Assembly (NCBI GenBank): GCA_021324975.1
Contig: JAJPIA010000101.1
Span: 13,924-77,923, forward strand
Direction: 5' to 3'
DNA from: Bacillota bacterium
GTDB lineage: Bacteria; Sysuimicrobiota; Sysuimicrobiia; Sysuimicrobiales; Segetimicrobiaceae
DNA: 64,000 nt
Part shown: in pieces, positions 1 through 64,000 of the stretch
How the letters are laid out: every line of letters starts with the position of its first letter
Position numbering within the stretch: the stretch's first letter is position 1
Translations under genes and position numbers: made by a program
The notes under the pieces: model-generated
The model's input: the letters and a program-made list of their open reading frames with translations, nothing else
What the model was told of the DNA's origin: nothing
The model's database searches: none

Positions 1-1366
1 TCCCGATATTGGCGCTCGAAAACAGCGCGTACAGCGTGTCGGGATCGTTGGCCCGCAGGAAGATCGTGCCGAGGTTGTCGGTGCAGTGGAAATTGTCCTC
101 CGTGCGCGGCCCAAACGCCTGGCTCTTGATCTTGGCATCGAACCCGAGCTCGAGCAACTGTGCCTGCACGGGCTCGACGTCGGGTAGGTCGCCGCCGCCG
201 AGGTTCAGCGAATTGATGACGATGCCGAGCGGTTTGCCATCCTTTTGCCGGATGTGGTTCGGCCCCATCTTCCACCCCGCGTCGTCCAACAGGGCGGCCG
301 CCCGCCGCGGGTCATATGGGTACGCGGAGCACGCGCTGGGATCGGGGAGCAGCACGTGACTGACCATGCCGCACGCCGTCGTACCGAGCCCGCGGTACAC
401 GGACGCGATGATCGCGCGGCGGTTGATGCCGTAGAGGAGCGCCCGGCGTACCCGCAGATCGTCAGTGGGAGGCCGGCGGACGTTGATCAGCCACAGGTAG
501 GCTGAGCCCGGGAACGGGCGGGTGTCCTCGACGAGGCGCGAATCTCTCCGCAGCTGCGTGAGGATGGAGCCCGACGTGCCGTACCCGAGCACATAGACCA
601 TCTCGGTCTCACCGGATGACAGCGTGATCGCCCGCGTCTCGGCCTCGGGCACGATCTTCCAGACGATCCGATCCAAGTAGGGCGCGCCCCGGTGATCGCT
701 CCACGGCGCCCGGCGATTGTACCCGGCGTTGCGCACGAACGTCACGTGGTCGTTCGTCACATACTCCGCGACCGTGAACGGCCCGCTCCCCACGGGCGCG
801 TGCTGCGTCTGCGCCGCGGTCTGCGCGGCCGTCGCCCTGGGCGACAGCATGGCGAGCGTCCCGCCCGCGACGTAGGACAAAAACGGCGCGTACGGCGCGT
901 TGAAGCGCACCTGCACGGTGTGGTCGTCGACCACGGTCGATCCAGCGTAGCCGACGAGGCTGGACAGCGAGCCGCCGGCCCGGAAGTTGGGGTTCACGAT
1001 CCGGTCGAGGTTCCACTTGACCGCGTCCGCGTTGAACGGCGTCCCGTCGGAGAACCGGACGTCCCGCCGCAGCACAAACGTGAACGTCTTGCCGTCGGGG
1101 GAGACGCGGTAGCTCGTCGCGAGCCAGGGGCTGAACGCGCCGTCGGGGCCCTGATACAGCAGGCTCTCGAAGACGTTGAGGCTGCCGAGAAGGTAGGTCG
1201 CCGCCGCCGCCGATGCGTGCGGATCGAGCATCGTCGGGTCCGCCTCGAGCCCGACGGTCAGCGTGCCGCCCGTGACCGGCGCCGCCAGGGCGCCTCCGCC
1301 GGCCGTCATCAGCAGCGCGATCGCCGCGGCCACGGCAGCCGCCGTCATGCCCCTGTCCCGCACCAT
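1..1366 (-). CDS. ABC transporter substrate-binding protein, family 5 (peptide/nickel type), 3' end beyond window
   Basis: Reverse-strand translation from the ATG at 1366 gives MVRDRGMTAAAVAAAIALLMTAGGGALAAPVTGGTLTVGLEADPTMLDPH..., a signal peptide followed by the typical SBP_bac_5 N-terminus. The frame stays open to position 1, which is why it is missing from the ORF track. The overlapping track ORFs 609..1472(-) and 692..1642(+) are Arg-rich noise. Confidence 0.85.
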   Translation of the reverse strand, partial: MVRDRGMTAAAVAAAIALLMTAGGGALAAPVTGGTLTVGLEADPTMLDPHASAAAATYLLGSLNVFESLLYQGPDGAFSPWLATSYRVSPDGKTFTFVLRRDVRFSDGTPFNADAVKWNLDRIVNPNFRAGGSLSSLVGYAGSTVVDDHTVQVRFNAPYAPFLSYVAGGTLAMLSPRATAAQTAAQTQHAPVGSGPFTVAEYVTNDHVTFVRNAGYNRRAPWSDHRGAPYLDRIVWKIVPEAETRAITLSSGETEMVYVLGYGTSGSILTQLRRDSRLVEDTRPFPGSAYLWLINVRRPPTDDLRVRRALLYGINRRAIIASVYRGLGTTACGMVSHVLLPDPSACSAYPYDPRRAAALLDDAGWKMGPNHIRQKDGKPLGIVINSLNLGGGDLPDVEPVQAQLLELGFDAKIKSQAFGPRTEDNFHCTDNLGTIFLRANDPDTLYALFSSANIG

Positions 1367-1434
1367 GTCGCCCTCCCGGGGGTCGCCCGCACCTGCTCGC
1401 GCGTGGGGACCACCCAGGAGTTCCGTCCTGGGCA

Positions 1435-1977
1435 TCAGCGGTCCTGGTGCTCCCGCGACGACTTCGCGGCAATGTGCTCGTCGAGCGGCAGCGGGAGCGG
1501 GCGCAAGGGGACCGGCGAGGACTGGACGATCGAGGTGGTCGTCTGCCCGTACGCCAGGAAGCGGTCGAGGATGGCGTCGAGCTCCTCGATCTTCGGAACG
1601 TGGAGCTTCAAGAGAAAGCAGTCCTCGCCGGTGATGCGGTGACACTCCACGACGTTGGGCGTGCGCTCGGCCAGCTCGGCAACTTTCGCCAGCTGACCCG
1701 GCGCCGGCCGGACGCGCACGTACGCCGTGAGCGCGAGCCCCAGCGCTCTCGGATCGACGTCCATCCGGTACCCGGCGATGATCTTCTCGTCCTCCAGACG
1801 CTTGACGCGCTCCGTGACCGCGGGCGCCGACATCTTCACGCGGCGCGCGAGCGCGGACATCCCGAGGCGGGGCTGGAGCTGCAATTCACGGAGCAGCCGA
1901 ACATTCGTGCCGTCCAGCAACGGATGTAGGTTATTGAAGGTCTGATAAGACGATGGACGTTGTCTTGAAGCCATCTC
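1435..1977 (-). CDS. Lrp/AsnC family transcriptional regulator
   Basis: The translation shows the AsnC-type HTH (LDGTNVRLLRELQLQPRLGMSALARRVKMSAPAVTERVKRLE) followed by a RAM ligand-binding domain. The track start is a GTG at 1983; the first ATG (MASRQ) is at 1977. Confidence 0.85.
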   Translation of the reverse strand, partial: EMASRQRPSSYQTFNNLHPLLDGTNVRLLRELQLQPRLGMSALARRVKMSAPAVTERVKRLEDEKIIAGYRMDVDPRALGLALTAYVRVRPAPGQLAKVAELAERTPNVVECHRITGEDCFLLKLHVPKIEELDAILDRFLAYGQTTTSIVQSSPVPLRPLPLPLDEHIAAKSSREHQDR

Positions 1978-2036
1978 GACCACCTCTCCTTGATCCTATC
2001 ATGGACATACGGTCGGGAGGTTGCAACCATGAGGGC

Positions 2037-2936
2037 ATGGACGCAACCGCACCCGCCGCCCGGCGGACAAACCTCCGGGAGCCGGCACCTGCGGATGTGG
2101 CCACGAGGCTGCCGCCCCACGCGTTCTTTGTCGTGAGCGCGGTGTTCCACTATCTCGGACCGTCGTTCGCCGTGCTGCTCATGAGCCGCGTCGGCGTCCT
2201 CGGCGTGGCGTGGCTGCGCATCGCGAGCGCGGCGGCCGTGTTCGCGATGTGGCGCAGGCCGTGGCGCATGATCCGCCATGTCGCGCCGGCGGAGCGGATC
2301 ACGATCGTCGCGCTCGGCGTGGTCCTCGCCGCGATGAACTCGGTCTTCTATGAGGCGATCGACCGGTTGCCGCTCGGCACGGTCGGCGCGATCGAGTTCT
2401 TGGGACCGATCGCCCTGGCCGCGGCCGGCATACGCACGGGGCGCAACATCGCGGCCCTGGCCCTCGCCGTGGCGGGCGTGTGTGTGCTCACGGACGTGCG
2501 CATCGCGGCGCAGCCGCTCGGCTATCTCTTCGCGTTCGCCAACTGCGCGCTGTTCGTGCTCTACGTCGTGCTCGGGCATCGCATCGCGGCGGCCGGCGGC
2601 ACCGCCGGCGTCGACCGGCTCGGCGCGGCGATGCTCGTGGCCGCGATCGCGGCCCTGCCGATCGGCATCCGGCAGGCCGTGCCGGCGTTCGCCAACCCGC
2701 TGCTCCTGGGCGCGGCGATCGGGGTCGGTATCTCGTCCTCGGTGATCCCGTACGTGTGCGACCAGTTGGCGATGGCCCGATTGCCGCGCGCGACGTTCGC
2801 GCTGATGCTCTCGCTCCTCCCGGCCACGGCGACCATCGTGGGCATCATCGTGCTCCGGCAGCTGCCCACGGCCGCCGAGCTCGGCGGCGTCGCGCTGGTC
2901 GTCGCGGGCGTCGCCGTGCACAAAGCCCCCGCGTAG
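2037..2936 (+). CDS. EamA/DMT family transporter
   Basis: About 10 predicted TM segments and duplicated EamA-like halves; divergent from the Lrp gene. The track start at 1953 would overlap the Lrp N-terminus, so I placed the start at the in-frame ATG at 2037 (MDATAP...). The start remains uncertain. Confidence 0.75.
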   Translation: MDATAPAARRTNLREPAPADVATRLPPHAFFVVSAVFHYLGPSFAVLLMSRVGVLGVAWLRIASAAAVFAMWRRPWRMIRHVAPAERITIVALGVVLAAMNSVFYEAIDRLPLGTVGAIEFLGPIALAAAGIRTGRNIAALALAVAGVCVLTDVRIAAQPLGYLFAFANCALFVLYVVLGHRIAAAGGTAGVDRLGAAMLVAAIAALPIGIRQAVPAFANPLLLGAAIGVGISSSVIPYVCDQLAMARLPRATFALMLSLLPATATIVGIIVLRQLPTAAELGGVALVVAGVAVHKAPA

Positions 2937-2981
2937 GCCTGCGCGGAGGAACCGCGCCCGCGCGGCGACGAACACGCAGGC

Positions 2982-3536
2982 ATGGCCGCGCGCTATGATC
3001 TGCTGCTCGCGGGGGGCACCGTGCTGGACCCCCGGGGAAGGCAGGCGGGCCGCCGCGGACGTGGCGTTCGCGGACGGCCGCGTCGCCGCCGTCGGCCCCG
3101 AACTTCGACCCGCCCACGCCGCCCAGACGGTCGACTGCTCGGGCCTCCTCATCGCTCCGGGCATGATCGACCTGCACGTTCATGTCTTCTATGGCGTCAG
3201 CCACTACGGCATCGAGCCCGATCCGCACTGCGTGGCCAAGGGTGTGACGACCGCGGTGGACGCGGGGTCGGCGGGCGCGGACACGTTTCCCGGGTTCCGC
3301 AAATACGTCATCGACGTCGCGGCCACCCGGCTGTTTGCGCGGCTCAACATCTCGTCCCAGGGCATGTTGAGCGGTGCGGTGGGGGAGCTGGACGATCTCC
3401 GCTATGCCAGCGTGCCCAAAGCCATCGCCACGATCGAGCAGCACCGCGACGTCATTCTCGGCGTGAAGGTGCGCCTGACGCGGCACCAGATCGTGAGCCG
3501 GGAGGCCGGGATGCGGCACAGCCGGAACGCCGGGAG
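2982..3536 (+). pseudogene. amidohydrolase (dihydroorotase-like metallo-hydrolase) N-terminal remnant, frameshifted and 3'-truncated
   Basis: Frame 0 gives MAARYDLLLAGGTVLDPRG, then from about 3045 the homology continues in frame +1 (AADVAFADGRVAAVGPEL...TVDCSGLLIAPGMIDLHVHVFYG...GVTTAVDAGSAGADTFPGFRKYVIDVAATRLFARLNIS...ILGVKVRLT). It stops after about 185 aa, roughly half a TIM-barrel amidohydrolase. Stops in all frames precede the next gene. Confidence 0.6.
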
Positions 3537-3542
3537 GTCCAC

Positions 3543-4949
3543 ATGTCGTTGGAGGCCGTGCACCGCTACATCGACGAGCACCGGGGGGAATCGCTCAACA
3601 TCCTCCGGGACCTGGTCGCGCGCCCCAGCGTGAGCGCGCAGGACAAGGGCGTCAAGGAGTGCGCGGCGCACCTCGCGGCGCTGCTCCGGCGCTTCGGCAT
3701 CGCCTCCGAGGTCATCCCGACGCCGACGCAGCCGGTCGTCTACGGCGAGATCGTCCGCGATCCCCGCAGCTACACGCTGTTGTGCTACGGGCACTACGAC
3801 GTCCAGCCCCCGGAGCCGCTGGACTTATGGGAGACGCCGCCGTTCGAGCCCACGATCCGCGACGGCCGGCTCTTTGGGCGGGGCGTCGGCGACAACAAGG
3901 GGCAGTTGCTGGCGCACGTGCTCGCGGCGCGCGCTTGGCTCGAGGCCGCGGGTGGTCCGCCCATCAACCTCAAGTTCGTGTTCGAGGGTGAAGAAGAGTC
4001 GGGCTCCCCCAGCCTCGGCGCGTTCGTCCGCGAGCACCGCGCGCGGCTCGCCGCCGACCTCGTGTACATCTCCGACGGCGGCCTGCACCCGTCCGGCGCG
4101 CCCGTGATCTCCCTCGGCAACCGCGGCATCCTGGGGATCACGCTCGTCGCCCAGGGCGCGGACCGCGACAATCATTCCGGCAACAAGGGCGGCGTGGCCC
4201 CGAACCCGGTGTTGATGCTCGTGCACCTCCTCGCGACGATCGTGGATCCCTCGGGGCGCGTGCTCATCGACGGCTTCTACGACCACGTGCGGCCGATCGG
4301 GCCCACGGAATCGGCGTTGCTGGCGACGCTCGACTACGACCCGGTCGCGTTCGGCGCGACGATGGGCCTCCCCACGCTGCCGATGGACGGCCCGACGTAC
4401 TGGAAACGCATCATGCTCGAGCCGTACTTCAACATCAACGGCTTCGCGAGCGGCTATACGGGGCCGGGGTCGAAGACGATCATCCCCTCGCGGGCCGAGT
4501 GCCGCATCGACATCCGCCTCGTCGCGGACCAGACGACGCGCGACATCCTCCACAAGGTCCGGCAGCACGTGGCCAAGATGGATCCCCGCGTGCAGGTGCT
4601 GGAGCGCGGCTTCGGCACCATGGAGGCCAGCCGCACGGCCCCGGACCACCCGGCCGTGCGCGTCATCGCGGAGGCGATTCGCGCCGTGCGGGGCGCCGCC
4701 CCATACATCAATCTCGCCAGCGGGGGCAGCCTGCCGAACGTCGTGTGGCCGCGCGACCTCGGCGCGGACCACCTCGGGGTGCCCTACGCCAACGCGGACG
4801 AGAACAACCACAGCCCGAACGAAAACCTCAGCCTGGAGCGATTCTACGACGGGATCCACGTGAGCGCCCAGGTCTTCGACGCGCTCGCGGAAGCAGCGGC
4901 GGCGGGCACTCTGCGGCGGCAGGGCGCCCGCGACGGGACGTCGAGGTGA
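3543..4949 (+). CDS. M20 family metallopeptidase (dipeptidase/DapE-ArgE-like)
   Basis: Motifs GHYDVQP, GRGVGDNKG and EGEEESGS match the M20 metal-binding and dimerisation regions. A GGGAGG RBS lies 5 nt upstream of the ATG at 3543. The track merges this with upstream junk as 2982..4949. Confidence 0.85.
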   Translation: MSLEAVHRYIDEHRGESLNILRDLVARPSVSAQDKGVKECAAHLAALLRRFGIASEVIPTPTQPVVYGEIVRDPRSYTLLCYGHYDVQPPEPLDLWETPPFEPTIRDGRLFGRGVGDNKGQLLAHVLAARAWLEAAGGPPINLKFVFEGEEESGSPSLGAFVREHRARLAADLVYISDGGLHPSGAPVISLGNRGILGITLVAQGADRDNHSGNKGGVAPNPVLMLVHLLATIVDPSGRVLIDGFYDHVRPIGPTESALLATLDYDPVAFGATMGLPTLPMDGPTYWKRIMLEPYFNINGFASGYTGPGSKTIIPSRAECRIDIRLVADQTTRDILHKVRQHVAKMDPRVQVLERGFGTMEASRTAPDHPAVRVIAEAIRAVRGAAPYINLASGGSLPNVVWPRDLGADHLGVPYANADENNHSPNENLSLERFYDGIHVSAQVFDALAEAAAAGTLRRQGARDGTSR

Positions 4950-4973
4950 GCCCGCGGCCGACGGCCCGGGTCC

Positions 4974-5081
4974 CTACCGGCGCGCGATGTGGGGATCCAG
5001 GATCTCGCGCACCCGGTCGCCGAGGAGATTGACGGCAAGAACCAGGACGAGCAGCGCGAGCCCCGGGATCGTGCTCACCCA
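4974..5081 (-). pseudogene. relic C-terminus of an ABC (Dpp/Opp-type) permease
   Basis: The last about 35 codons of track ORF 4974..6119(-) read VWVSTIPGLALLVLVLAVNLLGDRVREILDPHIARR, matching the conserved DppC/OppC C-terminus (compare the intact permease at 44575: [31 protein letters not shown]). No upstream body is present. Confidence 0.5.
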
Positions 5082-6280
5082 CACAACTGGCGCGTCCCGA
5101 TCATGCACACCTCTTCGGCCATCGCGCGGCCCGGCGCCACGCCGTGTACGATGATCCCGATCTCGTGCGCCGGCGTGCGCACGGGCTCCAGATCCCCCAT
5201 GACGCCGTTTCGGCCGAAGACCTGATAGTGCAGCTCGTAGCCGGCGCGGCCGAACCGCGCTTCGACGGCGCGGCGCGCCCATTCGATGACCCGGTCGATG
5301 TTGGCGATGGTGTAGGGATCGCGGACCCCCGCGATGCCAACGTAGCGCTCCCCGACCTTGCCGGCGCCCTCGAGCTTGACCTGCAGCTCGGCGGCAGGGC
5401 GCCACACGGGCCCCGTGATGCGCGTCGTGCGCGCGTCGAACTGCTCGTACCGGCAGTGCCGCATGTCGAGCTCGCCGCCGAGCGCGTACTCGGAGAAGGG
5501 CGTCGCACGCTCGTACATGGCGTGGGCGGCGACCGACGCGACGGTGCAGCGTTGGTCGGGATGCATCGCCGTCACCCTGACGTCGTCCTCGGAGATCTCG
5601 CCGATCACGCTCTCCTTGGCGCCGTACGGCTCGGCGCAGAACGAGGCGCACTCCAGCACCTTGCCGAGATAGTAGGCCAGCGCCTCCGGAAAGCCGGCGC
5701 GGATCGCCGGCCCCGCGCAGATCGCGAGGTCGCTGCTGCGGCCGCCGATGATGACCTGGGCGCCCATGTCGAGCAGCCTGTTGTACGGGTGGATGCCCGC
5801 CAGCGCGACGATCCGGTCCGTGCGCTCGAGATCCTCGACGGTCAGGTCGGCGCGGCCATTCAATCCCGCCACGCGCTCTCCCGCCTCGAGCCGCTCCTTC
5901 ACCAGCTCCTTGGAGACCTCCGAGTAGAAATACCCGAGGCGAAACGGCGCAAGGCGGTGGCGTGCCGCGATCTCCCGGATCATCTCCACGTAGAGGTCCA
6001 CGCGGCTGTTGGACCCCGTGTCGCCCGCCGAGCCGATGAGCATCGGCACGCCGAGCTTGCGGCACGCGAGCACAATGTGCTCCAGATCGTGACGCTGCCA
6101 CTCCTGCGGGCTCGCGCACGTGTCCGACCCCAGGGGGCCGGGCCCGATATCGTCGCTGCCGGAGTCCGAGACGATGAAGTCGGGCCGGGCCGCCACCCCG
6201 AGCTCGAAGCTCCCGGGTTGGAGCGGTGCAAACCCCAGGTGTCCGTTCGGCGCCAGAAAGCGCAGTGTCTTGCCCGTCAC
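5075..6280 (-). CDS. AtuA-like protein (DUF1446, acyclic terpene utilisation family)
   Basis: The N-terminus MTGKTLRFLAPNGHLGFAPLQP...IVSDSGSDDIGP and the overall length fit the AtuA/DUF1446 family. GTG start with a GGGAGG RBS upstream. Confidence 0.7.
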   Translation of the reverse strand: MTGKTLRFLAPNGHLGFAPLQPGSFELGVAARPDFIVSDSGSDDIGPGPLGSDTCASPQEWQRHDLEHIVLACRKLGVPMLIGSAGDTGSNSRVDLYVEMIREIAARHRLAPFRLGYFYSEVSKELVKERLEAGERVAGLNGRADLTVEDLERTDRIVALAGIHPYNRLLDMGAQVIIGGRSSDLAICAGPAIRAGFPEALAYYLGKVLECASFCAEPYGAKESVIGEISEDDVRVTAMHPDQRCTVASVAAHAMYERATPFSEYALGGELDMRHCRYEQFDARTTRITGPVWRPAAELQVKLEGAGKVGERYVGIAGVRDPYTIANIDRVIEWARRAVEARFGRAGYELHYQVFGRNGVMGDLEPVRTPAHEIGIIVHGVAPGRAMAEEVCMIGTRQLCG

Positions 6281-6293
6281 GCTCCGCCTCCCG

Positions 6294-7127
6294 TCACGGC
6301 GCGACGTGCGCCAGCCGCTCGATGTTGAACCTGTACCAGTCGCCGCGGTAGACGGCTCGGCGATACTCCAGCGGCTCGCCCCGCGCCGTCGAGACCAACG
6401 ACGTCACCTCGAACACCGCGGCCGGCCGGCCGAGCGCCAGCAACGCGCCTTCGTCCGCGGTCGCCAGGCGCGCCTCAAACGTTTGCTCCGCCCGCAGCTC
6501 GTGCACCCCGGCGCGCTCCGCGTAGGCGTCGCAGAACATGCGGGGCGAGGTTCCGGTCTCAACGGCGCGACAAAAATCATCCAGGGCGCCGGCCACCTTG
6601 GGGGCGGAGAAGTAGCTGCGATAGATCGCGAGCGGCTCGCCGTCGCCAAGGCCGAGGCATACCAAATGCACGAGCGTCGACGCCGGCGGGACGCCGAGCA
6701 GCCGGCTCAGCACGACATCACACGGCAGGAGCGTCCGGCTCACGATGCGGAGTCCCGGCGTGATGCCCTGCGCCGCGAGCGCCTCGCGAAACGCCGTGAC
6801 GCGGCCGAGCGGCTGCGTGATCGCGCCGTGCGATGCGACGAACGTGCCGCGTCCCTGGATCTTCTTGAGCAGGCCTGCCGCGGAAAGGTGCTCCAACGCT
6901 TGGCGCACGGTCGAGCGGCTCACGCCAAACTGCTCGGAGAGGTCCCGCTCAGACGGCAGGCGCCCCTCGGCCTCCCAATCACCCCTGCGCATGCGAACGG
7001 TGAGGGAGCTCAGCAGTTGGCGATAGAGCGGCGCCTCGCCAGCCCGCGTGGCGGCGCGTCCCTTCCGCCCGCGGCGTCCGTCCGGTGCACGTGTGACCCC
7101 AATCGATGCTTTGTTAGACTGGTCCAT
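6294..7127 (-). CDS. GntR family transcriptional regulator (HutC/UTRA subfamily)
   Basis: Winged HTH (LPSERDLSEQFGVSRSTVRQALEHLSAAGLLKKIQGRGTFV) plus a C-terminal UTRA-like domain. Confidence 0.85.
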   Translation of the reverse strand: MDQSNKASIGVTRAPDGRRGRKGRAATRAGEAPLYRQLLSSLTVRMRRGDWEAEGRLPSERDLSEQFGVSRSTVRQALEHLSAAGLLKKIQGRGTFVASHGAITQPLGRVTAFREALAAQGITPGLRIVSRTLLPCDVVLSRLLGVPPASTLVHLVCLGLGDGEPLAIYRSYFSAPKVAGALDDFCRAVETGTSPRMFCDAYAERAGVHELRAEQTFEARLATADEGALLALGRPAAVFEVTSLVSTARGEPLEYRRAVYRGDWYRFNIERLAHVAP

Positions 7128-7208
7128 ACCGATTTAGAATTGGTACGTACCACCCCACCGACACGTATTCCTGCCGTGTTGCCCGGGGCCTGAAAAATGG
7201 CCGGGGCG

Positions 7209-8648
7209 CTAGCGCACGGCGCCGGCCGCGGCCGCCCGCCGCAGCGGCGCGGGCAGGACGTCCTCGGGGATCGGGCAGCGATAGCCGCGGCCCGCGGTCC
7301 GCTCCTTGAGCTCCGCCTTCGCCCGGGCGAGCAGCCCGGGATCCCGGATCACGTCGAGGGCCGTCGCCGCCATCACCTTCGCCGCGTGCACCATGCCCTT
7401 GTGCGCCGCGGGCGCCATGCCCTGCGCCACGAGCTGCCACGAGTGCCCGGGCGTCCCCACCGCAAAGCACGCGCCCCACATCTGCACGGTGGGCACGATC
7501 CAGCTGACGTCGCCCACGTCCGTCGACCCGCCGAGCACCCGCGGCGTGGGATCGAGCGGCACCGGCGCGCCGTACAACACCGACTCCGCCGCTTCCGGGG
7601 TCCCGTTCGTTTCGACGGCGTGCGCGATGTCGTCAGGCGTCAGCGTTCCGCGGATGCGCTCGGCAAAGGCCATGTCCTCGGCGTCGAACGGGACCGGGCC
7701 GACGCGGGTGAGGTTGGCGTGCATCGCCGCGGCGAGCGTCATGTTCGGGACGATGTTCGAGCACGCCTTGTCGATCTCGTGCGTCGCTTCGGTCTCCGTC
7801 ATGAGCGCGGCGCCGTCGGCGATCTTGCGCACGCGCGCAAACAGGGCCCGGGCCTGCTCCACCTCCGGCGCCCGGATCAGATAGAGCACCTCCGCCCTGG
7901 GCTGCACCACGTTCGGCGAGATGCCGCCGGCGTCCGTGATCGAATAGTGCACGCGCGCGGCGGGCGGCATGTGCTCGCGCAGGAAGTTGACGCCGATGTT
8001 CATCAGCTCGACGGCGTCGAGCGCGCTGCGGCCGAGATGCGGCGCCCCGGCGGCATGCGATGCCCTCCCGGAGAACCGCCAGTACACCTGGAAGTTCGCG
8101 AGGGAGCTTCGCGACATCACCGCCGCGAAGCATCCGGGGTGCCACGACACCGCGGCGTCCAGGTCGTCGAACGCGCCGGCGCGGGCCATGAATGTCTTGC
8201 CGGAGCCGCCCTCCTCCGCGGGGCAGCCGTAGAAGCGCACCGTTGCCTTGAGGCCGGTGGCCATCAAGTAGTTGCGCAGCGCCACGGCGGCGAGCGCCGC
8301 CCCCGCGCCGAGGAGGTTGTGCCCGCAGCCGTGGCCGACGGCGCCGGGCGTCGACGTCCGGGGCTCCGCGACGCCGGCATCCTGGCTCAGCCCCGCCAAG
8401 CCGTCGTACTCGCCGAGGAGCGCGATCACCGGGCCGCCCCGGCCCGACTCCGCGACGAACGCGGTGTCGATGCCCGCGACGCTGCGGGTGATGCCGAAGC
8501 CTTCCTCCTCGAGCGCCGCGATGTGCGCGGCGACGGATTTGTGCTCGTTGAACCGCAACTCCGCGAGCCGCCAGATCTCGTCGGCGAGCGCGACAAAGGT
8601 GTCCCGCTTCGTGTCGACCTGCCGGGTGATGAGCTCGATGTCGGACAT
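7209..8648 (-). CDS. M20D family amidohydrolase (AbgB/hippurate-hydrolase-like)
   Basis: Motifs HGCGHNLLGAGAALAA and GCPAEEGGSGK are M20D signatures. The track ORF runs to 8825, but the upstream part is low-complexity; the ATG for MSDIELITRQ is at 8648. Confidence 0.85.
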   Translation of the reverse strand: MSDIELITRQVDTKRDTFVALADEIWRLAELRFNEHKSVAAHIAALEEEGFGITRSVAGIDTAFVAESGRGGPVIALLGEYDGLAGLSQDAGVAEPRTSTPGAVGHGCGHNLLGAGAALAAVALRNYLMATGLKATVRFYGCPAEEGGSGKTFMARAGAFDDLDAAVSWHPGCFAAVMSRSSLANFQVYWRFSGRASHAAGAPHLGRSALDAVELMNIGVNFLREHMPPAARVHYSITDAGGISPNVVQPRAEVLYLIRAPEVEQARALFARVRKIADGAALMTETEATHEIDKACSNIVPNMTLAAAMHANLTRVGPVPFDAEDMAFAERIRGTLTPDDIAHAVETNGTPEAAESVLYGAPVPLDPTPRVLGGSTDVGDVSWIVPTVQMWGACFAVGTPGHSWQLVAQGMAPAAHKGMVHAAKVMAATALDVIRDPGLLARAKAELKERTAGRGYRCPIPEDVLPAPLRRAAAAGAVR

Positions 8649-9000
8649 GTGCGGTCTCTCCCTCCCGAACCTGGTGTGGCATGTCCCTTCGCGACGCCGC
8701 CGCCGAAATCCGCCGCCCCGCGAAGGCACGTCGGAGCCTGGCGGCACGGATCGTCCCGTCGCCGATCCAGGACTACCTGATCGCCGCGTGGTACTGATGT
8801 TGCATGACATCACGTAGACGCGCACGAGGATCCAAGCGAGTCAGCGCGGGGACGAGAGGGCGCCGTGCGGCGCGGGGCCCGCGCGCCGGGGACCGCGAAC
8901 TCCGCGAGGTCATCCGGCTGCAGACACTCTCCGGCACCGCGCTCAAGGATGCCCGGATTCCGATCGCGGTCGAGCCGGCCGCGGTGTTTCACACGCTCCC

Positions 9001-10473
9001 GTGAACGATCCGCTCTTCGCTACGATCGGCGAGCTGCACGCCGGGCTGCGGCGCCGCCGCATCTCGTCGGTCGAGCTCACGCGGCTTGCGCTGGATCGCC
9101 TGTCCACGCTGGGCCCGCGGTACAACGCCGTGGCGCGCGTGCTCCCGGAGCACGCCCTCGAGGAGGCCCGAAACGCGGACCGGATGCTGCGGCGCGGGCG
9201 GACCACGAGCCCGCTCACGGGGATCCCGTACGGCGCCAAAGACCTCGTGGCGCTGCGCGGCGTGCCGACCACGTGGGGCGCCAAACCGTATGCGCGCCAG
9301 GTCTTCGACTACGACGCGGCCGTCATCGAGTCGCTCCGCCGGGCCGGCGCCGTCCTCGCGGCCAAGCTGGCCATGATCGAGCTCGCCGGCGGCGGCGGTT
9401 ACCGCTATCCGTCGGCGTCCCTCACCGGCCCCGCCCGCAATCCGTGGAACCCCGATCACTGGACCGGGGGTTCGTCGAGCGGGACGGGCGCCGCGGTGGG
9501 GGCCGGCATGGTCCCGTTTGGGATCGGCTCGGAGACCTCCGGCTCGATCCTCTCGCCGTCGTCCGGGTGCAACGTGACGGGGCTCAGGCCCACCTACGGG
9601 CTCGTCAGCCGCTACGGCGCGATGGCGTTGTCATGGACAATGGACAAGCTCGGGCCGATGTGCCGCAGCGCCGAGGACTGCGGCTTGGTGCTCGAGGCCA
9701 TCGCCGGACCGGACCCACGCGACCCCGGGTCGGCCGGCCGCACCTTCCGCATGAACCGGCGTCCGATCAGGCCGGGCGCGCTCCGCGTGGGGTACGCGCC
9801 GGTGGACTTCGAGGAGACCGCCCAGCCGTCGATCCGCGCCGCGCTCGCCGGCGCCCTCCGCGCGTTTCGCCGCCTCGGCGTCCGGCTGCGGCGGATGGAG
9901 CTCCCGCGCCTTCCGATCGATTCGGCCGCCCGGCTCATTATCCGCGCCGAAGGGTCCACGATCTTTCAGGATCTGATCGAAAGCGGGCGCGTCTACGAGC
10001 TCGCCGATCGCCGTCAGGCCGTCGGGTTGGTCGCGGGGCTCGAGGTGCCGGCGCGCGATTACCTCAATGCGATGCGGGTGCGCAGGCTGGTCCAGGAAGC
10101 CTGCGCGCAGCTCCTGCGCGAGGTCGACGTCATCGTGGCGCCCGCCCGGCCCGGTCCGTCCCCGCGGATCGACGAACCGATCGACCCGGAGTGGCGTCCC
10201 GCCCGTCCCAGGCACCGCGCCGCGGCCGGGGCGCGGGCGTTCCCGCCGGCGCGGGGGAACGCGGCGTTGACGGCCGCCGGCAACCTCGCGGGCCTCCCCG
10301 GCCTGTCGCTGCCGTGCGGATTCAGCGCGGATGGGCTGCCGGTGGCGGTGCAGCTCGTCGGCCGGCCGTTCGAGGACGCGACGGTGATCGATCTGGGGCG
10401 CGCGTTTCAAGGCGCCACGGACTGGCACCGACGCCAGCCGGCGATCCCGCCGGTGCGCGGGCGGAGCCGGTAG
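9001..10473 (+). CDS. amidase (amidase-signature family, GatA-like)
   Basis: Amidase-signature motifs GGSSSGTGAAVGAG and GSETSGSILSPSS with the Ser-cisSer-Lys core. GTG start. Confidence 0.9.
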   Translation: MNDPLFATIGELHAGLRRRRISSVELTRLALDRLSTLGPRYNAVARVLPEHALEEARNADRMLRRGRTTSPLTGIPYGAKDLVALRGVPTTWGAKPYARQVFDYDAAVIESLRRAGAVLAAKLAMIELAGGGGYRYPSASLTGPARNPWNPDHWTGGSSSGTGAAVGAGMVPFGIGSETSGSILSPSSGCNVTGLRPTYGLVSRYGAMALSWTMDKLGPMCRSAEDCGLVLEAIAGPDPRDPGSAGRTFRMNRRPIRPGALRVGYAPVDFEETAQPSIRAALAGALRAFRRLGVRLRRMELPRLPIDSAARLIIRAEGSTIFQDLIESGRVYELADRRQAVGLVAGLEVPARDYLNAMRVRRLVQEACAQLLREVDVIVAPARPGPSPRIDEPIDPEWRPARPRHRAAAGARAFPPARGNAALTAAGNLAGLPGLSLPCGFSADGLPVAVQLVGRPFEDATVIDLGRAFQGATDWHRRQPAIPPVRGRSR

Positions 10474-10513
10474 TGGCGGCCTCCTCGACCGGGGTGACGC
10501 GGGATACGTTCGC

Positions 10514-12259
10514 ATGACGCTGCTGGTGCACGAGCGGATCCCGAGGACGCTCGACCGGTTGCTCGAGCACCTGCGTGACGATGATCTGCGCGGCGCCCTG
10601 GTGCAAGCGTGGCTGTTCGAAGGTGCTCCGGCCCGCCGCGCCGCCGAGACCACGCTCAACGCGGCCGGAGTCCGCGCCCGCCTGCGGAGCGCCTACAAGC
10701 CGCTCGTACACTACTTCATGGAAGAGGTCAGGATCTCGGACCTGCGGCGAGCGAGGATCCGGTATCCCGTGCACGAGCTGGCGAGCCCGGAGCGGTTCCT
10801 CGTGGAGGCGTATCCCCTCGCGGCGATGCTGTCCGGCATCGACGCCCGCTTCATCCCGGCGGGACCCACGCTGAGCTATGGGGTCGAGCTCGAAGACCGG
10901 CACGGCGCCCTGACCACCAGCGATGTCCGGGTCCCCTGCCGCGTGGGTGACGACCATCTGGGCGAGCGCACGCTCGCGCCCTGCGGGTGGCTGCGCATCA
11001 CCGGTTCGCACAACGGGCGCCGCGACGTCGACGAACCGCTCGCGACCGAATACGAGGCCGTCTATCGCGCGGTCATCGCCGCCGTGCGCGCGTATCCCTG
11101 GCGCGAGCGCGAGCCGTATTTCGACCGCTTGGTGATCCAGGCCGCCATCCCGGATGCCGAGCAGCGGTTGCCCTACGGCGACGAATGCGCGAGCACATTC
11201 GAGGCCCTGCATGAGGATATTTACTTCTCGCTCCTCGAGCTGCTGCGGCGCCACGCGGGCCGCGCGCCGGACGAACGGGCCGGGCAGCCGGGACAGATCG
11301 TGCCCGACATCCGGCGCGCCGTGGACACGCCGGAAGTCCGCGTGGCGCTGGAGCCCGCCGGGGCGGACGAGGAACCGGGTCCCGCCGTCCCTCTCGAACG
11401 CGCCGATCACGCCCTGCCCCTCGCGCAGATCGCGGATGAGCTTGCGCGGCTCCCCGGGGAGCGATTCGCGGCAACGTCGCGACAGGGCCGGACGGTGGCA
11501 GGAATCTACCGCGCCGGGACGCGTCCGGCCATCCTGATCACCGCAGGCCAGCACGCCAATGAGACCTCGGGCGTCGTCGGCGCGCTGCGGGCGGCGCACC
11601 GCCTGGCCGCGGCGCCCGGCGCGCACTTCGCGTTGATCCCGCTGGAGAATCCCGACGGATACGCGCTGCACCGCCGGCTTTGCGCCGTGCATCCGCGGCA
11701 CATGCACCACGCGGCGCGATACACGGCGCTCGGGGACGACCTGGGGGCAAGGGCCCAGGAGCCCTGGTACGAGAAAGGCGCACGTCTCCAAGCGCAGCGG
11801 CTCGCGCGCCCGGCGCTGCATGTCAACCTCCACGGATATCCCGCCCACGAGTGGACGCGCCCGTTCTCCGGGTACCTCCCGCGCGGCTTCGAGCGGTGGA
11901 GCGTCCCCAAGGGGTTTTTCCTGATCGTCCGCTACCACCCGCACTGGGCCGATCGCGCCCGCGAGTTTCTGGCCCGGCTCACGCGCAGGCTCGCGGATGT
12001 CCCCGGCCTCACGCCGTTCAACCAAACCCAGCTCGCGACGTATCGGGCCCACGCGGGTGAGCCGGCGTTCCCGATCTACCATGACGTCCCGTGCGACATC
12101 ACGGAGGACGCGAACGCCGCGACGCCGCTCGTGCTCATCACGGAGTTCCCGGACGAGACGATCTACGGCGACGTGTTCGTCCTCGCGCACACCGTGCAGA
12201 TGGAGACGGTGCTCGCCGCCGAGGAGATCCACGCGGCCCTCGAGGGCGCGGGCGGCTGA
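10514..12259 (+). CDS. M14-like zinc carboxypeptidase / succinylglutamate desuccinylase-aspartoacylase superfamily protein with a long N-terminal domain of unknown function
   Basis: A central HxxE zinc motif (AILITAGQHANETSGVVGAL...IPLENPDGY) and a downstream His (NLHGYPAHEW). The roughly 320 aa N-terminal part has no motif I recognise. Confidence 0.6.
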   Translation: MTLLVHERIPRTLDRLLEHLRDDDLRGALVQAWLFEGAPARRAAETTLNAAGVRARLRSAYKPLVHYFMEEVRISDLRRARIRYPVHELASPERFLVEAYPLAAMLSGIDARFIPAGPTLSYGVELEDRHGALTTSDVRVPCRVGDDHLGERTLAPCGWLRITGSHNGRRDVDEPLATEYEAVYRAVIAAVRAYPWREREPYFDRLVIQAAIPDAEQRLPYGDECASTFEALHEDIYFSLLELLRRHAGRAPDERAGQPGQIVPDIRRAVDTPEVRVALEPAGADEEPGPAVPLERADHALPLAQIADELARLPGERFAATSRQGRTVAGIYRAGTRPAILITAGQHANETSGVVGALRAAHRLAAAPGAHFALIPLENPDGYALHRRLCAVHPRHMHHAARYTALGDDLGARAQEPWYEKGARLQAQRLARPALHVNLHGYPAHEWTRPFSGYLPRGFERWSVPKGFFLIVRYHPHWADRAREFLARLTRRLADVPGLTPFNQTQLATYRAHAGEPAFPIYHDVPCDITEDANAATPLVLITEFPDETIYGDVFVLAHTVQMETVLAAEEIHAALEGAGG

Positions 12260-12290
12260 CGGCGCGGTCCCGCCTCGGGGATCGTCGGCG

Positions 12291-12752
12291 CTAGGCGACC
12301 TGCACGATCATCTCGATCTCGACGGCGATGTCGAACGGCAGCGCCGCCATGCCGACGGCCGACCGGGCGTGGCGCCCGCGGTCGCCGAACACCTGGACGA
12401 GCAGGTCTGAGGCGCCGTTGATGACCTCGGGCTGCTGCAGAAAGTCCGGCGTGCTGTTGACCATGCCGAGGAGCTTGACCACGCGCTGCACGCGATCGAG
12501 GTCGCCGATCACCTCGCGCAGCGACGCGAGGCAGTTGAGCATCACGAGCCGCGCCGCCTCGTAGCCCTCGGTCACGGAAAAGTCCCGGCCCAACTTGCCG
12601 CGATACGTGAGCTTCCCGTCCTTGACGGGTCCGTGACCGGACACGAACACCAGGTCGCCGGCGCGCACCGCGCCGACGTAATTCGCGACCGGCGCGGGCG
12701 CCGCCGGTAGGACGAGGCCCATGACACTGAGCTTCTGCTCGATTTGGGACAC
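12291..12752 (-). CDS. RidA/YjgF family reactive-intermediate deaminase
   Basis: Typical RidA length and motifs (GDLVFVSGHGP...YEAARLVMLNCLASL...PFDIAVEIEMIV). Confidence 0.9.
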   Translation of the reverse strand: MSQIEQKLSVMGLVLPAAPAPVANYVGAVRAGDLVFVSGHGPVKDGKLTYRGKLGRDFSVTEGYEAARLVMLNCLASLREVIGDLDRVQRVVKLLGMVNSTPDFLQQPEVINGASDLLVQVFGDRGRHARSAVGMAALPFDIAVEIEMIVQVA

Positions 12753-12847
12753 GGGGAATCCTCCACGCGGGCCGTGTCGGTGGATCTATCGCGGCGGTTC
12801 ACGTTCCACGTGCCGCCGGCGCGTTCCTGGGGGATGCCGGCCGGCGC

Positions 12848-14293
12848 GTGGAGAACCGACCGATGCGGACCTTGCGCCATGCCCCGACCGGGGAGGAAGA
12901 ATCCGTGGACACGGACCTCTGCTTTCTGCCGGCCACCGCCCTCAGCGAACGGATCCGGCGGCGCGACGTCTCGCCGGTCGAGATCGTGACCGCCCTGCTC
13001 GAGCGCATCGACCGGTACAACGGCGTGCTCTTTAGCTACATCACGGTCTGCGCCGACGCCGCGCTCGCCGCGGCCCGCGAGGCGGAGCGCGAGATCACGG
13101 CCGGCCGCCGGCGCGGGCCGCTCCACGGGCTCCCGATCTCGCACAAGGACATCGTGTTCACGCGCGGCGTGCGGACGACATGCCATTCCCGGACGATGCT
13201 CGACGTCGTTCCCGACGCCGATGCCACCGTGGTGCGCCGCCCCGCCGAAGCCGGGATGATCCTCCTCGGGAAGACGAACACAACGGAGTTCGCGATCGGC
13301 ACGATGGACGTCTTTGGCACCTCGCGGACGCCTTGGAACCCGGCGTACTATTCGGGCGGGTCGAGCGGCGGCGCGGGCAGCTCGCTGGCCGCGGGGCTGG
13401 CCGTGGCCGCGACGGGCTCGGATACCGGCGGGTCGATCCGCATCCCCGGCGCCCTGTGCGGGATCGTCGGCCTCAAGCCGACGTACGGCCGGGTCAGCCG
13501 CCACGGGGTGTTTCCGCTCAGTTACAGCATGGACCACGTGGGGCCCATGTGCCGGACCGTCGGGGATTGCGCCCTCCTCCTGGGCGCGCTCGCGGGCCGC
13601 GATCCGCTCGACCCCACGTCGTCATCGCCCCCGGTGCCGGATTACGCGGCCGCCCTTGCGGGCGACATCCGAGGCCTGCGCCTCGGCGTGCCCCGGCAGC
13701 ACTTCTACGATCATCTCGATCCCGGGGTGGATCGCGCGGTGCGCGCGGCGCTGCGCCACCTCGAATCGCTCGGCGCCGTGCCGGAGCCGCTGGACCTCCC
13801 GCGGGCGTCCGAGGTCGGCGCCGTCGGGTGGGCTCTGCTGGCCGCGGAGGCGTTCGCGGCCCACGCCGCGCTGCTGCGCAAGCGCTCCGCGGACTACGGT
13901 GTCCGAGCGCGCCAGCGCATCGCGGGGGGCGCGTTTCTCACGGCGGCGGAATACCAGCAGGCGGCGCAGATCCGGGGGCTCTGGATGGGCGAGGTCGGCG
14001 CGGCGTTGCAACGCGTGGACGCCATCGTGACCCCGACGACGCCGTTTGCCGGCATCTCCGTCGAGGCGCAAAATAGCAAGCCGCCGGACACGACACGGAA
14101 CACCATCCCGTTCAACCTCACGGGCCACCCGGCCCTCACGCTACCCTGCGGCTTTACGGACGACGGCCTCCCCGTCGGACTGCAACTCATCGGGCGCGCG
14201 TTCGACGAGGCGATGCTGTTCCGGATCGGCGCCGCGTATGAGCACTCCACGGAGTGGCACACGCGACGTCCGGCATTGGAGGTGCGGGCGTGA
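12848..14293 (+). CDS. amidase (amidase-signature family)
   Basis: Motifs GGSSGGAGSSLAAG and GSDTGGSIRIPGALCG. The start is either the GTG at 12848 or the ATG at 12863. Confidence 0.9.
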   Translation: MENRPMRTLRHAPTGEEESVDTDLCFLPATALSERIRRRDVSPVEIVTALLERIDRYNGVLFSYITVCADAALAAAREAEREITAGRRRGPLHGLPISHKDIVFTRGVRTTCHSRTMLDVVPDADATVVRRPAEAGMILLGKTNTTEFAIGTMDVFGTSRTPWNPAYYSGGSSGGAGSSLAAGLAVAATGSDTGGSIRIPGALCGIVGLKPTYGRVSRHGVFPLSYSMDHVGPMCRTVGDCALLLGALAGRDPLDPTSSSPPVPDYAAALAGDIRGLRLGVPRQHFYDHLDPGVDRAVRAALRHLESLGAVPEPLDLPRASEVGAVGWALLAAEAFAAHAALLRKRSADYGVRARQRIAGGAFLTAAEYQQAAQIRGLWMGEVGAALQRVDAIVTPTTPFAGISVEAQNSKPPDTTRNTIPFNLTGHPALTLPCGFTDDGLPVGLQLIGRAFDEAMLFRIGAAYEHSTEWHTRRPALEVRA

Positions 14294-14472
14294 TCGCGCT
14301 TACCAAGGAGTGGCTCCGGGCCGAGGCTGCCTCCCACGGCCTCGCGTTGACGGAGACGGACGTCGACGCGATCTATGAGCGGCTCGTTGAAATCAAGACG
14401 GCGCTCACCGTCCAACGGCCCGAGGACACCGCGACGCTGGAGCCGCCGTACCGCTTCGCGCCGCCCGGCTGA
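14290..14472 (+). CDS. small GatC-like / AtzG-like (DUF4089-type) protein, putative amidase partner
   Basis: GTG start overlapping the amidase stop (GTGA). The about 60 aa product reads VIALTKEWLRAEAASHGLALTETDVDAIYERLVEIKTALTVQRPEDTATLEPPYRF, resembling the helical GatC N-terminal region. The track lists a longer version from 14254 that lies inside the amidase. Confidence 0.45.
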   Translation: MIALTKEWLRAEAASHGLALTETDVDAIYERLVEIKTALTVQRPEDTATLEPPYRFAPPG

Positions 14473-14475
14473 GCC

Positions 14476-14697
14476 ATGGGGCGCGCGCGGGGATTCACGC
14501 TCGTCGAGATGATGGTCGTGCTGGCGATCCTGGCGATCGTGGTGGCCGCCGGCTTGTACATCGCCGCGCGCCTGCGGCCCAGCAGGCCCGCGGCCGGGCA
14601 CGCGCTCGCCCGGCCGGGATCGATCGTCCCGCAGCCGACGACCTGGGCCGGCCCCGCCTGTCAGGAAGACGGGCGCCCGGCTGCCGCGATCACCTGA
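14476..14697 (+). CDS. prepilin-type N-terminal cleavage/methylation domain protein (type IV pilin-like)
   Basis: MGRARGFTLVEMMVVLAILAIVVAAGLYIAA is a canonical class-III signal with G/FTLxE and a hydrophobic helix. It overlaps the 3' end of the convergent lyase gene by 37 nt, and its context is odd. Confidence 0.4.
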   Translation: MGRARGFTLVEMMVVLAILAIVVAAGLYIAARLRPSRPAAGHALARPGSIVPQPTTWAGPACQEDGRPAAAIT

Positions 14698-16163
14698 TCG
14701 CACCGGCCCCGCAGCACGGCGCGGCTTGACTCGAGGCGCTCCCGGGCCGCGGCCAGCCACCGCTCCACGCCCGCCAGCCCGGCCGCGGCCGCGTCGAGCT
14801 CCGCGTCGATCGCCGTAGGGCCGGGACCGCCGATGCCCCGTCGCGCCGCCACGAACGCGCGCGCATCGAGAAGCGCCTGCAGCTCCGCGGTCGGGAACGC
14901 GAGCGGCCGTCCGAGCACGGTACCGCTCACATCCCGCATCAACGATTCCGTCCACATGCGCGGATCGGGCACGCGTTGCACCATCGCCGAGACGACGGCA
15001 TGCGCCTGCCGCTGTGATGTCCCGTGCCGGCGCACGATCGCGTCCATGAGCTCCGTCGCGGTCGCACCCGAAGCCACGACGTCGTCCGGCGGCACGCCGG
15101 GACCGATGGCCATCGATCCCAGTGCCAGGCCGAGGAGCTGCGCGGTGTCCGTGGCGTCGTCCAACGTGCGCCAGAGGTCCACCTGCAGCTCGGATGTCGC
15201 GCGGTTGTCGTCCTCGAACGGCGTCGCCGCGACCCCGGCCACCTGTCCGGCGAGCACGCCGGCCGCGCGCGCGGCGCGCGCGCGGAGGTGCTCGACGAAC
15301 ACGAGGTTGCGTTTCTGCGGCATCATGCTGCTCACTTGGACGAACCCGGGATCCAGCGTGACGACCGGCGGCGACCCAGCGGCCCACAGGTCGAGCGTGG
15401 CCAACATGCGACTCGCACCGGCGACGGCCACGCCACACGCGGCGAGCGTCGCGAGCGCGTAGTCGGCCCCGGCGACGGCATCGTACGTGTTCTCGACCAG
15501 CCCGTCGAACCCCATCAGCCGCGCCAGTTCGGTCCGGTCGAGCGGAAACGCGGTGCCGGCCAAGGCGCACGCGCCGAGCGGCGACCGGTTTACCTCTTCG
15601 TACGCGAGCCGGTAGCGGGCGAGGTCGCGGAGCACCGCATCGGCGTAGGCGGCGAGCACGTGGCCGACGGTCGTCGGCTGCGCGGGCCGGCCGTGGGTGC
15701 GCGCCACCACGAGCGTGTCGCGGCCGCCGCGGGCACACGATGCGGTCGCGCGGCCGAGCGCGACCGTAGCACCGACGACCATCAAGAGCCGGGTGCGCAC
15801 GACAACCCGGAAGGCCGCCGCGTCCAGGTCGTTCCGGCTCCGCGCGAGCTGCAGGTTCCCCGCGATGTCGGCACCGAGGCGATCGATCAGCGCGCGCTCG
15901 AGCGCGAAGTACACGTCCTCGACGTCGGGATCGTACTCGAGGGAAGCAGCCGGCACCGCATCCAGCGCATTCAACCCTTCGAGGAGGCGGGCCGCGTGCT
16001 CCGGCGAGAGCACGGCCGCGGAAGCGAGCGTCACCACGTGCGCGCGGCTCGCATCGATCAAGACCGGGTAGAGATCGACCTTCCACGCGTCGAAGATCGG
16101 CTTGAGGACCGTGGCGCGGTAGCGGTCTCTGAGGTCGTGGCGCCCCGCGTGTGCGTCGTCCAC
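14661..16163 (-). CDS. argininosuccinate lyase family protein (class I fumarase/aspartase lyase superfamily)
   Basis: Lyase-1 signature SSMMPQKRN; SRNDLDAAAFR and the N-terminal LYPVLIDASRAHVVTLAS resemble ArgH. The track ORF extends to 16322 through Arg-rich junk; I placed the start at the in-frame GTG at 16163 (VDDAHAG), giving 500 aa. Confidence 0.8.
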   Translation of the reverse strand: MDDAHAGRHDLRDRYRATVLKPIFDAWKVDLYPVLIDASRAHVVTLASAAVLSPEHAARLLEGLNALDAVPAASLEYDPDVEDVYFALERALIDRLGADIAGNLQLARSRNDLDAAAFRVVVRTRLLMVVGATVALGRATASCARGGRDTLVVARTHGRPAQPTTVGHVLAAYADAVLRDLARYRLAYEEVNRSPLGACALAGTAFPLDRTELARLMGFDGLVENTYDAVAGADYALATLAACGVAVAGASRMLATLDLWAAGSPPVVTLDPGFVQVSSMMPQKRNLVFVEHLRARAARAAGVLAGQVAGVAATPFEDDNRATSELQVDLWRTLDDATDTAQLLGLALGSMAIGPGVPPDDVVASGATATELMDAIVRRHGTSQRQAHAVVSAMVQRVPDPRMWTESLMRDVSGTVLGRPLAFPTAELQALLDARAFVAARRGIGGPGPTAIDAELDAAAAGLAGVERWLAAARERLESSRAVLRGRCDQVIAAAGRPSS

Positions 16164-16228
16164 GATGCGGCCTCCGTTTCCGCGCGCAAACGGCACCGGC
16201 TGCGCGGCCGGCGGCGGGCCGGTTGCGC

Positions 16229-17218
16229 CTACGGCAGGCTCTGCAGCACCTGCCAATCCACGTTGCCGCCGCTGAGCACGACGGCGACTCGGGCGTCGGG
16301 CTCGACGGGGAGACGCCCGCACAGGAGGGCGGCCAGCCCCGCGGCGCCGGCCGGTTCGACGACGAGCTTGGCGTACTCCAACACCGCCTTCATCGCCTCG
16401 CGGATCTCCGTGTCGGACACCAGGACGACCTCATCGACGAACCGCCGCACCGCGGCCAACGTCAGCTCCCCGGCCATCGGCGCTGTGAGACCGTCCGCGA
16501 TCGTGTCGATCGAGTGGAGCCGCGTGACGGCGTTGCGCCGGAGCGCGGTCCACAGCGTCGGTGCCCCCTCGGGCTCCACGCCGAACACGCGTGCCCCCGG
16601 CCGACTCGACTTGACGGCCGAGGCCACACCGGAGATCAAGCCCCCGCCGCCGATCGCGACAACGACCACGTCCACGTCCGGGAGATCCTCCACGATCTCG
16701 AGTCCCACCGTGCCCTGGCCGGCGATGATGTGCGGATCGTCGAACGGGTGCACGAGCGTGAGGTTGCGGGCGTCGCGCAGCTGATGCACCCGTTCAAACG
16801 CCTCGTGCATCGTGCCGCCGAGGACGACCTCGGCGCCGTAGGCCCGGCACGCCGCAACCTTGAGCAGGCTGGCGTGCGCCGGCATGACGACCGTCGCATG
16901 CAGCCCCTCCGTCGCCGCGCCGTACGCGAGGGCCTGGGCGTGGTTGCCGGCTGAGATCGTCACGAGGCCGCGGCGTTTGTCCTCGCCGGAGAGATGGCGG
17001 AGCTTGTTGAGCACGCCGCGCGGCTTGAACGATCCCGTCTTCTGAAGATTCTCGGCTTTGAAATAGAGGCGGACTGCCGCCCGTTCGCCCAGGATTCTCG
17101 AGCTCAACAGCGGCGTACGGTGGACGCGTCCCTGGATGACCTCTCGGGCCGCCAGGATGTCGTCCAGGGTGGGAAGTGTCGGGGTCAGCGCTGTTGCGAC
17201 GCCCGAAACGCCGCCCAC
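16229..17218 (-). CDS. threonine/serine dehydratase (PLP-dependent, fold-type II)
   Basis: PLP-lysine motif FKAENLQKTGSFKPRG, with GGGGLISG and the ISAGNHAQALA glycine loop. The track ORF 16229..18079 is a read-through artefact. A GTG at 17218 gives 329 aa and overlaps the upstream M20D gene by 34 nt. Confidence 0.85.
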   Translation of the reverse strand: MGGVSGVATALTPTLPTLDDILAAREVIQGRVHRTPLLSSRILGERAAVRLYFKAENLQKTGSFKPRGVLNKLRHLSGEDKRRGLVTISAGNHAQALAYGAATEGLHATVVMPAHASLLKVAACRAYGAEVVLGGTMHEAFERVHQLRDARNLTLVHPFDDPHIIAGQGTVGLEIVEDLPDVDVVVVAIGGGGLISGVASAVKSSRPGARVFGVEPEGAPTLWTALRRNAVTRLHSIDTIADGLTAPMAGELTLAAVRRFVDEVVLVSDTEIREAMKAVLEYAKLVVEPAGAAGLAALLCGRLPVEPDARVAVVLSGGNVDWQVLQSLP

Positions 17219-18366
17219 AGCTCGTCCGACGCGCCGGGGCGGTACATCACGTCGACCGCCGTCATGGCCAGCCCCTTGGCGGCATTGAGCATTGCGGCGT
17301 ACCCCCGCTCGGACCGCGCCGCCTCGCGAAACTCCGGCGTATGTCCCGCGGCGTCGTCCGTGATCGCCAGGTAGGGATGGATCGTCGGCGCGACCAGGCT
17401 GACGTTGCCGATGTCGGACGACCCGACGCCGCCGTGCTCCGGCGGCGCCTCGCCGCGGATGCCGAGCCGCGCCAGGTTGTCGCCGAAGTAGCGCGCGAGG
17501 ACGGGGTTGTTGTTGCGCTCCGCGTACACGAGCCCCTGCGCAAACTCCACCCGGGCGCCCGTGGCCGCGGCGGCGCCCTCGGCACACCCCTTGACTTTCG
17601 CCATCACGTCGACGAGCGCGGCACGCGTGTTGGCACGCACGATAAACTCGCCCTGCGCCAACGCCGGGACGACTTTGGGCGCGTCCCCGCCCTTTGTGAT
17701 GATCCCGTGGATCCGGACGTCGCTCGTGACGTGCTGCCGCAGCGCATCGATCGCGTGGTACGTGAGCAGTAGCGCGTTGAGCGCGTTGACGCCCTTCTCC
17801 GGCGCGGCGGCGGCGTGCGACGACTTGCCGTGGAACGTGATCGTGAGCCCCTGCGCGGCGAGCGCGCCCCGGACCCACCAGTTGTTGCGCGACGGGTGAA
17901 ACATCATCGCCGCGTCCACGCCCTCGAAGACGCCCTGCTCCACCATCGGGATCTTGCCGCCCGTGGTTTCCTCGGCCGGCGTGCCCAGCACGGTCAGCGT
18001 CCCGGGCAGCGTGGGAACCGCGCGGTGCAGCGCGACGGCCGCGCCGACGCTCGCCATGCAGATCAGGTTGTGGCCGCACGCGTGCCCGACGCCCGCGAGC
18101 GCGTCGTACTCGGCGATCAGCGCCACATGAGGTCGAGCGCGCTCGCCCTTGGTCGCCGCGCGAAATGCGGTCGCCATGCCGGCGATCGGCTGCGTCACCG
18201 CAAACCCGTGCTCCCGCAGCAACCCGGTGAGCCAGCGCGCCGCCTGGCGCTCCTGCAGCCCGACCTCGGGCGTCTCGTGGATCCGCGCGCTCAGGCCGAC
18301 GAAGGTCTCCCGCATCGCATCGACCTGGGCGCAGACGTTGTCCTTCAGCGCATCCACATCATGCAT
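17185..18366 (-). CDS. M20D family amidohydrolase
   Basis: Motifs HACGHNLICMASVGAAVAL and GTPAEETTGGK; 393 aa. Confidence 0.85.
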   Translation of the reverse strand: MHDVDALKDNVCAQVDAMRETFVGLSARIHETPEVGLQERQAARWLTGLLREHGFAVTQPIAGMATAFRAATKGERARPHVALIAEYDALAGVGHACGHNLICMASVGAAVALHRAVPTLPGTLTVLGTPAEETTGGKIPMVEQGVFEGVDAAMMFHPSRNNWWVRGALAAQGLTITFHGKSSHAAAAPEKGVNALNALLLTYHAIDALRQHVTSDVRIHGIITKGGDAPKVVPALAQGEFIVRANTRAALVDVMAKVKGCAEGAAAATGARVEFAQGLVYAERNNNPVLARYFGDNLARLGIRGEAPPEHGGVGSSDIGNVSLVAPTIHPYLAITDDAAGHTPEFREAARSERGYAAMLNAAKGLAMTAVDVMYRPGASDELWAAFRASQQR

Positions 18367-18448
18367 TACATCGCCACCTCGGGGGAGATCGCCGGATTAC
18401 GCATAGCCTTCTCCGGCGCCGCGACGCGCCCCTGTGGGATCCGGCCGC

Positions 18449-19195
18449 TCACATGCTGCGTCCGCCGGTCACCTCGATCACCGCGCCCGTGACGAAGCTC
18501 GCCATCTCGCTGGCGAGGAACAGCGCGACGGTCGCGACCTCCTCCGGACGCCCGTTCCGGGCGAGCGGCGTGTCCTTGGCGCGCTGGGCCATCGCTTCCT
18601 CGCCCATCGCGCGCGTCATCGGCGTGTCGATGAAGCCGGGCTGGATGGCGTTCGCCCGCACGCCGTACCGCGCGTACTCCCGCGCCGTCACCTTGGTGAG
18701 CGCGACGATCCCGGCCTTGGCCGACGCGTAGTTCGCCTGCCCGAAGTTGCCGATCTTCCCGGAAATCGAGGAGAGGTTGACGATCGCGCCCCGCCCGGCC
18801 TTGCGCATCCGCCCGCCGACGGCGCGGGTGCACAAAAAGGTGCCGCGGAGGTGCACGTTCAACACCAGGTCCCACTGCTCGTCGGTCATCTTCGCGATCG
18901 TGACGTCGCGAGTCAGCCCGGCGTTGTTCACGAGCACGTCGATCCGGCCAAACATCTCCTCGGCCGCGGCCACGCCGGCCTCCACCTGGCCGGCGTCCGA
19001 GACGTCCACCCGCGCCGCTCCCGCGCGCCGGCCGAGCGCCCGCACGGCCTCCACCGTCTCGCCTGCGCCGGCTTCGTTGACGTCGAAGACGAAGATGTCG
19101 CTGCCCTCCCGGGCGAACAGCAGCGCTACGGCCCGGCCGATCCCGGATCCCGCGCCCGTGATCAGCGAGACTCGATCGCGCAGCAACGGCTCCAC
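18449..19195 (-). CDS. SDR family oxidoreductase (FabG-like)
   Basis: TGAGSGIGRA Rossmann motif, NNAG, and the YASAKAG catalytic YxxxK. Confidence 0.9.
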   Translation of the reverse strand: MEPLLRDRVSLITGAGSGIGRAVALLFAREGSDIFVFDVNEAGAGETVEAVRALGRRAGAARVDVSDAGQVEAGVAAAEEMFGRIDVLVNNAGLTRDVTIAKMTDEQWDLVLNVHLRGTFLCTRAVGGRMRKAGRGAIVNLSSISGKIGNFGQANYASAKAGIVALTKVTAREYARYGVRANAIQPGFIDTPMTRAMGEEAMAQRAKDTPLARNGRPEEVATVALFLASEMASFVTGAVIEVTGGRSM

Positions 19196-19196
19196 G

Positions 19197-19649
19197 TCAT
19201 CCTCCCTTCGGCGAGCGCACCTTGATCAGGAGGGGCACGTTGCCCTCCTGCACCACGTCGCCGCGCTGATTGACGAGCTCGATGCGGCGCTCGATGAGCC
19301 CCCGGTCGCCCGCGGACGTCAGGCGCTTCCCCGTGATCTGCATCCGGACGTGGACGGTGTCGCCGATAAGCACCGGCCGCTTGAAGGACCACGTCAGCCC
19401 GGGAACCGCGATCGTCGTCTCGCCGAACAGGCCGAGGCGCACGACCAGCCCCATGCCGATCGCGATCCCGAGATTCCCGTGGGCGATTCGCTGCCCGAAC
19501 GGCATCGTCTTCGCAAACTCAGCGTCGGTGTGGATGGGATTCCAGTCGCTGGACAGCGACGCGAACGTGACGACGTCGGCTTCGGTGATCGTGCGGCCGG
19601 CGGTCTCAAAGACCTGTCCGACCTCGACGTCTTCGTAGTAGAGGCTCAC
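19197..19649 (-). CDS. MaoC-like (R)-specific enoyl-CoA hydratase / hot-dog dehydratase
   Basis: SSDWNPIHTD...AHGNL hot-dog hydratase motif; its stop is 1 nt before the SDR start. Confidence 0.85.
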   Translation of the reverse strand: MSLYYEDVEVGQVFETAGRTITEADVVTFASLSSDWNPIHTDAEFAKTMPFGQRIAHGNLGIAIGMGLVVRLGLFGETTIAVPGLTWSFKRPVLIGDTVHVRMQITGKRLTSAGDRGLIERRIELVNQRGDVVQEGNVPLLIKVRSPKGG

Positions 19650-20000
19650 CGGCGTCCCTCCGCTGATGCCCGCGCGATGTCCGCAACGCGGGCCGGCGTG
19701 CGACGATGCCCATGCAACGAGTCACCCGGCCCCGGCGATCCCGGCGATGCGGGGCCTTGTGCACGCGGTTGAATTAGGGTACGCTTCTCCCTTGGTAACG
19801 GGCCGGTCCTCCGCTGCGCGAGCGCCATTGCAGGCCGGCGGGATCAACGGCCGGCCACGGGCATAGTCCGTCCGCGCAGGACGCCACGGCGGGCACCGAA
19901 CGGAGAAATAGGCCTGCCCGCACGGGCGGCCGTGGGCCGAGCCACGCTCGAACGAGCGCCCCTACGCCGCGGCGCCGTAGACGCACGACGGAGGGGCGGC

Positions 20001-20996
20001 ATGGAGACCGGATCCACGATTGTCGGCCTGGGGCGGTACGCCCCGGAACGGACGCTCGCCAATCACGACCTGGCTCGTATGGTCGATACCACGGACGGGT
20101 GGATCCGGAGGCATACCGGGATCGAGGAGCGCCGGATCGCCGCCGCCCATGAAGCAAGCTCGGATCTCGCCTATGGCGCGGCCAGGGAGGCGCTCGAGGC
20201 GGCCGGCACCGGCCCGAGCGACGTGGACCTCATCATCGTCGGCACGGCCACGCCCGACATGCCGTTCCCCAACGTGTCGTGCCTGCTACAAGACCGCCTC
20301 GGCGCGCGCAGTATCGGCTGCCTGGACGTATCGTGCGCGTGCTCGAGCTTCGTGTACGGGTTGAGCGTCGCGCACGGCGCAATCGTTTCCGGCCAGGCCG
20401 ACACGGTGCTCGTCGTCGGCACAGACACGCTCTCCCGCATCACCAATTGGCGAGACCGGTCGACGTGCGTCCTGTTTGGGGACGCCGCAGGGGCGGCGGT
20501 GCTCCGACCCGCGAAGCCGGGGAGTGGATTCTTGTCGTTCGCGCTCGGAGGATCTGGCCAGGGACGGCATCACCTCCATCTCAAGGCGGGAGGCAGCCGG
20601 CACCCGGCCTCGCATGAGACGGTCGCGCGCGGCGAGCACTTCCTATGGATGAACGGGCCGGAGGTCTACAAGTTCGCGGTCCAAACGATGCCAAGGGCGG
20701 CCGCGGACGCGCTGCGGCGCGCCCGGCTCGCCCCCGACGACGTCGACTTCGTCATTCCGCATCAGGCGAACCTGCGGATCATTCACTCCGTCTCCGCCCG
20801 GCTGGGTGTGCCCATGGAGAAGTTTTTCGTGAACGTGCAGCGGTACGGCAACACGTCCGCGGCGTCGATCCCGGTGGCGCTCTACGAGGCGGTCGGCGCG
20901 GGGCGCGTGAGCCCGGGCGATGTCGGCGTTATGGTGGCCTTTGGCGCCGGCTACACGTGGGGCGCGTGCACGATCCGCTGGGGCGGCGCCGCCTAA
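20001..20996 (+). CDS. fabH: 3-oxoacyl-ACP synthase III
   Basis: METGSTIVGLGRYAPERTLANHDL..., the active-site Cys context CSSFVYGL, and HQANLRI/GNTSAASIP motifs. The ATG is at 20001; the track start at 19932 is upstream junk. Confidence 0.9.
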   Translation: METGSTIVGLGRYAPERTLANHDLARMVDTTDGWIRRHTGIEERRIAAAHEASSDLAYGAAREALEAAGTGPSDVDLIIVGTATPDMPFPNVSCLLQDRLGARSIGCLDVSCACSSFVYGLSVAHGAIVSGQADTVLVVGTDTLSRITNWRDRSTCVLFGDAAGAAVLRPAKPGSGFLSFALGGSGQGRHHLHLKAGGSRHPASHETVARGEHFLWMNGPEVYKFAVQTMPRAAADALRRARLAPDDVDFVIPHQANLRIIHSVSARLGVPMEKFFVNVQRYGNTSAASIPVALYEAVGAGRVSPGDVGVMVAFGAGYTWGACTIRWGGAA

Positions 20997-21200
20997 GCCG
21001 CAGCCGCGCGAACGGCTACTTCGGTCGGGATGTCGATCCGGGGTCCTTCGTGCGACGCGGTTTCCGACCATGCGGAGGCGCGCGAAGCGTGCAGGAGCGG
21101 CCTGCGGCCACCGGGAAAGCGACGAACGCAGGATCCTTCCGACGTCGAAGCAGCCCGGAGCGCAAACGTGACGACCCGCCGCTGTCAACGACACCTGCCG

Positions 21201-21671
21201 ATGTTCAGGGCATCCGCCATGGCGATGGGCGCCGCCATCGCGCTGCTCGTCGCCTCGCCCGCAGGTGCTGCCCCGTCGGGCCCGGCGAAGTGCACACTGA
21301 CGCCGTCCGACGCCGGCGATCCGGCGTACCGGCCAAACGCCCCGGTTCGTTCGTCCGTGGGCACGGGGTTCGTGTTGTCGGGGGTGGTGCGGTCCGGCAT
21401 CGACTGTAAGCCGATCCCCCGCGCGCGCGTCGAACTCTGGCTGCGGGGCCCCGATGGCCAGTACGATGACGCGCATCGGGCGACCGTGATCACGGACGCC
21501 GCCGGCAGATATCGCCTCCAGAGCAATTTCCCCGGAGGCGGCGATTACTTCCAACCGCACATTCACATCCGCGTCGCCGTCTCCGGCTTCCGCCCGCTCG
21601 TGACGGTCTTTCTACCGCACCCCGGCACCCGGGAAGGGACGATGGATCTCGTGCTCGAGCCGGAGATGTAG
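21201..21671 (+). CDS. small secreted intradiol-dioxygenase-like / carboxypeptidase-regulatory-like domain protein
   Basis: Signal peptide MFRASAMAMGAAIALLVASPAGAAP, then GTGFVLSGVVRSGIDCKPIPRARVELWLRGPDGQY...TDAAGRYRLQ. This is the beta-sandwich core seen in intradiol dioxygenase-like proteins, but the product is only about 156 aa. Confidence 0.55.
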   Translation: MFRASAMAMGAAIALLVASPAGAAPSGPAKCTLTPSDAGDPAYRPNAPVRSSVGTGFVLSGVVRSGIDCKPIPRARVELWLRGPDGQYDDAHRATVITDAAGRYRLQSNFPGGGDYFQPHIHIRVAVSGFRPLVTVFLPHPGTREGTMDLVLEPEM

Positions 21672-21824
21672 TGGCGAATCCTTACGACGCCGGCCGGCGC
21701 ACGCGGGCACTACATGTTCAATACAGCAGCGCAGCCGGCAGGGGCGAACTCTACCGGCTGCGCTTATTCGCTTGGTCGCGCGGTTCGTTGCGGATTGTCG
21801 TCAACATCCAGCCGTGCGATCTGC

Positions 21825-22013
21825 TTACTGTCCGCTGCCGTCGCCCTGCGCATTACCCCGGAAATAGTCCGGCGTCGAGCCTGCGCCACCGGCGGTTGCA
21901 CCGATGCTGACGACGCTATTGTCGGCCAACGCCGCGCCGGGCACCAGAGCCACAACCCCCACCAACACTAACCCAGCCAGTGCACCGGCGACGACCTTCC
22001 ACAACCGCTCCAT
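21825..22013 (-). CDS. small secreted/membrane-anchored Gly-rich peptide (62 aa), hypothetical
   Basis: MERLWKVVAGALAGLVLVGVVALVPGAALADNSVVSIGATAGGAGSTPDYFRGNAQGDGSGQ. A strong GGAGGTG RBS lies 7 nt upstream of the ATG at 22013. It is directly downstream of the DCC gene on the same strand. Confidence 0.45.
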   Translation of the reverse strand: MERLWKVVAGALAGLVLVGVVALVPGAALADNSVVSIGATAGGAGSTPDYFRGNAQGDGSGQ

Positions 22014-22236
22014 CGTGATCACCTCCCCTGAATTTTTGGTGCACGTACATCGTACTCGGCCACGGCCACCCCCACCTTGATCCTCGTCACACTCCCGCGT
22101 GATCTTGCTCACACAGATGACCAACGGGCGTCGAACCCGACGCAGGGGATCCTGCGCGGGCTCTTCGTCGCGATATTGTTCGTGACCGTCGCGACCGAGG
22201 ATATGCGCAGACTCGCGCCGCGGCCTGCGGAAGGGA

Positions 22237-22626
22237 TTACGTCAGAAAGCGGTGCTCTAGCTCCGGGGCAGGCACGCGACACGTCGCCGACTTCCCGAAC
22301 CATGCATAGCGATGACGTGCCACCCATCGATATACGGCATCTCGAATAGGCCGCGGAATGATGCGAAGGAACCCAATGAGCCGCCACGGCGGCGGGAGGC
22401 GCGCGCACACCTCAAGGATGGCCGCCGAATCAGTATAGACGCGACGACCCGCGACGACGACAATGCCCGCGAGGACGGGCGCGGGCAGGTGCAACTCCTC
22501 GAGTATCGCGCGCCCCCGCGCAGACTGCTGCGCGCCAAAGACAAACACCCCGAACCGATCGTGATCGATGACGAAGTTCACCCACGCATTGCAGAGGTTG
22601 CACACGCCGTCGAACAACACCACCAT
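22237..22626 (-). CDS. DCC-family thiol-disulfide oxidoreductase (DUF393)
   Basis: MVVLFDGVCNLCNAWVNFVIDHDRFGVFVF...QS..G..IL is the DUF393/DCC1 CxxC N-terminus. The start is ambiguous (ATGs at 22626, 22695 or 22731); I chose 22626, which has a GAGGG RBS. Confidence 0.8.
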   Translation of the reverse strand: MVVLFDGVCNLCNAWVNFVIDHDRFGVFVFGAQQSARGRAILEELHLPAPVLAGIVVVAGRRVYTDSAAILEVCARLPPPWRLIGFLRIIPRPIRDAVYRWVARHRYAWFGKSATCRVPAPELEHRFLT

Positions 22627-22696
22627 CGCACCCTCAGGAGGCGCTTGGATGCGGCCGGCTCGTCCGACCGAGCCCGGCGACTTCGCGTGACTCATG

Positions 22697-23509
22697 TTAA
22701 TGGACAAGCACCCCGCCGAATTTCTGCGCAAAATAATATACCGCTGGATACGTGGCCGTAAACGACCAGAAGAAGATGTTCAGCCCCATGCATAATCCAA
22801 TCGTGAAGTGAAACGCCGCCCCGGCTGCGAAAAACCCCAGCGCGACGCGCGGGTCGATCCAACAGACGACCGGGCCACAGCATTCATAACACAAGACACC
22901 CCAGCAGGCAGCGCGGGCCGCCCAACGGTGCCGCGAGAAAAATCTCGCCAGTGATGGCGCGCCATATGCGTGCGTATTCAAGATGCCGGCGATGGCCTTG
23001 CCGCTGCGCCACACCGGGGAGATCGCCTTCGCGACGCCCGAGGTGAGATAGGCGACGACGAGCTGGCCGGCCACGAACCCGAACACGATCGTCAGCATGC
23101 GGCTGGTCGGGTGCAGATAGTACACGAAGAGAGCGGCCAGCACAAGCAGCATCATCTGATCCGAGCCGTCCGTGCCGTACTGGTTTCGGAACAAGAACAA
23201 CATGTGCACGATCAGCATGATGCCGACAGCCACCACCATCCACGCGGAGGCAAGCCCGGAGAGCACCAGGAGCGCCGCCAACAGTTGCAGGCAGACCAGC
23301 ACAAGGATTCCCGGGCAGGACAGCAACACGTTCAGCAACGCGGCCCCGACGCCGCGTGCCGTCCACCGAGCATTGGTCGAGAGAACGCGCCAATCGTACA
23401 ATCCGGCCGGCGAGAACAAACGGCGGGCCACGAGGGTTTCCGCCGCCTGGATCGCGACGCCGATGGAGATGAGAACCTGCGTGGTGCGGAGCAGCGCCGC
23501 CGAGTCCAT
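22697..23509 (-). CDS. HTTM domain membrane protein (vitamin K-dependent gamma-carboxylase-like)
   Basis: Several TM segments and the conserved HTTM block FRNQYGTDGSDQMMLLVLAALF. ATG at 23509 (MDSAALL...); the track start at 23632 overlaps the upstream gene. Confidence 0.8.
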   Translation of the reverse strand: MDSAALLRTTQVLISIGVAIQAAETLVARRLFSPAGLYDWRVLSTNARWTARGVGAALLNVLLSCPGILVLVCLQLLAALLVLSGLASAWMVVAVGIMLIVHMLFLFRNQYGTDGSDQMMLLVLAALFVYYLHPTSRMLTIVFGFVAGQLVVAYLTSGVAKAISPVWRSGKAIAGILNTHAYGAPSLARFFSRHRWAARAACWGVLCYECCGPVVCWIDPRVALGFFAAGAAFHFTIGLCMGLNIFFWSFTATYPAVYYFAQKFGGVLVH

Positions 23510-23514
23510 TGTGT

Positions 23515-24039
23515 TCAGATGCGGTGGAAGCGGGACAGGAATACTACGTCGCACGCCCGCGCGGACCCGCGTCCGTAGGAACGGGCCACGGCAAACTGCG
23601 TGTACACGGCGGATGACGCATGCGGCTGGCACGTGACGAAATTCAGCAGGGCGAGGAATCCGGTGTCGATCAACATGAAGTCCGGATCCTCACGGTGGTA
23701 CGGAGCGGAGTGCCGTAGCTCGTTGCCGAGATCCGAAAGCCCTTTTTGGAAGCGCTTACGCGGGTTCCACAGCGATCGGAGCGGTCCCGGGTGAAACGGC
23801 ACCTCTCGCCAGCGCATGACGTCTCCACACGCCAGTTTGTCGCGGTACAGAAGATGGGTATCGGTCGTCGCGGGGTTCGGGGCAAAGAACGTCCACGCCG
23901 GTATCATCGCGAAGTCGTCGTACCGCTTGAGAGCCAGGACCCAGCCCTTCAAGCGGAACTGGTAGGCTATCGTTACGAGGAGCCAGACCGCGAACAAAAC
24001 GGCGGCAACTGCTTCGGTCCCGTCCGGGCGACCAAGCAC
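23515..24039 (-). CDS. hypothetical membrane-associated protein, upstream partner of the HTTM/DCC pair
   Basis: 174 aa with an N-terminal TM helix (AVAAVLFAVWLLVTIAYQF), no motif I recognise, and a stop 6 nt before the HTTM start. Codon usage is coherent with its lower-GC neighbours. Confidence 0.5.
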   Translation of the reverse strand: MLGRPDGTEAVAAVLFAVWLLVTIAYQFRLKGWVLALKRYDDFAMIPAWTFFAPNPATTDTHLLYRDKLACGDVMRWREVPFHPGPLRSLWNPRKRFQKGLSDLGNELRHSAPYHREDPDFMLIDTGFLALLNFVTCQPHASSAVYTQFAVARSYGRGSARACDVVFLSRFHRI

Positions 24040-24048
24040 GATCGCCCC

Positions 24049-24468
24049 TCACGACGACTGCGAGACCGAAGCCGCGCGGGCTTCGAGAAGCTCCTGCACC
24101 GACGCGTTCGGGTCAACGGGTTGAGTCCGGGGCCGCAGGCCGCGCTCGCCCGGAGTACAGGCCCGGACTTCGTTTCGACCTTGCGCGTACCGCGCAGCGT
24201 GTGCTTCGGCAATTTTGGCGTGTGCTTCGGCGCGGGCGGCGTGCTCGTGCGCCCGCTGGGCCATTCGTCTCGCTGCCACAGCGAGTTGCCGAGCTTCTTC
24301 GGCTTCTTCGGCCTCTTCGGCTTCCTGGGCGGCCTGACGGCGGTCTTGAGCGAGGACGTCCCCGACGGTCAGATACTCTTTCTCGGGCGGGAGCACCCCG
24401 GCAATGTCTCGCTCGGCGTTGGTCTCTCCCGTTGCACCGGGTGCGTTTGTTCCAGAAGGACTCGCCAT
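24049..24468 (-). CDS. hypothetical coiled-coil / low-complexity protein
   Basis: The ATG at 24468 (MASPSGTNAPG...) gives about 140 aa rich in Ala/Glu/Gln with an (EEA)n repeat. It may be spurious. Confidence 0.3.
   Translation of the reverse strand: MASPSGTNAPGATGETNAERDIAGVLPPEKEYLTVGDVLAQDRRQAAQEAEEAEEAEEARQLAVAARRMAQRAHEHAARAEAHAKIAEAHAARYAQGRNEVRACTPGERGLRPRTQPVDPNASVQELLEARAASVSQSS
24294..24325. repeat. short tandem hexanucleotide repeat (cttcggc-type), encoding EEAEEAEEAEEA on the minus strand
   Basis: Seen directly: cttcttcggcttcttcggcctcttcggcttcc. Confidence 0.6.
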
Positions 24469-24808
24469 GGCCGACCACCCCCAAGATTCTTGGATTCCGC
24501 TTGAACGCGCCGAGTAAGTACAGGGCCAGGAGAGTGCCGGAGGATAGGACGAAGAATCTATGGAATCACTGCGACGCATACGCCGGAATTCCGCGCTATC
24601 TGCGGCCGCAATCACGTAAATTGGGCCGTTAGTTCGACGTGAACATGGAATTCCTTCTGCGCCAACTCTCGACCATTTGCATCCGCTCTCGAGTGAGCGC
24701 GCGCACATTCCGGGCTCACACGTAGGTAACCACACCACTCATCCTCCAGAAATCGGATCAGCCTCATGCTAGGGCGCACGAACGGCTCGCGAACAGGCGC
24801 GTTGGGGG

Positions 24809-27221
24809 GTGAAGAGAATGGCGGCCGCGTGGTCGAGCAAATCCACGACTCCTGCTTGCCTGCAGACCGGTTTCGGCCGTTTCGGTGAAGCCCTTCCGTT
24901 GGACGGCCAGATCAGCTGCGGAGCCACGGCTATCACCATGTCGGTGCTGTGGCTCATCAAGAATCGCTTCACACAGCTTCGACCATCACCCCGGTCGGCC
25001 CACGTAGCCGAGGACCTGGTCCGTGTGTTCGACGGTCTCGCGTATGCGAACGTGGGAGGGCAGATTATCGCCGAAGACTGGTATCGATACGCCGTCGAGA
25101 CGTACCTTGCGTTGAAAGGAATAGGACGAGGCCGATTGGAGATCTGTCGCCGGGTCCCCGCACTCGAGTGGTTCGCGAAGATGAATCAAAATCAGACAGT
25201 CGTCAATTTCGCGGTCGGGTGGTATGGCTCTCCCAAGGATTCGGACACCTTCCAACGCCATGGTCAACACTGGCTCACGCTGCTCGACCAGGATCCCGAT
25301 AGCGGTGTCCTCACGGTCAACAACCCGATGCCGCGGACATTTCCCGGCACGGCCGCCCAAAACCCCCAACACCTCAGAGCGACGCCATTCGAGGGTAGGA
25401 CCAACCCGGCGCTTCCCCGCGAGGACTTCCTTCAAATTGCGACGGTTCGCGCGCACTCGCACGGCCGGCGAGCCGGCATTCTTGAGACGGGGTATGCGTG
25501 GACGATCCACGAGAGCGCGTTACCGTCAGCGGCCGGTTACACTCCTGACGCCTGCGAACTCGAAACGCTGCGCTACATCAACGGCGAGTTCGCCGACTTG
25601 GAGGTGATCGCCCCGCTGGAAGGACGCGGCGGCATCCTCAAATGGGGGCGAGGGAAGCTCATCCTGGCGAATACGAACACGACGACCGGAACCAATGAAA
25701 TTTACGAAGGACCGCTCGTAAGCATACACGCGTCCGAGACGCCCTTCGGCACCGGCACGATCAAGCTGTTCGGCGGCGGAGGCTTGGTGCTCAGCCCCAG
25801 GAACGGAGCCGGGGCGGGCGTGACGTCGCGTGTGGCCGGAGCGCCGCAGGGTGGCGTGGCATTTGGGGGCGGCAACAGCGTAGAGTTCGACCGCAATGGG
25901 CATGCGTCGCTCACGGTCACGTTGGGTGGATGGACGGACGGCAACACGGCGAATCTCACGCGATCGCACAGGGGGACGCTACGCGTCATCCCGGGCTCTG
26001 GGGTAGAGTCGCTTGGTCACGACGAGCGGTTGCTCGTCGCCGGCGAAGGTCGCAATCTGCCGCCCGTCACAAACGGCATGGTGGCGCCGTATGTCGTCGC
26101 GCAGGATCGGGATGGCTCGGGTGCGTTCCTACGCTACACCAAGAGGGATGGGTTCGTCTCTGCGACGATGTCGTCGTCTTCGACGATGCCGATCGACGAC
26201 TCAACCGACGACACCATCTACCATGTAGAAAGCGACCAGACCATCGCCGCCGGCAGAGAAGCGAAGGCGTACGCGATGTGCCTTGATCCTCACCGCGTTG
26301 TCCGTGTGGCGGGCGATGCCGCGCTCCGGATCGGCAACGACAGGCGGTCTCCCGTGGCCGGGGTCATTCTCAACGGCGGGACGATTGCCGGCGGGACCTT
26401 GTCATTTGAGGATCGCGAGGGCCTGATTTATAGCGGTCAGCGTGGTCCGGCCGCTGCGAGGATCACGAGCGACATCTCGGGCTGCCGGGGGATCACGTTC
26501 TTCGGGCCCGGCGAGATCAGGCTGGACGGGGCGAACTGGTATCGCGGCGGCACCGAGATCCATTCAGGCTGGGTCGTCGTGGAGAACACAACCGGCACGG
26601 GGCTGGGGAGTGACGACGTCCTGGTCCGGACCGGCGGAACCCTGGTCATTCACGCCGGGGCCCGTGTCGCGGGCAAGGTGAGCCTTGAACGGGGCTCACA
26701 CCTCATCCTCAAAGGCGGCGCAATCGGGGGGTCTCGACATTAAGTATTCTGGCCACTCGGACAAGGGCGGCATCCTGAAGGGCTTCGGCAATGTTGTCGG
26801 GGCCTCGGAAGTGTCGGGAACGATCCGCGCCGGACGGACGATCGGGACCCTCACGTTCGAAGACCGGGTCTTGTTCGCCACGACCTCATTTTACTGGACA
26901 CTGGTCAGGCTCGACGACGCCGACGCGCACGCGGGTGTGTACTGGAATGCCCTCAGGTTTCGTGGCCCGGCGAAGCTCGGCGCCGAGGGAGACGGCTTTT
27001 TCGTGCTGCTGCATTTTCAGGACGTTCCCGATCCCGACAGCAGCCATCCGTTCTGGCGCCGAGAGCACCGGTGGCTGCTGGCTCAATTCGACGCCAGCCC
27101 GTACGAGTGGTTGGTGAATTCTCCCCGCGGGAATTTCGTGTTCGCGCACGGAACGTTTCGCGTCGAACCTGAGGGTGACCACCGAGCCTATCTCGTGTAC
27201 AAGCCGGCGCCTGCACACTAG
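24809..27221 (+). pseudogene. large protein with N-terminal C39-like papain-fold cysteine-peptidase domain and C-terminal autotransporter-associated beta-strand (PATR-like) repeats; reading frame broken at a G6 tract
   Basis: The N-terminus has QISCGATAITMSVLWL (Cys) and HGQHWLTLLD (His), as in C39-like peptidases. The C-terminal half carries Gly/Thr-rich beta-repeats (GTIKLFGGGGLVL, GGTLSFEDREGLIYSG, TGGTLVIHAGARVAGKVSL). The ORF ends at 26743, but a -1 change in GGGGGG (26726-26731) joins it in-frame to ORF 26685..27221 (...GGAIGG|LDIKYSGHSDKGGILKG...). Confidence 0.6.
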
Positions 27222-29893
27222 AGAGCCCGCACAGCCTGGCCGCCCGACCAGTCGGCCTCGGCGAGCGCGTACCTCACGGCCTGTTCGAGCGTCATCGCGC
27301 GCCCCTCGGCAATCCGTGCGGTCGCCGCGTCATCGCCAAGCGCTGAGCGCAGTCCCCGGAGGACGTCGCCGACGTTCGCGTTGACCCTGCTGACCGGCAG
27401 GCGCAGACCGAACGCCTTGAGTCCCGCCTCCGCGGCGCCGAGAAGGCGCGCGGCACGCTCGGCCTGTCCCCGCGCGGCCTCAAGCAAACCGATATCTTCG
27501 AGGCCGGCAATCATCCCCATCCTGTGTTTGACCTCCCGCCAGATTGCGAGCGCGTCCCTGTGCAGCTGCCAGGCGGTGTCGTAAGCGCCCTCACGAAGGG
27601 CCACCACGCCGAGGTTACCGGTAACGTATCCGACGAGCCATTTGTTGCCGGTTTCGCGGCATAGCATCAGGCTCTCCGTGTAAAATGTGCGCGCCGCGGC
27701 CAGGCGCCCCTCGGCGGCCGCCAGATAACCGAGGCTGTTCAGCACTCGGGCCAGATCGTTCTTATCGTCCGCCGCCGCAAACAGACGCCGCGCCTCATTG
27801 AGGAACGCGGCCGCCCGCCCAAAATCGCGCCGCCAAAATGCCAGTCTGCCAAGCCCGTGCAGGGCGTCGGCCGCACCAAGACCGTCCTCGAGCGATCGGG
27901 CGATGGCCAACGCCTGCTCCAACGCCGCCTGCGCTGCGGCAGCATCCGCGAGGACGGTGGCCGAGTAACCGATGTACCGGAGCGCGCGGGCTTTGAGAAG
28001 CGGTGGCGATTCCCCCGTCCGGAGGGCGATCGCGAGCCGCTCTCGCGCCTCGCGATGATGGCCGCGCACGTACCAGAACCACCACAACGCACAGGCCAGC
28101 CGGAGGCCCGGTTCGGCCTCTGCGGACGCGGCGCACCAGTGCAGCGCGCCCCGAAAGTTATCATGCTCGGCTTCAAGCCGGTCCAACCACGCTACCTGCG
28201 CCGGCCCGCGAATTTCCGGCTCCGCCTGCTCCGCCAGCGCCAAGTACCAGTCTCGGTGGCGTCGCAGAACGTCCACGGCCTCCTGAGACTGCTGCAGCTT
28301 ATCGTGGCCGTATTGGCGTATACTCTCGAGGAGCCGGTACCAGCCGCATCCCTCACGTTCGTCGAACAGCACGAGCGACTTGTCCACGAGGCGCGTCAGC
28401 AGTTCGAGAACGTCGTCTTCTTCCAGACCGCCTCCGCCGCAGATCTGCTCGGTCGCTTCCAGCGTGAAATCTCCGGCGAACACGGAAAGCCGCCGAAACA
28501 GGATGCGCTCACGTTCCGATAAGAGGTCATGGCTCCAATTCAGCATTGCCCGCAGTGTTTGGTGTCGTGGGAGCCCCGTCCGGCTGCTGCTTGTGAGCAG
28601 TCGAAAGCGATCGTCCAACCTCGTCGCGATCGAGTCGACCGACAGGACCTTGACCTGCGCCGCCGCCAGCTCGATCGCGAGAGGAATCCCGTCCAGACGG
28701 CAGGCCACCTGCGCGACCGCGGGCGCACTGCTGCTCGTCAAGCGAAATCCCGGCCGGCTCAGCGCCGCCCGCTCGACGAACAGGCGCACGGCTTCATACC
28801 CCAGCAACTCCTCGACCGGCGGTAGGGCCTGGAGATTGGGAGCCGACAGCGACGGAACACGCCAGACGACCTCGCCCGACACGCCCAACGGTTCGCGGCT
28901 CGTCGCGACAATCCGCAGCCCGGCGCAGGCGCCCAGCAGGACCGCGGCCAGTTGCGCGGCCCCGGCGAGCAGATGCTCGCAATTGTCGAGGATGAGGAGC
29001 AGCGACTTGGGATGCAGCGCGTCAACCAGCGTATCGGTCAACGAGCGGCGCGGTTGCTCGGGTATGCTGAGCGCCGACGCGACCTCCTTCGCGATCAAAT
29101 TTGCGTCCGACAATGCGGCCAGCTCGATCAGCCACGCGCCGTCAGGGTAGCGGCTCACGAGTTCGGAGGCAACTCGGAGTGCGAGTCTCGTCTTGCCGAC
29201 CCCCGCGCTGCCCGTCAACGTGACCATGGCCGTCTCCGATAACGACCGCTTGAGCTCCGCGACCTCCCGCTCACGTCCAATGAAGCTCGTCAGCTGGCGA
29301 GGGAGGTTGTTGAGGAGGGCGTCCAGCGACCGGAGAGGTGGAAACACAGGCATCAAGTCCGAGCCCGTCACCTGAAACAGTCGTTCAGCGCGGGCCAGGT
29401 CTCTGAGCCGGTGAGCGCCGAGGTCGCGCACGCCCAGCCCTCGGGGCAGATCCGTCTCCACGAGCGCGTGAGTCGCCGCCGACAGCAGAATCTGTCCTCC
29501 ATGGGCGGCATCGCAGATCCGGGCAGCCCGGTGCACGTCCATGCCCTCATACCCGGTCTCGGTCATCACGGGCTCTCCCGTGTGCAGCCCCATCCGCACT
29601 CTGACGATCGCCTGCTCCGGCCAGGTATGAGCCGAGAGTGCCCGCTGGGCCGCCACGGCGGCCGCCACCGCGTCGCGCGCGCGTGAGAATGCGACGAAGA
29701 ATGCGTCTCCCTCGGTACTGATCTCACGTCCGTGCCACTCTTTGAACGCGGCCCGCAGCAACCGATGGTGGTCGGTCACGACGCTGACGTAGCGATCGCC
29801 AAGATCCTCGAGTAATCGCGTGGACCCCTCGATGTCGGTGAAGAGAAGGGTAACGGTTCCAGCCGGCACACGAGTCATCGGCGGCCTCCCCAC
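27218..29893 (-). CDS. class III adenylate/guanylate cyclase domain fused to STAND/AAA+ NTPase and TPR repeats
   Basis: N-terminal cyclase homology domain (VTLLFTDIEGSTRL...GDAFFVAFS...RMGLHTGE), a Walker A motif (GSAGVGKTRLAL), and a long C-terminal TPR/helical repeat region; 891 aa. No C-terminal LuxR HTH is detected. Confidence 0.85.
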   Translation of the reverse strand: MGRPPMTRVPAGTVTLLFTDIEGSTRLLEDLGDRYVSVVTDHHRLLRAAFKEWHGREISTEGDAFFVAFSRARDAVAAAVAAQRALSAHTWPEQAIVRVRMGLHTGEPVMTETGYEGMDVHRAARICDAAHGGQILLSAATHALVETDLPRGLGVRDLGAHRLRDLARAERLFQVTGSDLMPVFPPLRSLDALLNNLPRQLTSFIGREREVAELKRSLSETAMVTLTGSAGVGKTRLALRVASELVSRYPDGAWLIELAALSDANLIAKEVASALSIPEQPRRSLTDTLVDALHPKSLLLILDNCEHLLAGAAQLAAVLLGACAGLRIVATSREPLGVSGEVVWRVPSLSAPNLQALPPVEELLGYEAVRLFVERAALSRPGFRLTSSSAPAVAQVACRLDGIPLAIELAAAQVKVLSVDSIATRLDDRFRLLTSSSRTGLPRHQTLRAMLNWSHDLLSERERILFRRLSVFAGDFTLEATEQICGGGGLEEDDVLELLTRLVDKSLVLFDEREGCGWYRLLESIRQYGHDKLQQSQEAVDVLRRHRDWYLALAEQAEPEIRGPAQVAWLDRLEAEHDNFRGALHWCAASAEAEPGLRLACALWWFWYVRGHHREARERLAIALRTGESPPLLKARALRYIGYSATVLADAAAAQAALEQALAIARSLEDGLGAADALHGLGRLAFWRRDFGRAAAFLNEARRLFAAADDKNDLARVLNSLGYLAAAEGRLAAARTFYTESLMLCRETGNKWLVGYVTGNLGVVALREGAYDTAWQLHRDALAIWREVKHRMGMIAGLEDIGLLEAARGQAERAARLLGAAEAGLKAFGLRLPVSRVNANVGDVLRGLRSALGDDAATARIAEGRAMTLEQAVRYALAEADWSGGQAVRAL

Positions 29894-29957
29894 CGCTCAC
29901 GACGCACGGCCGCGCCAATCCAAGACTGTCCCGTCGTGAGTCGATCCTATTGGGTAG

Positions 29958-30653
29958 TCACTCGTTCACCGACCGCGGTAGACGCCGGCGCAATTCGCCC
30001 GGCTTGAGCACGGCCACGACGCCGCGGCGGCATTGCACCAACCCTTCGTCGGCCAGCAGTCGAAGCCACCTGTTGACGCTCTCACGCGTTCCCCCCACCA
30101 CTTCCGCGAGCTCCTCCTGAGTCAGCTGGGGTGGGCCCAAGGTGCCGTCCGGCCCGCGCCGCTCGCCTGCCTCGGCCAGCGTCAGGAGCACCTTGGTCAA
30201 GCGCGTGGGACCGTCCAAGAACACCGCGTCGTGCAGGAGGTCCGTCGTCCGCCGCAGGCGGCGACTCAAGGCAGCGAGGAGGGCCGCGGCGGTATCCGGA
30301 TGGCGCCGTAAAAATGTGAGAAAGTGCTCGCGCTCCAGCGCAAAGAACTTTGATGGCGCCCGTGCGGTCGCCGTGGCCGATCGCTCGCCACCGTCGAGGA
30401 GGGCGAGTTCGCCGAAGAACCCACCCGGGCCGAGTAGTGCCAGGATGATCTCCCGGCCCTCGGGAGACATAATGGTCAGCTTGACTTCGCCGGAGTGAAT
30501 CAAGTACAGAGTTGCTCCGGGGTCTCCTTCCGAGAAGACGACGGCGCCCTTCCGGTAGGTGCGAGGCCGAAACAGCTGGGCGAGGGCGTCGGATTCCGCC
30601 GTCGATAGTCCGGCAAAGAGTGGGGTCTGCGCGAGAATGCGCTCGACGGACAT
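29958..30653 (-). CDS. Crp/Fnr family transcriptional regulator (cNMP-binding + HTH)
   Basis: cNMP-binding beta-barrel motif (GEVKLTIMSPEGREIILALLGPGGFFGELAL) and a C-terminal HTH (TQEELAEVVGGTRESVNRWL). Confidence 0.9.
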   Translation of the reverse strand: MSVERILAQTPLFAGLSTAESDALAQLFRPRTYRKGAVVFSEGDPGATLYLIHSGEVKLTIMSPEGREIILALLGPGGFFGELALLDGGERSATATARAPSKFFALEREHFLTFLRRHPDTAAALLAALSRRLRRTTDLLHDAVFLDGPTRLTKVLLTLAEAGERRGPDGTLGPPQLTQEELAEVVGGTRESVNRWLRLLADEGLVQCRRGVVAVLKPGELRRRLPRSVNE

Positions 30654-30779
30654 ATCCCCCTCTAGCCCGCATGGCTTATCGCCAATTATACACTAGGCCT
30701 GGGAACTAGGCCTGGGACATCGGCGCCGCCGGTCTGTATCGGTATCGCGTCGGGGCCAACATGCGCGGGCCGCGGATGC

Positions 30780-31970
30780 CTACCCGATCACCCGCCGGTT
30801 CCGAAGGTCCGCGATCGCCGCGGCATCATAGTCGAGCTCCGCGAGGATCGCGTCCGTGTGTTGCCCCACCCCCGGGGGCGGGTCCAGCCGCGCCGCGCGC
30901 TTACCGTCAATCCGGAAGGGCTGGTCCACAAGCTTGAGGTCCGGAATCACGGGGTGGGGCACCGGCGGAAACATGGCGAGCGCGGTCACCTGCGGGTCGC
31001 GGGTCACCTGATCGAGCTTCCGGACGCAGCTGCACGGCACCTCGTGGGCGGAGAGGATCTCCTCCCACTCCGCTGCGGATCGCATGAGAAACCTGGCCTC
31101 GAGAATCTCGTGGAGCTCTTCCCGGTGCGCCACGCGGTCGGCGTTGGTGCGGAAGCGGGAATCTTCCGGCAACTCGGGCAGGTCGAGCACACCGCACAGC
31201 CGCACGAAGATCACGTTGTTGCCTGCGGCCAGCTGCAGGTATCCTTCGCGGGTGGCAAACGCCTCGTAAGGTGCGATCATCGACGCGCTCGTGCCGACCG
31301 GACCCGGCACCCGGCCGGTGGCGAAGTAGCCGATCAAGTGGTATCCGACCCAAGCGACGCCGGTCTCGAGCAGGCTGCTGTCGATCCTGGCACCGCGTCC
31401 GGTCCGCTCCCGCGCGTACAGCGCCCCGACCACAGCGAGTCCGCACCACATGCCCGTGCCGGTGTCGATGATCGACGGCCCGGTGCGGAGCGGCCGTCCA
31501 CCGGGTTCTCCCGTCAGGCTCATGATGCCTGAGTAGGCCTGCACCACGGGGTCGTACCCCGGCCGGTCCCGCAGTGGTCCCGTGGAGCCAAACCCGTTGA
31601 TCGAGCAGTAGACGATGCGGGAATTATCGCGGGAGACGCGCGCATAGTCCAGCCCGCGCTTCGCGAGGCTCCCGTGCCGGAAGCTTTCCACCAGCACATC
31701 CGCGCGGAGTGCCAGCCGCCGCACAATGGCCTGCCCATCGGGATGGTCGAGATCCACGGCGAGGCTGCGCTTGTTGCGGTTGAAGCTCAGAAACGACGTG
31801 CTGATCCCCTGCCACTGGGGCGGGCGCCACTCTCTCGTGTCGTCGCCCGCGCCGGGGCGTTCGACCTTGACCACGTCGGCGCCCAGGTCCCCGAGAATCT
31901 GCGTGCAGCACGGCCCCGCGAAGTTGCGCGTGAGGTCGAGGACGCGGATCCCGTCGAGGATGCCGGCCAC
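30780..31970 (-). CDS. family III CoA-transferase (CaiB/BaiF)
   Basis: GIRVLDLTRNFAGPCCTQILGDLGADVVKVE is the canonical N-terminus; 396 aa. Confidence 0.9.
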   Translation of the reverse strand: MAGILDGIRVLDLTRNFAGPCCTQILGDLGADVVKVERPGAGDDTREWRPPQWQGISTSFLSFNRNKRSLAVDLDHPDGQAIVRRLALRADVLVESFRHGSLAKRGLDYARVSRDNSRIVYCSINGFGSTGPLRDRPGYDPVVQAYSGIMSLTGEPGGRPLRTGPSIIDTGTGMWCGLAVVGALYARERTGRGARIDSSLLETGVAWVGYHLIGYFATGRVPGPVGTSASMIAPYEAFATREGYLQLAAGNNVIFVRLCGVLDLPELPEDSRFRTNADRVAHREELHEILEARFLMRSAAEWEEILSAHEVPCSCVRKLDQVTRDPQVTALAMFPPVPHPVIPDLKLVDQPFRIDGKRAARLDPPPGVGQHTDAILAELDYDAAAIADLRNRRVIG

Positions 31971-31977
31971 GGCCCGC

Positions 31978-32481
31978 CTACTCCGTACCCTCGGGGCGCG
32001 GGCGCAGGCGGCGCGGCGAATGCCCCCGCTTGTACACCATGATCGTGCGCTCGTACTCGATCACGACGGTGCCGTCCTGCTTGTAACCTCGCGTGCGGAA
32101 CCGCACGATGCCCACGGCCGGCCGCGAGCGCGATTCCCGCATCTCGAGGACCTCGCTCTCGGCGTACAGCGTGTCCCCCACGAAGACCGGGGCCGGCAGC
32201 TGCACCTTGTCCCAGCCCAGGTTGGCGAAGGCGTTTTCGCTGATGTCGATGACCGACATCCCGGTCACGAGCGCCAGCGTGAAGGCGCTGTTGACGAGCG
32301 GCCTCCCAAACTCCGTTTGGGCGGCGAACGCGTAGTCGAAGTGCGCGGGGTTGGTATTGAGCGTCAGGTTGGTGAACCAGACGTTGTCGGCGTCGGTGAC
32401 CGTCCGGCCGTAGGGATGCTCGTAGACGTCGCCGACGCGAAAGTCCTCATAGTACCGTCCCTGCGCCTGCACGCGTGTCAT
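31978..32481 (-). CDS. MaoC-like hydratase (hot-dog fold; mesaconyl/itaconyl-CoA hydratase-like)
   Basis: YEDFRVGDVYEHPYGRTVTDADNVWFTNLTLNTNPAHFD motif. ATG at 32481 (MTRVQ); the track start at 32535 is upstream. Confidence 0.8.
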   Translation of the reverse strand: MTRVQAQGRYYEDFRVGDVYEHPYGRTVTDADNVWFTNLTLNTNPAHFDYAFAAQTEFGRPLVNSAFTLALVTGMSVIDISENAFANLGWDKVQLPAPVFVGDTLYAESEVLEMRESRSRPAVGIVRFRTRGYKQDGTVVIEYERTIMVYKRGHSPRRLRPRPEGTE

Positions 32482-32550
32482 GGCCGCCCTCCACTCAGCC
32501 GCGGTCTCCGCGCCCGGCGATCCGCCGCGAGCCACGCCGCCCGGCGCGCA

Positions 32551-33717
32551 TCAATACGATCGCGGCAGGCCCAACACATGCTGCCCGAGGTACGCCAGCA
32601 CGAGATTGTTGCTCACCGGGGCCACCGCGTACAACCGGGTTTCGCGGAACTTCCGCTCGACGTCGTACTCCGCGGCGAACCCATACCCGCCGTGGGTGTC
32701 CAGACAGGCATTCCCCGCCTCCCACGCCGCGTCCGCGGCCAGCAGCTTGGCCATGTTGGCCTCGGCGCCGCACCGCTTGCCCTGGTCGAACAAGGCGGCC
32801 GCGTGGAACCGCATCAGATCGGCGGCCTCGAGGTGCGCGTACGCGAGGGCAAGCGGGAATTGCACGCCCTGGTTCGCCCCGATCGGCTTCCCAAACACGA
32901 CCCGTTCCGCGGCGTACCGGGTGGCGCGCTCGATGAACCAGCGCCCGTCCCCGATCGATTCCGCCGCGATGAGGATCCGCTCCGCGTTCCACCCGTCGAT
33001 GATATAGCGAAATCCCATGCCCTCCTGCCCGATGAGGTTGTCGGCCGGCACCTCGAGATCGCTGATGAACAGCTCCGTCGTGTGATGGTTGAGCATGGTC
33101 CGGATTGGCTTGATCTGGATGGCGCCGCGCGCCACGGCTTCCCGGAGATCGACCATGAACACCGAAAGACCGCGCGTCTTGTCCTGCGTCTCATCATAGG
33201 GCGTGGTCCGCGCGAGCAGCAGCATGAGGTCGGAGTGCTCCGCGCGCGAGATGAAGACTTTTTGCCCGTTCACGACGTACCGATCGCCGCGCCGGACCGC
33301 CATGGTCTGGATCCGGGTCGTCTCGGACCCCGCCCCGGGCTCCGTCACGCCGAACGCCTGCAGGCGCACCTCGCCCGACGCGATCGCCGGCAACCACCGG
33401 CGCTTCTGCACCTCGCTGCCGTGGCGCAGGAGCGTGCCCATGATGTACATCTGCGCGTGGCACGCCGCGGCGTTGCCCCCCGACCGGTTGATCTCTTCCA
33501 GGATCAACGATGCCTCGGTCACGCCGAGCCCGGTCCCACCGTACTCCTCCGGGATGAGCGCGACGAGCCAGCCGCCGGCCGACAGATCCCGGGTGAACGC
33601 ATCGGGGTAGGCGCCGGTCTCGTCGAGCCCCCGCCAGTACGCGTCCGGATACTTCGCGCAGAGGCCCCGCACGGCGTCGCGAATGAGGCGCTGGTTGTCG
33701 GTCAAGTCGATCGGCAT
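32551..33717 (-). CDS. acyl-CoA dehydrogenase
   Basis: ACAD N-terminal, middle and C-terminal domain motifs (FGVTEPGAGSE, GQKVFIS, YAAERVVFGKPIGANQGVQF...E). ATG at 33717 (MPIDLTD). Confidence 0.9.
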   Translation of the reverse strand: MPIDLTDNQRLIRDAVRGLCAKYPDAYWRGLDETGAYPDAFTRDLSAGGWLVALIPEEYGGTGLGVTEASLILEEINRSGGNAAACHAQMYIMGTLLRHGSEVQKRRWLPAIASGEVRLQAFGVTEPGAGSETTRIQTMAVRRGDRYVVNGQKVFISRAEHSDLMLLLARTTPYDETQDKTRGLSVFMVDLREAVARGAIQIKPIRTMLNHHTTELFISDLEVPADNLIGQEGMGFRYIIDGWNAERILIAAESIGDGRWFIERATRYAAERVVFGKPIGANQGVQFPLALAYAHLEAADLMRFHAAALFDQGKRCGAEANMAKLLAADAAWEAGNACLDTHGGYGFAAEYDVERKFRETRLYAVAPVSNNLVLAYLGQHVLGLPRSY

Positions 33718-33802
33718 GCACCCCTCCGACGCAGCGGCGCGCCGCCGCGCGCCACCCGGTTCAGCCTGCACCGGCGTCCGCGGCGCGCCTGCGCGGGACC
33801 TG

Positions 33803-34879
33803 TCACGGGAGCGCCGCGTCGATCTCCTTCGCGTACGCGGTGGCTTCCGCGATGTTGTGCCAGCCGAGGTCGCGCTTGCCGTCCTCGACCTGCTCGATCA
33901 TCGACACGATCTTCGCGTTGAGCGGGACCGCCACGCCGTACCGGGCCGCGTGTGTGCAGACCGTGAGATGCGCCGCCTCGCTCTTCCGCCTGCGGTAGAC
34001 CAGGTCCCAGTGGATGCCGCTCGCCTTTTTGACGTACTTGTAGCCGCCGGGTCCGTCCCCGATCTGATGGCCGCCCAGGTGCTCCACGAGACGGTCGTAG
34101 ACGGCGAGCAGGCGCGCGGTGTCGGCGGGCGTTGCCGGATGGTAGAGCGCCGGGTCGAACCACCCGTCGGCGTGCAGCCGCACGCCCGCGGCATCGGAGA
34201 CGAGCATCGCCTCGCGCACCGCCGCGCCCCCGAGGCGCTGCACATCCTTGTTGCCCAGCACCGCGACGACCGTGTCGTTCACGAGCGCCGTGACCACGAT
34301 CTGCGAATTATAGACGTGCTTCGTCCACAACCGGCCGACGATGTCGGTGAGCAGTTCGCATTTGTTGGGGCCGATACCGAGCAACCGGGCCGCTTCGCGG
34401 ACTCGCGGCGTCAGGCTGCCGTCGAGCTCGCCGACGTAGACGGTCCCCTCGTGCACGGCCTCCAGCACGCCGGGGTCCAGGTACGCACCGCCATAGTCGG
34501 GCAGTGCCCCCATCGTGCGCTCCCGGCCCACGATGCCGGCGATCGTGTCTTCGTTCATGCCGTTCTGGAGCGAGACCACGCACGCGGAGGGCGCAAGATG
34601 CGGCGCGATGGCCCGCACGGCCGCGTCCGTCGCCTGCGACTTGCAGGCCAGAAAGACGAGGCCGTCGAGCGGCTCGGGGATCTCCGCCGGCGTGCAGGCC
34701 CGCTGCGCCGGGACGGACATCGGCCCATACACGCCGTTGACCGAAATGCCCCGTTCGCGAATTGCGGCGACGTGCTCCGCGTTCTGGTCGACAAAGAGCA
34801 CATCCTCGCCGGCCCGGGCCATGTAGAATCCGGCCAGCCCTCCGATGGCCCCGCTTCCGACGACCGCAATCCGCGCCAT
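33803..34879 (-). CDS. 2-dehydropantoate 2-reductase family (ApbA/PanE) oxidoreductase
   Basis: MARIAVVGSGAIGGLAGFYMA Rossmann N-terminus with a KPR-like C-terminal domain. ATG at 34879; the track ORF extends further upstream. Confidence 0.8.
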   Translation of the reverse strand: MARIAVVGSGAIGGLAGFYMARAGEDVLFVDQNAEHVAAIRERGISVNGVYGPMSVPAQRACTPAEIPEPLDGLVFLACKSQATDAAVRAIAPHLAPSACVVSLQNGMNEDTIAGIVGRERTMGALPDYGGAYLDPGVLEAVHEGTVYVGELDGSLTPRVREAARLLGIGPNKCELLTDIVGRLWTKHVYNSQIVVTALVNDTVVAVLGNKDVQRLGGAAVREAMLVSDAAGVRLHADGWFDPALYHPATPADTARLLAVYDRLVEHLGGHQIGDGPGGYKYVKKASGIHWDLVYRRRKSEAAHLTVCTHAARYGVAVPLNAKIVSMIEQVEDGKRDLGWHNIAEATAYAKEIDAALP

Positions 34880-35381
34880 CTCCGCCTCCTCGAGGCGGCG
34901 CGCCGCGGCGCGCCGCTCAATTGAACTCATAGGTCTTCGCCGTGGGCCGCGGCCCCACCCGCGCCACAGGGCACGGACGCGTGCGTGCGACGCCGCCCAC
35001 AGCGCCGATCGGCCGCTTGCCATCACACGCGTCGCCGGTCAGGCGCGCTCGCGCGGAATGCGGAACGTCGTCCTCAAGTCCCTCTATTGTGGTCGCTTTC
35101 AATAACGAGGTCGTCCGGCCGCGGGAAGGCGGTCCGGCCGCTGCACCATAGGGGTTTCGAAGTCGTTGCTCGCCGCGCCGCCGTTTGCTGCCGGGCGCGC
35201 CTTGCGGCGGGGGACTTTAGGAACGTCGCGTGGTACATACGGGTTCAGGCGCAAGCCCGCGGGCCGTCCGCGGGGCGCGCTTTCGTGTCGACCCGGTTGG
35301 CCCGGACGCATGAGCACGCGGCAGCGGCAAGCGATCCACGGTGGGACTCCCCCGCGCTCACAACACTGACGGAGGCGGCGC

Positions 35382-36230
35382 ATGTCAGAGCAGTTGGTAT
35401 GGCAACGGCTATCCGACGAACTGCAGCGGCTCGTCGCGGAGTTTCCCGGCGCGGCCGGAGCCTGCGTGCGCGATCTCGTGACCGGCGCGCAGACTGCCGT
35501 GCACGAGCGGGAGGTGTTCCCTACGGCGTCGAGCATCAAGATTCACATCCTCGCCCATCTCATGCAGCGCGCGGAGGCGGGGGCCATCGACGTCCGCCGC
35601 AAGGTGGCGATCCACCGCGACCTGCATGCGGCAGGTAGCGGCGTGCTCACCTATCTCGACGACCCAGAGGAGTTGACCGTACGGAACGTCGCGGTGCTGA
35701 TGATCATCGTCTCCGACAACACCGCGACGAACCTGTGCATCGACTGGGCGACCATCGATGGCACGAACGCGATGCTGCGGGGGCTCGGCCTGTCGCAGAC
35801 GACGCTGCGCCGGAAGATGCAGGACTACGCAGCCATCCGGCGCGGCGACGAGAACGTGGCCAGCCCGCTGGAGATGGTGGAGTTCCTCGAGATCCTGTAC
35901 CGAGGCGAGCGGCTCAGCCCGTTTGTGTGCGAGCAGACCCTGGCGATCCTCAAAAAGCCGAAGCACGGCTACCTGGCCCCGGGCCTCCCGCAGGACGTCG
36001 TGATCGCCAATAAGCCCGGCGGGATGGAGCGGGTGCGGTGCGACGCCGCGATCGTCTACCAGGAGCGGCGGCCCTATGCGATCTGCGTGATGACAAAGTA
36101 CGGGCCCGTGGACCGCACCGTCTCCGAACAATTCATTGCCCGCGCGGCGCGCACGGTCCACGGCTACCTCGCCACGTTGGACGTCACGAACGCGTACGGC
36201 CTGGGCGTACCGCCTGCGCCGCCCGGCTGA
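35382..36230 (+). CDS. class A beta-lactamase-like serine hydrolase
   Basis: SxxK (ASSIK), SDN (VSDNTA) and a KTG-like KPGG motif in class-A spacing; no obvious signal peptide. Confidence 0.75.
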   Translation: MSEQLVWQRLSDELQRLVAEFPGAAGACVRDLVTGAQTAVHEREVFPTASSIKIHILAHLMQRAEAGAIDVRRKVAIHRDLHAAGSGVLTYLDDPEELTVRNVAVLMIIVSDNTATNLCIDWATIDGTNAMLRGLGLSQTTLRRKMQDYAAIRRGDENVASPLEMVEFLEILYRGERLSPFVCEQTLAILKKPKHGYLAPGLPQDVVIANKPGGMERVRCDAAIVYQERRPYAICVMTKYGPVDRTVSEQFIARAARTVHGYLATLDVTNAYGLGVPPAPPG

Positions 36231-36320
36231 GACCGGTTCAAACCCCTGCGCGCGGGGGGCCGGTCGCTCGGCAAGGAGTATCCGTAGAACTGCGCTCCAC
36301 CTGGTGGAGGAGGGCTGCTG

Positions 36321-37601
36321 GTGGCGGGACCCACGAGCATTATCAAGGCGGGGTTGCTGATCGACGGGCGCGGCGGGCCGCCGCAGCGCGACATGGCGGT
36401 CATCGTCGAGGGCAACCGCATCACGGACGTACGCCCGGCCGCCACGCTCGAGCCGGTGGGCGATCGCATCGTGGTGTACGATCACCCGGCGTGCACACTC
36501 CTGCCAGGGCTCATCGATGCGCACGACCACATCGCACACTTGGGGCTGGACCTCCGGCGGCGCATGAACACCGCGCCCAGCCTGGCTGTATTGCAAACGG
36601 GCCGGTGGGCGACGGAGACGCTGCTGGCGGGCATCACCACGTTTCGCGATGCCGCCGGCGCGGATCTCGGCCTCAAGATGGCGATCGACCAAGGCGTCAT
36701 CCCGGGGCCGCGGATGTTCTTGAGCCTCGTGATCATCACGCAGACGGGCGGTCACGGCGACCTGACCCAGCCGTGCGGCTTGGCTTCCGACTTCCCGCAC
36801 CTGCCCGGCATCCCGGACGGCATCGCCGACGGCCCGGACGAGTGCCGGAAAAAGGTGCGCGAGGTCATCCGGCTGGGCGCCGACTGGATCAAGATTGCCA
36901 CCACGGGCGGCGTGGGCTCCCCCCGCGGGGGGCCGTCGACCCGGCAGTTCACGCTGGAGGAGCTCCGGGCGATGGTGGACGAGGCGCACGCGGCCGGTAA
37001 AGGCGTGATGGTGCATGCGCACGGCGGCGACGGGATCAAGATCTGCCTGGAGGCGGGGGTGGACTCGATCGAGCACGCGGCCGTCGCCGAGGAAGCGGAC
37101 ATCGAGCGCATGGCCCGGCTCGGCATCTGGCTCGTCCCGACGCTGAGCGTCACGGCCAGGATGAAGGAGCGCCTCGACGCGGATCCGCAGTCGTTGCCCT
37201 GGTACACCGCCGCGAAGCTGCCGACCGTGCTGCAGACCCAGCGGCGCAACTTTCGCCACGCGCTGGAGTGCGGCGTCAAGATCGCGATGGGGACGGACGC
37301 CGGCGCGCTCGGGCACGCGGAGAACGCCCGGGAGCTCGTCTACATGACCGACAGCGGCATGACGCCGATGCAGTCGATCGTGGCGTCCACGAGCATGGCG
37401 GCCAAGCTGCTCGGCATGGGGGACGTGCTCGGCGCCGTCGCCCCCGGGATGCTCGCGGACCTCATCCTGGTTGACGGGGATCCGCTCGCCGACATCCGCG
37501 TCGTGGCGGACCCGCAGCGTATCAAGCTCGTGATGAAGGACGGGGTCCTGTATAAAGCACCGGCATCCCTGCGGGCCGGGGCGCTGACGGGGAGGGCATA
37601 G
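36321..37601 (+). CDS. amidohydrolase family metallo-hydrolase (imidazolonepropionase/prolidase-like)
   Basis: HxH metal-binding motif LIDAHDHIAH, then HAHG and IEHA motifs, and an N-terminal composite beta-domain. Confidence 0.85.
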   Translation: MAGPTSIIKAGLLIDGRGGPPQRDMAVIVEGNRITDVRPAATLEPVGDRIVVYDHPACTLLPGLIDAHDHIAHLGLDLRRRMNTAPSLAVLQTGRWATETLLAGITTFRDAAGADLGLKMAIDQGVIPGPRMFLSLVIITQTGGHGDLTQPCGLASDFPHLPGIPDGIADGPDECRKKVREVIRLGADWIKIATTGGVGSPRGGPSTRQFTLEELRAMVDEAHAAGKGVMVHAHGGDGIKICLEAGVDSIEHAAVAEEADIERMARLGIWLVPTLSVTARMKERLDADPQSLPWYTAAKLPTVLQTQRRNFRHALECGVKIAMGTDAGALGHAENARELVYMTDSGMTPMQSIVASTSMAAKLLGMGDVLGAVAPGMLADLILVDGDPLADIRVVADPQRIKLVMKDGVLYKAPASLRAGALTGRA

Positions 37602-37602
37602 C

Positions 37603-38469
37603 ATGCGCAAGTGGAGCCTCGCGCTCATGAGCTATAAGGAGATTGCCGCGATCCCGAAGGCGCGATCCGTCCTGCTCCTGCCGATCGGCTGCGTCGAACA
37701 GCACGGTCCGGCCGGCTTCACCGGCGCGGACACCATCCTCGCAGAGTACGTGTGCCGGCACACTGCCGAAGCGCTGGAGCACGTCTACGTCGCGCCGCCC
37801 CTGTGGTTCGGGTACACGCCCTATACCGCATTCCCCGGCACGGTCACGCTCCGGCTCGAGACGCTGCGCGCGGTGATCCAGGACGTCCTCGATGGATACT
37901 TCTCTCACGGCTTTCGCCATTTTGTCCTCGTCAACAACCACGGCCCGAACGAGGCTGCGATCGAGCCGGTCGCGAGAGAGATGCAGCAGCGGCACGGACT
38001 GATCCTCAGCATCCTCTACCCGTGGCAGCTCGCCTACCACGTCGCGCGTGACATCACGCCCGATGCCGACCAGGTGTACGGGCACGGGGGCGAGCCGACG
38101 ATCTCGGTCATGATGGCGCTGGCGCCCGAGGCCGTCACCCGGGACGGACATCCTGAGCGCCGCGGGTACGTGCCGAGCGACGGTCCCATCGCGGTCACCT
38201 CCTACCGTGGCGCAAGATTCCAGGGATTTGAGGTGGGGCTGTTCAGCGACGTGACGACGGTGCTTCCGAGCGGCGCCAGCGGGGAGTGGACGGTCGCCTC
38301 CGAGCAGCGCGGGCGGCAGATCCTGGAGCGCCTGGTCGCGTACGCCCGCGAGTTCGTGCCGGCGTACCTGCGCCTGAGTCAGGAAGCGCAGCGGCGGCAC
38401 GGTTCGGCTGAGAAGGCAACGGGCGCACCGGGGCGCGGCCGGGGGAGATTGCCGCCTGTGATCGAATGA
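37603..38469 (+). CDS. creatininase (creatinine amidohydrolase) family protein
   Basis: Motifs LLPIGCVEQHGP, VNNHGPN and GHGGE. Confidence 0.85.
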   Translation: MRKWSLALMSYKEIAAIPKARSVLLLPIGCVEQHGPAGFTGADTILAEYVCRHTAEALEHVYVAPPLWFGYTPYTAFPGTVTLRLETLRAVIQDVLDGYFSHGFRHFVLVNNHGPNEAAIEPVAREMQQRHGLILSILYPWQLAYHVARDITPDADQVYGHGGEPTISVMMALAPEAVTRDGHPERRGYVPSDGPIAVTSYRGARFQGFEVGLFSDVTTVLPSGASGEWTVASEQRGRQILERLVAYAREFVPAYLRLSQEAQRRHGSAEKATGAPGRGRGRLPPVIE

Positions 38470-38539
38470 CCACGTAGCGGGAACCGGGCCGCGCACAAGG
38501 GAGACGCCGGATCTGCCGCGCCGTACGAGGAGGTGGGCA

Positions 38540-39352
38540 TTGCCAAAGCACCGGCTGGACGAGATGTCCTGGAAAGAGGCCGAGGAGGCGTTCAAGCGGT
38601 CGGACACGGTTGTCATGGCGGTGGGCACACTCCACTCCCACGGCCCCACGCCGATCGGGATCGACACGAGCTCGGTTGCGCGGATCGCGGACGAGGTGGG
38701 CAAGCGCACCGGCCTCGTTACGCTGCCGCCCATGCCCTACGGTGAGAACGACAAGATGGCGCTCTATCCCGGGTCGATCACCATCAGCCCCGACGTGATC
38801 GAAGGCGTGTATACCGACATCTGTGAGAGCCTCTGCCGGAACGGCGTGCGCAAGGTGATCTTTCTCAACGGCCACGGCGGGAATCGCGAACCCCTGACCC
38901 GCACCGGCCGCAACGTACGGGAGCTCGGCATGCTCATCGCCGTCCTGGAGTGGTGGAACATCGGCAAAAAGATCGCGCCGAACGCCTTCCCGGAAGGCAC
39001 CCATATCTGGGAGCTCGCCGTGGCCTTGGCCGTCGGCGGGACAGAGGTCGCGGACGTGCGCTCCGGCGGCTACAAAGGCGAGTGGGGCGCCAACCCGCCG
39101 CTGCGGCCCCTCTTCGGGGACAAGATCAAACCGCTCGGCTTCAGCAATTTCGAATACCGCGGCGCGCCCGTGATCATCCCCGTGGATTCCTGGGACGTGG
39201 ACGTGGAGAGCCCGCCCGAGATCGACAAGGCGTCCCTCGAGGCGCTCAGGCGCCGTGGCGAGGAGTCGATCGAACGCATCGTCGAGCACATCGTCGCGTT
39301 CGTCCGGGACTTCGAGAAGCTGGATCCGGCGAAAGCGCTGCGGGCCGACTAG
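38540..39352 (+). CDS. creatininase family protein (paralog)
   Basis: AVGTLHSHGP and FLNGHGGN motifs; a divergent tandem paralog of the previous gene. Confidence 0.8.
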   Translation: MPKHRLDEMSWKEAEEAFKRSDTVVMAVGTLHSHGPTPIGIDTSSVARIADEVGKRTGLVTLPPMPYGENDKMALYPGSITISPDVIEGVYTDICESLCRNGVRKVIFLNGHGGNREPLTRTGRNVRELGMLIAVLEWWNIGKKIAPNAFPEGTHIWELAVALAVGGTEVADVRSGGYKGEWGANPPLRPLFGDKIKPLGFSNFEYRGAPVIIPVDSWDVDVESPPEIDKASLEALRRRGEESIERIVEHIVAFVRDFEKLDPAKALRAD

Positions 39353-39394
39353 CGGCGGCCTCGGCAGCGGGCCCGCGGGGAGGATCGGCCCTAC

Positions 39395-40882
39395 GTGCCT
39401 CGGCGCGGCGGCAGCAGGCGAACGTCCACCCACGGTCACCGGCAGGTTGCGGCCGGGCCAGACGCGGCGACCACTGCGTACCCGCTCACGTTCGACCGGG
39501 GCTCGTTGCGCCTGGACGCGCCGGAGTCCGCCAGGGTCCCGGCGTACCTCGTCTGGGATTCAAGAGTTCAGGCATGGCGCACCGAGGCGTTTCGGCACTT
39601 TCGCCTCAAGGAAGACGCCGCTGCATACCACATCGACGTCGCGGACGAGGCCGAGCAGTTCTTCCCCTGCCCCTCGCTCACCGTCACCTTGCCGCCCCTC
39701 AGGCCGGATCAAGAGGCCGCGATCAGCGCGTGGGAACGCGCGGGGTGCCGTGGGGTTGTGGTCAAGCCAACCGGCACCGGCAAGACAGAGATCGCCCTCG
39801 CGATCGCGGCCAGACACCGATGCTCGACGCTCGTGGTCGCACCGCTACGTGATTTGATGTACCAGTGGCAACGGCGAATCAAACACAGCCTCGGCGTCGA
39901 CGCGGGCGTGCTGGGCGATGGGCGGCGCGAGATCTGGCCGATTACCGTCACCACGTATGACAGCGCCTGGATCCACATGAAGACGATCGGAAACCGGTAC
40001 CGGCTGATCGTGTACGACGAGGCCCACCATCTACCTGGGCAAACGCTTCACGAGAGCGCCCTTGACTGCCTGGCGCCGTTGCGCCTCGGTCTTACGGCAA
40101 CGCCGGAGCGTGCGGATGGCAGAGACCGCCTGCTGGATACCCTCATCGGGCCGTGCGTGTACGAAGAGCGCATCCGCGACGCCCGCGGGCGAACCGTGGC
40201 CGGGTACTCGATCGTTCGTGTGCCCATCTACCTCACCGAGTCCGAACAGGCGGAATACGACCGATTGTCGAGACGGATCCGCGGATATGTGGCAAAGCGT
40301 CGCCGTGAGGGCGGACGCTTTGACTGGAAAGAGGATATCGCCAAGTTGTCGCGGACCGACCCAGAGGCGAAGGACGTCATGCAATGCTACCACCGCAAAC
40401 TCGCGCTGGCGCACCGGTCCGCCGAGAAGCTGCGCGTGATGGAGGATATCTTCCGCCTGCACCCCGCCGAGCAGTGCGTCATATTCACGGCGTCGAATCG
40501 CATGGCGCTGGATGTATCCGTGAGGTTCCTCATTCCGGCGCTGACGGCCCACTCGGACAAGCGCGAGCGAAACGCGATCCTGGACCTTTTCGCGCAGGGA
40601 AAGATTCGGGCCCTCGCTGCCTGCGAAGTTCTCAACGAGGGGTGGGACGCCCCCGGGGTCAAGATCGGGGTCGTCCTCGGCGGCGAGAAGGGGACGCGGG
40701 AGGCGACCCAGCGGCTGGGCCGCCTTCTGCGGAAGTTTGGCGACCGCGCGGCCAGGTTGTACGAAGTCATCGTCGAGGAGACGTCCGACCAGCGCCGAGC
40801 GCGGCAGCGTACCAGGACCGATGCTTACCAAGGCGCACCGCGTCTATCACTGGGACAGGCTCAGCAACTCGATCTTCTCTGA
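39395..40882 (+). CDS. SF2 DEAD/DEAH-box helicase, XPB/Ssl2-like
   Basis: Walker A VVKPTGTGKTEIAL, DEAH (LIVYDEAHHL), TATPER, helicase C-terminal motifs, and an N-terminal region compatible with a damage-recognition domain. Confidence 0.8.
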   Translation: MPRRGGSRRTSTHGHRQVAAGPDAATTAYPLTFDRGSLRLDAPESARVPAYLVWDSRVQAWRTEAFRHFRLKEDAAAYHIDVADEAEQFFPCPSLTVTLPPLRPDQEAAISAWERAGCRGVVVKPTGTGKTEIALAIAARHRCSTLVVAPLRDLMYQWQRRIKHSLGVDAGVLGDGRREIWPITVTTYDSAWIHMKTIGNRYRLIVYDEAHHLPGQTLHESALDCLAPLRLGLTATPERADGRDRLLDTLIGPCVYEERIRDARGRTVAGYSIVRVPIYLTESEQAEYDRLSRRIRGYVAKRRREGGRFDWKEDIAKLSRTDPEAKDVMQCYHRKLALAHRSAEKLRVMEDIFRLHPAEQCVIFTASNRMALDVSVRFLIPALTAHSDKRERNAILDLFAQGKIRALAACEVLNEGWDAPGVKIGVVLGGEKGTREATQRLGRLLRKFGDRAARLYEVIVEETSDQRRARQRTRTDAYQGAPRLSLGQAQQLDLL

Positions 40883-42026
40883 CCGGTTGGAGGAGGACTG
40901 CGTCCCGCTCCTCGCACGGGGCATCGCCGTGTACCGCGCCCGCATCGGAGACCGGCTCGGGCTGGTACGCAATGCGGCGCGCACGGTCCTCCAGGGACTC
41001 CGCCCAGATCGAATCGAGGCGGCGATCGACCTCCTCGACGAGGTCGCAACCTACGAGTGGCCGCGGGGCGGGCGCCAGGGCGACGAGAGGGTCAAGATCT
41101 TCGCGGCCGCCGCGGACGCCCATCCGCTCCTCGATCCAGAATCCCGGGGAGCCATACTGGGACCGGCGCTTGGCGAATCGGTCTTCCCCGACGGCGGGCT
41201 CACGGCGCGCCTCTACGCCGATTATCCGGAGTTTCATCGACTGACGGCGTTTCCGGAAACCTACTCCGCGGCGGATCTGCGCGATGACTACGACCTGGCG
41301 CAGGCTCAGGCGCTTCTCTACGACGCCACCGCCGTCGAGGTCGATGCCGGGGCCGATCTGAAGCATATCGTCCAGTACGCGCGGCTCTCGCGTCTGCTCC
41401 ATCGCCTCGAGCGACTCGCCGACGGCCGGTATCGGCTGTCGTTCGACGGGCCGAACTCCGTCCTCCGCCGAACGCACGCCTATGGAGTCGATTTCGCGAA
41501 ATTTCTGGCGGCCCTCGTCCAGGCGCGCGACTGGCAGATCACGGCCAGGGTCGCGATCCACGCACGCGCGCGGCCGGCGCTGTACCGGCTCTCGTCCAAG
41601 GACGGCCTGCGGTCGCGGCTGGCGCCGCCCTCGCTCTTCGATTCGGACCTCGAGGAAAAGTTCGCCGAGAAGTTCGGCGCCGTCCGCAATGACTGGCGCC
41701 TCGGCCGAGAGACGATGCTGCTGGAAGCGGGGACGTCACTCCTCGTGCCGGACTTTTCCTTCCGCCACGCGGACGGGACAGAGGTCGCGATGGAGATCGT
41801 CGGGTATTGGACGCCGGAGTATCTCGCGAGGAAATTCCGCAAATTGGCGGTGATCCACGGCGTCAATCTAATCGTGGCCGTACGCCGTCAGTGGGCGCTT
41901 GCGGCCGGCGACCCGCCTCCGTGGGTGCTGCCGTTCAAGACCGCCATTCTGCTGAAGGACCTGATGCCGCGTCTTGAGGCATTTCGGCGACAAGCGCCAC
42001 GCCTCGGGCGCCCTCGAGGGGATTGA
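40821..42026 (+). CDS. DUF790 family protein (Bax1-like nuclease partner of XPB-type helicases)
   Basis: ATG at 40821 (MLTKAHRVYHWDRL...); about 400 aa. Positional conservation with the helicase and a 62-nt overlap with it. Family assignment is from memory. Confidence 0.65.
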   Translation: MLTKAHRVYHWDRLSNSIFSDRLEEDCVPLLARGIAVYRARIGDRLGLVRNAARTVLQGLRPDRIEAAIDLLDEVATYEWPRGGRQGDERVKIFAAAADAHPLLDPESRGAILGPALGESVFPDGGLTARLYADYPEFHRLTAFPETYSAADLRDDYDLAQAQALLYDATAVEVDAGADLKHIVQYARLSRLLHRLERLADGRYRLSFDGPNSVLRRTHAYGVDFAKFLAALVQARDWQITARVAIHARARPALYRLSSKDGLRSRLAPPSLFDSDLEEKFAEKFGAVRNDWRLGRETMLLEAGTSLLVPDFSFRHADGTEVAMEIVGYWTPEYLARKFRKLAVIHGVNLIVAVRRQWALAAGDPPPWVLPFKTAILLKDLMPRLEAFRRQAPRLGRPRGD

Positions 42027-42082
42027 GCACCTTCAGGCCGGGGAACGCACGAACCCCTGGCCGCTCGTGCACAGCGTTCAAC

Positions 42083-42778
42083 TCAGGTCTCCGTCGGCAT
42101 GTGCAGGTACATCGACTGCAGCGCGATGCGCCCCGGCCCCGTGAAGCGGTTCCAGCACAGGCTGCCGGCGCTCGCGAAGAGGCCGGTCGAGATCTTCTGG
42201 AAGAGCGTCTGCATCTGCACGGTGCGGTCCTTGTAGATCCAGCCGCCGGGCTCGATGTCGATCTGCTCGCGGGCGCCGAGCGTCAGCGTGAAGACGTTGC
42301 CGTAGCCGTGCAGCCAGAGAATCCCATCCGAGCGGGTGCACGTAAAGGTGTCGATAAAGAAGCCCGTTCCGCCGAGCAGGATATTCGCCACGCCTTTGAC
42401 GCGGTTGAACGTATAGTCCAGGGGATCGGTGGCGGCGAGGAACTGATGCTCGCGGACGTCGACCGCCTCCCCCGGCTTCATGTGGAGCGCGAAGACGTGC
42501 CCCGCCCCATCCCGGCTGAACGCGATGCGGCCCGCGCCCTGCGTCTGGGTGACGAACACGGGCATCCCGGAGAGGACCCGCCGCACCGCGCCCCGGAGCG
42601 GCTTGATCGCAATAGCGACGGACGGGTCCTTCCACAAGAGAATATGGTGCTCGAAGTACACCGGGACGGTCCCGAGCTCGACGTGCAGCACGGGCACCAG
42701 CTCGCCTTCGATGTGGTACGTGACGCCGCCGTAGGTCTCGTCCCGCGCCTGGGTCGGAAGCAGCGACGGTACCGGCAT
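42083..42778 (-). CDS. AIM24/DUF124 (TIGR00266) family protein
   Basis: GGVTYHIEGELVPVLHVELG...FEHHILLW...GTGFFIDTF motifs. ATG at 42778 with a GGGGGGTG RBS. Confidence 0.8.
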   Translation of the reverse strand: MPVPSLLPTQARDETYGGVTYHIEGELVPVLHVELGTVPVYFEHHILLWKDPSVAIAIKPLRGAVRRVLSGMPVFVTQTQGAGRIAFSRDGAGHVFALHMKPGEAVDVREHQFLAATDPLDYTFNRVKGVANILLGGTGFFIDTFTCTRSDGILWLHGYGNVFTLTLGAREQIDIEPGGWIYKDRTVQMQTLFQKISTGLFASAGSLCWNRFTGPGRIALQSMYLHMPTET

Positions 42779-42931
42779 GTCGGACACCCCCCATGAGCAT
42801 CGGTTGATCGCACAGTCTTATGGCCATGTTGGCGCACGTATAGACCAAGCCGCGCGGGCGCACAGGCGGTGCAGGGCCGCGGGTACGACCCGGGCCACAC
42901 CGGGAAAAATGACGGTATCAATCGGGCTTCG

Positions 42932-43714
42932 ATGGCCCGGCACGGAGTGATCGAGACGAGATCGACGGGTGTGCATCGCGTGCTGGCCGCCGCCATCGTG
43001 ATCGCCGCCGTGGCGTCCGCATGGAGCGGGCTCGCGCCGAGGCCGGCAGCGGCGCTGCCCGTGGCCGACACCGGCGTGCTCCGGCCGGTGTTCGCCCGCC
43101 TGCTCGGACACCCATCCGTCCTGCGCATCGACGCGGTGCCCGATTTGTACCGGGGCGGCTACGCCCGCATCAGCGTCTATGCGGAGAACGCCAGCGTCGA
43201 CCGGATCCGGATCGACCAAACCTGGATCCGCCTCACCGGCGCGAGCCTCGATCCAAGCAAGCTCCGGCACGGCGCGCTGCGCGTCCTCAGCCTGCGGGGC
43301 AGCGCCGTGTACACGCGCGTCAGCCGCGCGAACGTGGAAGACTATCTGGACCGCCTGGGGCTGGCGAAGCACATCAAAGTGACGGGCGCGGGACAGTCGA
43401 TCATCGTCCAGGGCACCGTCTCCCGGCAAGGCGTGGATCTGCCGCTCCGGCTGCAGGGCGTCTTTGCCGTGAAGGACACGCCGGAGCTGTTCTTCCATAT
43501 CGAGCGGATCACCGTGAACTCGATGCCCGTGCCCACCCTGCAGATCGATCAGCTCGAGCGCCGGTTCAACCCCGTGCTTGACTTTCGGAAGTGGCCGGTG
43601 CAGTTTCCGATCCGGGTGTTCCGCGCAACGGCCGACGGCTTTGTGCTGAGCAGTCTGACCGACGCGACGTCGCTGTGCGATGGGTGTGGCAGCACCGCGC
43701 CCCGGGGGCTGTGA
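42932..43714 (+). CDS. hypothetical secreted protein
   Basis: Signal-like HRVLAAAIVIAAVASAWSGLA and a beta-rich body. The start is uncertain (ATG at 42932 or GTG at 42971). Confidence 0.45.
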   Translation: MARHGVIETRSTGVHRVLAAAIVIAAVASAWSGLAPRPAAALPVADTGVLRPVFARLLGHPSVLRIDAVPDLYRGGYARISVYAENASVDRIRIDQTWIRLTGASLDPSKLRHGALRVLSLRGSAVYTRVSRANVEDYLDRLGLAKHIKVTGAGQSIIVQGTVSRQGVDLPLRLQGVFAVKDTPELFFHIERITVNSMPVPTLQIDQLERRFNPVLDFRKWPVQFPIRVFRATADGFVLSSLTDATSLCDGCGSTAPRGL

Positions 43715-43718
43715 GGCG

Positions 43719-44534
43719 TCAGGCCTCGCCGATCTGCCCGTAATAGGCGTCCACGCTCGGCCCCTGCACGGCCAGTTTGCCCGCGGAGTACCCCCCATCC
43801 ACGCAGAGCACCTGGCCGGTGATAAACCGCGCGCGGTCGGAGGCAAAGAACAGCACCGCGTCGGCGATCTCGTCGGGCGTGGCGAGCCGGCCGAGCGGCA
43901 CCTGCGCGATGAACGCCCGCTGGTACTCGGGCGTCTGGGTCGACTGCGAGATGCCGCCGATATCCGTCAGGCCGGGAGACACCACGTTGACCGTCACCCC
44001 GTGGCGGCCCATTTCCATCGCGAGCACGCGCGCGAGCTGAATCTCTCCGGCTTTCGAGGCCGCGTGCGGACCGCCCCGCACGCGCGCGTTGTTCCCGGAC
44101 GTCGACCCGATCAGGACGATCCGCCCGCCCTGTCCCTGCGCAATCAGCCGCCGCCCCACGGCCCGGCTCAGCACAAACGCGCCCCGCAGCTGCACGTCGA
44201 GCTGCAGATCCCATTCCTCGTCGGTCAGATCCACGATCTCCTTGTGCACGCCCACGCCGGCGCCGTGCACGAGGATGTCGATCCGCCCGCACTCCGCGAC
44301 CGCGCGGTCGACCATCGCATCGACCTGGGCGCTCCGGCGGACGTCCGTGCGCACGAACCGCACGTCGCAGCCCCGCCCCACGAGCTCCCGGACACGCGCC
44401 TGCGCCCGCGCCTCATCGATGTCGGCGATCACGGCCCGCGCGCCCTCCTCGGCGAGCCGCTGCAGGATGACGCTCGAGATGCCCTGCGCCGCCCCGGATA
44501 CGATGGCCACCTTGCCGGCGAACGTTTCGCCCAT
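43719..44534 (-). CDS. SDR family oxidoreductase
   Basis: GKVAIVSGAAQGIS, HGAG, and a catalytic-tetrad region ASKAG. Confidence 0.9.
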   Translation of the reverse strand: MGETFAGKVAIVSGAAQGISSVILQRLAEEGARAVIADIDEARAQARVRELVGRGCDVRFVRTDVRRSAQVDAMVDRAVAECGRIDILVHGAGVGVHKEIVDLTDEEWDLQLDVQLRGAFVLSRAVGRRLIAQGQGGRIVLIGSTSGNNARVRGGPHAASKAGEIQLARVLAMEMGRHGVTVNVVSPGLTDIGGISQSTQTPEYQRAFIAQVPLGRLATPDEIADAVLFFASDRARFITGQVLCVDGGYSAGKLAVQGPSVDAYYGQIGEA

Positions 44535-44574
44535 TGCCGCCTCCCGGTAGAGGACTCGGGCCGCTATCCGGCCG

Positions 44575-45444
44575 CTACAGTTTCAAGCGCGGGTCGAGGG
44601 CGTCCCGCAGACCGTCCCCGAACAGATTGATCGCGAGCACGATCGTGACGATGGCGAGGCCCGGGAACGTGGACAGCCACCACGCCGTGCTCATGAACGA
44701 CCGCCCCTCGCTCAGCATGGCGCCCCAGTCCGGCGTGGGCGGCCGGATGCCGAGCCCGAGGAAGCTGAGCGCGGCGCCCGAGATGATCGCCCCCGGGATG
44801 CCGAGCGTCACGAGCACGATGACCGGCGCCAGCACGTTCGGCAGGACATGGCGGTAGATGATGCGCACGTCGCCGCACCCGGCGACGCGCGCGGCCTCCA
44901 CGTACTGCAGCTCCCGCACCGCGAGCGCGGAGCCGCGCACGACCCGGATGAACACCGGCATCCCGGAGATGCCGACCGCCACCATCGCGCTGCCGAGATT
45001 GGGGCCGAGCACGGCGATGATGACGAGGGCCAGCAGAATCCCCGGAAAGGCCAGCATGACGTCCACGACGCGCATGATGGTCATGTCGACGTTGCCGCCG
45101 TAGTATCCGGACAGCAGCCCGAGGATCGACCCCCCCGCGACGGAGATCGCGACGGCGACAAAGCCCATCGCGACCGAGACGCGCGCGCCGTAGATGATCC
45201 GGCTCAAGATGTCGCGGCCGAACTGATCCGTGCCGAGCCAGTGGTGGGCGCCCGGCGGCTCCAACGACTCGGAGACATTGAGGCCGATCGGATTGCCGGG
45301 GGCGAGCCGCGGCGCCGCCGCGGCCACCGCCACGATCAGCACAAACACGAGCCCGCCGGCCGCCGCGCCGCGGTTCTGCAGGAGCCGTGCCGCGGCATCG
45401 TGCCAGAGGCCGCGCGGTCGCCGGGCCGGACGGGTCGCCGTCAT
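44575..45444 (-). CDS. ABC transporter permease (DppC/OppC type)
   Basis: Six TM segments, the EAA loop and the C-terminus NLFGDGLRDALDPRLKL. ATG at 45444 with a 4-nt overlap with the upstream permease. Confidence 0.85.
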   Translation of the reverse strand: MTATRPARRPRGLWHDAAARLLQNRGAAAGGLVFVLIVAVAAAAPRLAPGNPIGLNVSESLEPPGAHHWLGTDQFGRDILSRIIYGARVSVAMGFVAVAISVAGGSILGLLSGYYGGNVDMTIMRVVDVMLAFPGILLALVIIAVLGPNLGSAMVAVGISGMPVFIRVVRGSALAVRELQYVEAARVAGCGDVRIIYRHVLPNVLAPVIVLVTLGIPGAIISGAALSFLGLGIRPPTPDWGAMLSEGRSFMSTAWWLSTFPGLAIVTIVLAINLFGDGLRDALDPRLKL

Positions 45445-46364
45445 TCGAAGCGGATCCTCGGGTCGATGAAGGCGTAGGAGAGGTCGACGAGCAGGTTCAT
45501 CGCGACGTAAATGAGCGCCAGGACCAAGATGACGCCCTGCACGGTCGGCAGGTCCTTGTTCTGGATGGAGTCGACGACCAGCTTGCCCAGGCCCGGCCGG
45601 GCGAAGATCGTCTCGGTAAGCACCGCCCCGCTCAAGAGCCCCCCAAACTGCAGCCCCATCGCGGTGATCACGGGGATCACCGCGTTCGGGAGCGCGTGCC
45701 GGAACACGACGATGGCGCCGCGGAGGCCCTTGGCCCGCGCAGTCGTGAGGTAGTCGAGCCGCAGCACCTCCAGCATGCTGGAGCGCATGAGCCGCGCGAG
45801 CGTGGCCGCCGACAGCAGGGCCAGGGACACCGCCGGCAGCACCAGCCCGCGCAGCCCGGGCTCGCTCGTCGCCGGCAGCCAGCCCAGCCGGAGCGAGAAC
45901 AGCATGATCAAGAGGAGCGCCAGCCAGAACACCGGGACCGATACGCCGAACAGGGCCACGACCATCGAAAGCGTGTCCACGGCCGTGCTCCGGTGCAGGG
46001 CGGAGACGAGGCCCAGGCCGAACCCCAGGACCACTGCAATGACCATCGCGGCGATAGCGAGTTCGAGGGTGTTGGGGAATCGCGTGGCGATCTCGACGGC
46101 GACCGGCCGGCTCGTCTGGAGCGACCGTCCGAGGTCGCCGTGCAGCGCGTGCCACGCGAAGTCCGCGTACTGGACGTACATCGGGCGGTCGAGTCCCATG
46201 ACGTGCCGGATCTGCGCGAGCCGCTCCGGCGACGCCGTCTGCTCGCCGATGTAGATGGACGCGGGGTCACCGGGGATGAGGAAGAGCATCAAGAACACGA
46301 CCATCGACGTCAGCACGACCGTCGGAACGGCGAGCAGGACCCGGCGGCGGACGTAGGTCAGCAT
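45441..46364 (-). CDS. ABC transporter permease (DppB/OppB type)
   Basis: MLTYVRRRVLLAVPTVVLTSMVVFLMLFLIPGDP is the canonical DppB N-terminus. Confidence 0.9.
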   Translation of the reverse strand: MLTYVRRRVLLAVPTVVLTSMVVFLMLFLIPGDPASIYIGEQTASPERLAQIRHVMGLDRPMYVQYADFAWHALHGDLGRSLQTSRPVAVEIATRFPNTLELAIAAMVIAVVLGFGLGLVSALHRSTAVDTLSMVVALFGVSVPVFWLALLLIMLFSLRLGWLPATSEPGLRGLVLPAVSLALLSAATLARLMRSSMLEVLRLDYLTTARAKGLRGAIVVFRHALPNAVIPVITAMGLQFGGLLSGAVLTETIFARPGLGKLVVDSIQNKDLPTVQGVILVLALIYVAMNLLVDLSYAFIDPRIRFE

Positions 46365-46481
46365 GCCTGTCCCACCGTCATCAGGGACTCATGGCGCGTG
46401 CTCGCGTGGCGGAGCGCCCGGCGGCGTGGGGGCCCGGCCATCCGGCCGGGCCCCCACGCGCGCGTCTTGTCCCCGCGCGCC

Positions 46482-48107
46482 TTACCCCTTCTTAAGAGAC
46501 GCACCGTGGAAGAAAACGTTCGTTGCCGACCAGTCGAGCACCACGCCGTCGAGGCGGTTCTTCTGATAGGCGAAGAGATTAAGCGGGTCGGCGTACCCGA
46601 TCATCACGGACTCCCGCAGCGTCTTCATCTGGATCTGGGAGTAGAGTTGTTTGCGCTTCGCGAGATCCGTGGTGGCGGCCGCCTGGTCGATCAGCTTGTC
46701 CATCTCGGCGTTCTTGTAGCGGTTCCGGTTCGTCCCGCCGTCGGCGTTCTTGGAGTACAGCAGGATGCGCACGACGTCGGGATCCGTGTCGGGCTCCCAC
46801 CAGAACTGCAGGTTGTGCTGGCCGACGCGCACCGCCGAGAAATAGCCGCCCTGGGACAGGCCGTGGAGGTTGATCTTGATCCCGATCTGCGCGTACATGC
46901 TCTGGAGAAACGTCGCCATGGCCGTGAAGTCGGAGTTGTCGGCGCGGTAGTAGAGCTCGAGCGCGAGGTCCTGTCCGCCCTTCTGGCGCACGCCCCCGGA
47001 ACCCATCTTCCAGCCGGCCTCGTCCAGCACGGCCCCGGCCTGCTTGGGATCGTACCGGTAGACATTGCGCGTGGCGGGATCGTACCCGAACGTCGACGCC
47101 GTGAGGATGCTGCTGGCCGGCTTGAACACGCCCTGCCACACCGCCTTGATCATCGCGGTCTTGTCGATGCCCCACTGCAGCGCCTGCCGGACGCGGACGT
47201 CGTCGGTCGGCGGCTTCGTGACGTTGATCATCATCGTCCAGCCCGAGCCCGTCATGAGGCCCTGGAGCAACTGCAGGTTCGGGTCCCGCTGGACGTTCTG
47301 GTACTCCTGGGTCGGCACGTCCTGCATGATTTGGACCTCGCCGGACTTGAGCGCGGCGAGCCGGGTCGACGACTCCGGGATGATGCGGTACGTGATCGCA
47401 TCGAGGTACGCCGGTCCCCGGGTCTTGAAGATCGACGGCGCCCATCGATAGTCCGGGTTGCGGACCATGCGCACCGCGCTGTCGGTCGTGTAGGAATCGA
47501 ACTTGAACGGGCCCGTGCCAACGGGGTGCGTGCCGAAGTCCTTGCCGTACTTCTTGACCGCGTCCGGCGACACGGGCGCGAGCAGCGATTGCGCCACGGA
47601 GCTCAGAAACGGGGCGTACGGGTCCTTGAACTTGACCACCACCGTGTACGGATCGACGACCGTGCTGCTGTCGTACGGCCCGATCGCCGAGAACGCCGAC
47701 TGCGACTTCAAGCTGGGATCCACGATGCGGTCGAACGTGAACTTGACCGCCTCGGCCGTGAACGCGGTGCCGTCGTGGAACTTCACGTCGCGCCGGAGGT
47801 GGAAGGTGTACTGGGTGGCGTCCGCGTTGACCTCCCATCGCTCGGCCAGGCCGGGCACGAACGTCCCGGCCTTGGACTCCCAGACGAGCGGGTCGAAGAT
47901 ATGGTAGGCCATGCGCGCCACGTCGGAAAACGTCGTGATGTTGGGATCCAGCGTGTCGAACTTGTTGGTGAGGCCATAGAACAGCTCCCCGCCCTGGGCG
48001 CCCGCCGCCCGGGCGCGGCCGCTTGTGCCGGCGACCCCGCCAAACCCCATCGCGAGGCCGGCCGCGGCCGCGCGCACGAACGACCGCCGCGACATCCGGG
48101 CCGGCAT
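46482..48107 (-). CDS. ABC transporter substrate-binding protein, family 5, Tat-signal
   Basis: MPARMSRRSFVRAAAAGLAMGF twin-arginine signal followed by an SBP_bac_5 body. The track ORF 46482..49211 is a read-through artefact. Confidence 0.85.
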   Translation of the reverse strand: MPARMSRRSFVRAAAAGLAMGFGGVAGTSGRARAAGAQGGELFYGLTNKFDTLDPNITTFSDVARMAYHIFDPLVWESKAGTFVPGLAERWEVNADATQYTFHLRRDVKFHDGTAFTAEAVKFTFDRIVDPSLKSQSAFSAIGPYDSSTVVDPYTVVVKFKDPYAPFLSSVAQSLLAPVSPDAVKKYGKDFGTHPVGTGPFKFDSYTTDSAVRMVRNPDYRWAPSIFKTRGPAYLDAITYRIIPESSTRLAALKSGEVQIMQDVPTQEYQNVQRDPNLQLLQGLMTGSGWTMMINVTKPPTDDVRVRQALQWGIDKTAMIKAVWQGVFKPASSILTASTFGYDPATRNVYRYDPKQAGAVLDEAGWKMGSGGVRQKGGQDLALELYYRADNSDFTAMATFLQSMYAQIGIKINLHGLSQGGYFSAVRVGQHNLQFWWEPDTDPDVVRILLYSKNADGGTNRNRYKNAEMDKLIDQAAATTDLAKRKQLYSQIQMKTLRESVMIGYADPLNLFAYQKNRLDGVVLDWSATNVFFHGASLKKG

Positions 48108-48275
48108 GTCGCAGCGCCGGGGCTCCTCCTCAGATCGACCGGTGCGCATTGTCATCTGCCCCACCCTCCCCGTCGTTCTTCCGCGATCTCGCGACCGCGC
48201 CGGCGCACGCCCGCCCGGCCGGAACTCTCGCCGTTCTCTTCGAATAAAGAGGGGCGATGTCCTCGGAGGTGCCCT

Positions 48276-49397
48276 ATGCGGAACTCGGTGCTTCGAATCG
48301 GCGTGCTGGGAGCGGGCAACTGGGCGCGCGCCGCGCATGTTCCCGGGTGGCGGCGCGATCCGCGCGCCGAGGTCGCCGTGATCTGCGACCCGGAGGTGGC
48401 GCGCGCCCGGGACCTCGCGGCGCAGTTCGCGATCCCCGAAGCGGCGGCGGACTGGCAGGGCGTCGTCGGCCGTTCGGACCTCGATGTGATCGACATCGCG
48501 ACGCCGTCCCACACCCATCTGGAGCTGGCGCGGGCGGCAATCGAGGCGGGGAAGCACGTCCTGTGTGAAAAGCCGGTCGCCTACGACTTCCGGCAGACCC
48601 GCGACCTGGCCGCGCTCGCCCGCCGGCGGGGTCTCAAGACAAAGCTCGGCTTTACGTTCCGATACAGCCCCGGCGTCCTGTACGCCAGGTCCCTGCTGGA
48701 CGAGGGCTTTGCCGGCCGGCCGTTCGTGTTCAACGGATACGAGCAGAATTCGCAGTGGCTCGACCCCGCGGTGCCGCTCCGTCAGGTCGATCACACCGCG
48801 GATCAGACGGCGCTCAGGACGTCGTCGCTCGAAGGGTACGGCGCGCCGATCATCGACATCGGGCACTGGTGGGTCGGCGCGGACTACACCCGCGTGGTCG
48901 GCACGATGCGCAACTTCATCTCCGAGCGCGTCGTGCGCGCGACCGGCCGCATGATGCGGATGAACATCGACGACGGCGACATCTTCATCGGGGAGTACGC
49001 CAACGGCGCCATCGGCTCGATCCAGACCAGCTACGTCACGATCGGCAACTACCCCGGCGTGGAGGCGCGGCTCTACGGTGAGCGGGGCGCCGTCATCTGC
49101 CGGCTGGTGGAGGAGGCCGGCGTCGCGGAGACGATCAGGACCGCGACGCCGGACGCGGTCGAGTTCAACGTGCTGGAGATCCCGCAGCGATTCTACCCGC
49201 CGGGCGGCCACCCGCGCGAGTCGTGGCGCTCGCTGTTCTATGCCAACCTCATCCGGGACTTCATCGACGAGATCCGCGCCGGCGGGGCGCGCAACCAGGG
49301 CAACTTCGAGGACGGCGCGTGGGTTCAGGAAGTGATCAACGCGGTCGAGCGCTCGTACCGCGAGGCCCGGTGGGTCTCGCTGCCGCTCGAGGCCTGA
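48276..49397 (+). CDS. Gfo/Idh/MocA family oxidoreductase
   Basis: LRIGVLGAGNWARAAHVPGW Rossmann N-terminus plus EKP (CEKPVA). A GGAGGTG RBS lies upstream of the ATG at 48276. Confidence 0.85.
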   Translation: MRNSVLRIGVLGAGNWARAAHVPGWRRDPRAEVAVICDPEVARARDLAAQFAIPEAAADWQGVVGRSDLDVIDIATPSHTHLELARAAIEAGKHVLCEKPVAYDFRQTRDLAALARRRGLKTKLGFTFRYSPGVLYARSLLDEGFAGRPFVFNGYEQNSQWLDPAVPLRQVDHTADQTALRTSSLEGYGAPIIDIGHWWVGADYTRVVGTMRNFISERVVRATGRMMRMNIDDGDIFIGEYANGAIGSIQTSYVTIGNYPGVEARLYGERGAVICRLVEEAGVAETIRTATPDAVEFNVLEIPQRFYPPGGHPRESWRSLFYANLIRDFIDEIRAGGARNQGNFEDGAWVQEVINAVERSYREARWVSLPLEA

Positions 49398-49401
49398 GCC
49401 G

Positions 49402-51135
49402 GTGCCGGCCGCCGCGTTCGCCTCGTGGCTCGACCGCTTTCTGAGCGCCCACTACCGGTATCATCCTGTCAACGCCACGTTCATCGGCGTGCATGGGTAC
49501 GACGACCGGCTCCCCGACTACTCGGCGGCCGGCGTGGACGAGGCGGCGTCCGCGGCGGACGCACTGCTGCGGGGGCTGCGCGCGCTCCCGGAGGAGCCGC
49601 TCGGGAACGCCGAGGCGATCGACCGCCGCCTCGCCGTGGGCGTGCTCGCGATCGAGCGCTGGGAGCGGGAGTCCGCGCATTTTCACCGCGGCAACCCGTG
49701 CGTGTACACGGGCGAGGCCGTCTTCGGCGTGATCGGCCTCATGCTCAGGCCGTTTCGTCCGCTCAACGAGCGGCTCGAGTGCGCCACGGCGAGGCTCTCC
49801 GCGATCCCAGCGTTCCTCGAGCAGGGACGCCGCAACGTCCGTGAGGCGCCGTCCGCGTGGATCGACCGTGCGCTTCACGAGTGCGCCGGCGCCCGCTTTC
49901 TGCTGGTCGACGGGATCGATCTCTGGATCCGCGACGCGGGGATCGCGGCGCCGGCCCTGCGCCGGGCCGCCGAACATGCGACGGAGGCGTTCGCTGCGTT
50001 CCAGCACTACCTCGAAACGGACCTCCGCGCGCATGCGAGCGAGCAATACGCGTGCGGTCCCGACGCGCTCGCGCTGCTCCTCCGCTGGGGGCACTGTCTC
50101 GACCGGAGCGCGGACGAAATCGCGGCGTACGCCGAAGAGCAGATCGCCGCCCGCGAGCGCGCCCTGGCCGGCGGCGCCGCCGCGCTCGGCGCACCATCGC
50201 CCCAGGCAGCACTGGCGCGGCTGCTCGACCGCCACCCGTCCGGGGACGCGTACTACGCCCGCTTTGGCGTGATGTGGCGCGACGCCCGCGACGCCGCCCT
50301 GGCGCGGGACCTGGTGACGTGGCCGGAGTACCCGATCCGGTACGTGCCGCAGCCGCGTTGGGCGCGCGCCGCGGCGCCGTACCTCTACTTCATTCCGTAT
50401 CGCTCACCGGCGCCGTTCGACGCGGTCCCGATCGTAGAGTACCACGTCGCGCCGGTCGAGCCTGCGATGCCGGAGGCCGAGCAACTCCCGCGGCTGCGCG
50501 CCGCGAACGACAGCGTCATCAAGCTGAACCACGTGATCCATCACGGCGGGCTCGGCCATCACGTCCAGAACTGGTACGCGTACCGGGCGGCGTCGCGGAT
50601 CGGCCAGATCGCCGCCGTCGACTGCGCCTCGCGCATCGCGATGCTTGCCGGCGGCACCATGGCCGAAGGGTGGGCCTGCTACGCCACCGACCTGATGGAT
50701 GAGGTCGGGTTTCTCGACCCGCTGGAGCAGCTCGCGCACCGTCACGCGCGGCTCCGGCACGCCGTCCGGGCGCTCGTGGACGTCCGCCTGCACCAAGGCG
50801 CGCTCACCCTGGACCAGGCGATCGCCTGGTATCGGGACCGCGTGGGTCTGTCACCCGACGCCGCGCGCGCCGAGGCGGTGAAGAACAGCCTGTTCCCGGG
50901 AGCGGCGCTGATGTACCTCGTTGGCACGGACATGATTCACGCACTCCGCGGCGAGCTGTCCCGTGCGCCGGGCTTCACGCTTCGGGCGTTCCACGACCGG
51001 CTCCTCTCGCACGGCTCGGTGCCCGTCGCGCTCGCCCGGGCCCACATGCTGCGGGCGGACGGCGCCGGCAACGTGGCGCCCGGGGCGGGACCCGCGGGTC
51101 CCGCGGTCAGTAGTGCGCGCCTCCGTCCGTCGTGA
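49402..51135 (+). CDS. DUF885 family protein
   Basis: Length and the conserved region VIHHGGLGHHVQNWYAY...EGWACYATDLMDE fit the DUF885 (M32-like) family as I remember it. GTG start. Confidence 0.65.
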   Translation: MPAAAFASWLDRFLSAHYRYHPVNATFIGVHGYDDRLPDYSAAGVDEAASAADALLRGLRALPEEPLGNAEAIDRRLAVGVLAIERWERESAHFHRGNPCVYTGEAVFGVIGLMLRPFRPLNERLECATARLSAIPAFLEQGRRNVREAPSAWIDRALHECAGARFLLVDGIDLWIRDAGIAAPALRRAAEHATEAFAAFQHYLETDLRAHASEQYACGPDALALLLRWGHCLDRSADEIAAYAEEQIAARERALAGGAAALGAPSPQAALARLLDRHPSGDAYYARFGVMWRDARDAALARDLVTWPEYPIRYVPQPRWARAAAPYLYFIPYRSPAPFDAVPIVEYHVAPVEPAMPEAEQLPRLRAANDSVIKLNHVIHHGGLGHHVQNWYAYRAASRIGQIAAVDCASRIAMLAGGTMAEGWACYATDLMDEVGFLDPLEQLAHRHARLRHAVRALVDVRLHQGALTLDQAIAWYRDRVGLSPDAARAEAVKNSLFPGAALMYLVGTDMIHALRGELSRAPGFTLRAFHDRLLSHGSVPVALARAHMLRADGAGNVAPGAGPAGPAVSSARLRPS

Positions 51136-52123
51136 TCTTGCCCGCCAAGATCCGGTACGCCACGGCCTGATACACGATCACGAGCGCAACGCCCGGTAGC
51201 AACCAGGAGGCGGCGGCGACGAGCCCCGCCGTCGACGCCGCCGAGTTGACGATCGTCAGGCCCCGCTCAGGGAACGGATGGGACGGCAGGAGGTACGGGT
51301 ACACGCCGATCGCGGTGGCCGCGAGCAGTGCCGCGATCAGGCCCGCGGACGCGACAAACGCCGTTCCGTGGCGCCGGCGCCCGTGCGCCCGGAACATGGC
51401 CACCACGCACCAGCCGCCGGCCAGCGGCACCACGGCCCAAATCGGATGCGCGCCGTAGTTCGCGAGGATGCCGGGGCGGAGCGCGAACGTGGCGATCGTC
51501 AGGACGACGACGAGCATGGCGACGATGCCCCACAGCCGTCCCGCCGCGCGGTGCACGCGCTCGTGCAGCGCGCCGTCGGTCCTGAGGCACAGGTAGTACG
51601 CGCCGTGCAGCATCAGGAGCGCCAGGCTGAACACGCCCATCAGCAGCGCGTAGGGGTTGAGCAGCGACTCGAGCAGTCCCTGGAACCACCCCTGCGAGTC
51701 GATCGCCACGCCGCTCACGATATTGCCGACGGCAACGCCGTAGAGCACGGTGAGGAGCAGGCTGCTGACGGAGAACACGACGTCCCACGCGCCCTGCCAC
51801 ATGGGGTCCGCGATGTGATGGCGAAACTCCAGCGCGATCCCGCGGCCGGCCAGCAGCCACAGCACCAGCATGAAGGGCAGATAGAAGCCGCTGAACCCGA
51901 CGGCGAACGCGCGCGGGAACGCCAGCAGCGCGCCGACGCCGACGCCGAGGAGCCAGACCTCGTTCGCGTCCCAGACCGGACCGATGGCGTTGAGGACCGC
52001 GCGCCGCTCGGCGTCGTTGCGGGCGACCGCCAGGTGGATCGCGCCCACGCCGAGGTCGAAGCCGTCGAGCACCGCGTAGGCCACGACCATCCCCGCCAGG
52101 ACGACAAACCAAAACGTCGCCAT
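51107..52123 (-). CDS. cydB: cytochrome bd ubiquinol oxidase subunit II
   Basis: MATFWFVVLAGMVVAYAVLDGFDLGVG is the canonical CydB start; the ATG overlaps the cydA stop (ATGA). The track shows it inside a 605-aa junk-extended ORF. Confidence 0.85.
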   Translation of the reverse strand: MATFWFVVLAGMVVAYAVLDGFDLGVGAIHLAVARNDAERRAVLNAIGPVWDANEVWLLGVGVGALLAFPRAFAVGFSGFYLPFMLVLWLLAGRGIALEFRHHIADPMWQGAWDVVFSVSSLLLTVLYGVAVGNIVSGVAIDSQGWFQGLLESLLNPYALLMGVFSLALLMLHGAYYLCLRTDGALHERVHRAAGRLWGIVAMLVVVLTIATFALRPGILANYGAHPIWAVVPLAGGWCVVAMFRAHGRRRHGTAFVASAGLIAALLAATAIGVYPYLLPSHPFPERGLTIVNSAASTAGLVAAASWLLPGVALVIVYQAVAYRILAGKITTDGGAHY

Positions 52124-53460
52124 CAGCACCCGGCCTCCGGCCGTGGCTCGGTGGGCCCGCGAAGCACCATCAACATCGCGAGAAACACGGCCAGCACACC
52201 GAGCAGCGCGTACAGCCCCGCAAATCCGAGCACCGTGAAGATCGTCTCGCCCGCCTCCACGTTCGGGGAGGCGCCCGCGGCCGTCCGGAGCAGGCCGTAC
52301 ACCAGCCACGGCTGCCGGCCGACCTCCGTGACCACCCACCCCGCCTCGTTGGCGATGTAGGGAAACGGCAGCAGCAGCAGCAGGATCCAAAGAAACCACC
52401 GGCTGGCAAACAGGACGCCGCGCCACCACAGGGCCGCGCCGAGGAGCAAGGCCGCGATCAACAACGTGCCGAGCCCGACCATGATGTGATAGGCGTAGTA
52501 CGTGAGCTGTACCAGCGGCCAGGTGTCCTGCGGGTAGTCGTTGAGGCCCCGGACCTCCGCGCGGAAATTGCCGTACGCGAGATAGCTCAGCGCGTCCGGG
52601 ACGAGCACGGGGTCGAGCAGGCGGCGTTGGGTGGTCGACGGCATCCCGATGATGGCCAGCGGCGCACCGTAGCGGGTCTCGAACAAGCCTTCCATGGCGG
52701 CGAGCTTTACGGGCTGGTAGGCGGTGATGTTGCGGCTGTTCATGTCGCCCGTCGGGAAGAGCTGCGTCAGCGCCGCCACGGCGCCGACGCCGACCCCAAG
52801 CCCCACGGAGAGTCGCCCGAACTCGAGATGATGGCCGGCGAGCAGATAGTAGGCGCCGATGGAGGCCATCACCACCGCGGCCGAGAGCACCGCGCCGTTC
52901 AGGACGTGCGCGTACTGCCACCACAAGAAGGGGTTGCCGAGCAGTGCTCCGAGGCTCGTCATCTGGACGGTGCCGTCAGGTGCGATCTGGTAGCCCACGG
53001 GATGCTGCATCCACGCGTTGGTGGCGGTGACGAAGAGTCCGGAGAGCCACGCGCCGGCGGCCACGAGCACCGCGGCCGTCCAGTGGACCCGGGGGGAGAC
53101 GCGCCCCTCCCCGAACAGCAGGATCCCGAGAAATGTCGACTCCAGGAAGAACGAGAAGACGGCCTCGAGCCCCAGCGTCTGCCCGATGACCCCGCCGGCA
53201 AAGACCGAAAACTGCGCCCAGTTCGTCCCGAACTGGAACTCCATCGGGATCCCGGTGACGACGCCCACCGCGAAGTTGAGCGCAAAAATGCGTGTCCAGA
53301 ACCGCGCCGCGACGGCATACCGCTCATCGCCGCGGCGGAGATGCAGCGTCTTGAGGACGACGATCAACGGCGCGAGCCCCATCGTCAGGATCGGGAAGAG
53401 GTAGTGGAACATGATGGTGAAGGCAAACTGGATGCGATCCGCGATGACGGTGTCGGTCAT
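52123..53460 (-). CDS. cydA: cytochrome bd ubiquinol oxidase subunit I
   Basis: MTDTVIADRIQFAFTIMFHYLFPILTMGL and Q-loop motifs. Confidence 0.9.
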   Translation of the reverse strand: MTDTVIADRIQFAFTIMFHYLFPILTMGLAPLIVVLKTLHLRRGDERYAVAARFWTRIFALNFAVGVVTGIPMEFQFGTNWAQFSVFAGGVIGQTLGLEAVFSFFLESTFLGILLFGEGRVSPRVHWTAAVLVAAGAWLSGLFVTATNAWMQHPVGYQIAPDGTVQMTSLGALLGNPFLWWQYAHVLNGAVLSAAVVMASIGAYYLLAGHHLEFGRLSVGLGVGVGAVAALTQLFPTGDMNSRNITAYQPVKLAAMEGLFETRYGAPLAIIGMPSTTQRRLLDPVLVPDALSYLAYGNFRAEVRGLNDYPQDTWPLVQLTYYAYHIMVGLGTLLIAALLLGAALWWRGVLFASRWFLWILLLLLPFPYIANEAGWVVTEVGRQPWLVYGLLRTAAGASPNVEAGETIFTVLGFAGLYALLGVLAVFLAMLMVLRGPTEPRPEAGC

Positions 53461-53579
53461 GGGATCCCCCGGACGCCGGGCTCGGCCGCACCGGCTTTCG
53501 ACGACGCCCAGAACGATACCCCCGCGCCGGCACCGACGTCCTGGGCGGACGCGCGGCGTGGGCGGATTGAGCTCGGCGC

Positions 53580-54968
53580 CTACAGCGCCTTGACGATCTC
53601 CTCGGTCATCTTCTTCGCGTCGCCGAAGAGCATCATCGTGTTGGGCTTGTAGAAGAGCCCGTTGTCGATGCCCGCGTACCCGGGCGCCAGGGACCGCTTG
53701 ACGAAGAGCACGGTCTTGGCGCGATCCACGTCCAGGATCGGCATCCCGTAGATCGGGCTCGAGGGGTCGTCCCGCGCCGCCGGATTGGTAATGTCATTCG
53801 CCCCGATCACGTACGCCACGTCCGTCGCCTGAAACTCGGAGTCGATCTGTTCGAGCGCGAACACCTCGTCGTACGGCACGTTGGCCTCCGCCAGCAGCAC
53901 GTTCATGTGCCCCGGCATGCGCCCCGCGACGGGATGAATGGCGTAGGCGACGTGGACGCCGCGGCGCTTCAGGGCTTCCGCCATGTCGCGGACCGCGTGC
54001 TGCGCCTGGGCCACCGCCATGCCGTAGCCCGGGACGATGATCACGGAGGACGCGTTTTTGAGGATGAACGCGGCGTCCTCCGCGGACCCGGCCGTGACGG
54101 CCCGGTCCGCGGCGCGCACCGCCTGCGCCGCCGCCTCTCCGCCAAACCCGCCGAGGATGACGCTCAGAAACGAGCGGTTCATGGCACGGCACATGATGTA
54201 GCTCAGGATCGCGCCCGACGAGCCCACCAGCGCGCCCGTGACGATGAGCGCGGAGTTCTCGAGCGTGAAGCCGATGCCGGCCGCCGCCCATCCGGAGTAG
54301 CTGTTCAGCATGGAGATGACGACCGGCATGTCGGCTCCGCCGATGGGCGCCACGAGCGTGACGCCGAGCACCAGCGCCAACAGCGTCACCACCCAGAAAA
54401 CGTCGGTCGACGGCGTGTGCACGAAGGTGCCGAGGAGCAGGACGATGATCGCGCCGATTACGACGTTGAGGGCATGCTGGCCCCGAAACACGACCGGATC
54501 GCCTGAGATGATGCCCTGGAGACGCGTGAAGGCGACGATCGAACCCGTGAACGTCACGGCCCCGATGACGACGCCGAGCGACATCTCGACGCGGCTCGGC
54601 GTCCGAATCTGTCCCAGGGCATCGACGATGCCGTAGGCGGCGGGGTGATAAAACGCCGCGGCCGCGACGAGCACCGCCGCCAGGCCCACGAGACTGTGGA
54701 ACGCCGCAACGAGCTGCGGCATCGCGGCCATCTTGATGCGAAACGCGATGACGAGGCCCGCGGCGCCGCCGGCGGCGATCGCGAGCGCCATCTCACCGTA
54801 CGCCGCGGTCCGCGCGCCGAGCACCGTCGTCAGGATGGCGACGGCCATGCCGATGATCCCGAAGACGTTGCCCAGCCGCGCCGACTCCGGGTTCGACAGC
54901 CCGCGAAGCGCGAGGATGAACAGGACGGCGGAGGTCAGATAGAGGAGGGCCGCGAGGTTGGCCGGCAT
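53580..54968 (-). CDS. pntB: NAD(P) transhydrogenase subunit beta
   Basis: TM N-terminal half plus the C-terminal NADP(H)-binding domain (IIVPGYGMAVAQAQH...GANDITNPAA). Confidence 0.9.
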   Translation of the reverse strand: MPANLAALLYLTSAVLFILALRGLSNPESARLGNVFGIIGMAVAILTTVLGARTAAYGEMALAIAAGGAAGLVIAFRIKMAAMPQLVAAFHSLVGLAAVLVAAAAFYHPAAYGIVDALGQIRTPSRVEMSLGVVIGAVTFTGSIVAFTRLQGIISGDPVVFRGQHALNVVIGAIIVLLLGTFVHTPSTDVFWVVTLLALVLGVTLVAPIGGADMPVVISMLNSYSGWAAAGIGFTLENSALIVTGALVGSSGAILSYIMCRAMNRSFLSVILGGFGGEAAAQAVRAADRAVTAGSAEDAAFILKNASSVIIVPGYGMAVAQAQHAVRDMAEALKRRGVHVAYAIHPVAGRMPGHMNVLLAEANVPYDEVFALEQIDSEFQATDVAYVIGANDITNPAARDDPSSPIYGMPILDVDRAKTVLFVKRSLAPGYAGIDNGLFYKPNTMMLFGDAKKMTEEIVKAL

Positions 54969-54980
54969 CGACCCGCGGCG

Positions 54981-55277
54981 CTAGGGCTTGCGCTTGCGGA
55001 ACATCACCAGCATTCGCTGGGTGACGGCGAAGCCGCCGAAGATGTTGACCGCGACGAGCGCCGTTGCCACCAGCCCGAGAATCTTGGATTGCGTCATCGC
55101 GGCCGGCGCCGCGGCGATCAACGCCCCCACGATGATGACCGAGGAGATCGCGTTGGTGACCGACATCAACGGCGTGTGGAGCGCGGGGGTCACGCTCCAG
55201 ACCACGTAATAACCGACGAACACGGCGAGCACGAAGATCGAGAGCTGGAAGACGAGGGGATCAACGGCCCCCTGCAC
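54981..55277 (-). CDS. NAD(P) transhydrogenase subunit alpha part 2 (membrane)
   Basis: 98 aa with three TM helices, lying between pntAA and pntB. Confidence 0.85.
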   Translation of the reverse strand: MQGAVDPLVFQLSIFVLAVFVGYYVVWSVTPALHTPLMSVTNAISSVIIVGALIAAAPAAMTQSKILGLVATALVAVNIFGGFAVTQRMLVMFRKRKP

Positions 55278-56439
55278 GGCTCAGCTCCTTCTCGCCCGTA
55301 AATGACGGATGCACCACGGCGCCGTCCCTGGTCAGGAGGGTTGCCCGGACCACCTCGTCCGTGGTATCGATCCGGATCTGCCCCGTCTCCTTATCCACCA
55401 GGGGCGTGAGAAAGTGCAGCAGGTTCCTCGCGTACAGCGACGAGGCGTCCGTCGCGACGCGGCTCGGCCAGTTCGTGTACCCGATGATCGTCACGCCGTG
55501 GGCCTCGACGACCTCGTCGGGTTTCGAGAGCATGCAGTTGCCGCCCGTTTCCACGGCGAGGTCCACGACCACCGCGCCCGGCCGCATCTCCGCCACCATT
55601 TCCTCGGTCAACAGCACGGGCGCCCGGAGGCCGGGCACCTGAGCGGCCGTGACCACGACGTCGGTGCTCCGGAGCACCTCGCGAACCAGCGCCGCCTGCT
55701 TGCGCTGAAACTCGGCGCTCATCTCGCGCGCATACCCCGCCGCGGTCTCGGCGGAGCGCGCTTCCTCGTCGTCGACCATCAAAAATCGCGCCCCCAGACT
55801 CTCCACCTGTTCCTTCGTCGCGGGCCGGACGTCCGTGGCGGACACGATCGCCCCCAGCCGCCGCGCGGTCGCAATCGCCTGCAGGCCGGCGACCCCCGCG
55901 CCCATGACGAGCACGCGGGCCGGTACCAACGTGCCGGCCGCGGTCATCATCATGGGGAACGCCCGGCCGAGCGCGGCGGCACCGGTCAGCATCGCCTTGT
56001 AGCCGGCGAGATTGGCCTGCGAGGACAGCGCGTCCATCGCCTGCGTCCGCGTGATCCGCGGTAGCAGCTCGAGCGCGAACGCCGTCAGCCGGCGCGCCGC
56101 ATAGGCGCTGAGCGCCTGCGGGTCCTGATACGGCGCGAGCAAACCGATGAGCACGGTGCCTTCCCGCAGCAGCGCGAGATCATCCGGTGTCCCCCCACTC
56201 CCACGCAGCGGCGGCCGCACCCGGAGGACGACGTCCGCGGGGCTCACGGCGGCCTCGGGTCCGTCGGCGAGGGTAGCCCCCGCGTCGCGGTAGTCGCCGT
56301 CGGGAAAGCACGCCCCCGCACCCGCTCCGGTCTCGACAATCACCTGGTGCCCCGCGGCCGCGAGCTTTTTCACGGTGTCGGGTGATGCCGCCACCCGGCG
56401 CTCGCCGCCGGTTCGCTCTCTTGGAACCCCAATCCTCAC
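55261..56439 (-). CDS. NAD(P) transhydrogenase subunit alpha part 1 (AlaDH/PNT domain)
   Basis: MRIGVPRERTGGERRVA followed by the NAD-binding VLVMGAGVAGLQA motif. GTG start. Confidence 0.9.
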   Translation of the reverse strand: MRIGVPRERTGGERRVAASPDTVKKLAAAGHQVIVETGAGAGACFPDGDYRDAGATLADGPEAAVSPADVVLRVRPPLRGSGGTPDDLALLREGTVLIGLLAPYQDPQALSAYAARRLTAFALELLPRITRTQAMDALSSQANLAGYKAMLTGAAALGRAFPMMMTAAGTLVPARVLVMGAGVAGLQAIATARRLGAIVSATDVRPATKEQVESLGARFLMVDDEEARSAETAAGYAREMSAEFQRKQAALVREVLRSTDVVVTAAQVPGLRAPVLLTEEMVAEMRPGAVVVDLAVETGGNCMLSKPDEVVEAHGVTIIGYTNWPSRVATDASSLYARNLLHFLTPLVDKETGQIRIDTTDEVVRATLLTRDGAVVHPSFTGEKELSRAGGR

Positions 56440-56722
56440 CGCTCAGATCCTCCCGCCCGATGCGCGCTCGCATTCGGCGCCCACATCCGCCATCGGGCTC
56501 CCGTCCCGTGGGCCCGCACACTCTACGTCATGCCACTCCGAACCGTTCCACAGGACATGCCTCAGACGGCCGCGCTGGCGTTCGGGGCTCGCATCGCGGG
56601 GACGGAACGACGCCCGGCGCTGCCGCCGGGACCATCTTCATCTTACCGCACGCCCCATCACTCTGCAAACCCATGCAGTACAAGGCTTTCCGCGCGTCAG
56701 GACGCGCCCTCGTCCCCGCGCC

Positions 56723-57751
56723 TCAGAGCCCGAGCAACCCCTCGGCGTTCCCGCCGAGGATGGCCGCCCTGTCCGCCTCGGACACCGGCAGCGCGCGAAG
56801 ACTCTCGACCATCTTCGAGAGGCTGCCGATCTGATGAGGATAGTCGCTCCCGGCGAGCACATGGCCGGGACCGGCGAAGTCGACGGCCAGGCGCAGCGCG
56901 TTGACGTCGAAGTTGACGGTGTCGTACCAGCACTGCGTCTTCAGGTACTCGCTCGGCGGCTTGCGAATGTGCTCGCGGCACTCCCGGAACGCCTCGTACC
57001 CGCGATCCAGACGCTCGGCGAGATACGGCAGGGCACCGCCGAGATGGCTCAACACCCAGCGGATCCGGGGGAACCGCTCGAGCACGCCCGCGAAGATGAG
57101 GTGCGCCGCCGCGAGCGTCGTGTCGAACAGAAACCCCACGAGCGGCATGAGCCAGTACCCGGTCATCGCCTCCACGCCGACCGGCGAGGTGGGATGGATA
57201 TGCAGAATCGCGCCGCGGTCGTTCGCCGCCTCGTACAGGGGCCAGAAGCGGCGTTCCGCGAGCGCCACGCCGTTGACGTTGCTGAACAGCATCGCGCCGC
57301 GCAGGCCGAGCTCCCCGAGACACCGCTCCAGCTCGCGGACGGACGCCGCGGGATCGTTGAGCGGCAGCGTCGCCAGGACGCTGAAACGACGCCCACGCTC
57401 GGCGGCCACCGCGGCGAACGCATCGTTCACGAGCGCCGCGAGCGCCACGGCGCGCTCCGGCCGCTCGACGTGCGTCCCGGGGGTGGTCAGGCTCAGGACC
57501 TGCCGGTCGATCCCGTGCCGGATCAACACCTCCTCCCGGTACGCGATGTCGCGGTGGCCCCGCACGGCGATGTTGTAGTCGCCGGGGTAGTGGAGCAGCG
57601 GATTGCCGTCCTGATCGTACGTGACCCGGACGTTGCCGGGATCCTTGGCCAGCGCCTCCAGATACGCGGGCGGGTAGAAGTGGTCGTGCATGTCGACGAT
57701 CGGCACGGGTATCCCTCCCTCACGAGCGCCTGCGACCTGTGCGTGCTTCAA
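56723..57751 (-). CDS. amidohydrolase-2 family (ACMSD-like metal-dependent hydrolase/decarboxylase, PF04909-type)
   Basis: IVDMHDHFYPP, HLGGALPY and SDYPH motifs. Confidence 0.8.
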   Translation of the reverse strand: MKHAQVAGAREGGIPVPIVDMHDHFYPPAYLEALAKDPGNVRVTYDQDGNPLLHYPGDYNIAVRGHRDIAYREEVLIRHGIDRQVLSLTTPGTHVERPERAVALAALVNDAFAAVAAERGRRFSVLATLPLNDPAASVRELERCLGELGLRGAMLFSNVNGVALAERRFWPLYEAANDRGAILHIHPTSPVGVEAMTGYWLMPLVGFLFDTTLAAAHLIFAGVLERFPRIRWVLSHLGGALPYLAERLDRGYEAFRECREHIRKPPSEYLKTQCWYDTVNFDVNALRLAVDFAGPGHVLAGSDYPHQIGSLSKMVESLRALPVSEADRAAILGGNAEGLLGL

Positions 57752-57805
57752 TTGCCCGGGCTTCCAGGTCGGTTCTCACACGGCGACCCGCGTACCGCGG
57801 GCCCG

Positions 57806-58651
57806 CTACCGCGACGCCAGGTCCGCGATACGCTTCGCCGACCGGTACACCGGTACATCGATCATCTTACCGTCCACCTCGCAGACCCCGCCGGCGGCGC
57901 GCTCGTAGGCGTCGACGACGCGGCGGGCCGCCGCCACCTCATCCGGGGACGGTGTGAACACACGGAGGATCGGCCCCACCTGCCGGGGATGCACCGCCAG
58001 CTTGGCCGTGTACCCCAGCGCTTTGCTCCGCCGGGTCTCCTCGATCAACGCGGCGTCGTCGGCGTCGCGCAACCCGGGATAGGGAACGTCCCAGGCGACG
58101 ATGCCCGCCCCCGCCGCGGCGCGCACGACCTGGGCGCGGTGGGGGAGCATCGGCTCCCACGCGAGCTCGGCGCCGAGGTCGGCCGCGAGATCCATGGCGC
58201 CAAAAGCGAGCGCGGCGACCCCCGGCGCGCCGGCGATCTGCTCCGCGTAGCGCAGGCCACGCGCCGTCTCGACGAACGGCACGAGCGGCGCGAGCGCGCG
58301 CCCGAGCACGCGCGCGAGCAGGCATAGTTCCGCAGGGTGTTCGGACTTCGGCACCAGGATGGCGTCGGGCCGCCCGCCGCTCGCGACGAGCGCGGAGACG
58401 TCGTTGAACCCGGCCACCGTGCCCAGGCAGTTGATACGCAGGCAGCGCAGGAACCCGCCGTCCCCCGAAACGGTGCGCAGGTACTGCAATACGAGGGCCC
58501 GCGCTTCGTCCTTCCGGCCGGCGGCGACGGCGTCCTCGAGGTCGAGGATCTGGCCGTCCGCGCCAGTGGACTGCGCCTTGGCAAAGCGATCGGGGCGGTC
58601 GCCGGGCGTAAAGAGCAAGGTCCTCACCGTGCGGAGGTCGGCGCGCGGCAT
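57806..58651 (-). CDS. HpcH/HpaI aldolase / citrate-lyase beta (CitE) family CoA-ester lyase
   Basis: RTLLFTPGDRPDRFAKA...DLEDAV motif typical of CitE and malyl-/citramalyl-CoA lyases. Confidence 0.85.
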   Translation of the reverse strand: MPRADLRTVRTLLFTPGDRPDRFAKAQSTGADGQILDLEDAVAAGRKDEARALVLQYLRTVSGDGGFLRCLRINCLGTVAGFNDVSALVASGGRPDAILVPKSEHPAELCLLARVLGRALAPLVPFVETARGLRYAEQIAGAPGVAALAFGAMDLAADLGAELAWEPMLPHRAQVVRAAAGAGIVAWDVPYPGLRDADDAALIEETRRSKALGYTAKLAVHPRQVGPILRVFTPSPDEVAAARRVVDAYERAAGGVCEVDGKMIDVPVYRSAKRIADLASR

Positions 58652-58706
58652 CGCCGAGGAGTTCGTGACGGGGTTGTGAACCGCCTCCCCTACGGTGTCA
58701 GCGGGG

Positions 58707-60344
58707 CTACTTGAAAATCGAGTACTCGATCTCCTTCGCCGTGATGAACTCGAGGAGCGCGGGGGTGCCGTCCTGCGTCGTTCGCACCGCCCGCCGGATC
58801 GCGGGCACGATCTGCGACGGTTCGGTCACGCGCTCGCCGTAGCCTCCCAAGGCCTGCGCCAGCGCGGCGTAGTTGCCGGAAATGTCGGTGCTCCGGTACT
58901 TCTCGGTGGCGACTTTCATGATCGGCAGCTCGATGGCCATGCTGAAGTTGTTGAGGAGCACGGACAAGATCGGGAGCCGCTCGCGCACCGCCGTCTCGAA
59001 GTCCATTCCGGTGAATCCGATCGCGGCATCGCCCCAGACGTTGATGCAGAGTTTCTCCGGGGCCAGGAGCTTGGCCCCCATGGCCAAGCCGAGGCCGTAG
59101 CCCAGCTGGGTCGTCTTGCCCCATCCCACGTACGACAACGGTGTCTCCGCGGTCCAAAACGGCGACAGCTGGTCGCGGGGGCTGCCGGCGTCGTGCGTGA
59201 TGACCGTATTGGGCACGTCGACGGTGTGCAGCAGATCCCAGATGACCCGGTAGGGCGATAGCGGCACCTCATCGGACCGGAGTTTCGGCATCCACCGCTC
59301 CATCCACCGCGCGCGGACGGCCGCGATCTCACCGGCCGTGGCGACGGCCTGCTCGCGGCGGGGCGCCGGGACGCGTTCCTTGACCGCGGCGAGCACGGCC
59401 TCGAGCGTCACGCCCGCGTCCCCCAGCAGCACGTGGTCCGCGTCCACGTCCTTGTTCACGTCGGCGGGGTCCAGGGTCGCGTGGATGATCACCTTGCCGG
59501 GCGGCATGGCCACGCCGTAGTTCGTGGTGGCGAAGCTGCAGCCGATCCCAAAAATCACGTCGGCGTTTTGGAGAAACTGATGCACCGGCTGCGGCACCGA
59601 CCGCCCGCCCGAGCCCAAGGAGAGCGGGTGCGTCTCCGGAAACGCGCTCTTGCCCTGGAGGCTCGTCGTCACCGGGGCGCCGAGCCACTCCGCCAGGGTG
59701 CGCAGCGAGTCCCACGCGCGCGCATAGTGCACGCCCTGCCCGGCATAGATCACCGGCCGCGCCGCCTCGGCGAGCACGCCGGCCACCGTGTCGACGGCAC
59801 GCGGATCAGGCGCGGTGCGTGCGGAGCTGACGGGCCGGTAGCGCAGGGACTCGGGGAGCTCCTCCTCCAGCACGTCCGTGGGAAACTCCACGAGCACCGG
59901 CCGCGGCCGGCCCATGCGCACCTGGGTAAACGCCCGCCGCATCGCCGCCGGAGCCTCGCGGGCGAGGAGGACCTGCTCCGAGGATTTGGTGACGTAGCGG
60001 TAGGCAAGAGCCGCGTTGAAGTTCGGGGGCACGTTCGTGAGGCGCCGTGGATAGCCGGCGGGCAACACGACGATCGGCACCGAGTCGCCGTACGCCTGGG
60101 CCACGCCGCCAAACGAGTTTTCCGCCCCGGGACCATGCTGCATCGCGAAGACGCCGATCGTCTGCCCCGAGGACAGCCGGCTCACGGCGTCCGCCATGTG
60201 CAACCCGGTCCGCTCCTGCCGGACGATGATGGTGCGCACGTCCGCCGCCGCGGCCGCTTCGATGATGGGATTGACCGGGTACCCGATCAGAAACGCCACG
60301 CCTTCGCGCTTGAGGATCTGCGCCACCGCCGCCGCCACGTTCAT
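58707..60344 (-). CDS. thiamine-diphosphate-dependent enzyme (acetolactate-synthase/oxalyl-CoA-decarboxylase/2-hydroxyacyl-CoA-lyase superfamily)
   Basis: Pyr, central and PP domains in order, including the ThDP-binding GDAAIGFTGMDFETAVR...NN motif; 545 aa. Confidence 0.85.
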   Translation of the reverse strand: MNVAAAVAQILKREGVAFLIGYPVNPIIEAAAAADVRTIIVRQERTGLHMADAVSRLSSGQTIGVFAMQHGPGAENSFGGVAQAYGDSVPIVVLPAGYPRRLTNVPPNFNAALAYRYVTKSSEQVLLAREAPAAMRRAFTQVRMGRPRPVLVEFPTDVLEEELPESLRYRPVSSARTAPDPRAVDTVAGVLAEAARPVIYAGQGVHYARAWDSLRTLAEWLGAPVTTSLQGKSAFPETHPLSLGSGGRSVPQPVHQFLQNADVIFGIGCSFATTNYGVAMPPGKVIIHATLDPADVNKDVDADHVLLGDAGVTLEAVLAAVKERVPAPRREQAVATAGEIAAVRARWMERWMPKLRSDEVPLSPYRVIWDLLHTVDVPNTVITHDAGSPRDQLSPFWTAETPLSYVGWGKTTQLGYGLGLAMGAKLLAPEKLCINVWGDAAIGFTGMDFETAVRERLPILSVLLNNFSMAIELPIMKVATEKYRSTDISGNYAALAQALGGYGERVTEPSQIVPAIRRAVRTTQDGTPALLEFITAKEIEYSIFK

Positions 60345-60347
60345 CCG

Positions 60348-62045
60348 TCACCGCCTCAGTTCGGCGAAGTCGTCCTCCCAAAACTCCCGCTCGCCCCGCC
60401 GGTTCGCGGCCCGCAGCTCCAGCTCGCGTGCGCGCAGCTCGACCCGCCGGATCTTTCCCGAGATGGTCTTGGGCAGGTTGCCGAATTCCAGCCGCCGGAT
60501 GCGCTTGTACGGCGCAAGACGCTCCCGCGCAAACTGAAAGATCGCCAGGGCCGTCCCCTCGCCGGGCTCCACGCCGGCTTTGAGCGTCACGTAGGCCTTG
60601 GGCACGCTCATGCGGGTGGCGTCCGGGCTCGGTACGACCGCCGCCTCCGCGACCGCCGCGTGCTCGATGAGTGCGCTCTCAAGCTCAAACGGGCTGATGC
60701 GGTAATCCGAGCTCTTGAACACATCGTCGGCGCGGCCGACGTACCAGAGATAGCCGTCGCCGTCGCGGGCCGCCACATCGCCGGTCTCGTAGTAGTCCCC
60801 CTCCAGCGCGGCCTGCGGCCCGCCGTGCTCCTGAAAGTATCCGTGCATGACGCCGACCGGCCGCGGGCGTAGGTGCACCGAGACCTGTCCCTCGTCGGCG
60901 GCCCGGCCGCCGGCGTCGAGGAGCGCGATACGATACCCCGGCAGCGGCCGCCCCATCGAGCCGCTCTTGACGGGCTGGCCGGGCGTGTTGCCGATAAGCG
61001 CGGTCGTCTCGGTCTGCCCGTATCCGTCCCGCACGGTCAGGTTCCACGCGGCACGCACGCGCTCGATCACCTCAGGATTCAACGGTTCGCCGGCGCTTGC
61101 AACGGAGGTGAGGCGAATCGCATGGGCCCTCAGGTCTTCCAGGATGAGCATCCGCCAGACCGTGGGTGGCGCGCAGAGCGACGTGACGCCGGCGCGCACG
61201 ACGGCGCCGAGGATCTGCCTGGCGTCGAAGCGCGGCTGATTGTAGACGAAGATCGTGGCACCGGCGTTCCATGGGGCGAACAAGCAGCTCCAGGCATGCT
61301 TGGCCCAGCCGGGCGAGCTGATGTTGTAGTGGACGTCCTGCTCGCCGAGACCGAGCCAGTACATCGTCGACAGATGCCCGACCGGGTAGCTCCGATGCGT
61401 GTGCACGACCATCTTCGGCTTGGCGGTGGTGCCCGAGGTGAAGTACAGGAGGAGCGGATCGTCGGCGTGCGTGACGCCGTCGGGACTGAAGCGCAGCGGC
61501 GCCTCGCCGGCGCCGTCGTAGGGCACCCAGCCCCGCGCCGGTGCGCCGACCGCGATCCGTGTGTGCGACCCCCCGAGGTCGCCGAGCCGCTCCGCAATCC
61601 CCCCATCGACGATCAGGTGGCGGAGCGCGCCCCGAGAGATCCGGTCCTGCACGTCGGCCCGGTTGAGAAGCGTGGCCGCCGGACTCAGCACCGCGCCGAG
61701 CTTCATCGCGCCGAGCGTGAGTTCCCACAGCGGCGCGACGTTTCCCAACATCAGCAGGATGCGGTCGCCGCGGCGTACGCCGAGACGCCGCAGGAAGTTC
61801 GCGGCACGGTTAGACCGTTCGTGCAGATCGGCAAACGTGAGGACGTCATCGGCGCCCGAGTCGGACGCGATCCGCAGCGCGGCACGCCGGTTGCCGGCGG
61901 CATACGCATCGAAGTAATCGAGGGCCCAGTTAAACTCTGCCGTCGCGGGAGGAACGAACCCCTGGTACGCCGCTTCGTAATCGTTCCGCCGCGCGATCAG
62001 AAAATCGCGGGCCTGCCGAAACGCGGTGCCGGCGCTCTCCGGCAT
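60348..62045 (-). CDS. AMP-binding acyl-CoA synthetase
   Basis: FTSGTTAKPK, YGQTET and the GKIRR C-terminal lysine motif. Confidence 0.9.
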   Translation of the reverse strand: MPESAGTAFRQARDFLIARRNDYEAAYQGFVPPATAEFNWALDYFDAYAAGNRRAALRIASDSGADDVLTFADLHERSNRAANFLRRLGVRRGDRILLMLGNVAPLWELTLGAMKLGAVLSPAATLLNRADVQDRISRGALRHLIVDGGIAERLGDLGGSHTRIAVGAPARGWVPYDGAGEAPLRFSPDGVTHADDPLLLYFTSGTTAKPKMVVHTHRSYPVGHLSTMYWLGLGEQDVHYNISSPGWAKHAWSCLFAPWNAGATIFVYNQPRFDARQILGAVVRAGVTSLCAPPTVWRMLILEDLRAHAIRLTSVASAGEPLNPEVIERVRAAWNLTVRDGYGQTETTALIGNTPGQPVKSGSMGRPLPGYRIALLDAGGRAADEGQVSVHLRPRPVGVMHGYFQEHGGPQAALEGDYYETGDVAARDGDGYLWYVGRADDVFKSSDYRISPFELESALIEHAAVAEAAVVPSPDATRMSVPKAYVTLKAGVEPGEGTALAIFQFARERLAPYKRIRRLEFGNLPKTISGKIRRVELRARELELRAANRRGEREFWEDDFAELRR

Positions 62046-62193
62046 GTCGCACCTCCCGAGCGTCCCGGGTCCTGGTGGCGGACGGCGATGCCGGGACGGT
62101 CTGGACGCGAGTCGCTCTTCCGACCAACGCCCGATTTCTCCTCCAGCACCATCCCGCGACCCGCCGCCGAGCGCGCCGCCGTGCTGCGCGGGC

Positions 62194-63393
62194 TCAGCCG
62201 TGGGGGTCGCGGAGGTGGCGGGTGACGCCCGCCATGATCGGGATCGTGGCCAGGATGGTGCCGCCGCCCAGGAAAAACGCGGCCTCGATGCCGGACATCG
62301 TGATCAGGACGCCCAAGACGACGGGGCTCGTGATCGAGGCGATGCGCTGAACGCCCTGCCGGATACCGAAGGCAACGCCCCAAAAGTGTGACGCGACGGC
62401 CTCGACCATGAGGCTCATGCTCAAGGGCTGCGTGACGCCGAGGCTCGCCCCGATGAGACCCGAGAGCACGACGAGCGCCCAGAATCGATGAAACAGCGGG
62501 ATCGCTCCGATCGCGAGCGCCACGAGCGCGGTCGCGCCGAGGAGCAGGCGGCGATATCCGAGCCGCTCCACGCCGCGCGACAACACCGAGCGCACCAGCA
62601 TCGAGCTCAGGCTGACCGCGGCGACGACGATCCCGATCAGCACCGTCGAGAGTCCTACCTTGTGGAGGTAGATCGGATAGAACGACTGCTGGAGCTGCTG
62701 CGCCCAGACCATCATGAACGAGATGAACAGCACGCCGGGAACGCCCCGTTGCCCGACGATCGCGCCCACGAGCCGGTGCGCGGTGGCAAAGGAGACGTGG
62801 CGCGAGGTCGCGCGCGGGACGTGCATCGACACGGTGGACCAGAACGACGGCAGCATCAGAATCCATACGAGCGCGAACGCGGCCCGATACCCGAAGCGGC
62901 CGACGACGGCCCCGCCGAGAATCGGCCCGATCACGGCGCCGGCGGAGTTCCAGAACGAATAGTAGCCGTAGTTGCGCACGCGCGTCGCCGGAGTACTGGC
63001 CGCGGCCACGATCGCCTGCGGGGCGACGGCGAAGCCGATGTTGGCGACGGCCATGAGCGTGTACGCGACGGCGACGGCCCACACCGTCTGCACCGTGGTG
63101 AGGAGCGCGCCCGCGAGGGCGAACAAGAGGACTGAGGCCTGCGCGACGGGCACGGGTCCGCGCTCGTCCGAGAGCGCGCCGGCATGGAGCGACACGAGCA
63201 GCGGCAGGACGCCGGAGCACCCGATGATGATGCCGATCGTCGTGATGGCCGTGCCCTGCGAGACCAGGTACAGGGGGATAAATGGCGCCGCCACGTACCA
63301 CGCGGCGTTCGACAGAATCTGAAGCGCGTTGTTTGCCCACAGGAGCGCGCGCGGATCCGCGACCGCGCTGCCGCCCTCGCGCCGGAGCAGCAT
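62194..63393 (-). CDS. MFS transporter
   Basis: About 12 TM helices; the start is taken at the second ATG (MLLRREGG). Confidence 0.8.
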   Translation of the reverse strand: MLLRREGGSAVADPRALLWANNALQILSNAAWYVAAPFIPLYLVSQGTAITTIGIIIGCSGVLPLLVSLHAGALSDERGPVPVAQASVLLFALAGALLTTVQTVWAVAVAYTLMAVANIGFAVAPQAIVAAASTPATRVRNYGYYSFWNSAGAVIGPILGGAVVGRFGYRAAFALVWILMLPSFWSTVSMHVPRATSRHVSFATAHRLVGAIVGQRGVPGVLFISFMMVWAQQLQQSFYPIYLHKVGLSTVLIGIVVAAVSLSSMLVRSVLSRGVERLGYRRLLLGATALVALAIGAIPLFHRFWALVVLSGLIGASLGVTQPLSMSLMVEAVASHFWGVAFGIRQGVQRIASITSPVVLGVLITMSGIEAAFFLGGGTILATIPIMAGVTRHLRDPHG

Positions 63394-63556
63394 GGCCCCG
63401 GCGTCCTGAATCCGCAATTCCGGCTTCGGGCCTCCCGGCGATCGGCGTACTGGTCCATAATGATTCGCCGTCGGCCCCCGCGGAACCTCGGCCGGCGCGC
63501 AACGGCACCGCGCCGGTGGACGGCGCGGTGCCCACCGATTACCTAGCGCTACGCAC

Positions 63557-64000
63557 TTAGCTTTGCGGCGCCTCCGCGGTGAAATCCAGCTCGAGCTGCG
63601 CCTTGTTCTCGGCCTTGAGCATGCCGAGGATCGACGGCGGGTCGAATCCGAAGTCCGTCATCTGGATGGTCGTCTGCAGTTTCCCGGTCAGCGTGTTGCC
63701 GGACAACTTGACCGTGCCCGCAAACGTCACGGGCTTGGTGACGTCGCGGACCCGGAGCGTCCCCGGGATCTCGACCGGCGCGTCCTGCCCGTCCCGGTAG
63801 GTTGCGGGGAGCCCGTGGATCGCGGTCGGGGTAAACACCGCGGTCGGGTACTTCGTGGACTCCAACCAGTGATCTCGGATCGCCTGATCGCGCCGCCGCT
63901 TGTCCGACTGAAACGTGCTGATGTTCACTGTGACCGGCCCGATGCGGCTGTTCGAGGGGTGCGCGCGGTCGACATACGCCTCGCCCTGCACGTCGTGCGT
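63557..64000 (-). CDS. YceI family protein, N-terminus beyond window end
   Basis: YceI-like beta-barrel motifs (FGFDPPSILGMLKAENKAQLELDF); the reading frame is still open at the window edge. Confidence 0.7.
   Translation of the reverse strand, partial: THDVQGEAYVDRAHPSNSRIGPVTVNISTFQSDKRRRDQAIRDHWLESTKYPTAVFTPTAIHGLPATYRDGQDAPVEIPGTLRVRDVTKPVTFAGTVKLSGNTLTGKLQTTIQMTDFGFDPPSILGMLKAENKAQLELDFTAEAPQS

Follow-up and report, generated by a model that had tools for sequence, protein, structure and literature searches.

Two amidase genes lie in the stretch of DNA analysed here (64,000 nucleotides, referred to as the window), and the second ends in GTGA, where a small reading frame begins. This raises the question of whether the small frame is a gene at all and, if so, whether its product is a subunit of a heteromeric amidase. 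The initial annotation had proposed an arrangement like that of AtzE and AtzG, with a RidA gene lying divergently upstream. The features concerned, in window coordinates, are as follows.

12905..14293, + strand: amidase-signature (Ser-cisSer-Lys) gene, GatA-like; 462 aa from the GTG at 12905; PF01425 match
14290..14472, + strand: mini-gene for a short GatC-like protein, the proposed non-catalytic subunit; 60 aa; 4-nt overlap (GTGA) with the amidase stop
14278..14284, + strand: Shine-Dalgarno-like GGAGGTG within the amidase 3' end, 5 nt before the GTG of the mini-gene; read from the sequence
12291..12752, − strand: RidA/YjgF-family gene; 153 aa; divergent, upstream of the amidase
12753..12904, no strand: intergenic region between the divergent RidA-like and amidase genes; 152 bp; presumed promoter region, by position only

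The longest amidase ORF runs from a GTG at 12848 (481 aa). The start is likely to be the GTG at 12905, since a GGAGG is located at 12892-12896 and the orthologue in locus L003 starts at the equivalent codon. The pair is flanked by the RidA-like gene, an ORF with a prepilin motif, and a lyase gene. A sigma-70 consensus scan gave no promoter-like site in 12753..12904, promoter and terminator scans of positions 12200-14800 yielded nothing useful, and scanning the window for Rfam families and tRNA genes returned no matches. The first amidase gene of the window is located at 9001..10473, and no second mini-gene was found beside it or elsewhere in the window.

We examined whether the mini-gene is real. 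The GTG-initiated ORF of about 60 codons described at the GTGA end of the amidase gene was readily confirmed by direct reading: the amidase stop TGA occupies 14291-14293, the GTG of the mini-gene 14290-14292, and translation from 14290 gives a 60-aa protein, (M)IALTKEWLRAEAASHGLALTETDVDAIYERLVEIKTALTVQRPEDTATLEPPYRFAPPG. The ORF listing places the start of the same frame at an earlier GTG, 14254 (72 aa). This start was rejected, because the ATG of the orthologues in L002-L005 lies, within an ATGA overlap, exactly at the position of 14290, which is therefore the supported start, and because the family alignment begins there. At 70% G+C, as many as 100 ORFs with 40 aa or more occur in 12 kb, so that the size of the ORF alone is uninformative. 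The mini-gene, however, has a G+C content of 0.83 at third codon positions versus 0.53 at second positions. Its product has four close homologues, and dN/dS values of 0.18-0.57 demonstrate purifying selection. A search of 1.84 billion representatives with a profile of the mini-protein family gave 44 matches, about 40 of which are proteins of 58-96 aa that align from end to end. The reading as a spurious ORF of high-GC DNA was rejected by this conservation, by dN/dS, and by the third-position G+C. These results show that the 60-aa mini-gene is real and conserved.

The gene is also linked to the amidase gene across lineages. In L001-L005, the mini-gene homologue and the amidase stop overlap in (A/G)TGA. 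Six distant members of the mini-family were examined, and a PF01425 amidase gene directly precedes the small gene on every contig with upstream DNA (L043, L045, L047-49, and L050, and also L044, where the upstream gene encodes an amidase with 59% identity). The identity of these amidases to that of the window ranges from 54 to 92%, and they group as a single clade in a rough neighbour-joining tree that carries no support values. Conservation of the small gene downstream of orthologous amidases, on which the initial proposal turned, was thus seen wherever upstream DNA existed. No mini-gene was detectable beside the related amidase clades of Bryobacteraceae, L032, L035, and the Chloroflexota tandem arrays, which indicates that such a partner is not universal among GatA-like amidases. 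The only support that the loci themselves give for a complex of the two proteins is their conserved adjacency and overlap.

We then investigated what the mini-protein resembles. When the mini-protein, its orthologues, and 46 members of the family were compared with Pfam and NCBIfam by HMMER, only scattered sub-threshold matches appeared. The family search suggested in the initial annotation, against DUF4089 and GatC models, came out negative: neither PF13318 (AtzG-like, formerly DUF4089) nor PF02686 (GatC; nothing at E ≤ 1) matched the window's mini-protein, and each matched one of the 46 family members (E 0.13 and 0.036, respectively). Comparison of profiles was more revealing. Among PDB sequences, the best match of the mini-family profile was Aquifex GatC, N-terminus to N-terminus, with an E-value of 0.1. 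With hhalign, the mini-family aligned to the N-terminal segments of five PDB GatC proteins with 93.4% probability over 50 columns (E 2.4e-7) and to a 24-sequence GatC alignment with 92.0% over 55 columns (E 6.7e-7), these E-values being those of single, hypothesis-driven comparisons. Reversed or column-shuffled GatC controls scored at most 11.1, compared with 37.1 for the real alignment.

The predicted fold agrees with the profiles. A template-free AlphaFold2 model of the mini-protein (mean pLDDT 84) contains helices at residues 6-15 and 22-42, followed by an extended tail. When this model was searched with Foldseek against 350,542 PDB chains, the top nine matches were all GatC or AtzG: six GatC chains, then AtzG (6c62_C) in seventh place, then two further GatC chains, the GatC chains having TMq values of 0.60-0.64. 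The E-values of these nine matches are weak (0.09-1.2), so that the case for GatC likeness is made here by the ranking and the probabilities, which run from 0.99 down to 0.35. The resemblance to a GatC/AtzG-type subunit claimed for the small ORF is thus supported, by the profile match to GatC and by the predicted fold.

The mini-protein aligns to residues 1 to about 53 of GatC, and keeps its N-terminal helix, loop, long helix, and conserved (V/L)EP motif. The GatC-matching columns of the family stop at this EP motif. The window's protein ends 8 residues past the motif, whereas the true GatC proteins (L036 and L034) run about 40 residues further, and its 60 aa fall short of the 90-100 aa or so of a full-length GatC. 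In GatCAB, the helices of GatC form a helical bundle with GatA, and GatC is required for the folding and stability of GatA; its internal loop and C-terminal strand bind GatB, with which the strand pairs (PMC4027206). The part absent from the mini-protein is the C-terminal half, the approximately 40 residues that reach GatB. From profile comparison and predicted fold, the mini-protein looks like a cut-down GatC.

The amidase itself matched PF01425 with an E-value of 1.8e-112 (377 bits, the cut-off being 27). Its best NCBIfam models all stayed under their cut-offs: PRK06169 at 336 of 506 bits, the GatA model TIGR00132 at 329 of its equivalog cut-off of 481, and the AtzE models NF006631 and TIGR02715 at 286 of 461 and 277 of 426. 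The closest solved structures are GatA chains, with 305 bits for 4wj3_A versus 196 bits for AtzE (6c62_A). The catalytic triad is complete and aligns with those of GatA and AtzE: PISHKD contains the Lys, GGSSGG the cis-Ser, and GSDTGGSIR the nucleophile Ser. In the glutamine site of GatA, Arg358 binds the carboxylate of the substrate, and Asp425 also takes part (S. aureus numbering; PMC2811023, PMC4027206). The Arg358 equivalent is kept in the window's amidase (RQRI). At the Asp425 position, where D is found in the true GatA proteins (L034, L036, L038, and the PDB chains), this amidase and its whole clade have a 3-residue deletion or no Asp. Judged from its sequence, the amidase is GatA-like but not GatA, and its complete active site predicts catalytic competence.

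We consider it likely that the amidase gene and the 60-aa gene constitute a two-gene module, derived from the GatC-GatA part of GatCAB, that now acts on its own as an amide hydrolase independent of tRNA. Since the mini-gene is real, its product is GatC/AtzG-like, and its linkage to the amidase gene is tight, a heteromeric amidase on the AtzE/AtzG model appears, by analogy, to be the best reading of the locus. The large protein would be the catalytically competent Ser-cisSer-Lys amidase and the small protein a non-catalytic partner, which would retain the GatC segment that packs on GatA and would have lost the C-terminal half that crosses to GatB. Most likely, the mini-protein binds the amidase as an obligate subunit for folding and stability, a chaperone-like role such as GatC plays for GatA and AtzG for AtzE. 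The 4-nt overlap and the GGAGGTG, an internal Shine-Dalgarno site, suggest that synthesis of the mini-protein is translationally coupled to that of the amidase. As for the substrate, the carboxylate-binding Arg is retained and the Asp425 position is lost, which suggests an amide that bears a carboxylate but is not free L-glutamine. Peptidases, amidohydrolases, and Dpp/Opp-type transporters are encoded nearby, which suggests that the module may scavenge peptide-derived or other organic-nitrogen amides.

Three other explanations were weighed. The mini-gene could merely share a transcript with the amidase gene and encode an independent small protein, such as a regulatory protein, a factor of the antitoxin type, or a peptide that is a substrate or precursor, or it could be untranslated, its resemblance to GatC being that of any two-helix protein. 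We regard this as improbable. In its favour, the protein has no curated family match and a very simple fold, and one proteobacterial homologue weakly matches a RiPP precursor model (17.4 bits, below the cut-off of 28). Against it, the gene stays strictly adjacent to one amidase clade in distant lineages and in either gene order, it is under purifying selection, and its product matches GatC profiles specifically, with clean controls, and has GatC and AtzG chains exclusively at the top of the Foldseek ranking. That the partner enzyme is itself GatA-like would then be a coincidence that is hard to explain.

The second alternative takes the likeness to AtzE and AtzG literally. AtzE-AtzG, the 1-carboxybiuret hydrolase of Pseudomonas sp. 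ADP (PDB 6c62), combines an amidase of GatA descent with a short subunit of GatC descent that is non-catalytic; it has no GatB (PMC6219798). AtzG forms an obligate heterotetramer with AtzE, which is insoluble without it, and it is believed that the AtzEG complex derives from GatCA (PMC6219798). The window's pair shares this common design, an amidase and a small helical protein (about 60-70 aa); AtzG, at 68 aa, is similar in size to the mini-protein. If the pair were the AtzE/AtzG orthologue, it would be a 1-carboxybiuret hydrolase, or an enzyme closely equivalent in function, whose substrate is an unstable intermediate of the N-carboxy or ureido type, and RidA would scavenge the reactive products. 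We find this very unlikely, even though both AtzE models do match the amidase and AtzG is among the leading Foldseek matches of the mini-protein (probability 0.35). The AtzE scores are far under their cut-offs; the amidase is only 32% identical to pADP-1 AtzE, scores lower against AtzE than against GatA among solved structures, and branches elsewhere in the tree, where AtzE lies outside the clade. The mini-protein also belongs to another sequence family. With hhalign, the mini-family reached 92% against GatC versus 53% against the AtzG family (34 columns, in register), with a score of 26.7 for the real alignment and a shuffled maximum of 20.8; a comparison with a single AtzG sequence gave 0.6% and is uninformative. 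The AtzG family reached 12% against GatC, compared with the 92% of the mini-family. In addition, PF13318, which the mini-protein lacks, is carried by all true AtzG relatives.

The surroundings of the pair likewise differ from those of the atz genes. In pADP-1, atzG precedes atzE, the known cluster order being atzG-atzE-atzH with the DUF3225/NTF2-like AtzH gene adjoining the pair (PMC6219798), whereas in the window the amidase gene comes first. The neighbourhood comparison proposed in the initial annotation turned up no AtzH/DUF3225-, AtzD-, allophanate-hydrolase-, or biuret-hydrolase-like gene, and no AtzF-like gene, among the neighbours scanned with Pfam (0.6-30.6 kb). What stands of the proposed AtzE/AtzG-like arrangement is therefore an amidase with a small GatC/AtzG-like partner gene; the two proteins are nearer to GatC and GatA, the gene order is reversed, and the atz context is missing.

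The RidA gene is present at 12291..12752 on the minus strand, divergent from the amidase gene, as the initial annotation had reported. It belongs to the YjgF/RidA superfamily (PF14588, E 2.5e-28, 99 bits; PF01042, E 1.5e-16, 61 bits), and scores 41 bits against TIGR00004 (Rid family detoxifying hydrolase), under the cut-off of 106. Its proposed participation in the system did not hold up. Apart from the window, RidA adjoins the pair only in L001, L002, and L005, the closest three of the relatives whose contigs include upstream DNA, and it is absent beside the pair at most family loci (L003, L004, L043, L045, L047, and L050). RidA was rejected on synteny as a part of the module, and is a lineage-specific local neighbour.

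The last alternative is that the organism has its GatC and GatA proper, or a spare copy of them, in this pair, with GatB encoded elsewhere and Gln-tRNA or Asn-tRNA as the product. This is hardly tenable. In its favour, no solved structure is closer to the amidase than GatA chains (GatCAB structures 2f2a, 3h0l, and 4wj3), the mini-protein matches GatC best, and the triad and the carboxylate-binding Arg are conserved. Against it, the amidase is under the GatA family cut-off and has no Asp425 equivalent (PMC2811023, PMC4027206), the 60-aa protein has no PF02686 match and lacks the GatB-contacting half of the 90-95 aa or so of GatC (PMC4027206), the gene order is inverted relative to gatC-gatA, the Pfam scan of genes between 0.6 and 30.6 kb gave no GatB-like family, and genuine gatC-gatA loci (L034, L036, and L038) look different and branch apart.

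The preferred reading, a GatCA-derived amidase with a cut-down GatC, extends a known mechanism and does not open a new one. In the literature searched, AtzE/AtzG was the only GatCA-derived, tRNA-independent amidase complex found; the design of an amidase with a vestigial GatC seen here is a second, unannotated lineage besides it. The small subunit has been missed or left unnamed by gene callers and family databases, and a family model of the mini-protein would improve annotation. When such amidases are expressed, either for biocatalysis or to assign organic-nitrogen catabolism in MAGs from soil and sediment, co-expression of the 60-aa partner would probably be needed.

Homologous small proteins were also found in sister clades, each with a GatA-like amidase 46-51% identical to that of the window. 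In Methylomirabilota/Rokubacteria, where the amidases are about 50% identical, a mini-homologue of 58-61 aa is encoded directly upstream of the amidase gene. Unlike the window, these loci keep the ancestral gatC-gatA order. Their mini-family (alignment A6) matched that of the window with 97.7% (E 1.5e-12) and GatC with 87.7%. In Beta- and Alphaproteobacteria, with amidases about 46% identical, a gene for a mini-homologue of 64-69 aa overlaps the amidase stop downstream as ATGA, as in the window's family. This mini-family (alignment A4) matched the window's with 73.5%, and its C-terminal motif differs (EPxPPVFPREDF). From these comparisons it appears that several unannotated lineages have the design; they are nearer to GatCA than AtzEG is, and the small gene can be on either side of the amidase gene.

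A broader proposition, for and against which we see the balance as even, is that short GatC-like proteins are obligate partners throughout a broad superclade of GatA-like catabolic amidases in Bacillota-like MAGs, Methylomirabilota, Proteobacteria, and Dehalococcoidia. They would represent intermediates between GatCAB and AtzEG that are invisible to Pfam and NCBIfam, and the small gene would have moved from upstream to downstream at least once. If this is true, many genes annotated as "amidase" give an insoluble or inactive enzyme if expressed without a partner, and AtzEG is one late offshoot of an old radiation instead of a singular vestige. The mini-proteins of the sister clades are named "hypothetical protein" in every public source that gives them a name.

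Because the G+C content of the window is about 70%, ORFs are plentiful in all frames (between 8 and 20 kb, 100 reach 40 aa or more), and the coding frame was chosen for each region by a third-codon-position G+C filter. This filter left three genes here: 12291..12752 (-), a (+) gene ending at 14293, and a short (+) frame ending at 14472, whose G+C is 0.83 at the third position and 0.53 at the second. The amidase, overlapping mini-ORF and divergent RidA-family gene described in the initial annotation were all found in the sequence, as follows.

12905..14293, + strand: amidase-signature gene (PF01425, E 1.8e-112)
14290..14472, + strand: mini-gene of 60 codons, with its GTG (14290-14292) within the amidase stop overlap
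12291..12752, - strand: RidA/YjgF superfamily gene (PF14588 and PF01042)

The amidase TGA (14291-14293) and the GTG of the mini-gene have three bases in common, and GGAGGTG lies 5 nt 5' of that GTG. The likely start codon of the amidase is GTG 12905, judging from a GGAGG 8 nt 5' of it and an equivalent start codon in the orthologue of the close relative L003.

The mini-ORF is a gene. Its product has four close homologues of 60-64 aa (70-98% identity), and a profile built from these retrieved 44 proteins at E <= 0.001 from 1.84 billion cluster representatives, about 40 of them 58-96 aa long and aligned over their whole length. Absence of the small ORF downstream of orthologous amidases had been named as evidence against the initial proposal; in all five closest genomes (amidase identity 66-92%) the ORF was present, sharing an ATGA or GTGA with the amidase stop, and its start codon there is ATG, at the counterpart of 14290. 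Pairwise dN/dS among these mini-gene copies was 0.18-0.57; that of the amidase against close relative L001 was 0.21.

HMMER searches of Pfam and NCBIfam assigned the mini-protein to no family, and the GatC/DUF4089 check proposed in the initial annotation gave no match to GatC (PF02686) or AtzG-like (PF13318, formerly DUF4089). When the family profile was compared with all PDB sequences, the best match was Aquifex GatC (E 0.1), in an alignment running from residue 1 up to the conserved Glu-Pro. Profile-profile comparison matched the family to five N-terminal GatC segments from PDB alignments (93.4% probability, E 2.4e-7, 50 columns) and to 24 aligned bona fide GatC sequences, all PF02686 members (92.0%, E 6.7e-7, 55 columns); the real GatC alignment scored 37.1, and reversed and column-shuffled versions no more than 11.1. 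The mini-protein as modelled by template-free AlphaFold2 (mean pLDDT 84) has a short helix at residues 6-15, a long one at 22-42 and an extended tail, and the top nine hits of a Foldseek search with this model against 350,542 PDB chains were six GatC, then AtzG (6c62_C), then two GatC. The sensitive comparisons, by profile and by predicted fold, are thus consistent in pointing to GatC. The match to the AtzG family was weaker, at 53% (score 26.7; shuffled maximum 20.8), and the AtzG family itself matched GatC at only 12%, so the family in the window is the more GatC-like of the two.

The best solved relatives of the amidase are GatA subunits (4wj3_A, 305 bits), compared with 196 bits for AtzE (6c62_A) and 32% identity to pADP-1 AtzE. 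Its scores fell under the cut-off of every specific NCBIfam model (GatA 329/481, AtzE 286/461). The catalytic residues (Lys, cis-Ser and the nucleophile Ser) are all kept, as is the equivalent of S. aureus GatA Arg358, which binds the glutamine carboxylate (PMC2811023). The Asp425 position, whose yeast counterpart D418 recognises bound glutamine (PMC4027206), is kept in true GatAs and is deleted or non-Asp throughout the clade of the window's amidase. On this residue pattern, the enzyme probably acts on a carboxylate-bearing amide, not on glutamine bound in the manner of GatA.

We searched all fetched loci with the family models. In Methylomirabilota/Rokubacteria, amidases about 50% identical to the window's are directly preceded, in the order gatC-gatA, by the gene for a 58-61 aa homologue, exemplified by MEKLTVDTLRTLAKAQGLELSD...TEPASQYRIF; this family matched the window's at 97.7% (E 1.5e-12) and GatC at 87.7%. 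In Beta- and Alphaproteobacteria, amidases of about 46% identity have a 64-69 aa homologue whose gene overlaps the amidase stop codon, and at the Dehalococcoidia locus L031 a further variant lies upstream. The pair belongs to a wider set of lineages with the small gene on either side of the amidase. Wherever public sources name these mini-proteins, they are "hypothetical protein". At loci L034, L036 and L038 the genes are genuine gatC-gatA, and the GatC ORF that lies upstream measures about 90-95 aa from its most likely start. The family models detected no partner mini-gene in Bryobacteraceae, L032, L035 or the five-amidase tandem arrays of Chloroflexota. In such arrays (L024, L030 and L033, Chloroflexota/Dehalococcoidia, ~100-7344), the five head-to-tail paralogues are nearer AtzE than the window's clade is in a rough tree. 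In loci from Methylomirabilota/Rokubacteria and neighbouring MAGs (L006-L015, L017, L018, L028, L037), where the GatC-like gene is upstream, the downstream gene mostly overlaps the amidase stop by 4 nt and is not GatC-like; it encodes either a lipoprotein-like protein (about 96 aa) or a protein that carries an Smr-like HGRGIG motif (about 100 aa).

Linkage to one amidase clade was assessed in the public assemblies of six distant mini-protein family members. Every locus that extended upstream (L043, L044, L045, L047-49 and L050) had a PF01425 amidase ending at or overlapping the small-gene start; the L046 record is too short to show this. These amidases share 54-60% identity with the window's and cluster with it and those of the closest relatives, L001-L005, in a rough neighbour-joining tree. 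The remaining neighbours vary between loci and include ABC transporters of the peptide type, M42, M55, S58 and M24 peptidases, DegT-type aminotransferases, a hydantoinase A/B fusion, dehydrogenases and amidohydrolases. The RidA-like gene adjoins the pair only in L001, L002 and L005 among the relatives' loci compared. The pair of genes is therefore the unit that is conserved, and the earlier suggestion that RidA is a functional part, scavenging products, was not borne out. In L005, L029, L045 and L050 the amidase and/or mini-gene is broken across frames, which could reflect assembly frameshifts or pseudogenes.

In GatCAB, GatA packs into a hydrophobic bundle with the two N-terminal helices of GatC, a loop spans the GatA-GatB interface, the C-terminal strand is paired with GatB, and GatA requires GatC for folding and stability (PMC4027206). 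AtzG is a non-catalytic 68-aa protein in an obligate heterotetramer with AtzE, which is insoluble without it, and AtzEG is thought to derive from GatCA (PMC6219798). Since the mini-protein keeps exactly the GatA-binding part of GatC, stopping 8 residues past the EP motif, it would most likely be a stoichiometric scaffold subunit of a free-standing hydrolase, translationally coupled to the amidase. The idea of an amidase with a GatC/AtzG-like partner gains support from the profiles, the predicted fold and the amidase adjacency.

A transamidosome GatC/GatA, the closer of the two known pairs, is rejected by the sub-cut-off scores, a mini-protein short of the GatB-binding half of GatC, the lost Asp425 equivalent, the inverted gene order (amidase, then mini-gene) and the lack of gatB nearby. 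The window's pair would work like AtzE/AtzG, yet the AtzE score, missing PF13318 match and better alignment to GatA place it outside that family, and the suggested link to a cyanuric-acid-type pathway was not supported. The best description of the pair is that of a new, unannotated lineage of putatively heteromeric amidases derived from GatCA. A known design is extended here, with no new mechanism revealed; the consequences are practical, for annotation and enzyme expression.

The pair lies in an island (1435-19649) dense in amide- and peptide-bond hydrolases, together with a second amidase, an AtuA-family protein, an EamA transporter, GntR/UTRA and AsnC regulators, and the following genes.

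2982-4949, 7209-8825 and 17185-18366: three M20 peptidases
10514-12259: M14-like protein
14661-16322: argininosuccinate-lyase-like gene
14476-14697, + strand: prepilin-motif ORF of 73 aa (PF07963, E 1.2e-9; TIGR02532)

Gene order from the M20 gene at 7209 to an SDR gene at 18449 is kept in L001. The oddly located pilin-like ORF starts 4 nt past the mini-gene stop, runs 37 nt into the convergent lyase gene at its 3' end, and has a prepilin-type N-terminal cleavage/methylation motif without a globular domain; its L001 copy shows 86% aa identity and a dN/dS of 0.30. Further along, 22000-26800 has a G+C of 0.625-0.63 against about 0.70, a strong AT skew (0.23 at 22-24 kb) and ORFs whose only Pfam match is a weak PATR repeat. 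Beyond this stretch lie two genes.

27218-29893, - strand: adenylate-cyclase/AAA/TPR protein of 891 aa
29958-30653, - strand: Crp-like regulator

Follow-up and report, generated by a model that had tools for sequence, protein, structure and literature searches.

We analysed five co-directional genes within a 64,000-nt stretch of DNA (the window) and hold with moderate confidence that they form a lineage-specific mosaic operon, whose two modules occur apart from each other in relatives. The five-gene unit is not conserved, and the ArgH-like lyase at its end is not a bona fide ArgH. The interest of the run is modest and lies chiefly in the family of this lyase.

Table 1. Genes of the run and the genes on either side of it, in window coordinates.
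Feature	Coordinates	Strand	Best evidence
Convergent 73-aa ORF with a prepilin-type N-terminal methylation motif	14476..14697	+	PF07963, 37.8 bits
ArgH-like C-N lyase of the aspartase/fumarase superfamily, 500 aa, with an extra C-terminal helix	14661..16163	-	Lyase_1, 99.6 bits
Thr/Ser-dehydratase-type PLP enzyme (PALP), short, 329 aa, overlapping M20D by 34 nt	16229..17218	-	PALP, 279 bits
M20D amidohydrolase of the HmrA/PM20D2 (Xaa-Arg dipeptidase) type, 393 aa	17185..18366	-	TIGR01891, 192.6 (cut-off 153.75)
FabG-like short-chain dehydrogenase/reductase (SDR), 248 aa, 1 nt past MaoC	18449..19195	-	adh_short_C2, 219.9 bits
MaoC-type (R)-specific enoyl-CoA hydratase/dehydratase, 150 aa, first gene of the run	19197..19649	-	PF01575, 96.5 bits
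FabH-type KAS III, divergently transcribed	19932..20996	+	PRK09352, 408.5 (cut-off 249)

The run extends from 19649 to 14661 on the minus strand in the order MaoC, FabG-like SDR, M20D, PALP and ArgH-like lyase. All five co-directional open reading frames that a sequence-only reading had described exist, and Pfam and NCBIfam model searches showed each of its five family assignments to be correct. The tight packing it had reported is real, with measured gaps of 1 nt (MaoC/SDR), 82 nt (SDR/M20D) and 65 nt (PALP/lyase) in addition to the M20D/PALP overlap. Strong third-position GC bias was observed in the open reading frames wherever it was measured. M20D starts with ATG, while MaoC and the lyase start with GTG, preceded by GGAGGG and, just upstream of the lyase, GGAGG; the GTG starts proposed earlier have no workable alternative. 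A terminator scan detected zero terminator-like sites in the intergenic gaps, and its two weak matches, a count equal to the chance expectation, both fall within coding sequence. The five genes are probably co-transcribed. The convergent prepilin-motif ORF shares 37 nt with the end of the lyase gene, forms the 3' boundary of the run, and is also called in the related contigs L004 and L006.

Comparison of the gene neighbourhoods, which drew on a small number of metagenome contigs of a single, sparsely sampled lineage, revealed all five genes together only in L004, where the lyase is 89% identical; the five do not make up one conserved pathway. In GCA_035632615.1 (MAG SMAG_U11806), contig 381 (L087) carries FabH and, divergent from it, MaoC-SDR-M20D-OYE-DUF302-PALP, ending at a convergent hydrolase, while the lyase (74% identical) is located behind a ROK gene on contig 122 (L007), an argument that presumes correct binning of this one MAG. 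The lyase lies alongside a ROK gene in L001, L006, L007, L173 and Georgenia, and in the four of these whose contig extends far enough (L001, L007, L173 and Georgenia) an ABC importer and a creatininase accompany it too. The creatininase-permease-ABC-SBP genes are divergent from ROK-lyase in L001 and L007, whereas L173 has one tight co-directional run, ROK-lyase-SBP-ABC-permease-creatininase. Georgenia subflava carries ROK, lyase, SBP, ABC, permease and creatininase genes plus a ROK kinase, and its SBP and permease share 57-58% identity with their MAG counterparts. No PALP, SDR or MaoC was found around the lyase of L001, L006 and L007 in the available sequence (≤10 kb on each side). In the P0013-P0016 subclade, the lyase gene occupies a housekeeping setting between the Asp/Asn-tRNA synthetase gene and rimP-nusA.

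These neighbourhoods make it unlikely that a single N-substituted or beta-hydroxy amino acid conjugate is processed by the five enzymes in turn, as one coherent pathway. In such a pathway, M20D would strip an acyl or aminoacyl group, the lyase would free fumarate from an N-(1,2-dicarboxyethyl) intermediate, PALP would deaminate the resulting hydroxy or amino acid, and MaoC and SDR would handle the acyl part. A role can be assigned to each enzyme class, the genes are co-directional and tightly packed without intergenic terminator-like sites, and the junction is retained in two lineages ~6-11% apart at the protein level. However, the five-gene unit is missing from all relatives below 89% identity, PALP and lyase are on different contigs in SMAG_U11806, the lyase loci of L001, L006 and L007 are devoid of PALP, SDR and MaoC, and the lyase has conserved operon partners of its own elsewhere. 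An N-substituted or beta-hydroxy amino acid is a plausible substrate class for the enzymes taken individually. The nearby Rid protein goes with a separate conserved amidase/Rid2 module and not with the PLP enzyme.

The lyase, identical to the database protein P0001, contains the SSMMPQKRN motif and has argH TIGR00838 as its best NCBIfam match, at 258.4 against a cut-off of 279.5. Comparison with the solved ArgH structures of E. coli, T. thermophilus and M. tuberculosis revealed that KKNPD and YN(K/R)D(L/M)QEDK, both invariant in these three enzymes, are absent from the lyase: KKNPD is replaced by KRNLV, and PLAYN(K/R)D(L/M)QEDK by PFEDDNRATSELQ. Neither KKNPD nor YNKDLQEDK was found in any of its best 120 homologs. 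Among the 129 columns invariant across the three ArgHs, 59 are altered in the lyase, including D288V, Y318D, Q323T and K326L, and the catalytic motifs are invariant in 33 members of the lyase family. In the phylogenetic tree, the lyase is split from ArgH in 99 of 100 bootstraps and its own clade is recovered in 100 of 100; this clade is rare (16 proteins) and lies within a large radiation that is annotated as argininosuccinate lyase and is itself uncharacterised. The structure model is of high confidence (pLDDT 93.6) and closest to EDDS lyase over the full length, C-terminal helix included, and EDDS lyase is also the best PDB match by both sequence (193 bits) and fold (TMq 0.87). Firm clustering of the lyase within bona fide ArgH, which would have refuted the sequence-only reading, was not observed, and the absence of a canonical arginine-biosynthesis context agrees with that reading, with 0 arg genes among the ORFs scanned in the 64-kb window. 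It is very unlikely that the lyase is a divergent yet genuine argininosuccinate lyase of the host, placed here by happenstance. The TIGR00838 score falls just 21 bits short, the lyase still has the catalytic Ser loop, His and Lys, and the P0013-P0016 genes sit among housekeeping genes, but the two ArgH segments are replaced, the split from ArgH is strongly supported, the C-terminal helix resembles that of EDDS lyase, and the genes conserved beside it encode an importer and a hydrolase rather than arg functions.

The upstream genes form a block of their own. The MaoC translation shows the hydratase-2 motif SDWNPIHTDAEFA, and its orthologs occupy the same position in L004 (93% identical) and L087 (86%). 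The SDR shows TGxxxGIG and YxxxK, passes the cut-off of NCBIfam NF004198 (FabG; 307.4 against 296), and is 94% and 82% identical to its orthologs in L004 and L087, respectively. For M20D, the top PDB matches are HmrA 3RAM (243.6 bits) and Xaa-Arg dipeptidase 7YH4 (232 bits), and its L087 ortholog is 87.5% identical; a 70% identical copy in L001 and L006, between a 581-aa protein and amidase 1, is probably a paralog. FabH is a conserved partner of the MaoC-SDR block, adjoining MaoC divergently in the window, L004 (91%) and L087 (84%), and the most conserved core of the block is FabH together with the divergent MaoC-SDR-M20D. In relatives, the MaoC-SDR-M20D-PALP block adjoins an acyl-CoA dehydrogenase, a mesaconyl-CoA-hydratase-like MaoC and a family III CoA-transferase. 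Two points count against a degradative role: FabH is usually biosynthetic, and the block lacks a thiolase. Alternatively, FabH, FabG and MaoC might be a small FAS-II-like module making a special acyl chain that M20D, running in reverse like PM20D1, joins to an amino acid. FabH and FabG above their NCBIfam cut-offs and the conservation of the core speak for this reading, which we regard as highly improbable: the block contains no ACP, ligase, enoyl reductase or exporter, the acyl-CoA dehydrogenase, CoA-transferase and hydratase of relatives are typical of degradation, and hydrolases and uptake systems make up most of the 20 kb around the run.

PALP consists of the catalytic domain alone, without an ACT domain, and its translation shows SFKPRG and SAGNHAQ. 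It reached none of the NCBIfam equivalog cut-offs; its match to TIGR01127 (352, cut-off 378.75) spans only the catalytic part of the model. The top PDB match is TdcB 2GN0 (255 bits), and it scores 250-350 bits with IlvA-type models versus 66-91 bits with cysteine-synthase models. In L004, PALP has a spacer of ~100 nt and an ATG start (MPTLPTLDD...); relative to L004, this ancestral ATG and spacer are deleted in the window, so translation must begin at GTG 17218 within M20D. JGI contigs of independent origin also carry the 329-aa form (P0143), so the M20D/PALP junction did not arise by misassembly of this record. With the native start lost, the expression level of PALP is uncertain. At other loci, PALP homologs neighbour DUF302, peptide transporters and peptidases. 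The adjacency of a PLP fold-type II enzyme to an argininosuccinate-lyase-like protein, and the 207 bits of the lyase with the DabC-type model PRK02186, recall a DabB/DabC-like biosynthetic pair, in which beta-replacement by the PLP enzyme would yield an N-(amino-carboxyalkyl)aspartate and the lyase would free fumarate from it to leave a diamino acid or aminopolycarboxylate building block. This has only a very slight chance of being right: PALP is of the dehydratase type, the PRK02186 score is far short of the cut-off of 625, neither a Thr/Ser kinase nor an ATP-grasp domain, an NRPS or any other biosynthetic gene is encoded nearby, and the PALP/lyase adjacency is not conserved.

In the two-module reading that we favour, module 1 would comprise MaoC-SDR-M20D-PALP with the divergent FabH, and family-level chemistry suggests a role in the breakdown of an N-acyl amino acid or a dipeptide-like amide. 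Cleavage of the amide bond would fall to M20D, and the freed acid would pass as a CoA thioester through the (R)-specific hydratase and the 3-hydroxyacyl dehydrogenase, while the PLP enzyme would deaminate the freed amino acid, of Ser/Thr type, and so give a 2-oxo acid and ammonia. It counts against this that M20D enzymes of the HmrA/PM20D2 type are known as dipeptidases and not as N-acyl amino acid hydrolases. The catabolic direction, like all the substrates, is what we infer from the enzyme families. Module 2 would be the lyase by itself. On the fumarate side it retains the catalytic elements typical of the argininosuccinate lyase branch (SRND, TH, the SSxMPxKxN loop and the Glu after the loop), its amine-side pocket is rebuilt, and it most likely cleaves an N-substituted L-aspartate other than argininosuccinate into fumarate and an amine. 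The ancestral partners of the lyase would be the ROK regulator, the ABC importer and the creatininase-family hydrolase; in the lineage of the window and L004, a rearrangement may have brought it to a distance of 65 nt from the end of PALP, and transcription from the upstream promoter probably continues into it. A counterpoint to the two-module reading is that the junction kept in both and the tight spacing could mean that the lyase now serves the same pathway.

Several known systems resemble parts of the run. M. tuberculosis fabG4-htdX is an example of the split MFE-2-like (R)-specific beta-oxidation pairs, whose MaoC hydratase and SDR genes stand back to back. MaoC and SDR of the window are likewise adjacent, their 1-nt gap making translational coupling probable, while the window SDR is a classical 248-aa FabG-like protein. 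XcbC of the bacterial coenzyme M pathway (NF052535) is another ArgH-like member of the aspartase/fumarase superfamily with a non-ArgH function; the window lyase scores 194.6 bits with this model, far under the cut-off of 575, and has no further Xcb gene nearby. ArgH itself (TIGR00838; PDB 1TJ7, 2E9F and 6IEM) has the superfamily and fold of the window lyase, and on the fumarate side both carry SRND, TH..AQP and the SS loop with Lys/Asn and Glu. The window lyase differs in its extra C-terminal helix and its lack of arg-gene context. The DabB/DabC logic, established for 2,3-diaminobutyrate and 2,3-diaminopropionate, also places a PLP fold-type II gene beside an ArgH-like lyase gene, and the lyase eliminates fumarate from an N-substituted aspartate (PMC10906522). 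However, DabB belongs to the cysteine-synthase type and catalyses beta-replacement, and DabC has an ATP-grasp domain, whereas the window has a dehydratase-type PLP enzyme, a lyase without ATP-grasp, no kinase or NRPS, and a recent PLP enzyme/lyase adjacency. The best solved match of the lyase, EDDS lyase of Chelativorans sp. BNC1 (PDB 6G3D-6G3I and 6RX8; 192-194 bits, TMq 0.85-0.87 over ~500 columns), converts N-substituted aspartates to fumarate and an amine (PMC6973171). Identity between the two is just 29-30%, the amine-pocket residues D290 and Y320 of EDDS lyase are V and D in the window lyase, EDDS lyase has TQ where the window lyase keeps the ArgH-type TH dyad, and the two are grouped in 0 of 100 bootstraps, the 99/100 split leaving EDDS lyase together with ArgH. 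Both nevertheless share the Ser-loop SSxMPQKxN, both lack the YNKDLQEDK segment of ArgH, and each has ~500 aa and a long C-terminal helix that ArgH does not possess.

Pfam and NCBIfam matches confirmed that the five co-directional minus-strand genes are real and belong to the families named in the sequence-only reading. MaoC and SDR are 1 nt apart, SDR and M20D 82 nt apart, M20D and the PLP gene overlap by 34 nt, and 65 nt separate the PLP gene from the lyase; no terminator-like sites were found in the intergenic gaps of the run, and both features bear only indirectly on co-transcription. Because the G+C content of the window is approximately 70%, raw ORF lists were crowded; ORF screening by third-position GC retained most of the genes named in that reading. 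The lyase GTG start has GGAGG upstream, and the 500-aa product corresponds exactly to the database entry P0001.

Genes of the five-gene run, in order from MaoC to the lyase
Feature	Coordinates	Strand	Support
MaoC	19649-19197	minus	Pfam + NCBIfam
FabG-like SDR	19195-18449	minus	Pfam + NCBIfam
M20D amidohydrolase	18366-17185	minus	Pfam + NCBIfam
Short PLP enzyme, threonine/serine dehydratase type (PALP)	17218-16229	minus	Pfam + NCBIfam
ArgH-like lyase	16163-14661	minus	Pfam + NCBIfam

The lyase belongs to the aspartase/fumarase superfamily (Lyase_1), with a PF00206 score of 99.6 bits, the SRND, TH, and SSxMPxKxN regions, and an all-helical fold in the model. Its best NCBIfam match is the argH equivalog TIGR00838, at 258.4 bits, below the curated cut-off of 279.5. 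The three solved ArgHs (E. coli, T. thermophilus, and M. tuberculosis) share the segments MPQKKNPD..E and PLAYN(K/R)D(L/M)QEDK, where the window lyase carries MPQKRNLVFVEH and PFEDDNRATSELQ; at the shorter test segments KKNPD..E and YN(K/R)D(L/M)QEDK it has KRNLVFVEH and FEDDNRATSELQ, so that neither matches ArgH. Work on duck delta-2 crystallin reportedly places these test segments along the arginine side of the site. Among the 129 columns invariant in the three solved ArgHs, 59 differ in the lyase clade, including Q113L, K285R, D288V, Y318D, N319D, D321R, Q323T, and K326L. The 33 relatives compared show no variation in the motifs for the fumarate side and for catalysis (SRND, TH..AQP, the SS-loop, Lys, Asn, and Glu). 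The ArgH motifs are missing from all of the top 120 database matches to the lyase, although most of the matches with a source name are annotated as argininosuccinate lyase. Since these proteins bear that annotation and lack the arginine-side motifs, automatic reconstructions would wrongly assign their genomes an arginine-biosynthesis step.

Whether the lyase falls firmly inside ArgH was examined with a neighbour-joining tree (100 bootstraps) that included the three ArgHs and the EDDS lyase. A 15-sequence clade, standing for 16 database proteins, holds the window lyase with a support of 100/100. This clade is nested in a large KRN-type group ('MPQKRNPV.LEH') and is split from the three ArgHs and the EDDS lyase in 99/100 bootstraps, leaving the lyase outside the solved ArgHs. 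The suspicion that it is not an ArgH is thus borne out by the sub-cut-off TIGR00838 score, the replaced motifs, and the tree. The non-arginine context proposed for the run is compatible with the search for arg genes, which yielded none among the ORFs scanned in the 64-kb window and in nine related loci.

The clade is rare. Its 16 proteins are at least 53% identical to the lyase, and the next database matches fall to about 41%. Only one close relative (locus L007) was found among 185,579 species-representative genomes; the other 79 loci of that scan are without the window neighbours, save an SDR, ABC, or amidase gene here and there and, in three SAR202/Dehalococcoidia loci (L031, L042, and L079, at ~9480-11140 in each), a MaoC-like gene immediately 5' of the lyase homolog. 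The ArgH-like homolog in these three loci is distant (29% identical), and L031 additionally has an amidase downstream of it. A scan of metagenome contigs with the lyase yielded 80 loci, none above 38% identity, and added no clade members.

Comparison with homologous loci in other contigs revealed that the five genes lack conservation as a unit. L004, whose lyase is 89% identical, retains the arrangement of FabH beside MaoC-SDR-M20D-PALP-lyase. In the genome SMAG_U11806 (GCA_035632615.1), contig 381 (L087) carries FabH and then, in order, MaoC, SDR, M20D, an OYE flavoenzyme, DUF302, and PALP, with identities to the window of 84% for FabH, 86% for MaoC, 82% for SDR, 87.5% for M20D, and 85% for PALP; a convergent hydrolase ends this run, which contains no lyase. 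The lyase of this genome (74%) is located on contig 122 (L007), behind a NagC/Mlc-type ROK regulator gene. There, the ROK-lyase pair is divergent from an SBP-ABC-permease-creatininase set, with amidase 2 and the Rid protein downstream. The ROK-lyase arrangement also occurs in L001 and L002, and in L006 the lyase is directly preceded by a C-terminal ROK-like fragment; PALP, SDR, and MaoC are absent from the available sequence around the lyase in these three loci (at most 10 kb on each side). In L173, a deeper clade member (54%), ROK-lyase-SBP-ABC-permease-creatininase forms a single tight co-directional block. Georgenia subflava, with a 40% homolog outside the clade, has the order ROK-SBP-ABC-permease-creatininase-lyase-ROK kinase; the SBP and permease there share 57-58% identity with their MAG counterparts. 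In the subclade P0013-P0016, the lyase is flanked by an Asp/Asn-tRNA synthetase gene, which overlaps it in L172, and by rimP-nusA-infB (L003:6558-11451; L172:6333-10979), a housekeeping setting that the rest of the clade does not share.

On the most parsimonious account, the lyase originally partnered an importer, a creatininase-family hydrolase, and a ROK protein, and it joined the PALP block only in the lineage of the window and L004. The sequence-only reading had treated the five genes as one pathway; the run itself stands, but the shared-pathway reading is weak, the unit not being conserved in relatives. In a high-GC soil genome, tight packing alone does not demonstrate a shared pathway. 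The object of interest is the mis-annotated ArgH-like lyase family with its importer/creatininase/ROK context, rather than the five-gene run. The recurrent set of a ROK regulator, an ArgH-like lyase, an SBP, an ABC ATPase, a fused permease, and a creatininase was located at L173:183-7694, L090:1975-10417, L001:3753-11500, and L007:1126-8873; in L173 and in Georgenia subflava, where a ROK kinase is added, the set is a single tight run. No description of this set was found in the searchable literature, and it may constitute an uncharacterised uptake and catabolism system.

Analysis of the other four proteins supported their assignments. MaoC contains the MaoC hot-dog domain (PF01575, 96.5 bits) and the hydratase-2 Asp/His motif SDWNPIH, in keeping with an (R)-hydratase. 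The SDR has the classical motifs and scores 307.4 with the FabG model NF004198 (cut-off 296), identifying it as FabG-type. M20D reaches 192.6 bits with TIGR01891 (cut-off 153.75) and matches both the catalytic (PF01546) and dimerisation (PF07687) domains, as an M20D enzyme should; its closest structures are HmrA and PM20D2 (Xaa-Arg dipeptidase). Members of the Thr/Ser ammonia-lyase family were recognised by a PALP domain, the Schiff-base Lys in SFKxRG, SAGNHAQ (with Ala, versus Ser in racemases), and a Gly-rich phosphate loop; PALP matches PF00291 with 279 bits, has SFKPRG and SAGNHAQ in its translation and TdcB as its best PDB match, and is assigned to this family. It is without an ACT (regulatory) domain. 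For a specific equivalog (IlvA, TdcB, 3-hydroxyaspartate, EutB, or BhcB), every NCBIfam model scored PALP below its cut-off, the best being TIGR01127 (352.3 versus 378.75). Elsewhere, PALP homologs neighbour DUF302, peptide ABC transporters, and peptidases.

Directly beyond FabH, L004 and L087 carry an acyl-CoA dehydrogenase, a mesaconyl-CoA-hydratase-like protein, and a family III CoA-transferase; in the window, this trio is found at 30780-33897, with lower-GC sequence between it and FabH. The four-gene block suggests a series of steps, every one of which we infer: an amide would be hydrolysed, its acid part would then be oxidised in a CoA-dependent manner, and a Ser/Thr-type amino acid would be deaminated. 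The lower-GC sequence (window ~21000-30700, G+C 0.62-0.66 versus ~0.70) encodes an adenylate-cyclase/STAND-NTPase/TPR protein, a Crp-type regulator, and a protein with a weak PATR repeat, contains ORFs without family matches, and is probably an inserted island; in L087, the trio abuts FabH.

The window and L004 differ at the junction of M20D and PALP (window 17185-17218 versus L004:8879-8982). In L004, the PLP gene begins with an ATG (MPTLPTLDD) behind a spacer of ~100 nt that bears a Shine-Dalgarno sequence, whereas the window is without this spacer and ATG. The M20D stop codon there directly abuts ...PTLPTLDD, and therefore the GTG at 17218 inside M20D, previously proposed from homology boundaries, is the sole available PALP start once the spacer and ATG are lost. 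It gives the window PALP 11 extra residues. Because the resulting 329-aa product recurs on independent JGI contigs, the overlap is a real, derived deletion.

The 20 kb beside the operon encode three more M20 enzymes, two amidase-signature amidases, a 581-aa M14-like protein, a Rid2-type protein with its catalytic Arg kept, a GntR regulator, AtuA, and a family-5 binding protein. The link between RidA and PALP drawn in the sequence-only reading is not specific, because the amidase/Rid/581-aa set is kept in L001, L004, L006, and L007 independently of PALP. In the window, this block spans 9001-14293 in the order amidase 1, 581-aa M14/AstE-like protein, Rid2-type protein, and amidase 2; L004 retains only a fragment of amidase 2, and L006 lacks it. 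The 581-aa protein has HxxE in GQHANETSG and a weak match to the REP34 carboxypeptidase 4OKO. The M20 gene between this protein and amidase 1 in L001 and L006 was not accepted as orthologous to the window M20D because it is 70% identical, versus 87.5% for the operon-position copy in L087.

Several smaller features were also observed. An ORF of ~60 aa comes immediately after the amidase-signature gene facing the Rid2-type gene, or overlaps its end, in the window (~14290-14472, plus strand, after amidase 2), in L001 (15033-15218), and in the P0153 locus; searches of Pfam, NCBIfam, and the PDB gave no match for the copy after amidase 2, and at a guess the arrangement may recall small partner subunits such as AtzG/GatC. 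A 73-aa ORF with a prepilin-type N-terminal methylation motif, GFTLVEMMVVLAILAIV, lies at 14476-14697 (plus strand), convergent with the lyase and overlapping its 3' end by 37 nt; it is conserved in L004 and L006, and no other pilus genes occur near it. Co-directional genes at 35370-39352 encode a class A beta-lactamase-like protein, an Amidohydro_1 enzyme, and two tandem creatininase-family paralogs, which share only 27-30% identity with the lyase-linked creatininase of the relatives. At 39353-42026, a gene for a DUF790 protein comes after one for an XPB-type helicase (ResIII, XPB_DRD), which is the known XPB-Bax1 helicase-nuclease pairing.

A wider reading, which we consider quite improbable, is that the clade and its ROK/ABC-importer/creatininase partners form an undescribed catabolic route for an imported N-substituted aspartate and that a new five-step pathway arose when an amide/acyl/Ser-Thr catabolic operon captured the lyase in the lineage of the window. 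Ring opening of a cyclic amide (such as a cyclised compound of the guanidino- or ureido-succinate type) by a creatininase-type enzyme would precede the release of fumarate by the ArgH-like lyase. The cyclic-amide idea is drawn purely from the pairing of the creatininase and lyase families. Apart from this reading, the recurring importers and hydrolases of the lyase family point to unknown C-N lyase substrates. Their practical interest lies in the wide use of EDDS lyase, the closest characterised enzyme, as a biocatalyst for hydroamination.

EDDS lyase cleaves N-substituted aspartates (PMC6973171). Foldseek comparison of the AlphaFold model of the window lyase (pLDDT 93.6) with the PDB placed EDDS lyase first, with TMq of 0.85-0.87 over ~500 columns, C-terminal helix 449-496 included, so that the two share their overall architecture; ArgH and delta-crystallins ranked behind (TMq 0.75-0.82), and the top 50 PDB matches listed comprise EDDS lyase, argininosuccinate lyases, and delta-crystallins. 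By sequence, the best PDB matches are 6G3D and 6RX8 (192-194 bits), deposited as 'argininosuccinate lyase', which are EDDS lyase (PMC6973171); the ArgHs of T. thermophilus, E. coli, and M. tuberculosis score 159, 144, and 139 bits, respectively. However, the amine-pocket residues Asp290 and Tyr320 of EDDS lyase align to Val and Asp in the window lyase, and the clade groups with EDDS lyase in 0/100 bootstraps; the relationship proposed from the higher PDB score was rejected as unsupported by the tree. DabC eliminates fumarate from an N-(aminocarboxyalkyl)aspartate supplied by a PLP partner (PMC10906522). A DabC-type lyase was defined by an N-terminal ATP-grasp domain, an above-cut-off score, and a cysteine-synthase-type partner; with the model PRK02186, the window lyase scores 207 bits against a cut-off of 625 and matches only model positions 411-887, and its XcbC model score of ~200 is likewise far below the cut-off. 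The DabB/DabC analogy fails because the PLP enzyme is of the dehydratase type, a kinase and an ATP-grasp domain are absent, and the adjacency is recent. EDDS lyase and DabC are the nearest mechanistic precedents for the lyase.

What the first reader, a model, noticed from the sequence alone, without database searches (positions are those of the whole stretch)
21700..27221. Lower-GC island carrying an HTTM-DCC cassette and a frameshifted C39/beta-repeat giant protein
From about 21.7 to 27.2 kb the composition drops visibly: many A/T-rich stretches in 22.0-22.8 kb and 24.5-24.8 kb against roughly 70% GC elsewhere. Codon usage changes with it. Every gene in the interval is either unrecognisable or belongs to poorly understood families (HTTM, DCC/DUF393, a small Gly-rich secreted peptide, two hypotheticals, a C39-like/PATR-repeat protein). 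The island sits directly against the cyclase-STAND-TPR gene. It looks like a horizontally acquired accessory block of unknown function, but I see no integrase, transposase, tRNA or flanking direct repeats.
Basis: partly seen in the sequence, partly recalled or inferred. Interest (0 to 1): 0.75.

Follow-up and report, generated by a model that had tools for sequence, protein, structure and literature searches.

The report
Foreign block with split carboxylase-like enzyme
The low-GC stretch is the core of a roughly 9-kb accessory block of foreign composition whose main cargo is an uncharacterised but widespread three-gene membrane module, related to the linaridin antibiotic enzymes LinL/LinG and to the fold of the human vitamin-K-dependent carboxylase, sitting beside its own regulator and a recently frameshifted surface-protein gene.

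Summary
Window 21700-27221 has 63.2% GC against 69.7% elsewhere, the lowest 5.5-kb stretch in the window. Its genes have GC3 of 0.66-0.81 against 0.876±0.035.

The boundaries and the reading need correction.
- **Extent:** comparison with related genomes shows the variable block runs from about 21.0/21.7 kb to 30.78 kb. It includes the cyclase-STAND-TPR gene and a Crp-like gene.
- **Age:** the block is absent from two relatives. The closest relative keeps the DCC gene and a 15-codon stump of the membrane gene, so it lost the block by deletion. The block is therefore foreign in composition but not recent.
- **Main cargo:** an operon X-Y-H-DCC. H (270 aa) fails Pfam HTTM, but its model matches only human GGCX and it keeps the counterparts of GGCX K218, W223, H287 and F299. 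Y (174 aa) is a distant DUF5819 relative. Y sits directly upstream of H in 50 of 54 loci. Both match linaridin LinL/LinG, but there is no LinE.
- **Frameshifted gene:** it is real, an extra G in a G6 run, but encodes about 800 aa, not a giant protein. C39 membership is unsupported.

Most likely function: a two-subunit, GGCX-like membrane enzyme that modifies a linked protein. The chemistry is not established.

The parts
21825..22013 (-). pep62: 62-aa ORF with a signal-peptide-like N-terminus and a Gly-rich ~33-aa C-terminal part. It is a possible secreted peptide and is specific to this lineage.
   Evidence: GGAGG Shine-Dalgarno sequence 7 nt upstream of the ATG. GC-rich hairpin downstream at about 21720-21760. 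Absent from L010, where 72 bp replace window 21678-22233. Not found in any other cassette locus. No Pfam hit.
22237..22695 (-). DCC1-like thiol-disulfide oxidoreductase, 152 aa, with a CNLC motif. It is the last gene of the X-Y-H-DCC operon.
   Evidence: Pfam PF04134, E=2e-30. The ATG at 22695 lies 1 nt after the H stop codon, and both the ATG and the reading frame are conserved in L010. Mismatches against L010 by codon position are 21/14/49, which indicates purifying selection. A DCC gene follows H in only 3 of 56 loci.
22697..23509 (-). H: 270-aa polytopic membrane protein with an HTTM/GGCX-like fold, homologous to LinG. Presumed catalytic subunit.
   Evidence: AF2 model with pLDDT 93.9. The top 11 Foldseek PDB hits are all human GGCX (TMq 0.47-0.62, probability 1.0) and everything below them is noise. 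Invariant K161, W167, H234 and F246 align with GGCX K218, W223, H287 and F299. Pfam scan of family members: LMF1 in 6 of 32, HTTM in 2 of 32. The H-HMM scores S. atratus LinG at 4e-65.
23515..24039 (-). Y: 174-aa protein with an N-terminal TM helix, the invariant motif IPxWxFFAPNP...D...R, and an alpha/beta domain. It is DUF5819-like and LinL-like. Presumed partner subunit of H.
24049..24468 (-). X: short-form (~139 aa) member of the variable gene that precedes Y. It carries an 'ERDIAGVLPPE' motif, an Ala/Glu/Gln-rich low-complexity stretch and the conserved C-terminal helix 'QELLEAR'. Candidate substrate or partner.
   Evidence: Weak similarity to L170_X145 (E=3e-4) and to L174. The motif is shared with the long-form X350. 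The C-terminal motif is present in 35 of 55 genes upstream of Y, against 1.1% of control ORFs. The longer 229-aa ORF (to 24738) has no coding signal in its first 90 codons, and the short-form homologues begin about 17 aa before the motif.
24469..24817 (.). AT-richer divergent intergenic region between X and B. Presumed promoter region.
   Evidence: GC 0.57-0.61. No consensus sigma-70 match was found here. Inference only.
24818..27221 (+). B: ~800-aa protein gene broken by a +1 frameshift. It has an N-terminal domain with an invariant Cys, a PATR/autotransporter-type beta-helix repeat region and a conserved C-terminal domain.
   Evidence: Homologues P0066-P0070 are single ORFs of 735-856 aa that cover both window ORFs. 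Profile against PDB finds only autotransporter beta-helices: 8e7f_A at 4.7e-5 and fusolisin at 1.5e-4. The N- and C-terminal domains have no Pfam match. An intact orthologue lies in the same position, between X and the cyclase gene, in L173.
26726..26731 (+). Frameshift site: a run of six G, where five would keep the frame.
   Evidence: The same sequence occurs in the independently assembled JGI contig, which differs by 1 mismatch in 20.8 kb.
27218..29878 (-). Adenylate/guanylate-cyclase - STAND NTPase - TPR protein (886 aa). It is part of the conserved block and is the presumed sensor/regulator.
   Evidence: Pfam Guanylate_cyc, AAA_22, NB-ARC and TPR_12. A 57% identical, full-length orthologue lies directly upstream of X-Y-H on the same strand in L170. 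A 63.5% identical C-terminus flanks B in L173. Deleted together with the cassette in L010. GC3 0.79.
29958..30653 (-). Crp-like regulator (cNMP-binding domain plus HTH). It lies inside the indel, next to the cyclase gene.
   Evidence: Pfam families on the JGI gene call. Absent from L010, L012 and L013. GC3 0.78. Not present next to the cyclase gene in L170.
21219..21671 (+). sec150: small secreted protein of normal composition, at the left edge. It is part of the deeper indel only.
   Evidence: Present in L010 (94% aa identity) and absent from L012 and L013. GC3 0.84. Weak Dioxygenase_C and CarboxypepD_reg hits.

Best explanation
**What the dip is.** The GC dip is the AT-richer core of a 9.1-9.8 kb accessory block, window about 21.0/21.7 to 30.78 kb. 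The block sits between a FabH-like gene and a CoA-transferase gene in an uncultured high-GC Bacillota-like genome. It came from a lineage of about 61-67% GC, before the split from the closest sequenced relative. That relative later deleted most of it.

**What the block carries.**
- A cyclase-STAND-TPR sensor/regulator, plus a Crp-like protein.
- A surface-type beta-helix protein gene (B) with a putative Cys-His N-terminal domain. It is now broken by one extra G in a G6 run.
- The operon X-Y-H-DCC.
- A small secreted-peptide ORF (pep62).

**How the core is proposed to work.**
- H is an HTTM-fold membrane protein that keeps the counterparts of the GGCX active-site Lys, Trp, His and Phe.
- Y is a single-pass, DUF5819/LinL-like protein. 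By analogy it supplies the extra TM helix and the 'clamp' domain, so that Y plus H together rebuild a GGCX-like enzyme.
- This membrane complex probably uses a quinone cofactor to modify a genetically linked protein or peptide. X is the most likely target, and its conserved C-terminal helix would be the docking element.
- The CxxC protein DCC would serve as an optional redox partner.

**Shown:** the composition, the indel structure, the conserved gene order, the fold of H, residue conservation, family relationships, and the frameshift.

**Inferred:** formation of a Y-H complex, catalysis and cofactor use, X as substrate, the role of DCC, and regulation by the cyclase-STAND protein.
For: **Composition and indel**
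- Composition figures.
- L012 and L013 have the FabH-like and CoA-transferase genes abutting.
- L010 retains DCC plus the stump 'AAVYYFAERLGGLPLR*' of H.
- Donor-like GC of L170, L171, L090, L173 and L174 is 0.61-0.67.

**Block conservation**
- L170 has cyclase(57% id)-X-Y-H on one strand.
- L173 has X | intact B | cyclase, in the window's arrangement.

**Module**
- Y is directly upstream of H in 50 of 54 loci, and elsewhere in the locus in the other four.
- The gaps between X, Y, H and DCC are 9, 5 and 1 nt.
- The X C-terminal motif occurs in 35 of 55 upstream genes against 1.1% of controls.

**Fold and residues of H**
- The H model (pLDDT 93.9) matches only GGCX in the PDB.
- hhalign places invariant K161, W167, H234 and F246 on GGCX K218, W223, H287 and F299. 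The GGCX numbering was verified against the PDB sequence.
- W223A and F299A impair GGCX (PMC12647623).

**Family relationships**
- Y relates to DUF5819: 34 of 58 members hit it.
- A 2026 preprint predicts that DUF5819 plus an HTTM-DCC fusion forms a GGCX-like complex, with Lys189, Trp195 and Phe273 at the menaquinone site. The Lys-to-Trp spacing is +6, as here (10.64898/2026.08.19.745780).
- H and Y match documented LinG and LinL at 4e-65 and 2e-27.
- Deletion of cypH, cypL, legG or legE abolishes linaridin production (10.1101/2020.07.09.196543).
Against: - H itself has no Pfam or NCBIfam hit, and the profile search against PDB sequences finds nothing.
- The hhalign match to GGCX is statistically weak (E=0.058), so the residue mapping rests on a low-scoring alignment plus the fold match.
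- The Y model is only moderately confident (pLDDT 78; residues 40-56, which include the conserved motif, are below 55). It has no fold relative in the PDB, GGCX included.
- No model of the Y-H complex could be made.
- DCC accompanies H in only 3 of 56 loci, and it survived deletion of H in L010. It is therefore not an obligate partner.
- The window's X is a deviant short form that the X-HMM does not detect.
- The C-terminal motif of X was defined after looking at the data.
- The tails of X carry no conserved modifiable residue.
- The GGCX residues that bind the glutamate substrate (N159, H160, Y395) could not be mapped.
- B is frameshifted and a sister lineage has deleted the block, so the block may be dispensable or decaying.
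Confidence: 0.55

Rival explanations
1. The cassette is a cryptic linaridin-type (or SdpAB-type) RiPP/toxin cluster. In this reading Y and H (LinL/LinG-like) dehydrate or otherwise mature a small ribosomal peptide, either pep62 or the tail of X, into a secreted antimicrobial.
For: - H and Y match LinG and LinL of the S. atratus cluster at 4e-65 and 2e-27.
- A related H::alpha/beta-hydrolase fusion plus Y on an S. flavofungini plasmid sits beside three small ORFs (two with PxxxTP), a methyltransferase and ABC transporters.
- X occupies the position that a precursor gene normally holds, immediately upstream of the enzyme genes.
- pep62 is a small ORF with a signal-like N-terminus, just downstream of the operon.
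- From my own knowledge, not tested here: B. subtilis SdpB is an HTTM protein needed to mature the SDP toxin.
Against: - There is no LinE/alpha-beta hydrolase homologue anywhere in the 64-kb window.
- There is no LinM, LinD or ABC exporter in the block.
- pep62 has two Thr and no PxxxTP motif. It is absent from every other cassette locus.
- X is 130-420 aa and not Thr/Ser-rich.
- NCBIfam SdpA and SdpB models do not hit Y or H.
- The X-Y-H triad occurs without any RiPP-type neighbours in the loci examined.
Confidence: 0.2
2. The block is a decaying remnant of an old insertion with no current function. The dip would simply mark non-ameliorated, partly pseudogenised DNA.
For: - B carries a frameshift, seen in two assemblies.
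- The window's X lacks the TM or 'TGxYGLC' segment of its relatives, and the first 90 codons of its long ORF look non-coding.
- The closest relative has deleted 8 kb of the block without replacing it.
Against: - H and Y retain every invariant residue of their families.
- DCC shows a third-position-biased substitution pattern against L010.
- Gene spacing of 1-9 nt and the start sites are intact.
- The part of B downstream of the frameshift still keeps all invariant family residues, so the frameshift is recent.
- The cyclase ORF is intact.
Confidence: 0.15
3. The composition drop is intrinsic to the encoded proteins (membrane and repeat proteins with unusual amino-acid content) and is not a sign of foreign origin.
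For: - H has low GC1 (0.59), typical of hydrophobic proteins.
- The strong AT skew at 22-24 kb follows gene orientation.
Against: - GC3, which is largely independent of amino-acid content, also falls by about 2-6 sd in every gene of the block, including the soluble cyclase and Crp proteins.
- The block boundaries coincide with indel boundaries in three relatives.
- L010's retained DCC segment is also low in GC (0.642 in a 0.713 genome).
Confidence: 0.05

Closest known systems
Linaridin (RiPP) core proteins LinG (or the N-terminal half of LinH/CypH) and LinL (CypL)
   Same: - Clear sequence homology. The H-HMM scores S. atratus LinG at 4e-65, with 30.5% identity over 259 aligned residues. The Y-HMM scores LinL at 2e-27.
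- Shared motifs: GxDGSDQ, QxxLSYxxxGxxKxxxxxWRSG and FH...MGLxxFxWxF in H, and IPxWxFFAPxP in Y.
- The two genes are adjacent in one operon, and a further gene sits directly upstream, in the position of a precursor gene.
   Different: - No LinE alpha/beta hydrolase, LinM, LinD or LinT.
- The gene order is Y-H rather than H/G-(E)-L.
- The upstream gene is a 130-420 aa protein (X) with a conserved C-terminal helix, not a Thr-rich LinA peptide with a PxxxTP motif.
- The module is found well outside Actinobacteria, for example in planctomycete-like and Bacillota-like contigs.
- The biochemical role of LinG/LinL is itself unconfirmed.
DUF5819 + HTTM(-DCC1) pair (Melghirimyces thermohalophilus), predicted split homologue of the vitamin-K-dependent carboxylase (bioRxiv 10.64898/2026.08.19.745780)
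   Same: - A single-pass TM protein is adjacent to an HTTM-fold membrane protein and a DCC1-like CxxC module.
- The conserved Lys...Trp spacing is +6, with a downstream Phe.
- Y family members hit DUF5819 below threshold, in the same register.
   Different: - Here DCC is a separate gene and is usually absent from the family (3 of 56 loci).
- Y and H fall below the Pfam thresholds.
- There is an extra conserved gene, X.
- The complex is not modelled here, and the published complex is itself only a prediction.
[quoted passage not shown]
   Same: - The fold of the transmembrane catalytic domain is shared: the top 11 PDB hits, with TMq up to 0.62.
- The counterparts of K218, W223, H287 and F299 are invariant in the H family.
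   Different: - Sequence identity is 12-16%.
- There is no lumenal/clamp domain in the same chain.
- The glutamate-binding residues N159, H160 and Y395 could not be mapped.
- There is no evidence for carboxylation or for vitamin K use.
Autotransporter-type PATR beta-helix surface proteins / PEP-CTERM proteins (for gene B)
   Same: - Weak PATR and autotransporter-repeat hits, and PDB profile hits to autotransporter passenger helices.
- One homologue ends in a PEP-CTERM motif, and two homologues have signal peptides.
   Different: - No beta-barrel translocator domain.
- The window's copy has no signal peptide.
- The N-terminal (invariant Cys37) and C-terminal domains match no known family.
Class III adenylate cyclase-STAND(NB-ARC)-TPR regulators such as M. 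tuberculosis Rv0386 (comparison from my own knowledge)
   Same: The domain order is cyclase, then P-loop STAND NTPase, then TPR. The JGI annotation also lists an HTH_77 domain.
   Different: No experimental link to the cassette exists. The association rests on synteny in three lineages.

Membership tests
Pfam HTTM (PF05090) / GGCX superfamily | Significant match to the HTTM profile | tested here: not met
   No hit for the window protein, even at E<=10. Only 2 of 32 family members hit HTTM (best 8.8e-7), and 6 of 32 hit the related LMF1 family.
Pfam HTTM (PF05090) / GGCX superfamily | GGCX-like transmembrane fold | tested here: met
   The AF2 model (pLDDT 93.9) finds human GGCX as its top 11 PDB hits, with probability 1.0 and TMq 0.47-0.62. 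The remaining hits are noise.
Pfam HTTM (PF05090) / GGCX superfamily | Catalytic Lys (GGCX K218) and pocket residues W223 and F299 conserved | tested here: inconclusive
   Invariant K161, W167 and F246 align to them, but the hhalign score is weak (E=0.058). The spacing agrees with the preprint's K189/W195/F273. No structural superposition was available.
Vitamin-K-dependent carboxylase (functional class) | Quinone-dependent carboxylation of a substrate residue | not testable with these tools
   This needs biochemistry. The glutamate-binding residues N159, H160 and Y395 were not mapped.
DUF5819 (PF19136) | Match above the Pfam gathering score (27.1 bits) | tested here: not met
   Y174 itself has no hit. 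34 of 58 family representatives give sub-threshold hits (12-18 bits in the ten shown; best E 2.2e-6), all starting at profile position 22-23. This indicates remote homology, not membership.
DUF5819 (PF19136) | N-terminal TM helix plus ~150-aa domain, encoded next to an HTTM protein | tested here: met
   The model shows helix 7-28 followed by a mixed alpha/beta domain. Y is adjacent to H in 50 of 54 loci.
Linaridin biosynthetic gene cluster | LinG/LinH and LinL homologues present | tested here: met
   The H-HMM scores S. atratus LinG at 4e-65, and the Y-HMM scores LinL at 2e-27.
Linaridin biosynthetic gene cluster | LinE alpha/beta hydrolase (separate or fused) | tested here: not met
   tblastn of LinE against the whole window finds nothing. 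There is no hydrolase domain in the block.
Linaridin biosynthetic gene cluster | Short Thr-rich precursor with PxxxTP; LinM and LinT | tested here: not met
   pep62 and X lack PxxxTP and are not Thr-rich. There is no methyltransferase or ABC transporter in 21-31 kb.
DCC1-like thiol-disulfide oxidoreductase (PF04134) | Profile match above threshold and the N-terminal CxxC motif | tested here: met
   106.6 bits against a cutoff of 27.8, covering the full-length profile. The motif 'DGVCNLCN' is present.
Peptidase C39 / C39-like | Match to a C39-family profile | tested here: not met
   No Pfam hit for the N-terminal domain of the window protein or of four homologues at E<=1, and no PDB sequence hit. 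Only an invariant Cys37 and a mostly conserved GxH...NNP pattern are seen.
PATR / autotransporter beta-helix repeat | Repeat profile above threshold | tested here: inconclusive
   PATR scores 22.9 bits against a cutoff of 27. TIGR02601 scores 16.3 against 19.85. Four of five homologues carry precomputed PATR hits. Profile hits to autotransporter passenger domains in the PDB are at 4.7e-5 and 1.5e-4.
Mobile genomic island | Integrase/transposase, tRNA target, flanking direct repeats | tested here: not met
   No tRNA in 64 kb. Only short imperfect repeats are found. No recombinase among the called genes.
Mobile genomic island | Atypical composition and presence/absence polymorphism among relatives | tested here: met
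SdpA/SdpB antimicrobial-peptide maturation system | Match to the NCBIfam SdpA and SdpB models | tested here: not met
   There are no NCBIfam hits for H or Y at E<=1, nor for 58 Y relatives.
Known anti-phage defence systems (PADLOC) | Match of block proteins to defence-system models | tested here: not met
   Only generic TPR, P-loop and cNMP-binding domain hits were found.

The most novel reading that the evidence does not exclude
X-Y-H is a widespread, unrecognised bacterial post-translational modification system. In this reading a split, GGCX-like, quinone-dependent membrane enzyme (Y+H, the LinE-less sister of the linaridin LinL/LinG pair) recognises dedicated protein substrates (X) through their conserved C-terminal helix. 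It would carboxylate, dehydrate or otherwise modify them at the membrane. In this lineage it would be under the control of a cAMP-producing STAND sensor and would use a DCC thiol oxidoreductase to recycle the cofactor.
Probability: 0.25. Interest if true: 0.8.

Novelty: new variant of a known kind. Interest (0 to 1): 0.5.

Why it matters
**As a horizontal-transfer island this is ordinary.** It is a variable, compositionally foreign block with no mobility genes.

**The cargo is what makes it worth a look.**
- H and Y belong to families that fall below the Pfam and NCBIfam thresholds and are annotated 'hypothetical' in RefSeq, yet they are large. The Y family has 1666 representatives of 50%-identity clusters.
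- They link three lines of work that have been treated separately: the still-unassigned linaridin core proteins LinG/LinL, the DUF5819-HTTM-DCC pairs recently predicted to be split vitamin-K-dependent carboxylases, and human GGCX.
- A LinE-less triad with a protein-sized partner bearing a conserved C-terminal helix offers a simpler system for finding out what LinG/LinL-type enzymes actually do.
- The synteny with a cyclase-STAND regulator suggests how the system is switched on.

**The locus also shows a clear evolutionary sequence.** The block is absent from L012 and L013, complete in the window, and reduced in L010 to DCC plus a stump of H. This ordering shows that an 'island' absent from the nearest relative can reflect loss in that relative rather than gain.

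Tried and rejected
- **Pfam and NCBIfam on all island proteins.** Only DCC and the cyclase domains were significant. There were no HTTM, C39, SdpA or SdpB hits.
- **Profile of the H family against PDB sequences.** Nothing was found; only fold search found GGCX.
- **Are the 178-aa and 847-aa genes next to DCC in L005 homologues of the window's C178 and B644?** No similarity was found, so the equal length is a coincidence.
- **Is B linked to the cassette in more distant homologues (L008, L009)?** It is not. The link holds only in the closest one, L173.
- **Y-H fusion protein P0107 (441 aa).** The extension looks like out-of-frame read-through, so it was rejected as Rosetta-stone evidence.
- **Long-form X N-terminal domain in the window.** tblastn found it absent, and the X-HMM does not hit the window.
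- **Other conserved neighbours of H.** Clustering of ORFs in 84 loci gave only H, Y/X and antisense shadow ORFs.
- **Mobility and regulatory signatures.** No tRNA, convincing repeat, Rfam family, PADLOC match or viral contig was found.
- **Promoter and terminator scan.** No more hits than in shuffled sequence.
- **Programmed frameshift in B.** A +1 shift would be required, and a G6 run followed by T is not a known +1 site. An intact orthologue has a continuous frame. The break is therefore treated as a mutation.

Full report
**1. The observation**

A 1-kb sliding profile shows GC of 0.60-0.645 from 21.5 to 27.0 kb. Upstream (1-21 kb) it is about 0.70-0.74, and at 27-33 kb it is 0.66-0.69. Window 21700-27221 has GC 0.632 against 0.697 for everything outside 21678-30779. 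It is the minimum of all 5.5-kb windows, which average 0.690 with sd 0.021.

Third-position GC of the genes in the interval is 0.66-0.81. Thirty-seven background genes give 0.876±0.035, with a minimum of 0.794. The dip and the codon shift are therefore real. The cyclase-STAND (GC3 0.79) and Crp-like (0.78) genes to the right are also atypical, though less so.

**2. Gene content**

Frame-specific GC, start-site inspection and the JGI gene calls on the same sequence were combined. L001 equals window 12697-33509 reversed, with 1 mismatch in 20,813 bases. They give:

| Gene | Coordinates | Strand | Size |
|---|---|---|---|
| pep62 | 21825-22013 | - | 62 aa |
| DCC | 22237-22695 | - | 152 aa |
| H | 22697-23509 | - | 270 aa |
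| Y | 23515-24039 | - | 174 aa |
| X | 24049-24468 | - | ~139 aa |
| B, two ORFs | 24818-26743 and 26685-27221 | + | ~800 aa repaired |
| cyclase-STAND-TPR | 27218-29878 | - | 886 aa |
| Crp-like | 29958-30653 | - | 231 aa |

X, Y, H and DCC are separated by 9, 5 and 1 nt, which indicates one operon.

Pfam confirms only DCC1-like (E=2e-30) and the cyclase, NTPase and TPR domains. The supposed HTTM protein, both hypotheticals and the peptide have no Pfam or NCBIfam match. PATR is below threshold.

**3. Is it an indel, and when did it arise?**

A scan of species-representative genomes with the flanking FabH-like protein found close relatives:
- L010, 'Bacillota bacterium Centralia_MAG_47', about 90% nucleotide identity.
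- L012, about 82%.
- L013, 'uncultured Firmicutes', 74-80% nucleotide identity across the aligned blocks.

In L012 and L013 the FabH-like and CoA-transferase genes abut. Window 21002-30779 has no counterpart there.

L010 is collinear up to window 21677 and again from 30780. It has sec150 and a DCC gene. It lacks window 21678-22233 (pep62) and 22745-30779 (H, Y, X, B, cyclase and Crp).

Directly upstream of L010's DCC gene, abutting the CoA-transferase stop codon, the DNA still reads 'AAVYYFAERLGGLPLR*'. That is the C-terminus of H, which in the window reads 'PAVYYFAQKFGGVLVH*'. L010 therefore lost about 8 kb by deletion, and the block predates the split of the two genomes.

The retained DCC segment is unusually diverged: 75.7% identity against 87-90% in the flanks. 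It is also low in GC in L010 (0.642 in a 0.713 locus), with substitutions concentrated at third positions, 21/14/49 by codon position.

There is no tRNA, integrase or meaningful flanking repeat.

**4. The block is a conserved unit**

- The closest H homologues are 64-70% identical and lie on metagenome contigs of 61-67% GC.
- In L170 an 875-aa cyclase-STAND-TPR protein, 57% identical over its full length to the window's, sits directly upstream of X(145 aa)-Y-H on the same strand.
- In L173 an intact 806-aa orthologue of B (56% identical) lies between an X gene and the C-terminus of a cyclase-STAND gene (63.5% identical). The orientations match the window exactly.
- More distant B homologues are not next to Y or H.

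The cyclase gene is therefore part of the block, not a neighbour of it.

**5. The frameshifted gene**

All five homologues are single ORFs of 735-856 aa covering both window ORFs. The frames switch at ATC GGG GGG TCT (26726-26731). With five G the sequence would read IGGLDIKYSGH, against IGGIAVKYRGH in P0066.

The same G6 run is in the JGI assembly. The downstream part still holds every invariant residue of the family, so the lesion is recent.

The protein is about 800 aa, not giant. Its middle matches autotransporter-type beta-helices weakly. One homologue ends in PEP-CTERM, and two have signal peptides.

The N-terminal domain has an invariant Cys37 and a mostly conserved GxH...NNP pattern, but it has no C39 or any other profile match. 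The JGI start codon at 24938 would remove this conserved N-terminus. ATG 24818 fits the homologues better.

**6. The core module**

*H.* The word-index homologue search returned 41 proteins, nearly all without Pfam domains. An alignment of 32 members has 20 invariant positions.

The AF2 model is confident (pLDDT 93.9). Its top 11 PDB matches are all human GGCX, with probability 1.0 and TMq 0.47-0.62. Everything below them is noise.

hhalign against human GGCX is weak (E=0.058). It places invariant K161, W167, H234 and F246 on K218, W223, H287 and F299. W223A and F299A impair GGCX activity (PMC12647623).

*Y.* Y is immediately upstream of H in 50 of 54 loci that have enough upstream DNA, and elsewhere in the locus in the other four. 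A profile search of 1.84 billion cluster representatives finds 1666 Y relatives at E<=1e-3, of which 350 are at E<=1e-30.

None reaches a Pfam threshold in the sample shown. However, 34 of 58 give weak DUF5819 hits in one register (best 2.2e-6), and no other family recurs. The Y model is moderate (pLDDT 78) and has no PDB fold relative.

*X.* The gene upstream of Y is variable, from 70 to 420 aa, and some forms have an N-terminal domain and a TM helix. In 35 of 55 loci it ends with a motif of the type [EQTDKRA][LMI][LIVM]x[LIVMAY]R, 4-20 residues from the C-terminus. Only 1.1% of control ORFs carry it. I defined this motif after seeing the data. The window's X has 'QELLEAR' and resembles the short forms of L170, L173 and L174.

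*DCC.* A DCC gene follows H in only 3 of 56 loci.

**7. Relation to what is known**

A 2026 preprint (10.64898/2026.08.19.745780) predicts that a DUF5819 protein and the adjacent HTTM-DCC1 fusion of Melghirimyces form a complex resembling whole GGCX. In that model the DUF5819 TM helix and domain take the places of a GGCX helix and clamp. Lys189, Trp195 and Phe273 sit at the menaquinol site. The Lys-to-Trp spacing is +6, as in H. The fused bacterial carboxylase MloH is cited as precedent.

Independently, tblastn of H against plasmids hit Streptomyces clusters. The S. atratus hit is the LinG gene of the LanB/LanC-LinG/LinE/LinL hybrid cluster described by Georgiou et al. (10.1101/2020.07.09.196543). 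My H and Y HMMs score its LinG and LinL at 4e-65 and 2e-27.

An S. flavofungini plasmid carries an H::alpha/beta-hydrolase fusion (LinH type), a Y-like gene, three small ORFs (two with PxxxTP), a methyltransferase and ABC transporters. The Rhodococcus sp. DMU1 mobilizable megaplasmid carries a plain X-Y-H triad, all annotated 'hypothetical'.

The window has no LinE homologue, and the block has no LinM or LinT and no PxxxTP precursor. It is therefore not a linaridin cluster. It is a LinE-less relative of the linaridin core pair. According to that paper, deletions of cypH, cypL, legG or legE abolish linaridin production, but the enzymes' roles remain unconfirmed.

**8. Most likely mechanism**

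Y and H together form a GGCX-like membrane enzyme. H supplies the quinone and active-site pocket, and Y supplies an extra TM helix and a substrate-side domain. The enzyme acts on a linked protein, most plausibly X docked through its C-terminal helix.

DCC, a CxxC protein, would be an optional redox partner. This is suggested by its fusion to HTTM in other bacteria, but it is dispensable in most loci. The cyclase-STAND-TPR and Crp pair is a plausible cAMP-based switch.

All of these steps are inferences. The fold of H, residue conservation, gene adjacency and homology are shown.

Rival readings are:
- a cryptic linaridin- or Sdp-like peptide system using pep62;
- a decaying remnant with no current function;
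- composition that is intrinsic to the proteins rather than foreign.

**9. Verdict**

- The GC and codon observation is confirmed.
- The gene labels are partly right: DCC yes, HTTM at fold level only, C39 unsupported, 'giant' wrong, frameshift yes.
- The horizontal-origin idea is supported, but with wrong boundaries and wrong timing.
- The cargo is a new, LinE-less and protein-associated variant of the LinL/LinG, DUF5819/HTTM kind.
- No defence-system, RNA-family or viral association was found.

Noticed in passing
L176 (NZ_CP128847.1, Streptomyces flavofungini plasmid, record 123394-128592): This looks like an unannotated linaridin-type cluster. It has three small ORFs of 63, 63 and 70 aa (two with PxxxTP, two sharing a leader), a 605-aa LinH-type fusion annotated only as 'alpha/beta fold hydrolase', a LinL-like 195-aa 'hypothetical', an NTF2 protein, a methyltransferase and ABC transporters.
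   Followed up: partly
L175 (NZ_CP050953.1, Rhodococcus sp. DMU1 716-kb linear mobilizable plasmid, record 585581-587748): A complete X-Y-H triad of 258, 181 and 266 aa, all annotated 'hypothetical protein'. It shows that the module travels on a mobilizable plasmid.
   Followed up: partly
window 24809-24938: The public (JGI) gene call for B starts at ATG 24938 (601 aa). That start cuts off the N-terminal ~40 residues conserved in all homologues, including the invariant Cys37. ATG 24818 or GTG 24809 fits better.
   Followed up: yes
window 27218-27221: The cyclase-STAND gene (-) and the 3' part of B (+) converge, and their ends overlap by 4 nt.
   Followed up: no
L010 11711-12236 against window 22234-22744: The retained DCC segment is much more diverged (75.7% nucleotide identity, no gaps) than the flanks (87-90%). 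The cause could be fast evolution of non-ameliorated DNA or allele exchange by recombination. This is unresolved.
   Followed up: partly
window 24293-24328: A short 9-nt tandem (GCTTCTTCG, three copies) on the + strand encodes the (AEE)n stretch of X on the - strand. The low-complexity Ala/Glu/Gln region is a general feature of X proteins; L002, L007 and L171 have long (Q/A/D)-rich runs.
   Followed up: partly
window 39500-42500 and 46500-47500: There are two further, milder GC dips: 0.65-0.66 at 39.5-42.5 kb, and 0.645 at 46.5-47.5 kb inside a 990-aa ORF at 46482-49451(-).
   Followed up: no
L005/L006 9390-15086 (- strand): Convergent with the Y-H-DCC genes of this distant locus is a run of five unannotated genes. 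It includes an 847-aa protein, a 498-aa protein and a Cys-rich 142-aa secreted protein. No similarity to the window's B/C genes was found.
   Followed up: partly
L171 1937-4051: Directly downstream of H in this contig lies a DnaB-type replicative helicase gene that appears to carry an intein-like insertion. This points to a chromosomal context.
   Followed up: no
window 14661-16784: Two very long overlapping antisense ORFs: 590 codons on the - strand and 589 on the + strand, both stop to stop. The - strand one corresponds to the called Lyase_1 gene, so the + strand one is probably a high-GC shadow ORF.
   Followed up: partly
P0107 (441 aa): A Y-family protein with a 270-aa C-terminal extension of junk-like sequence. 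It is probably a read-through of a frameshifted Y-H junction rather than a true fusion.
   Followed up: partly
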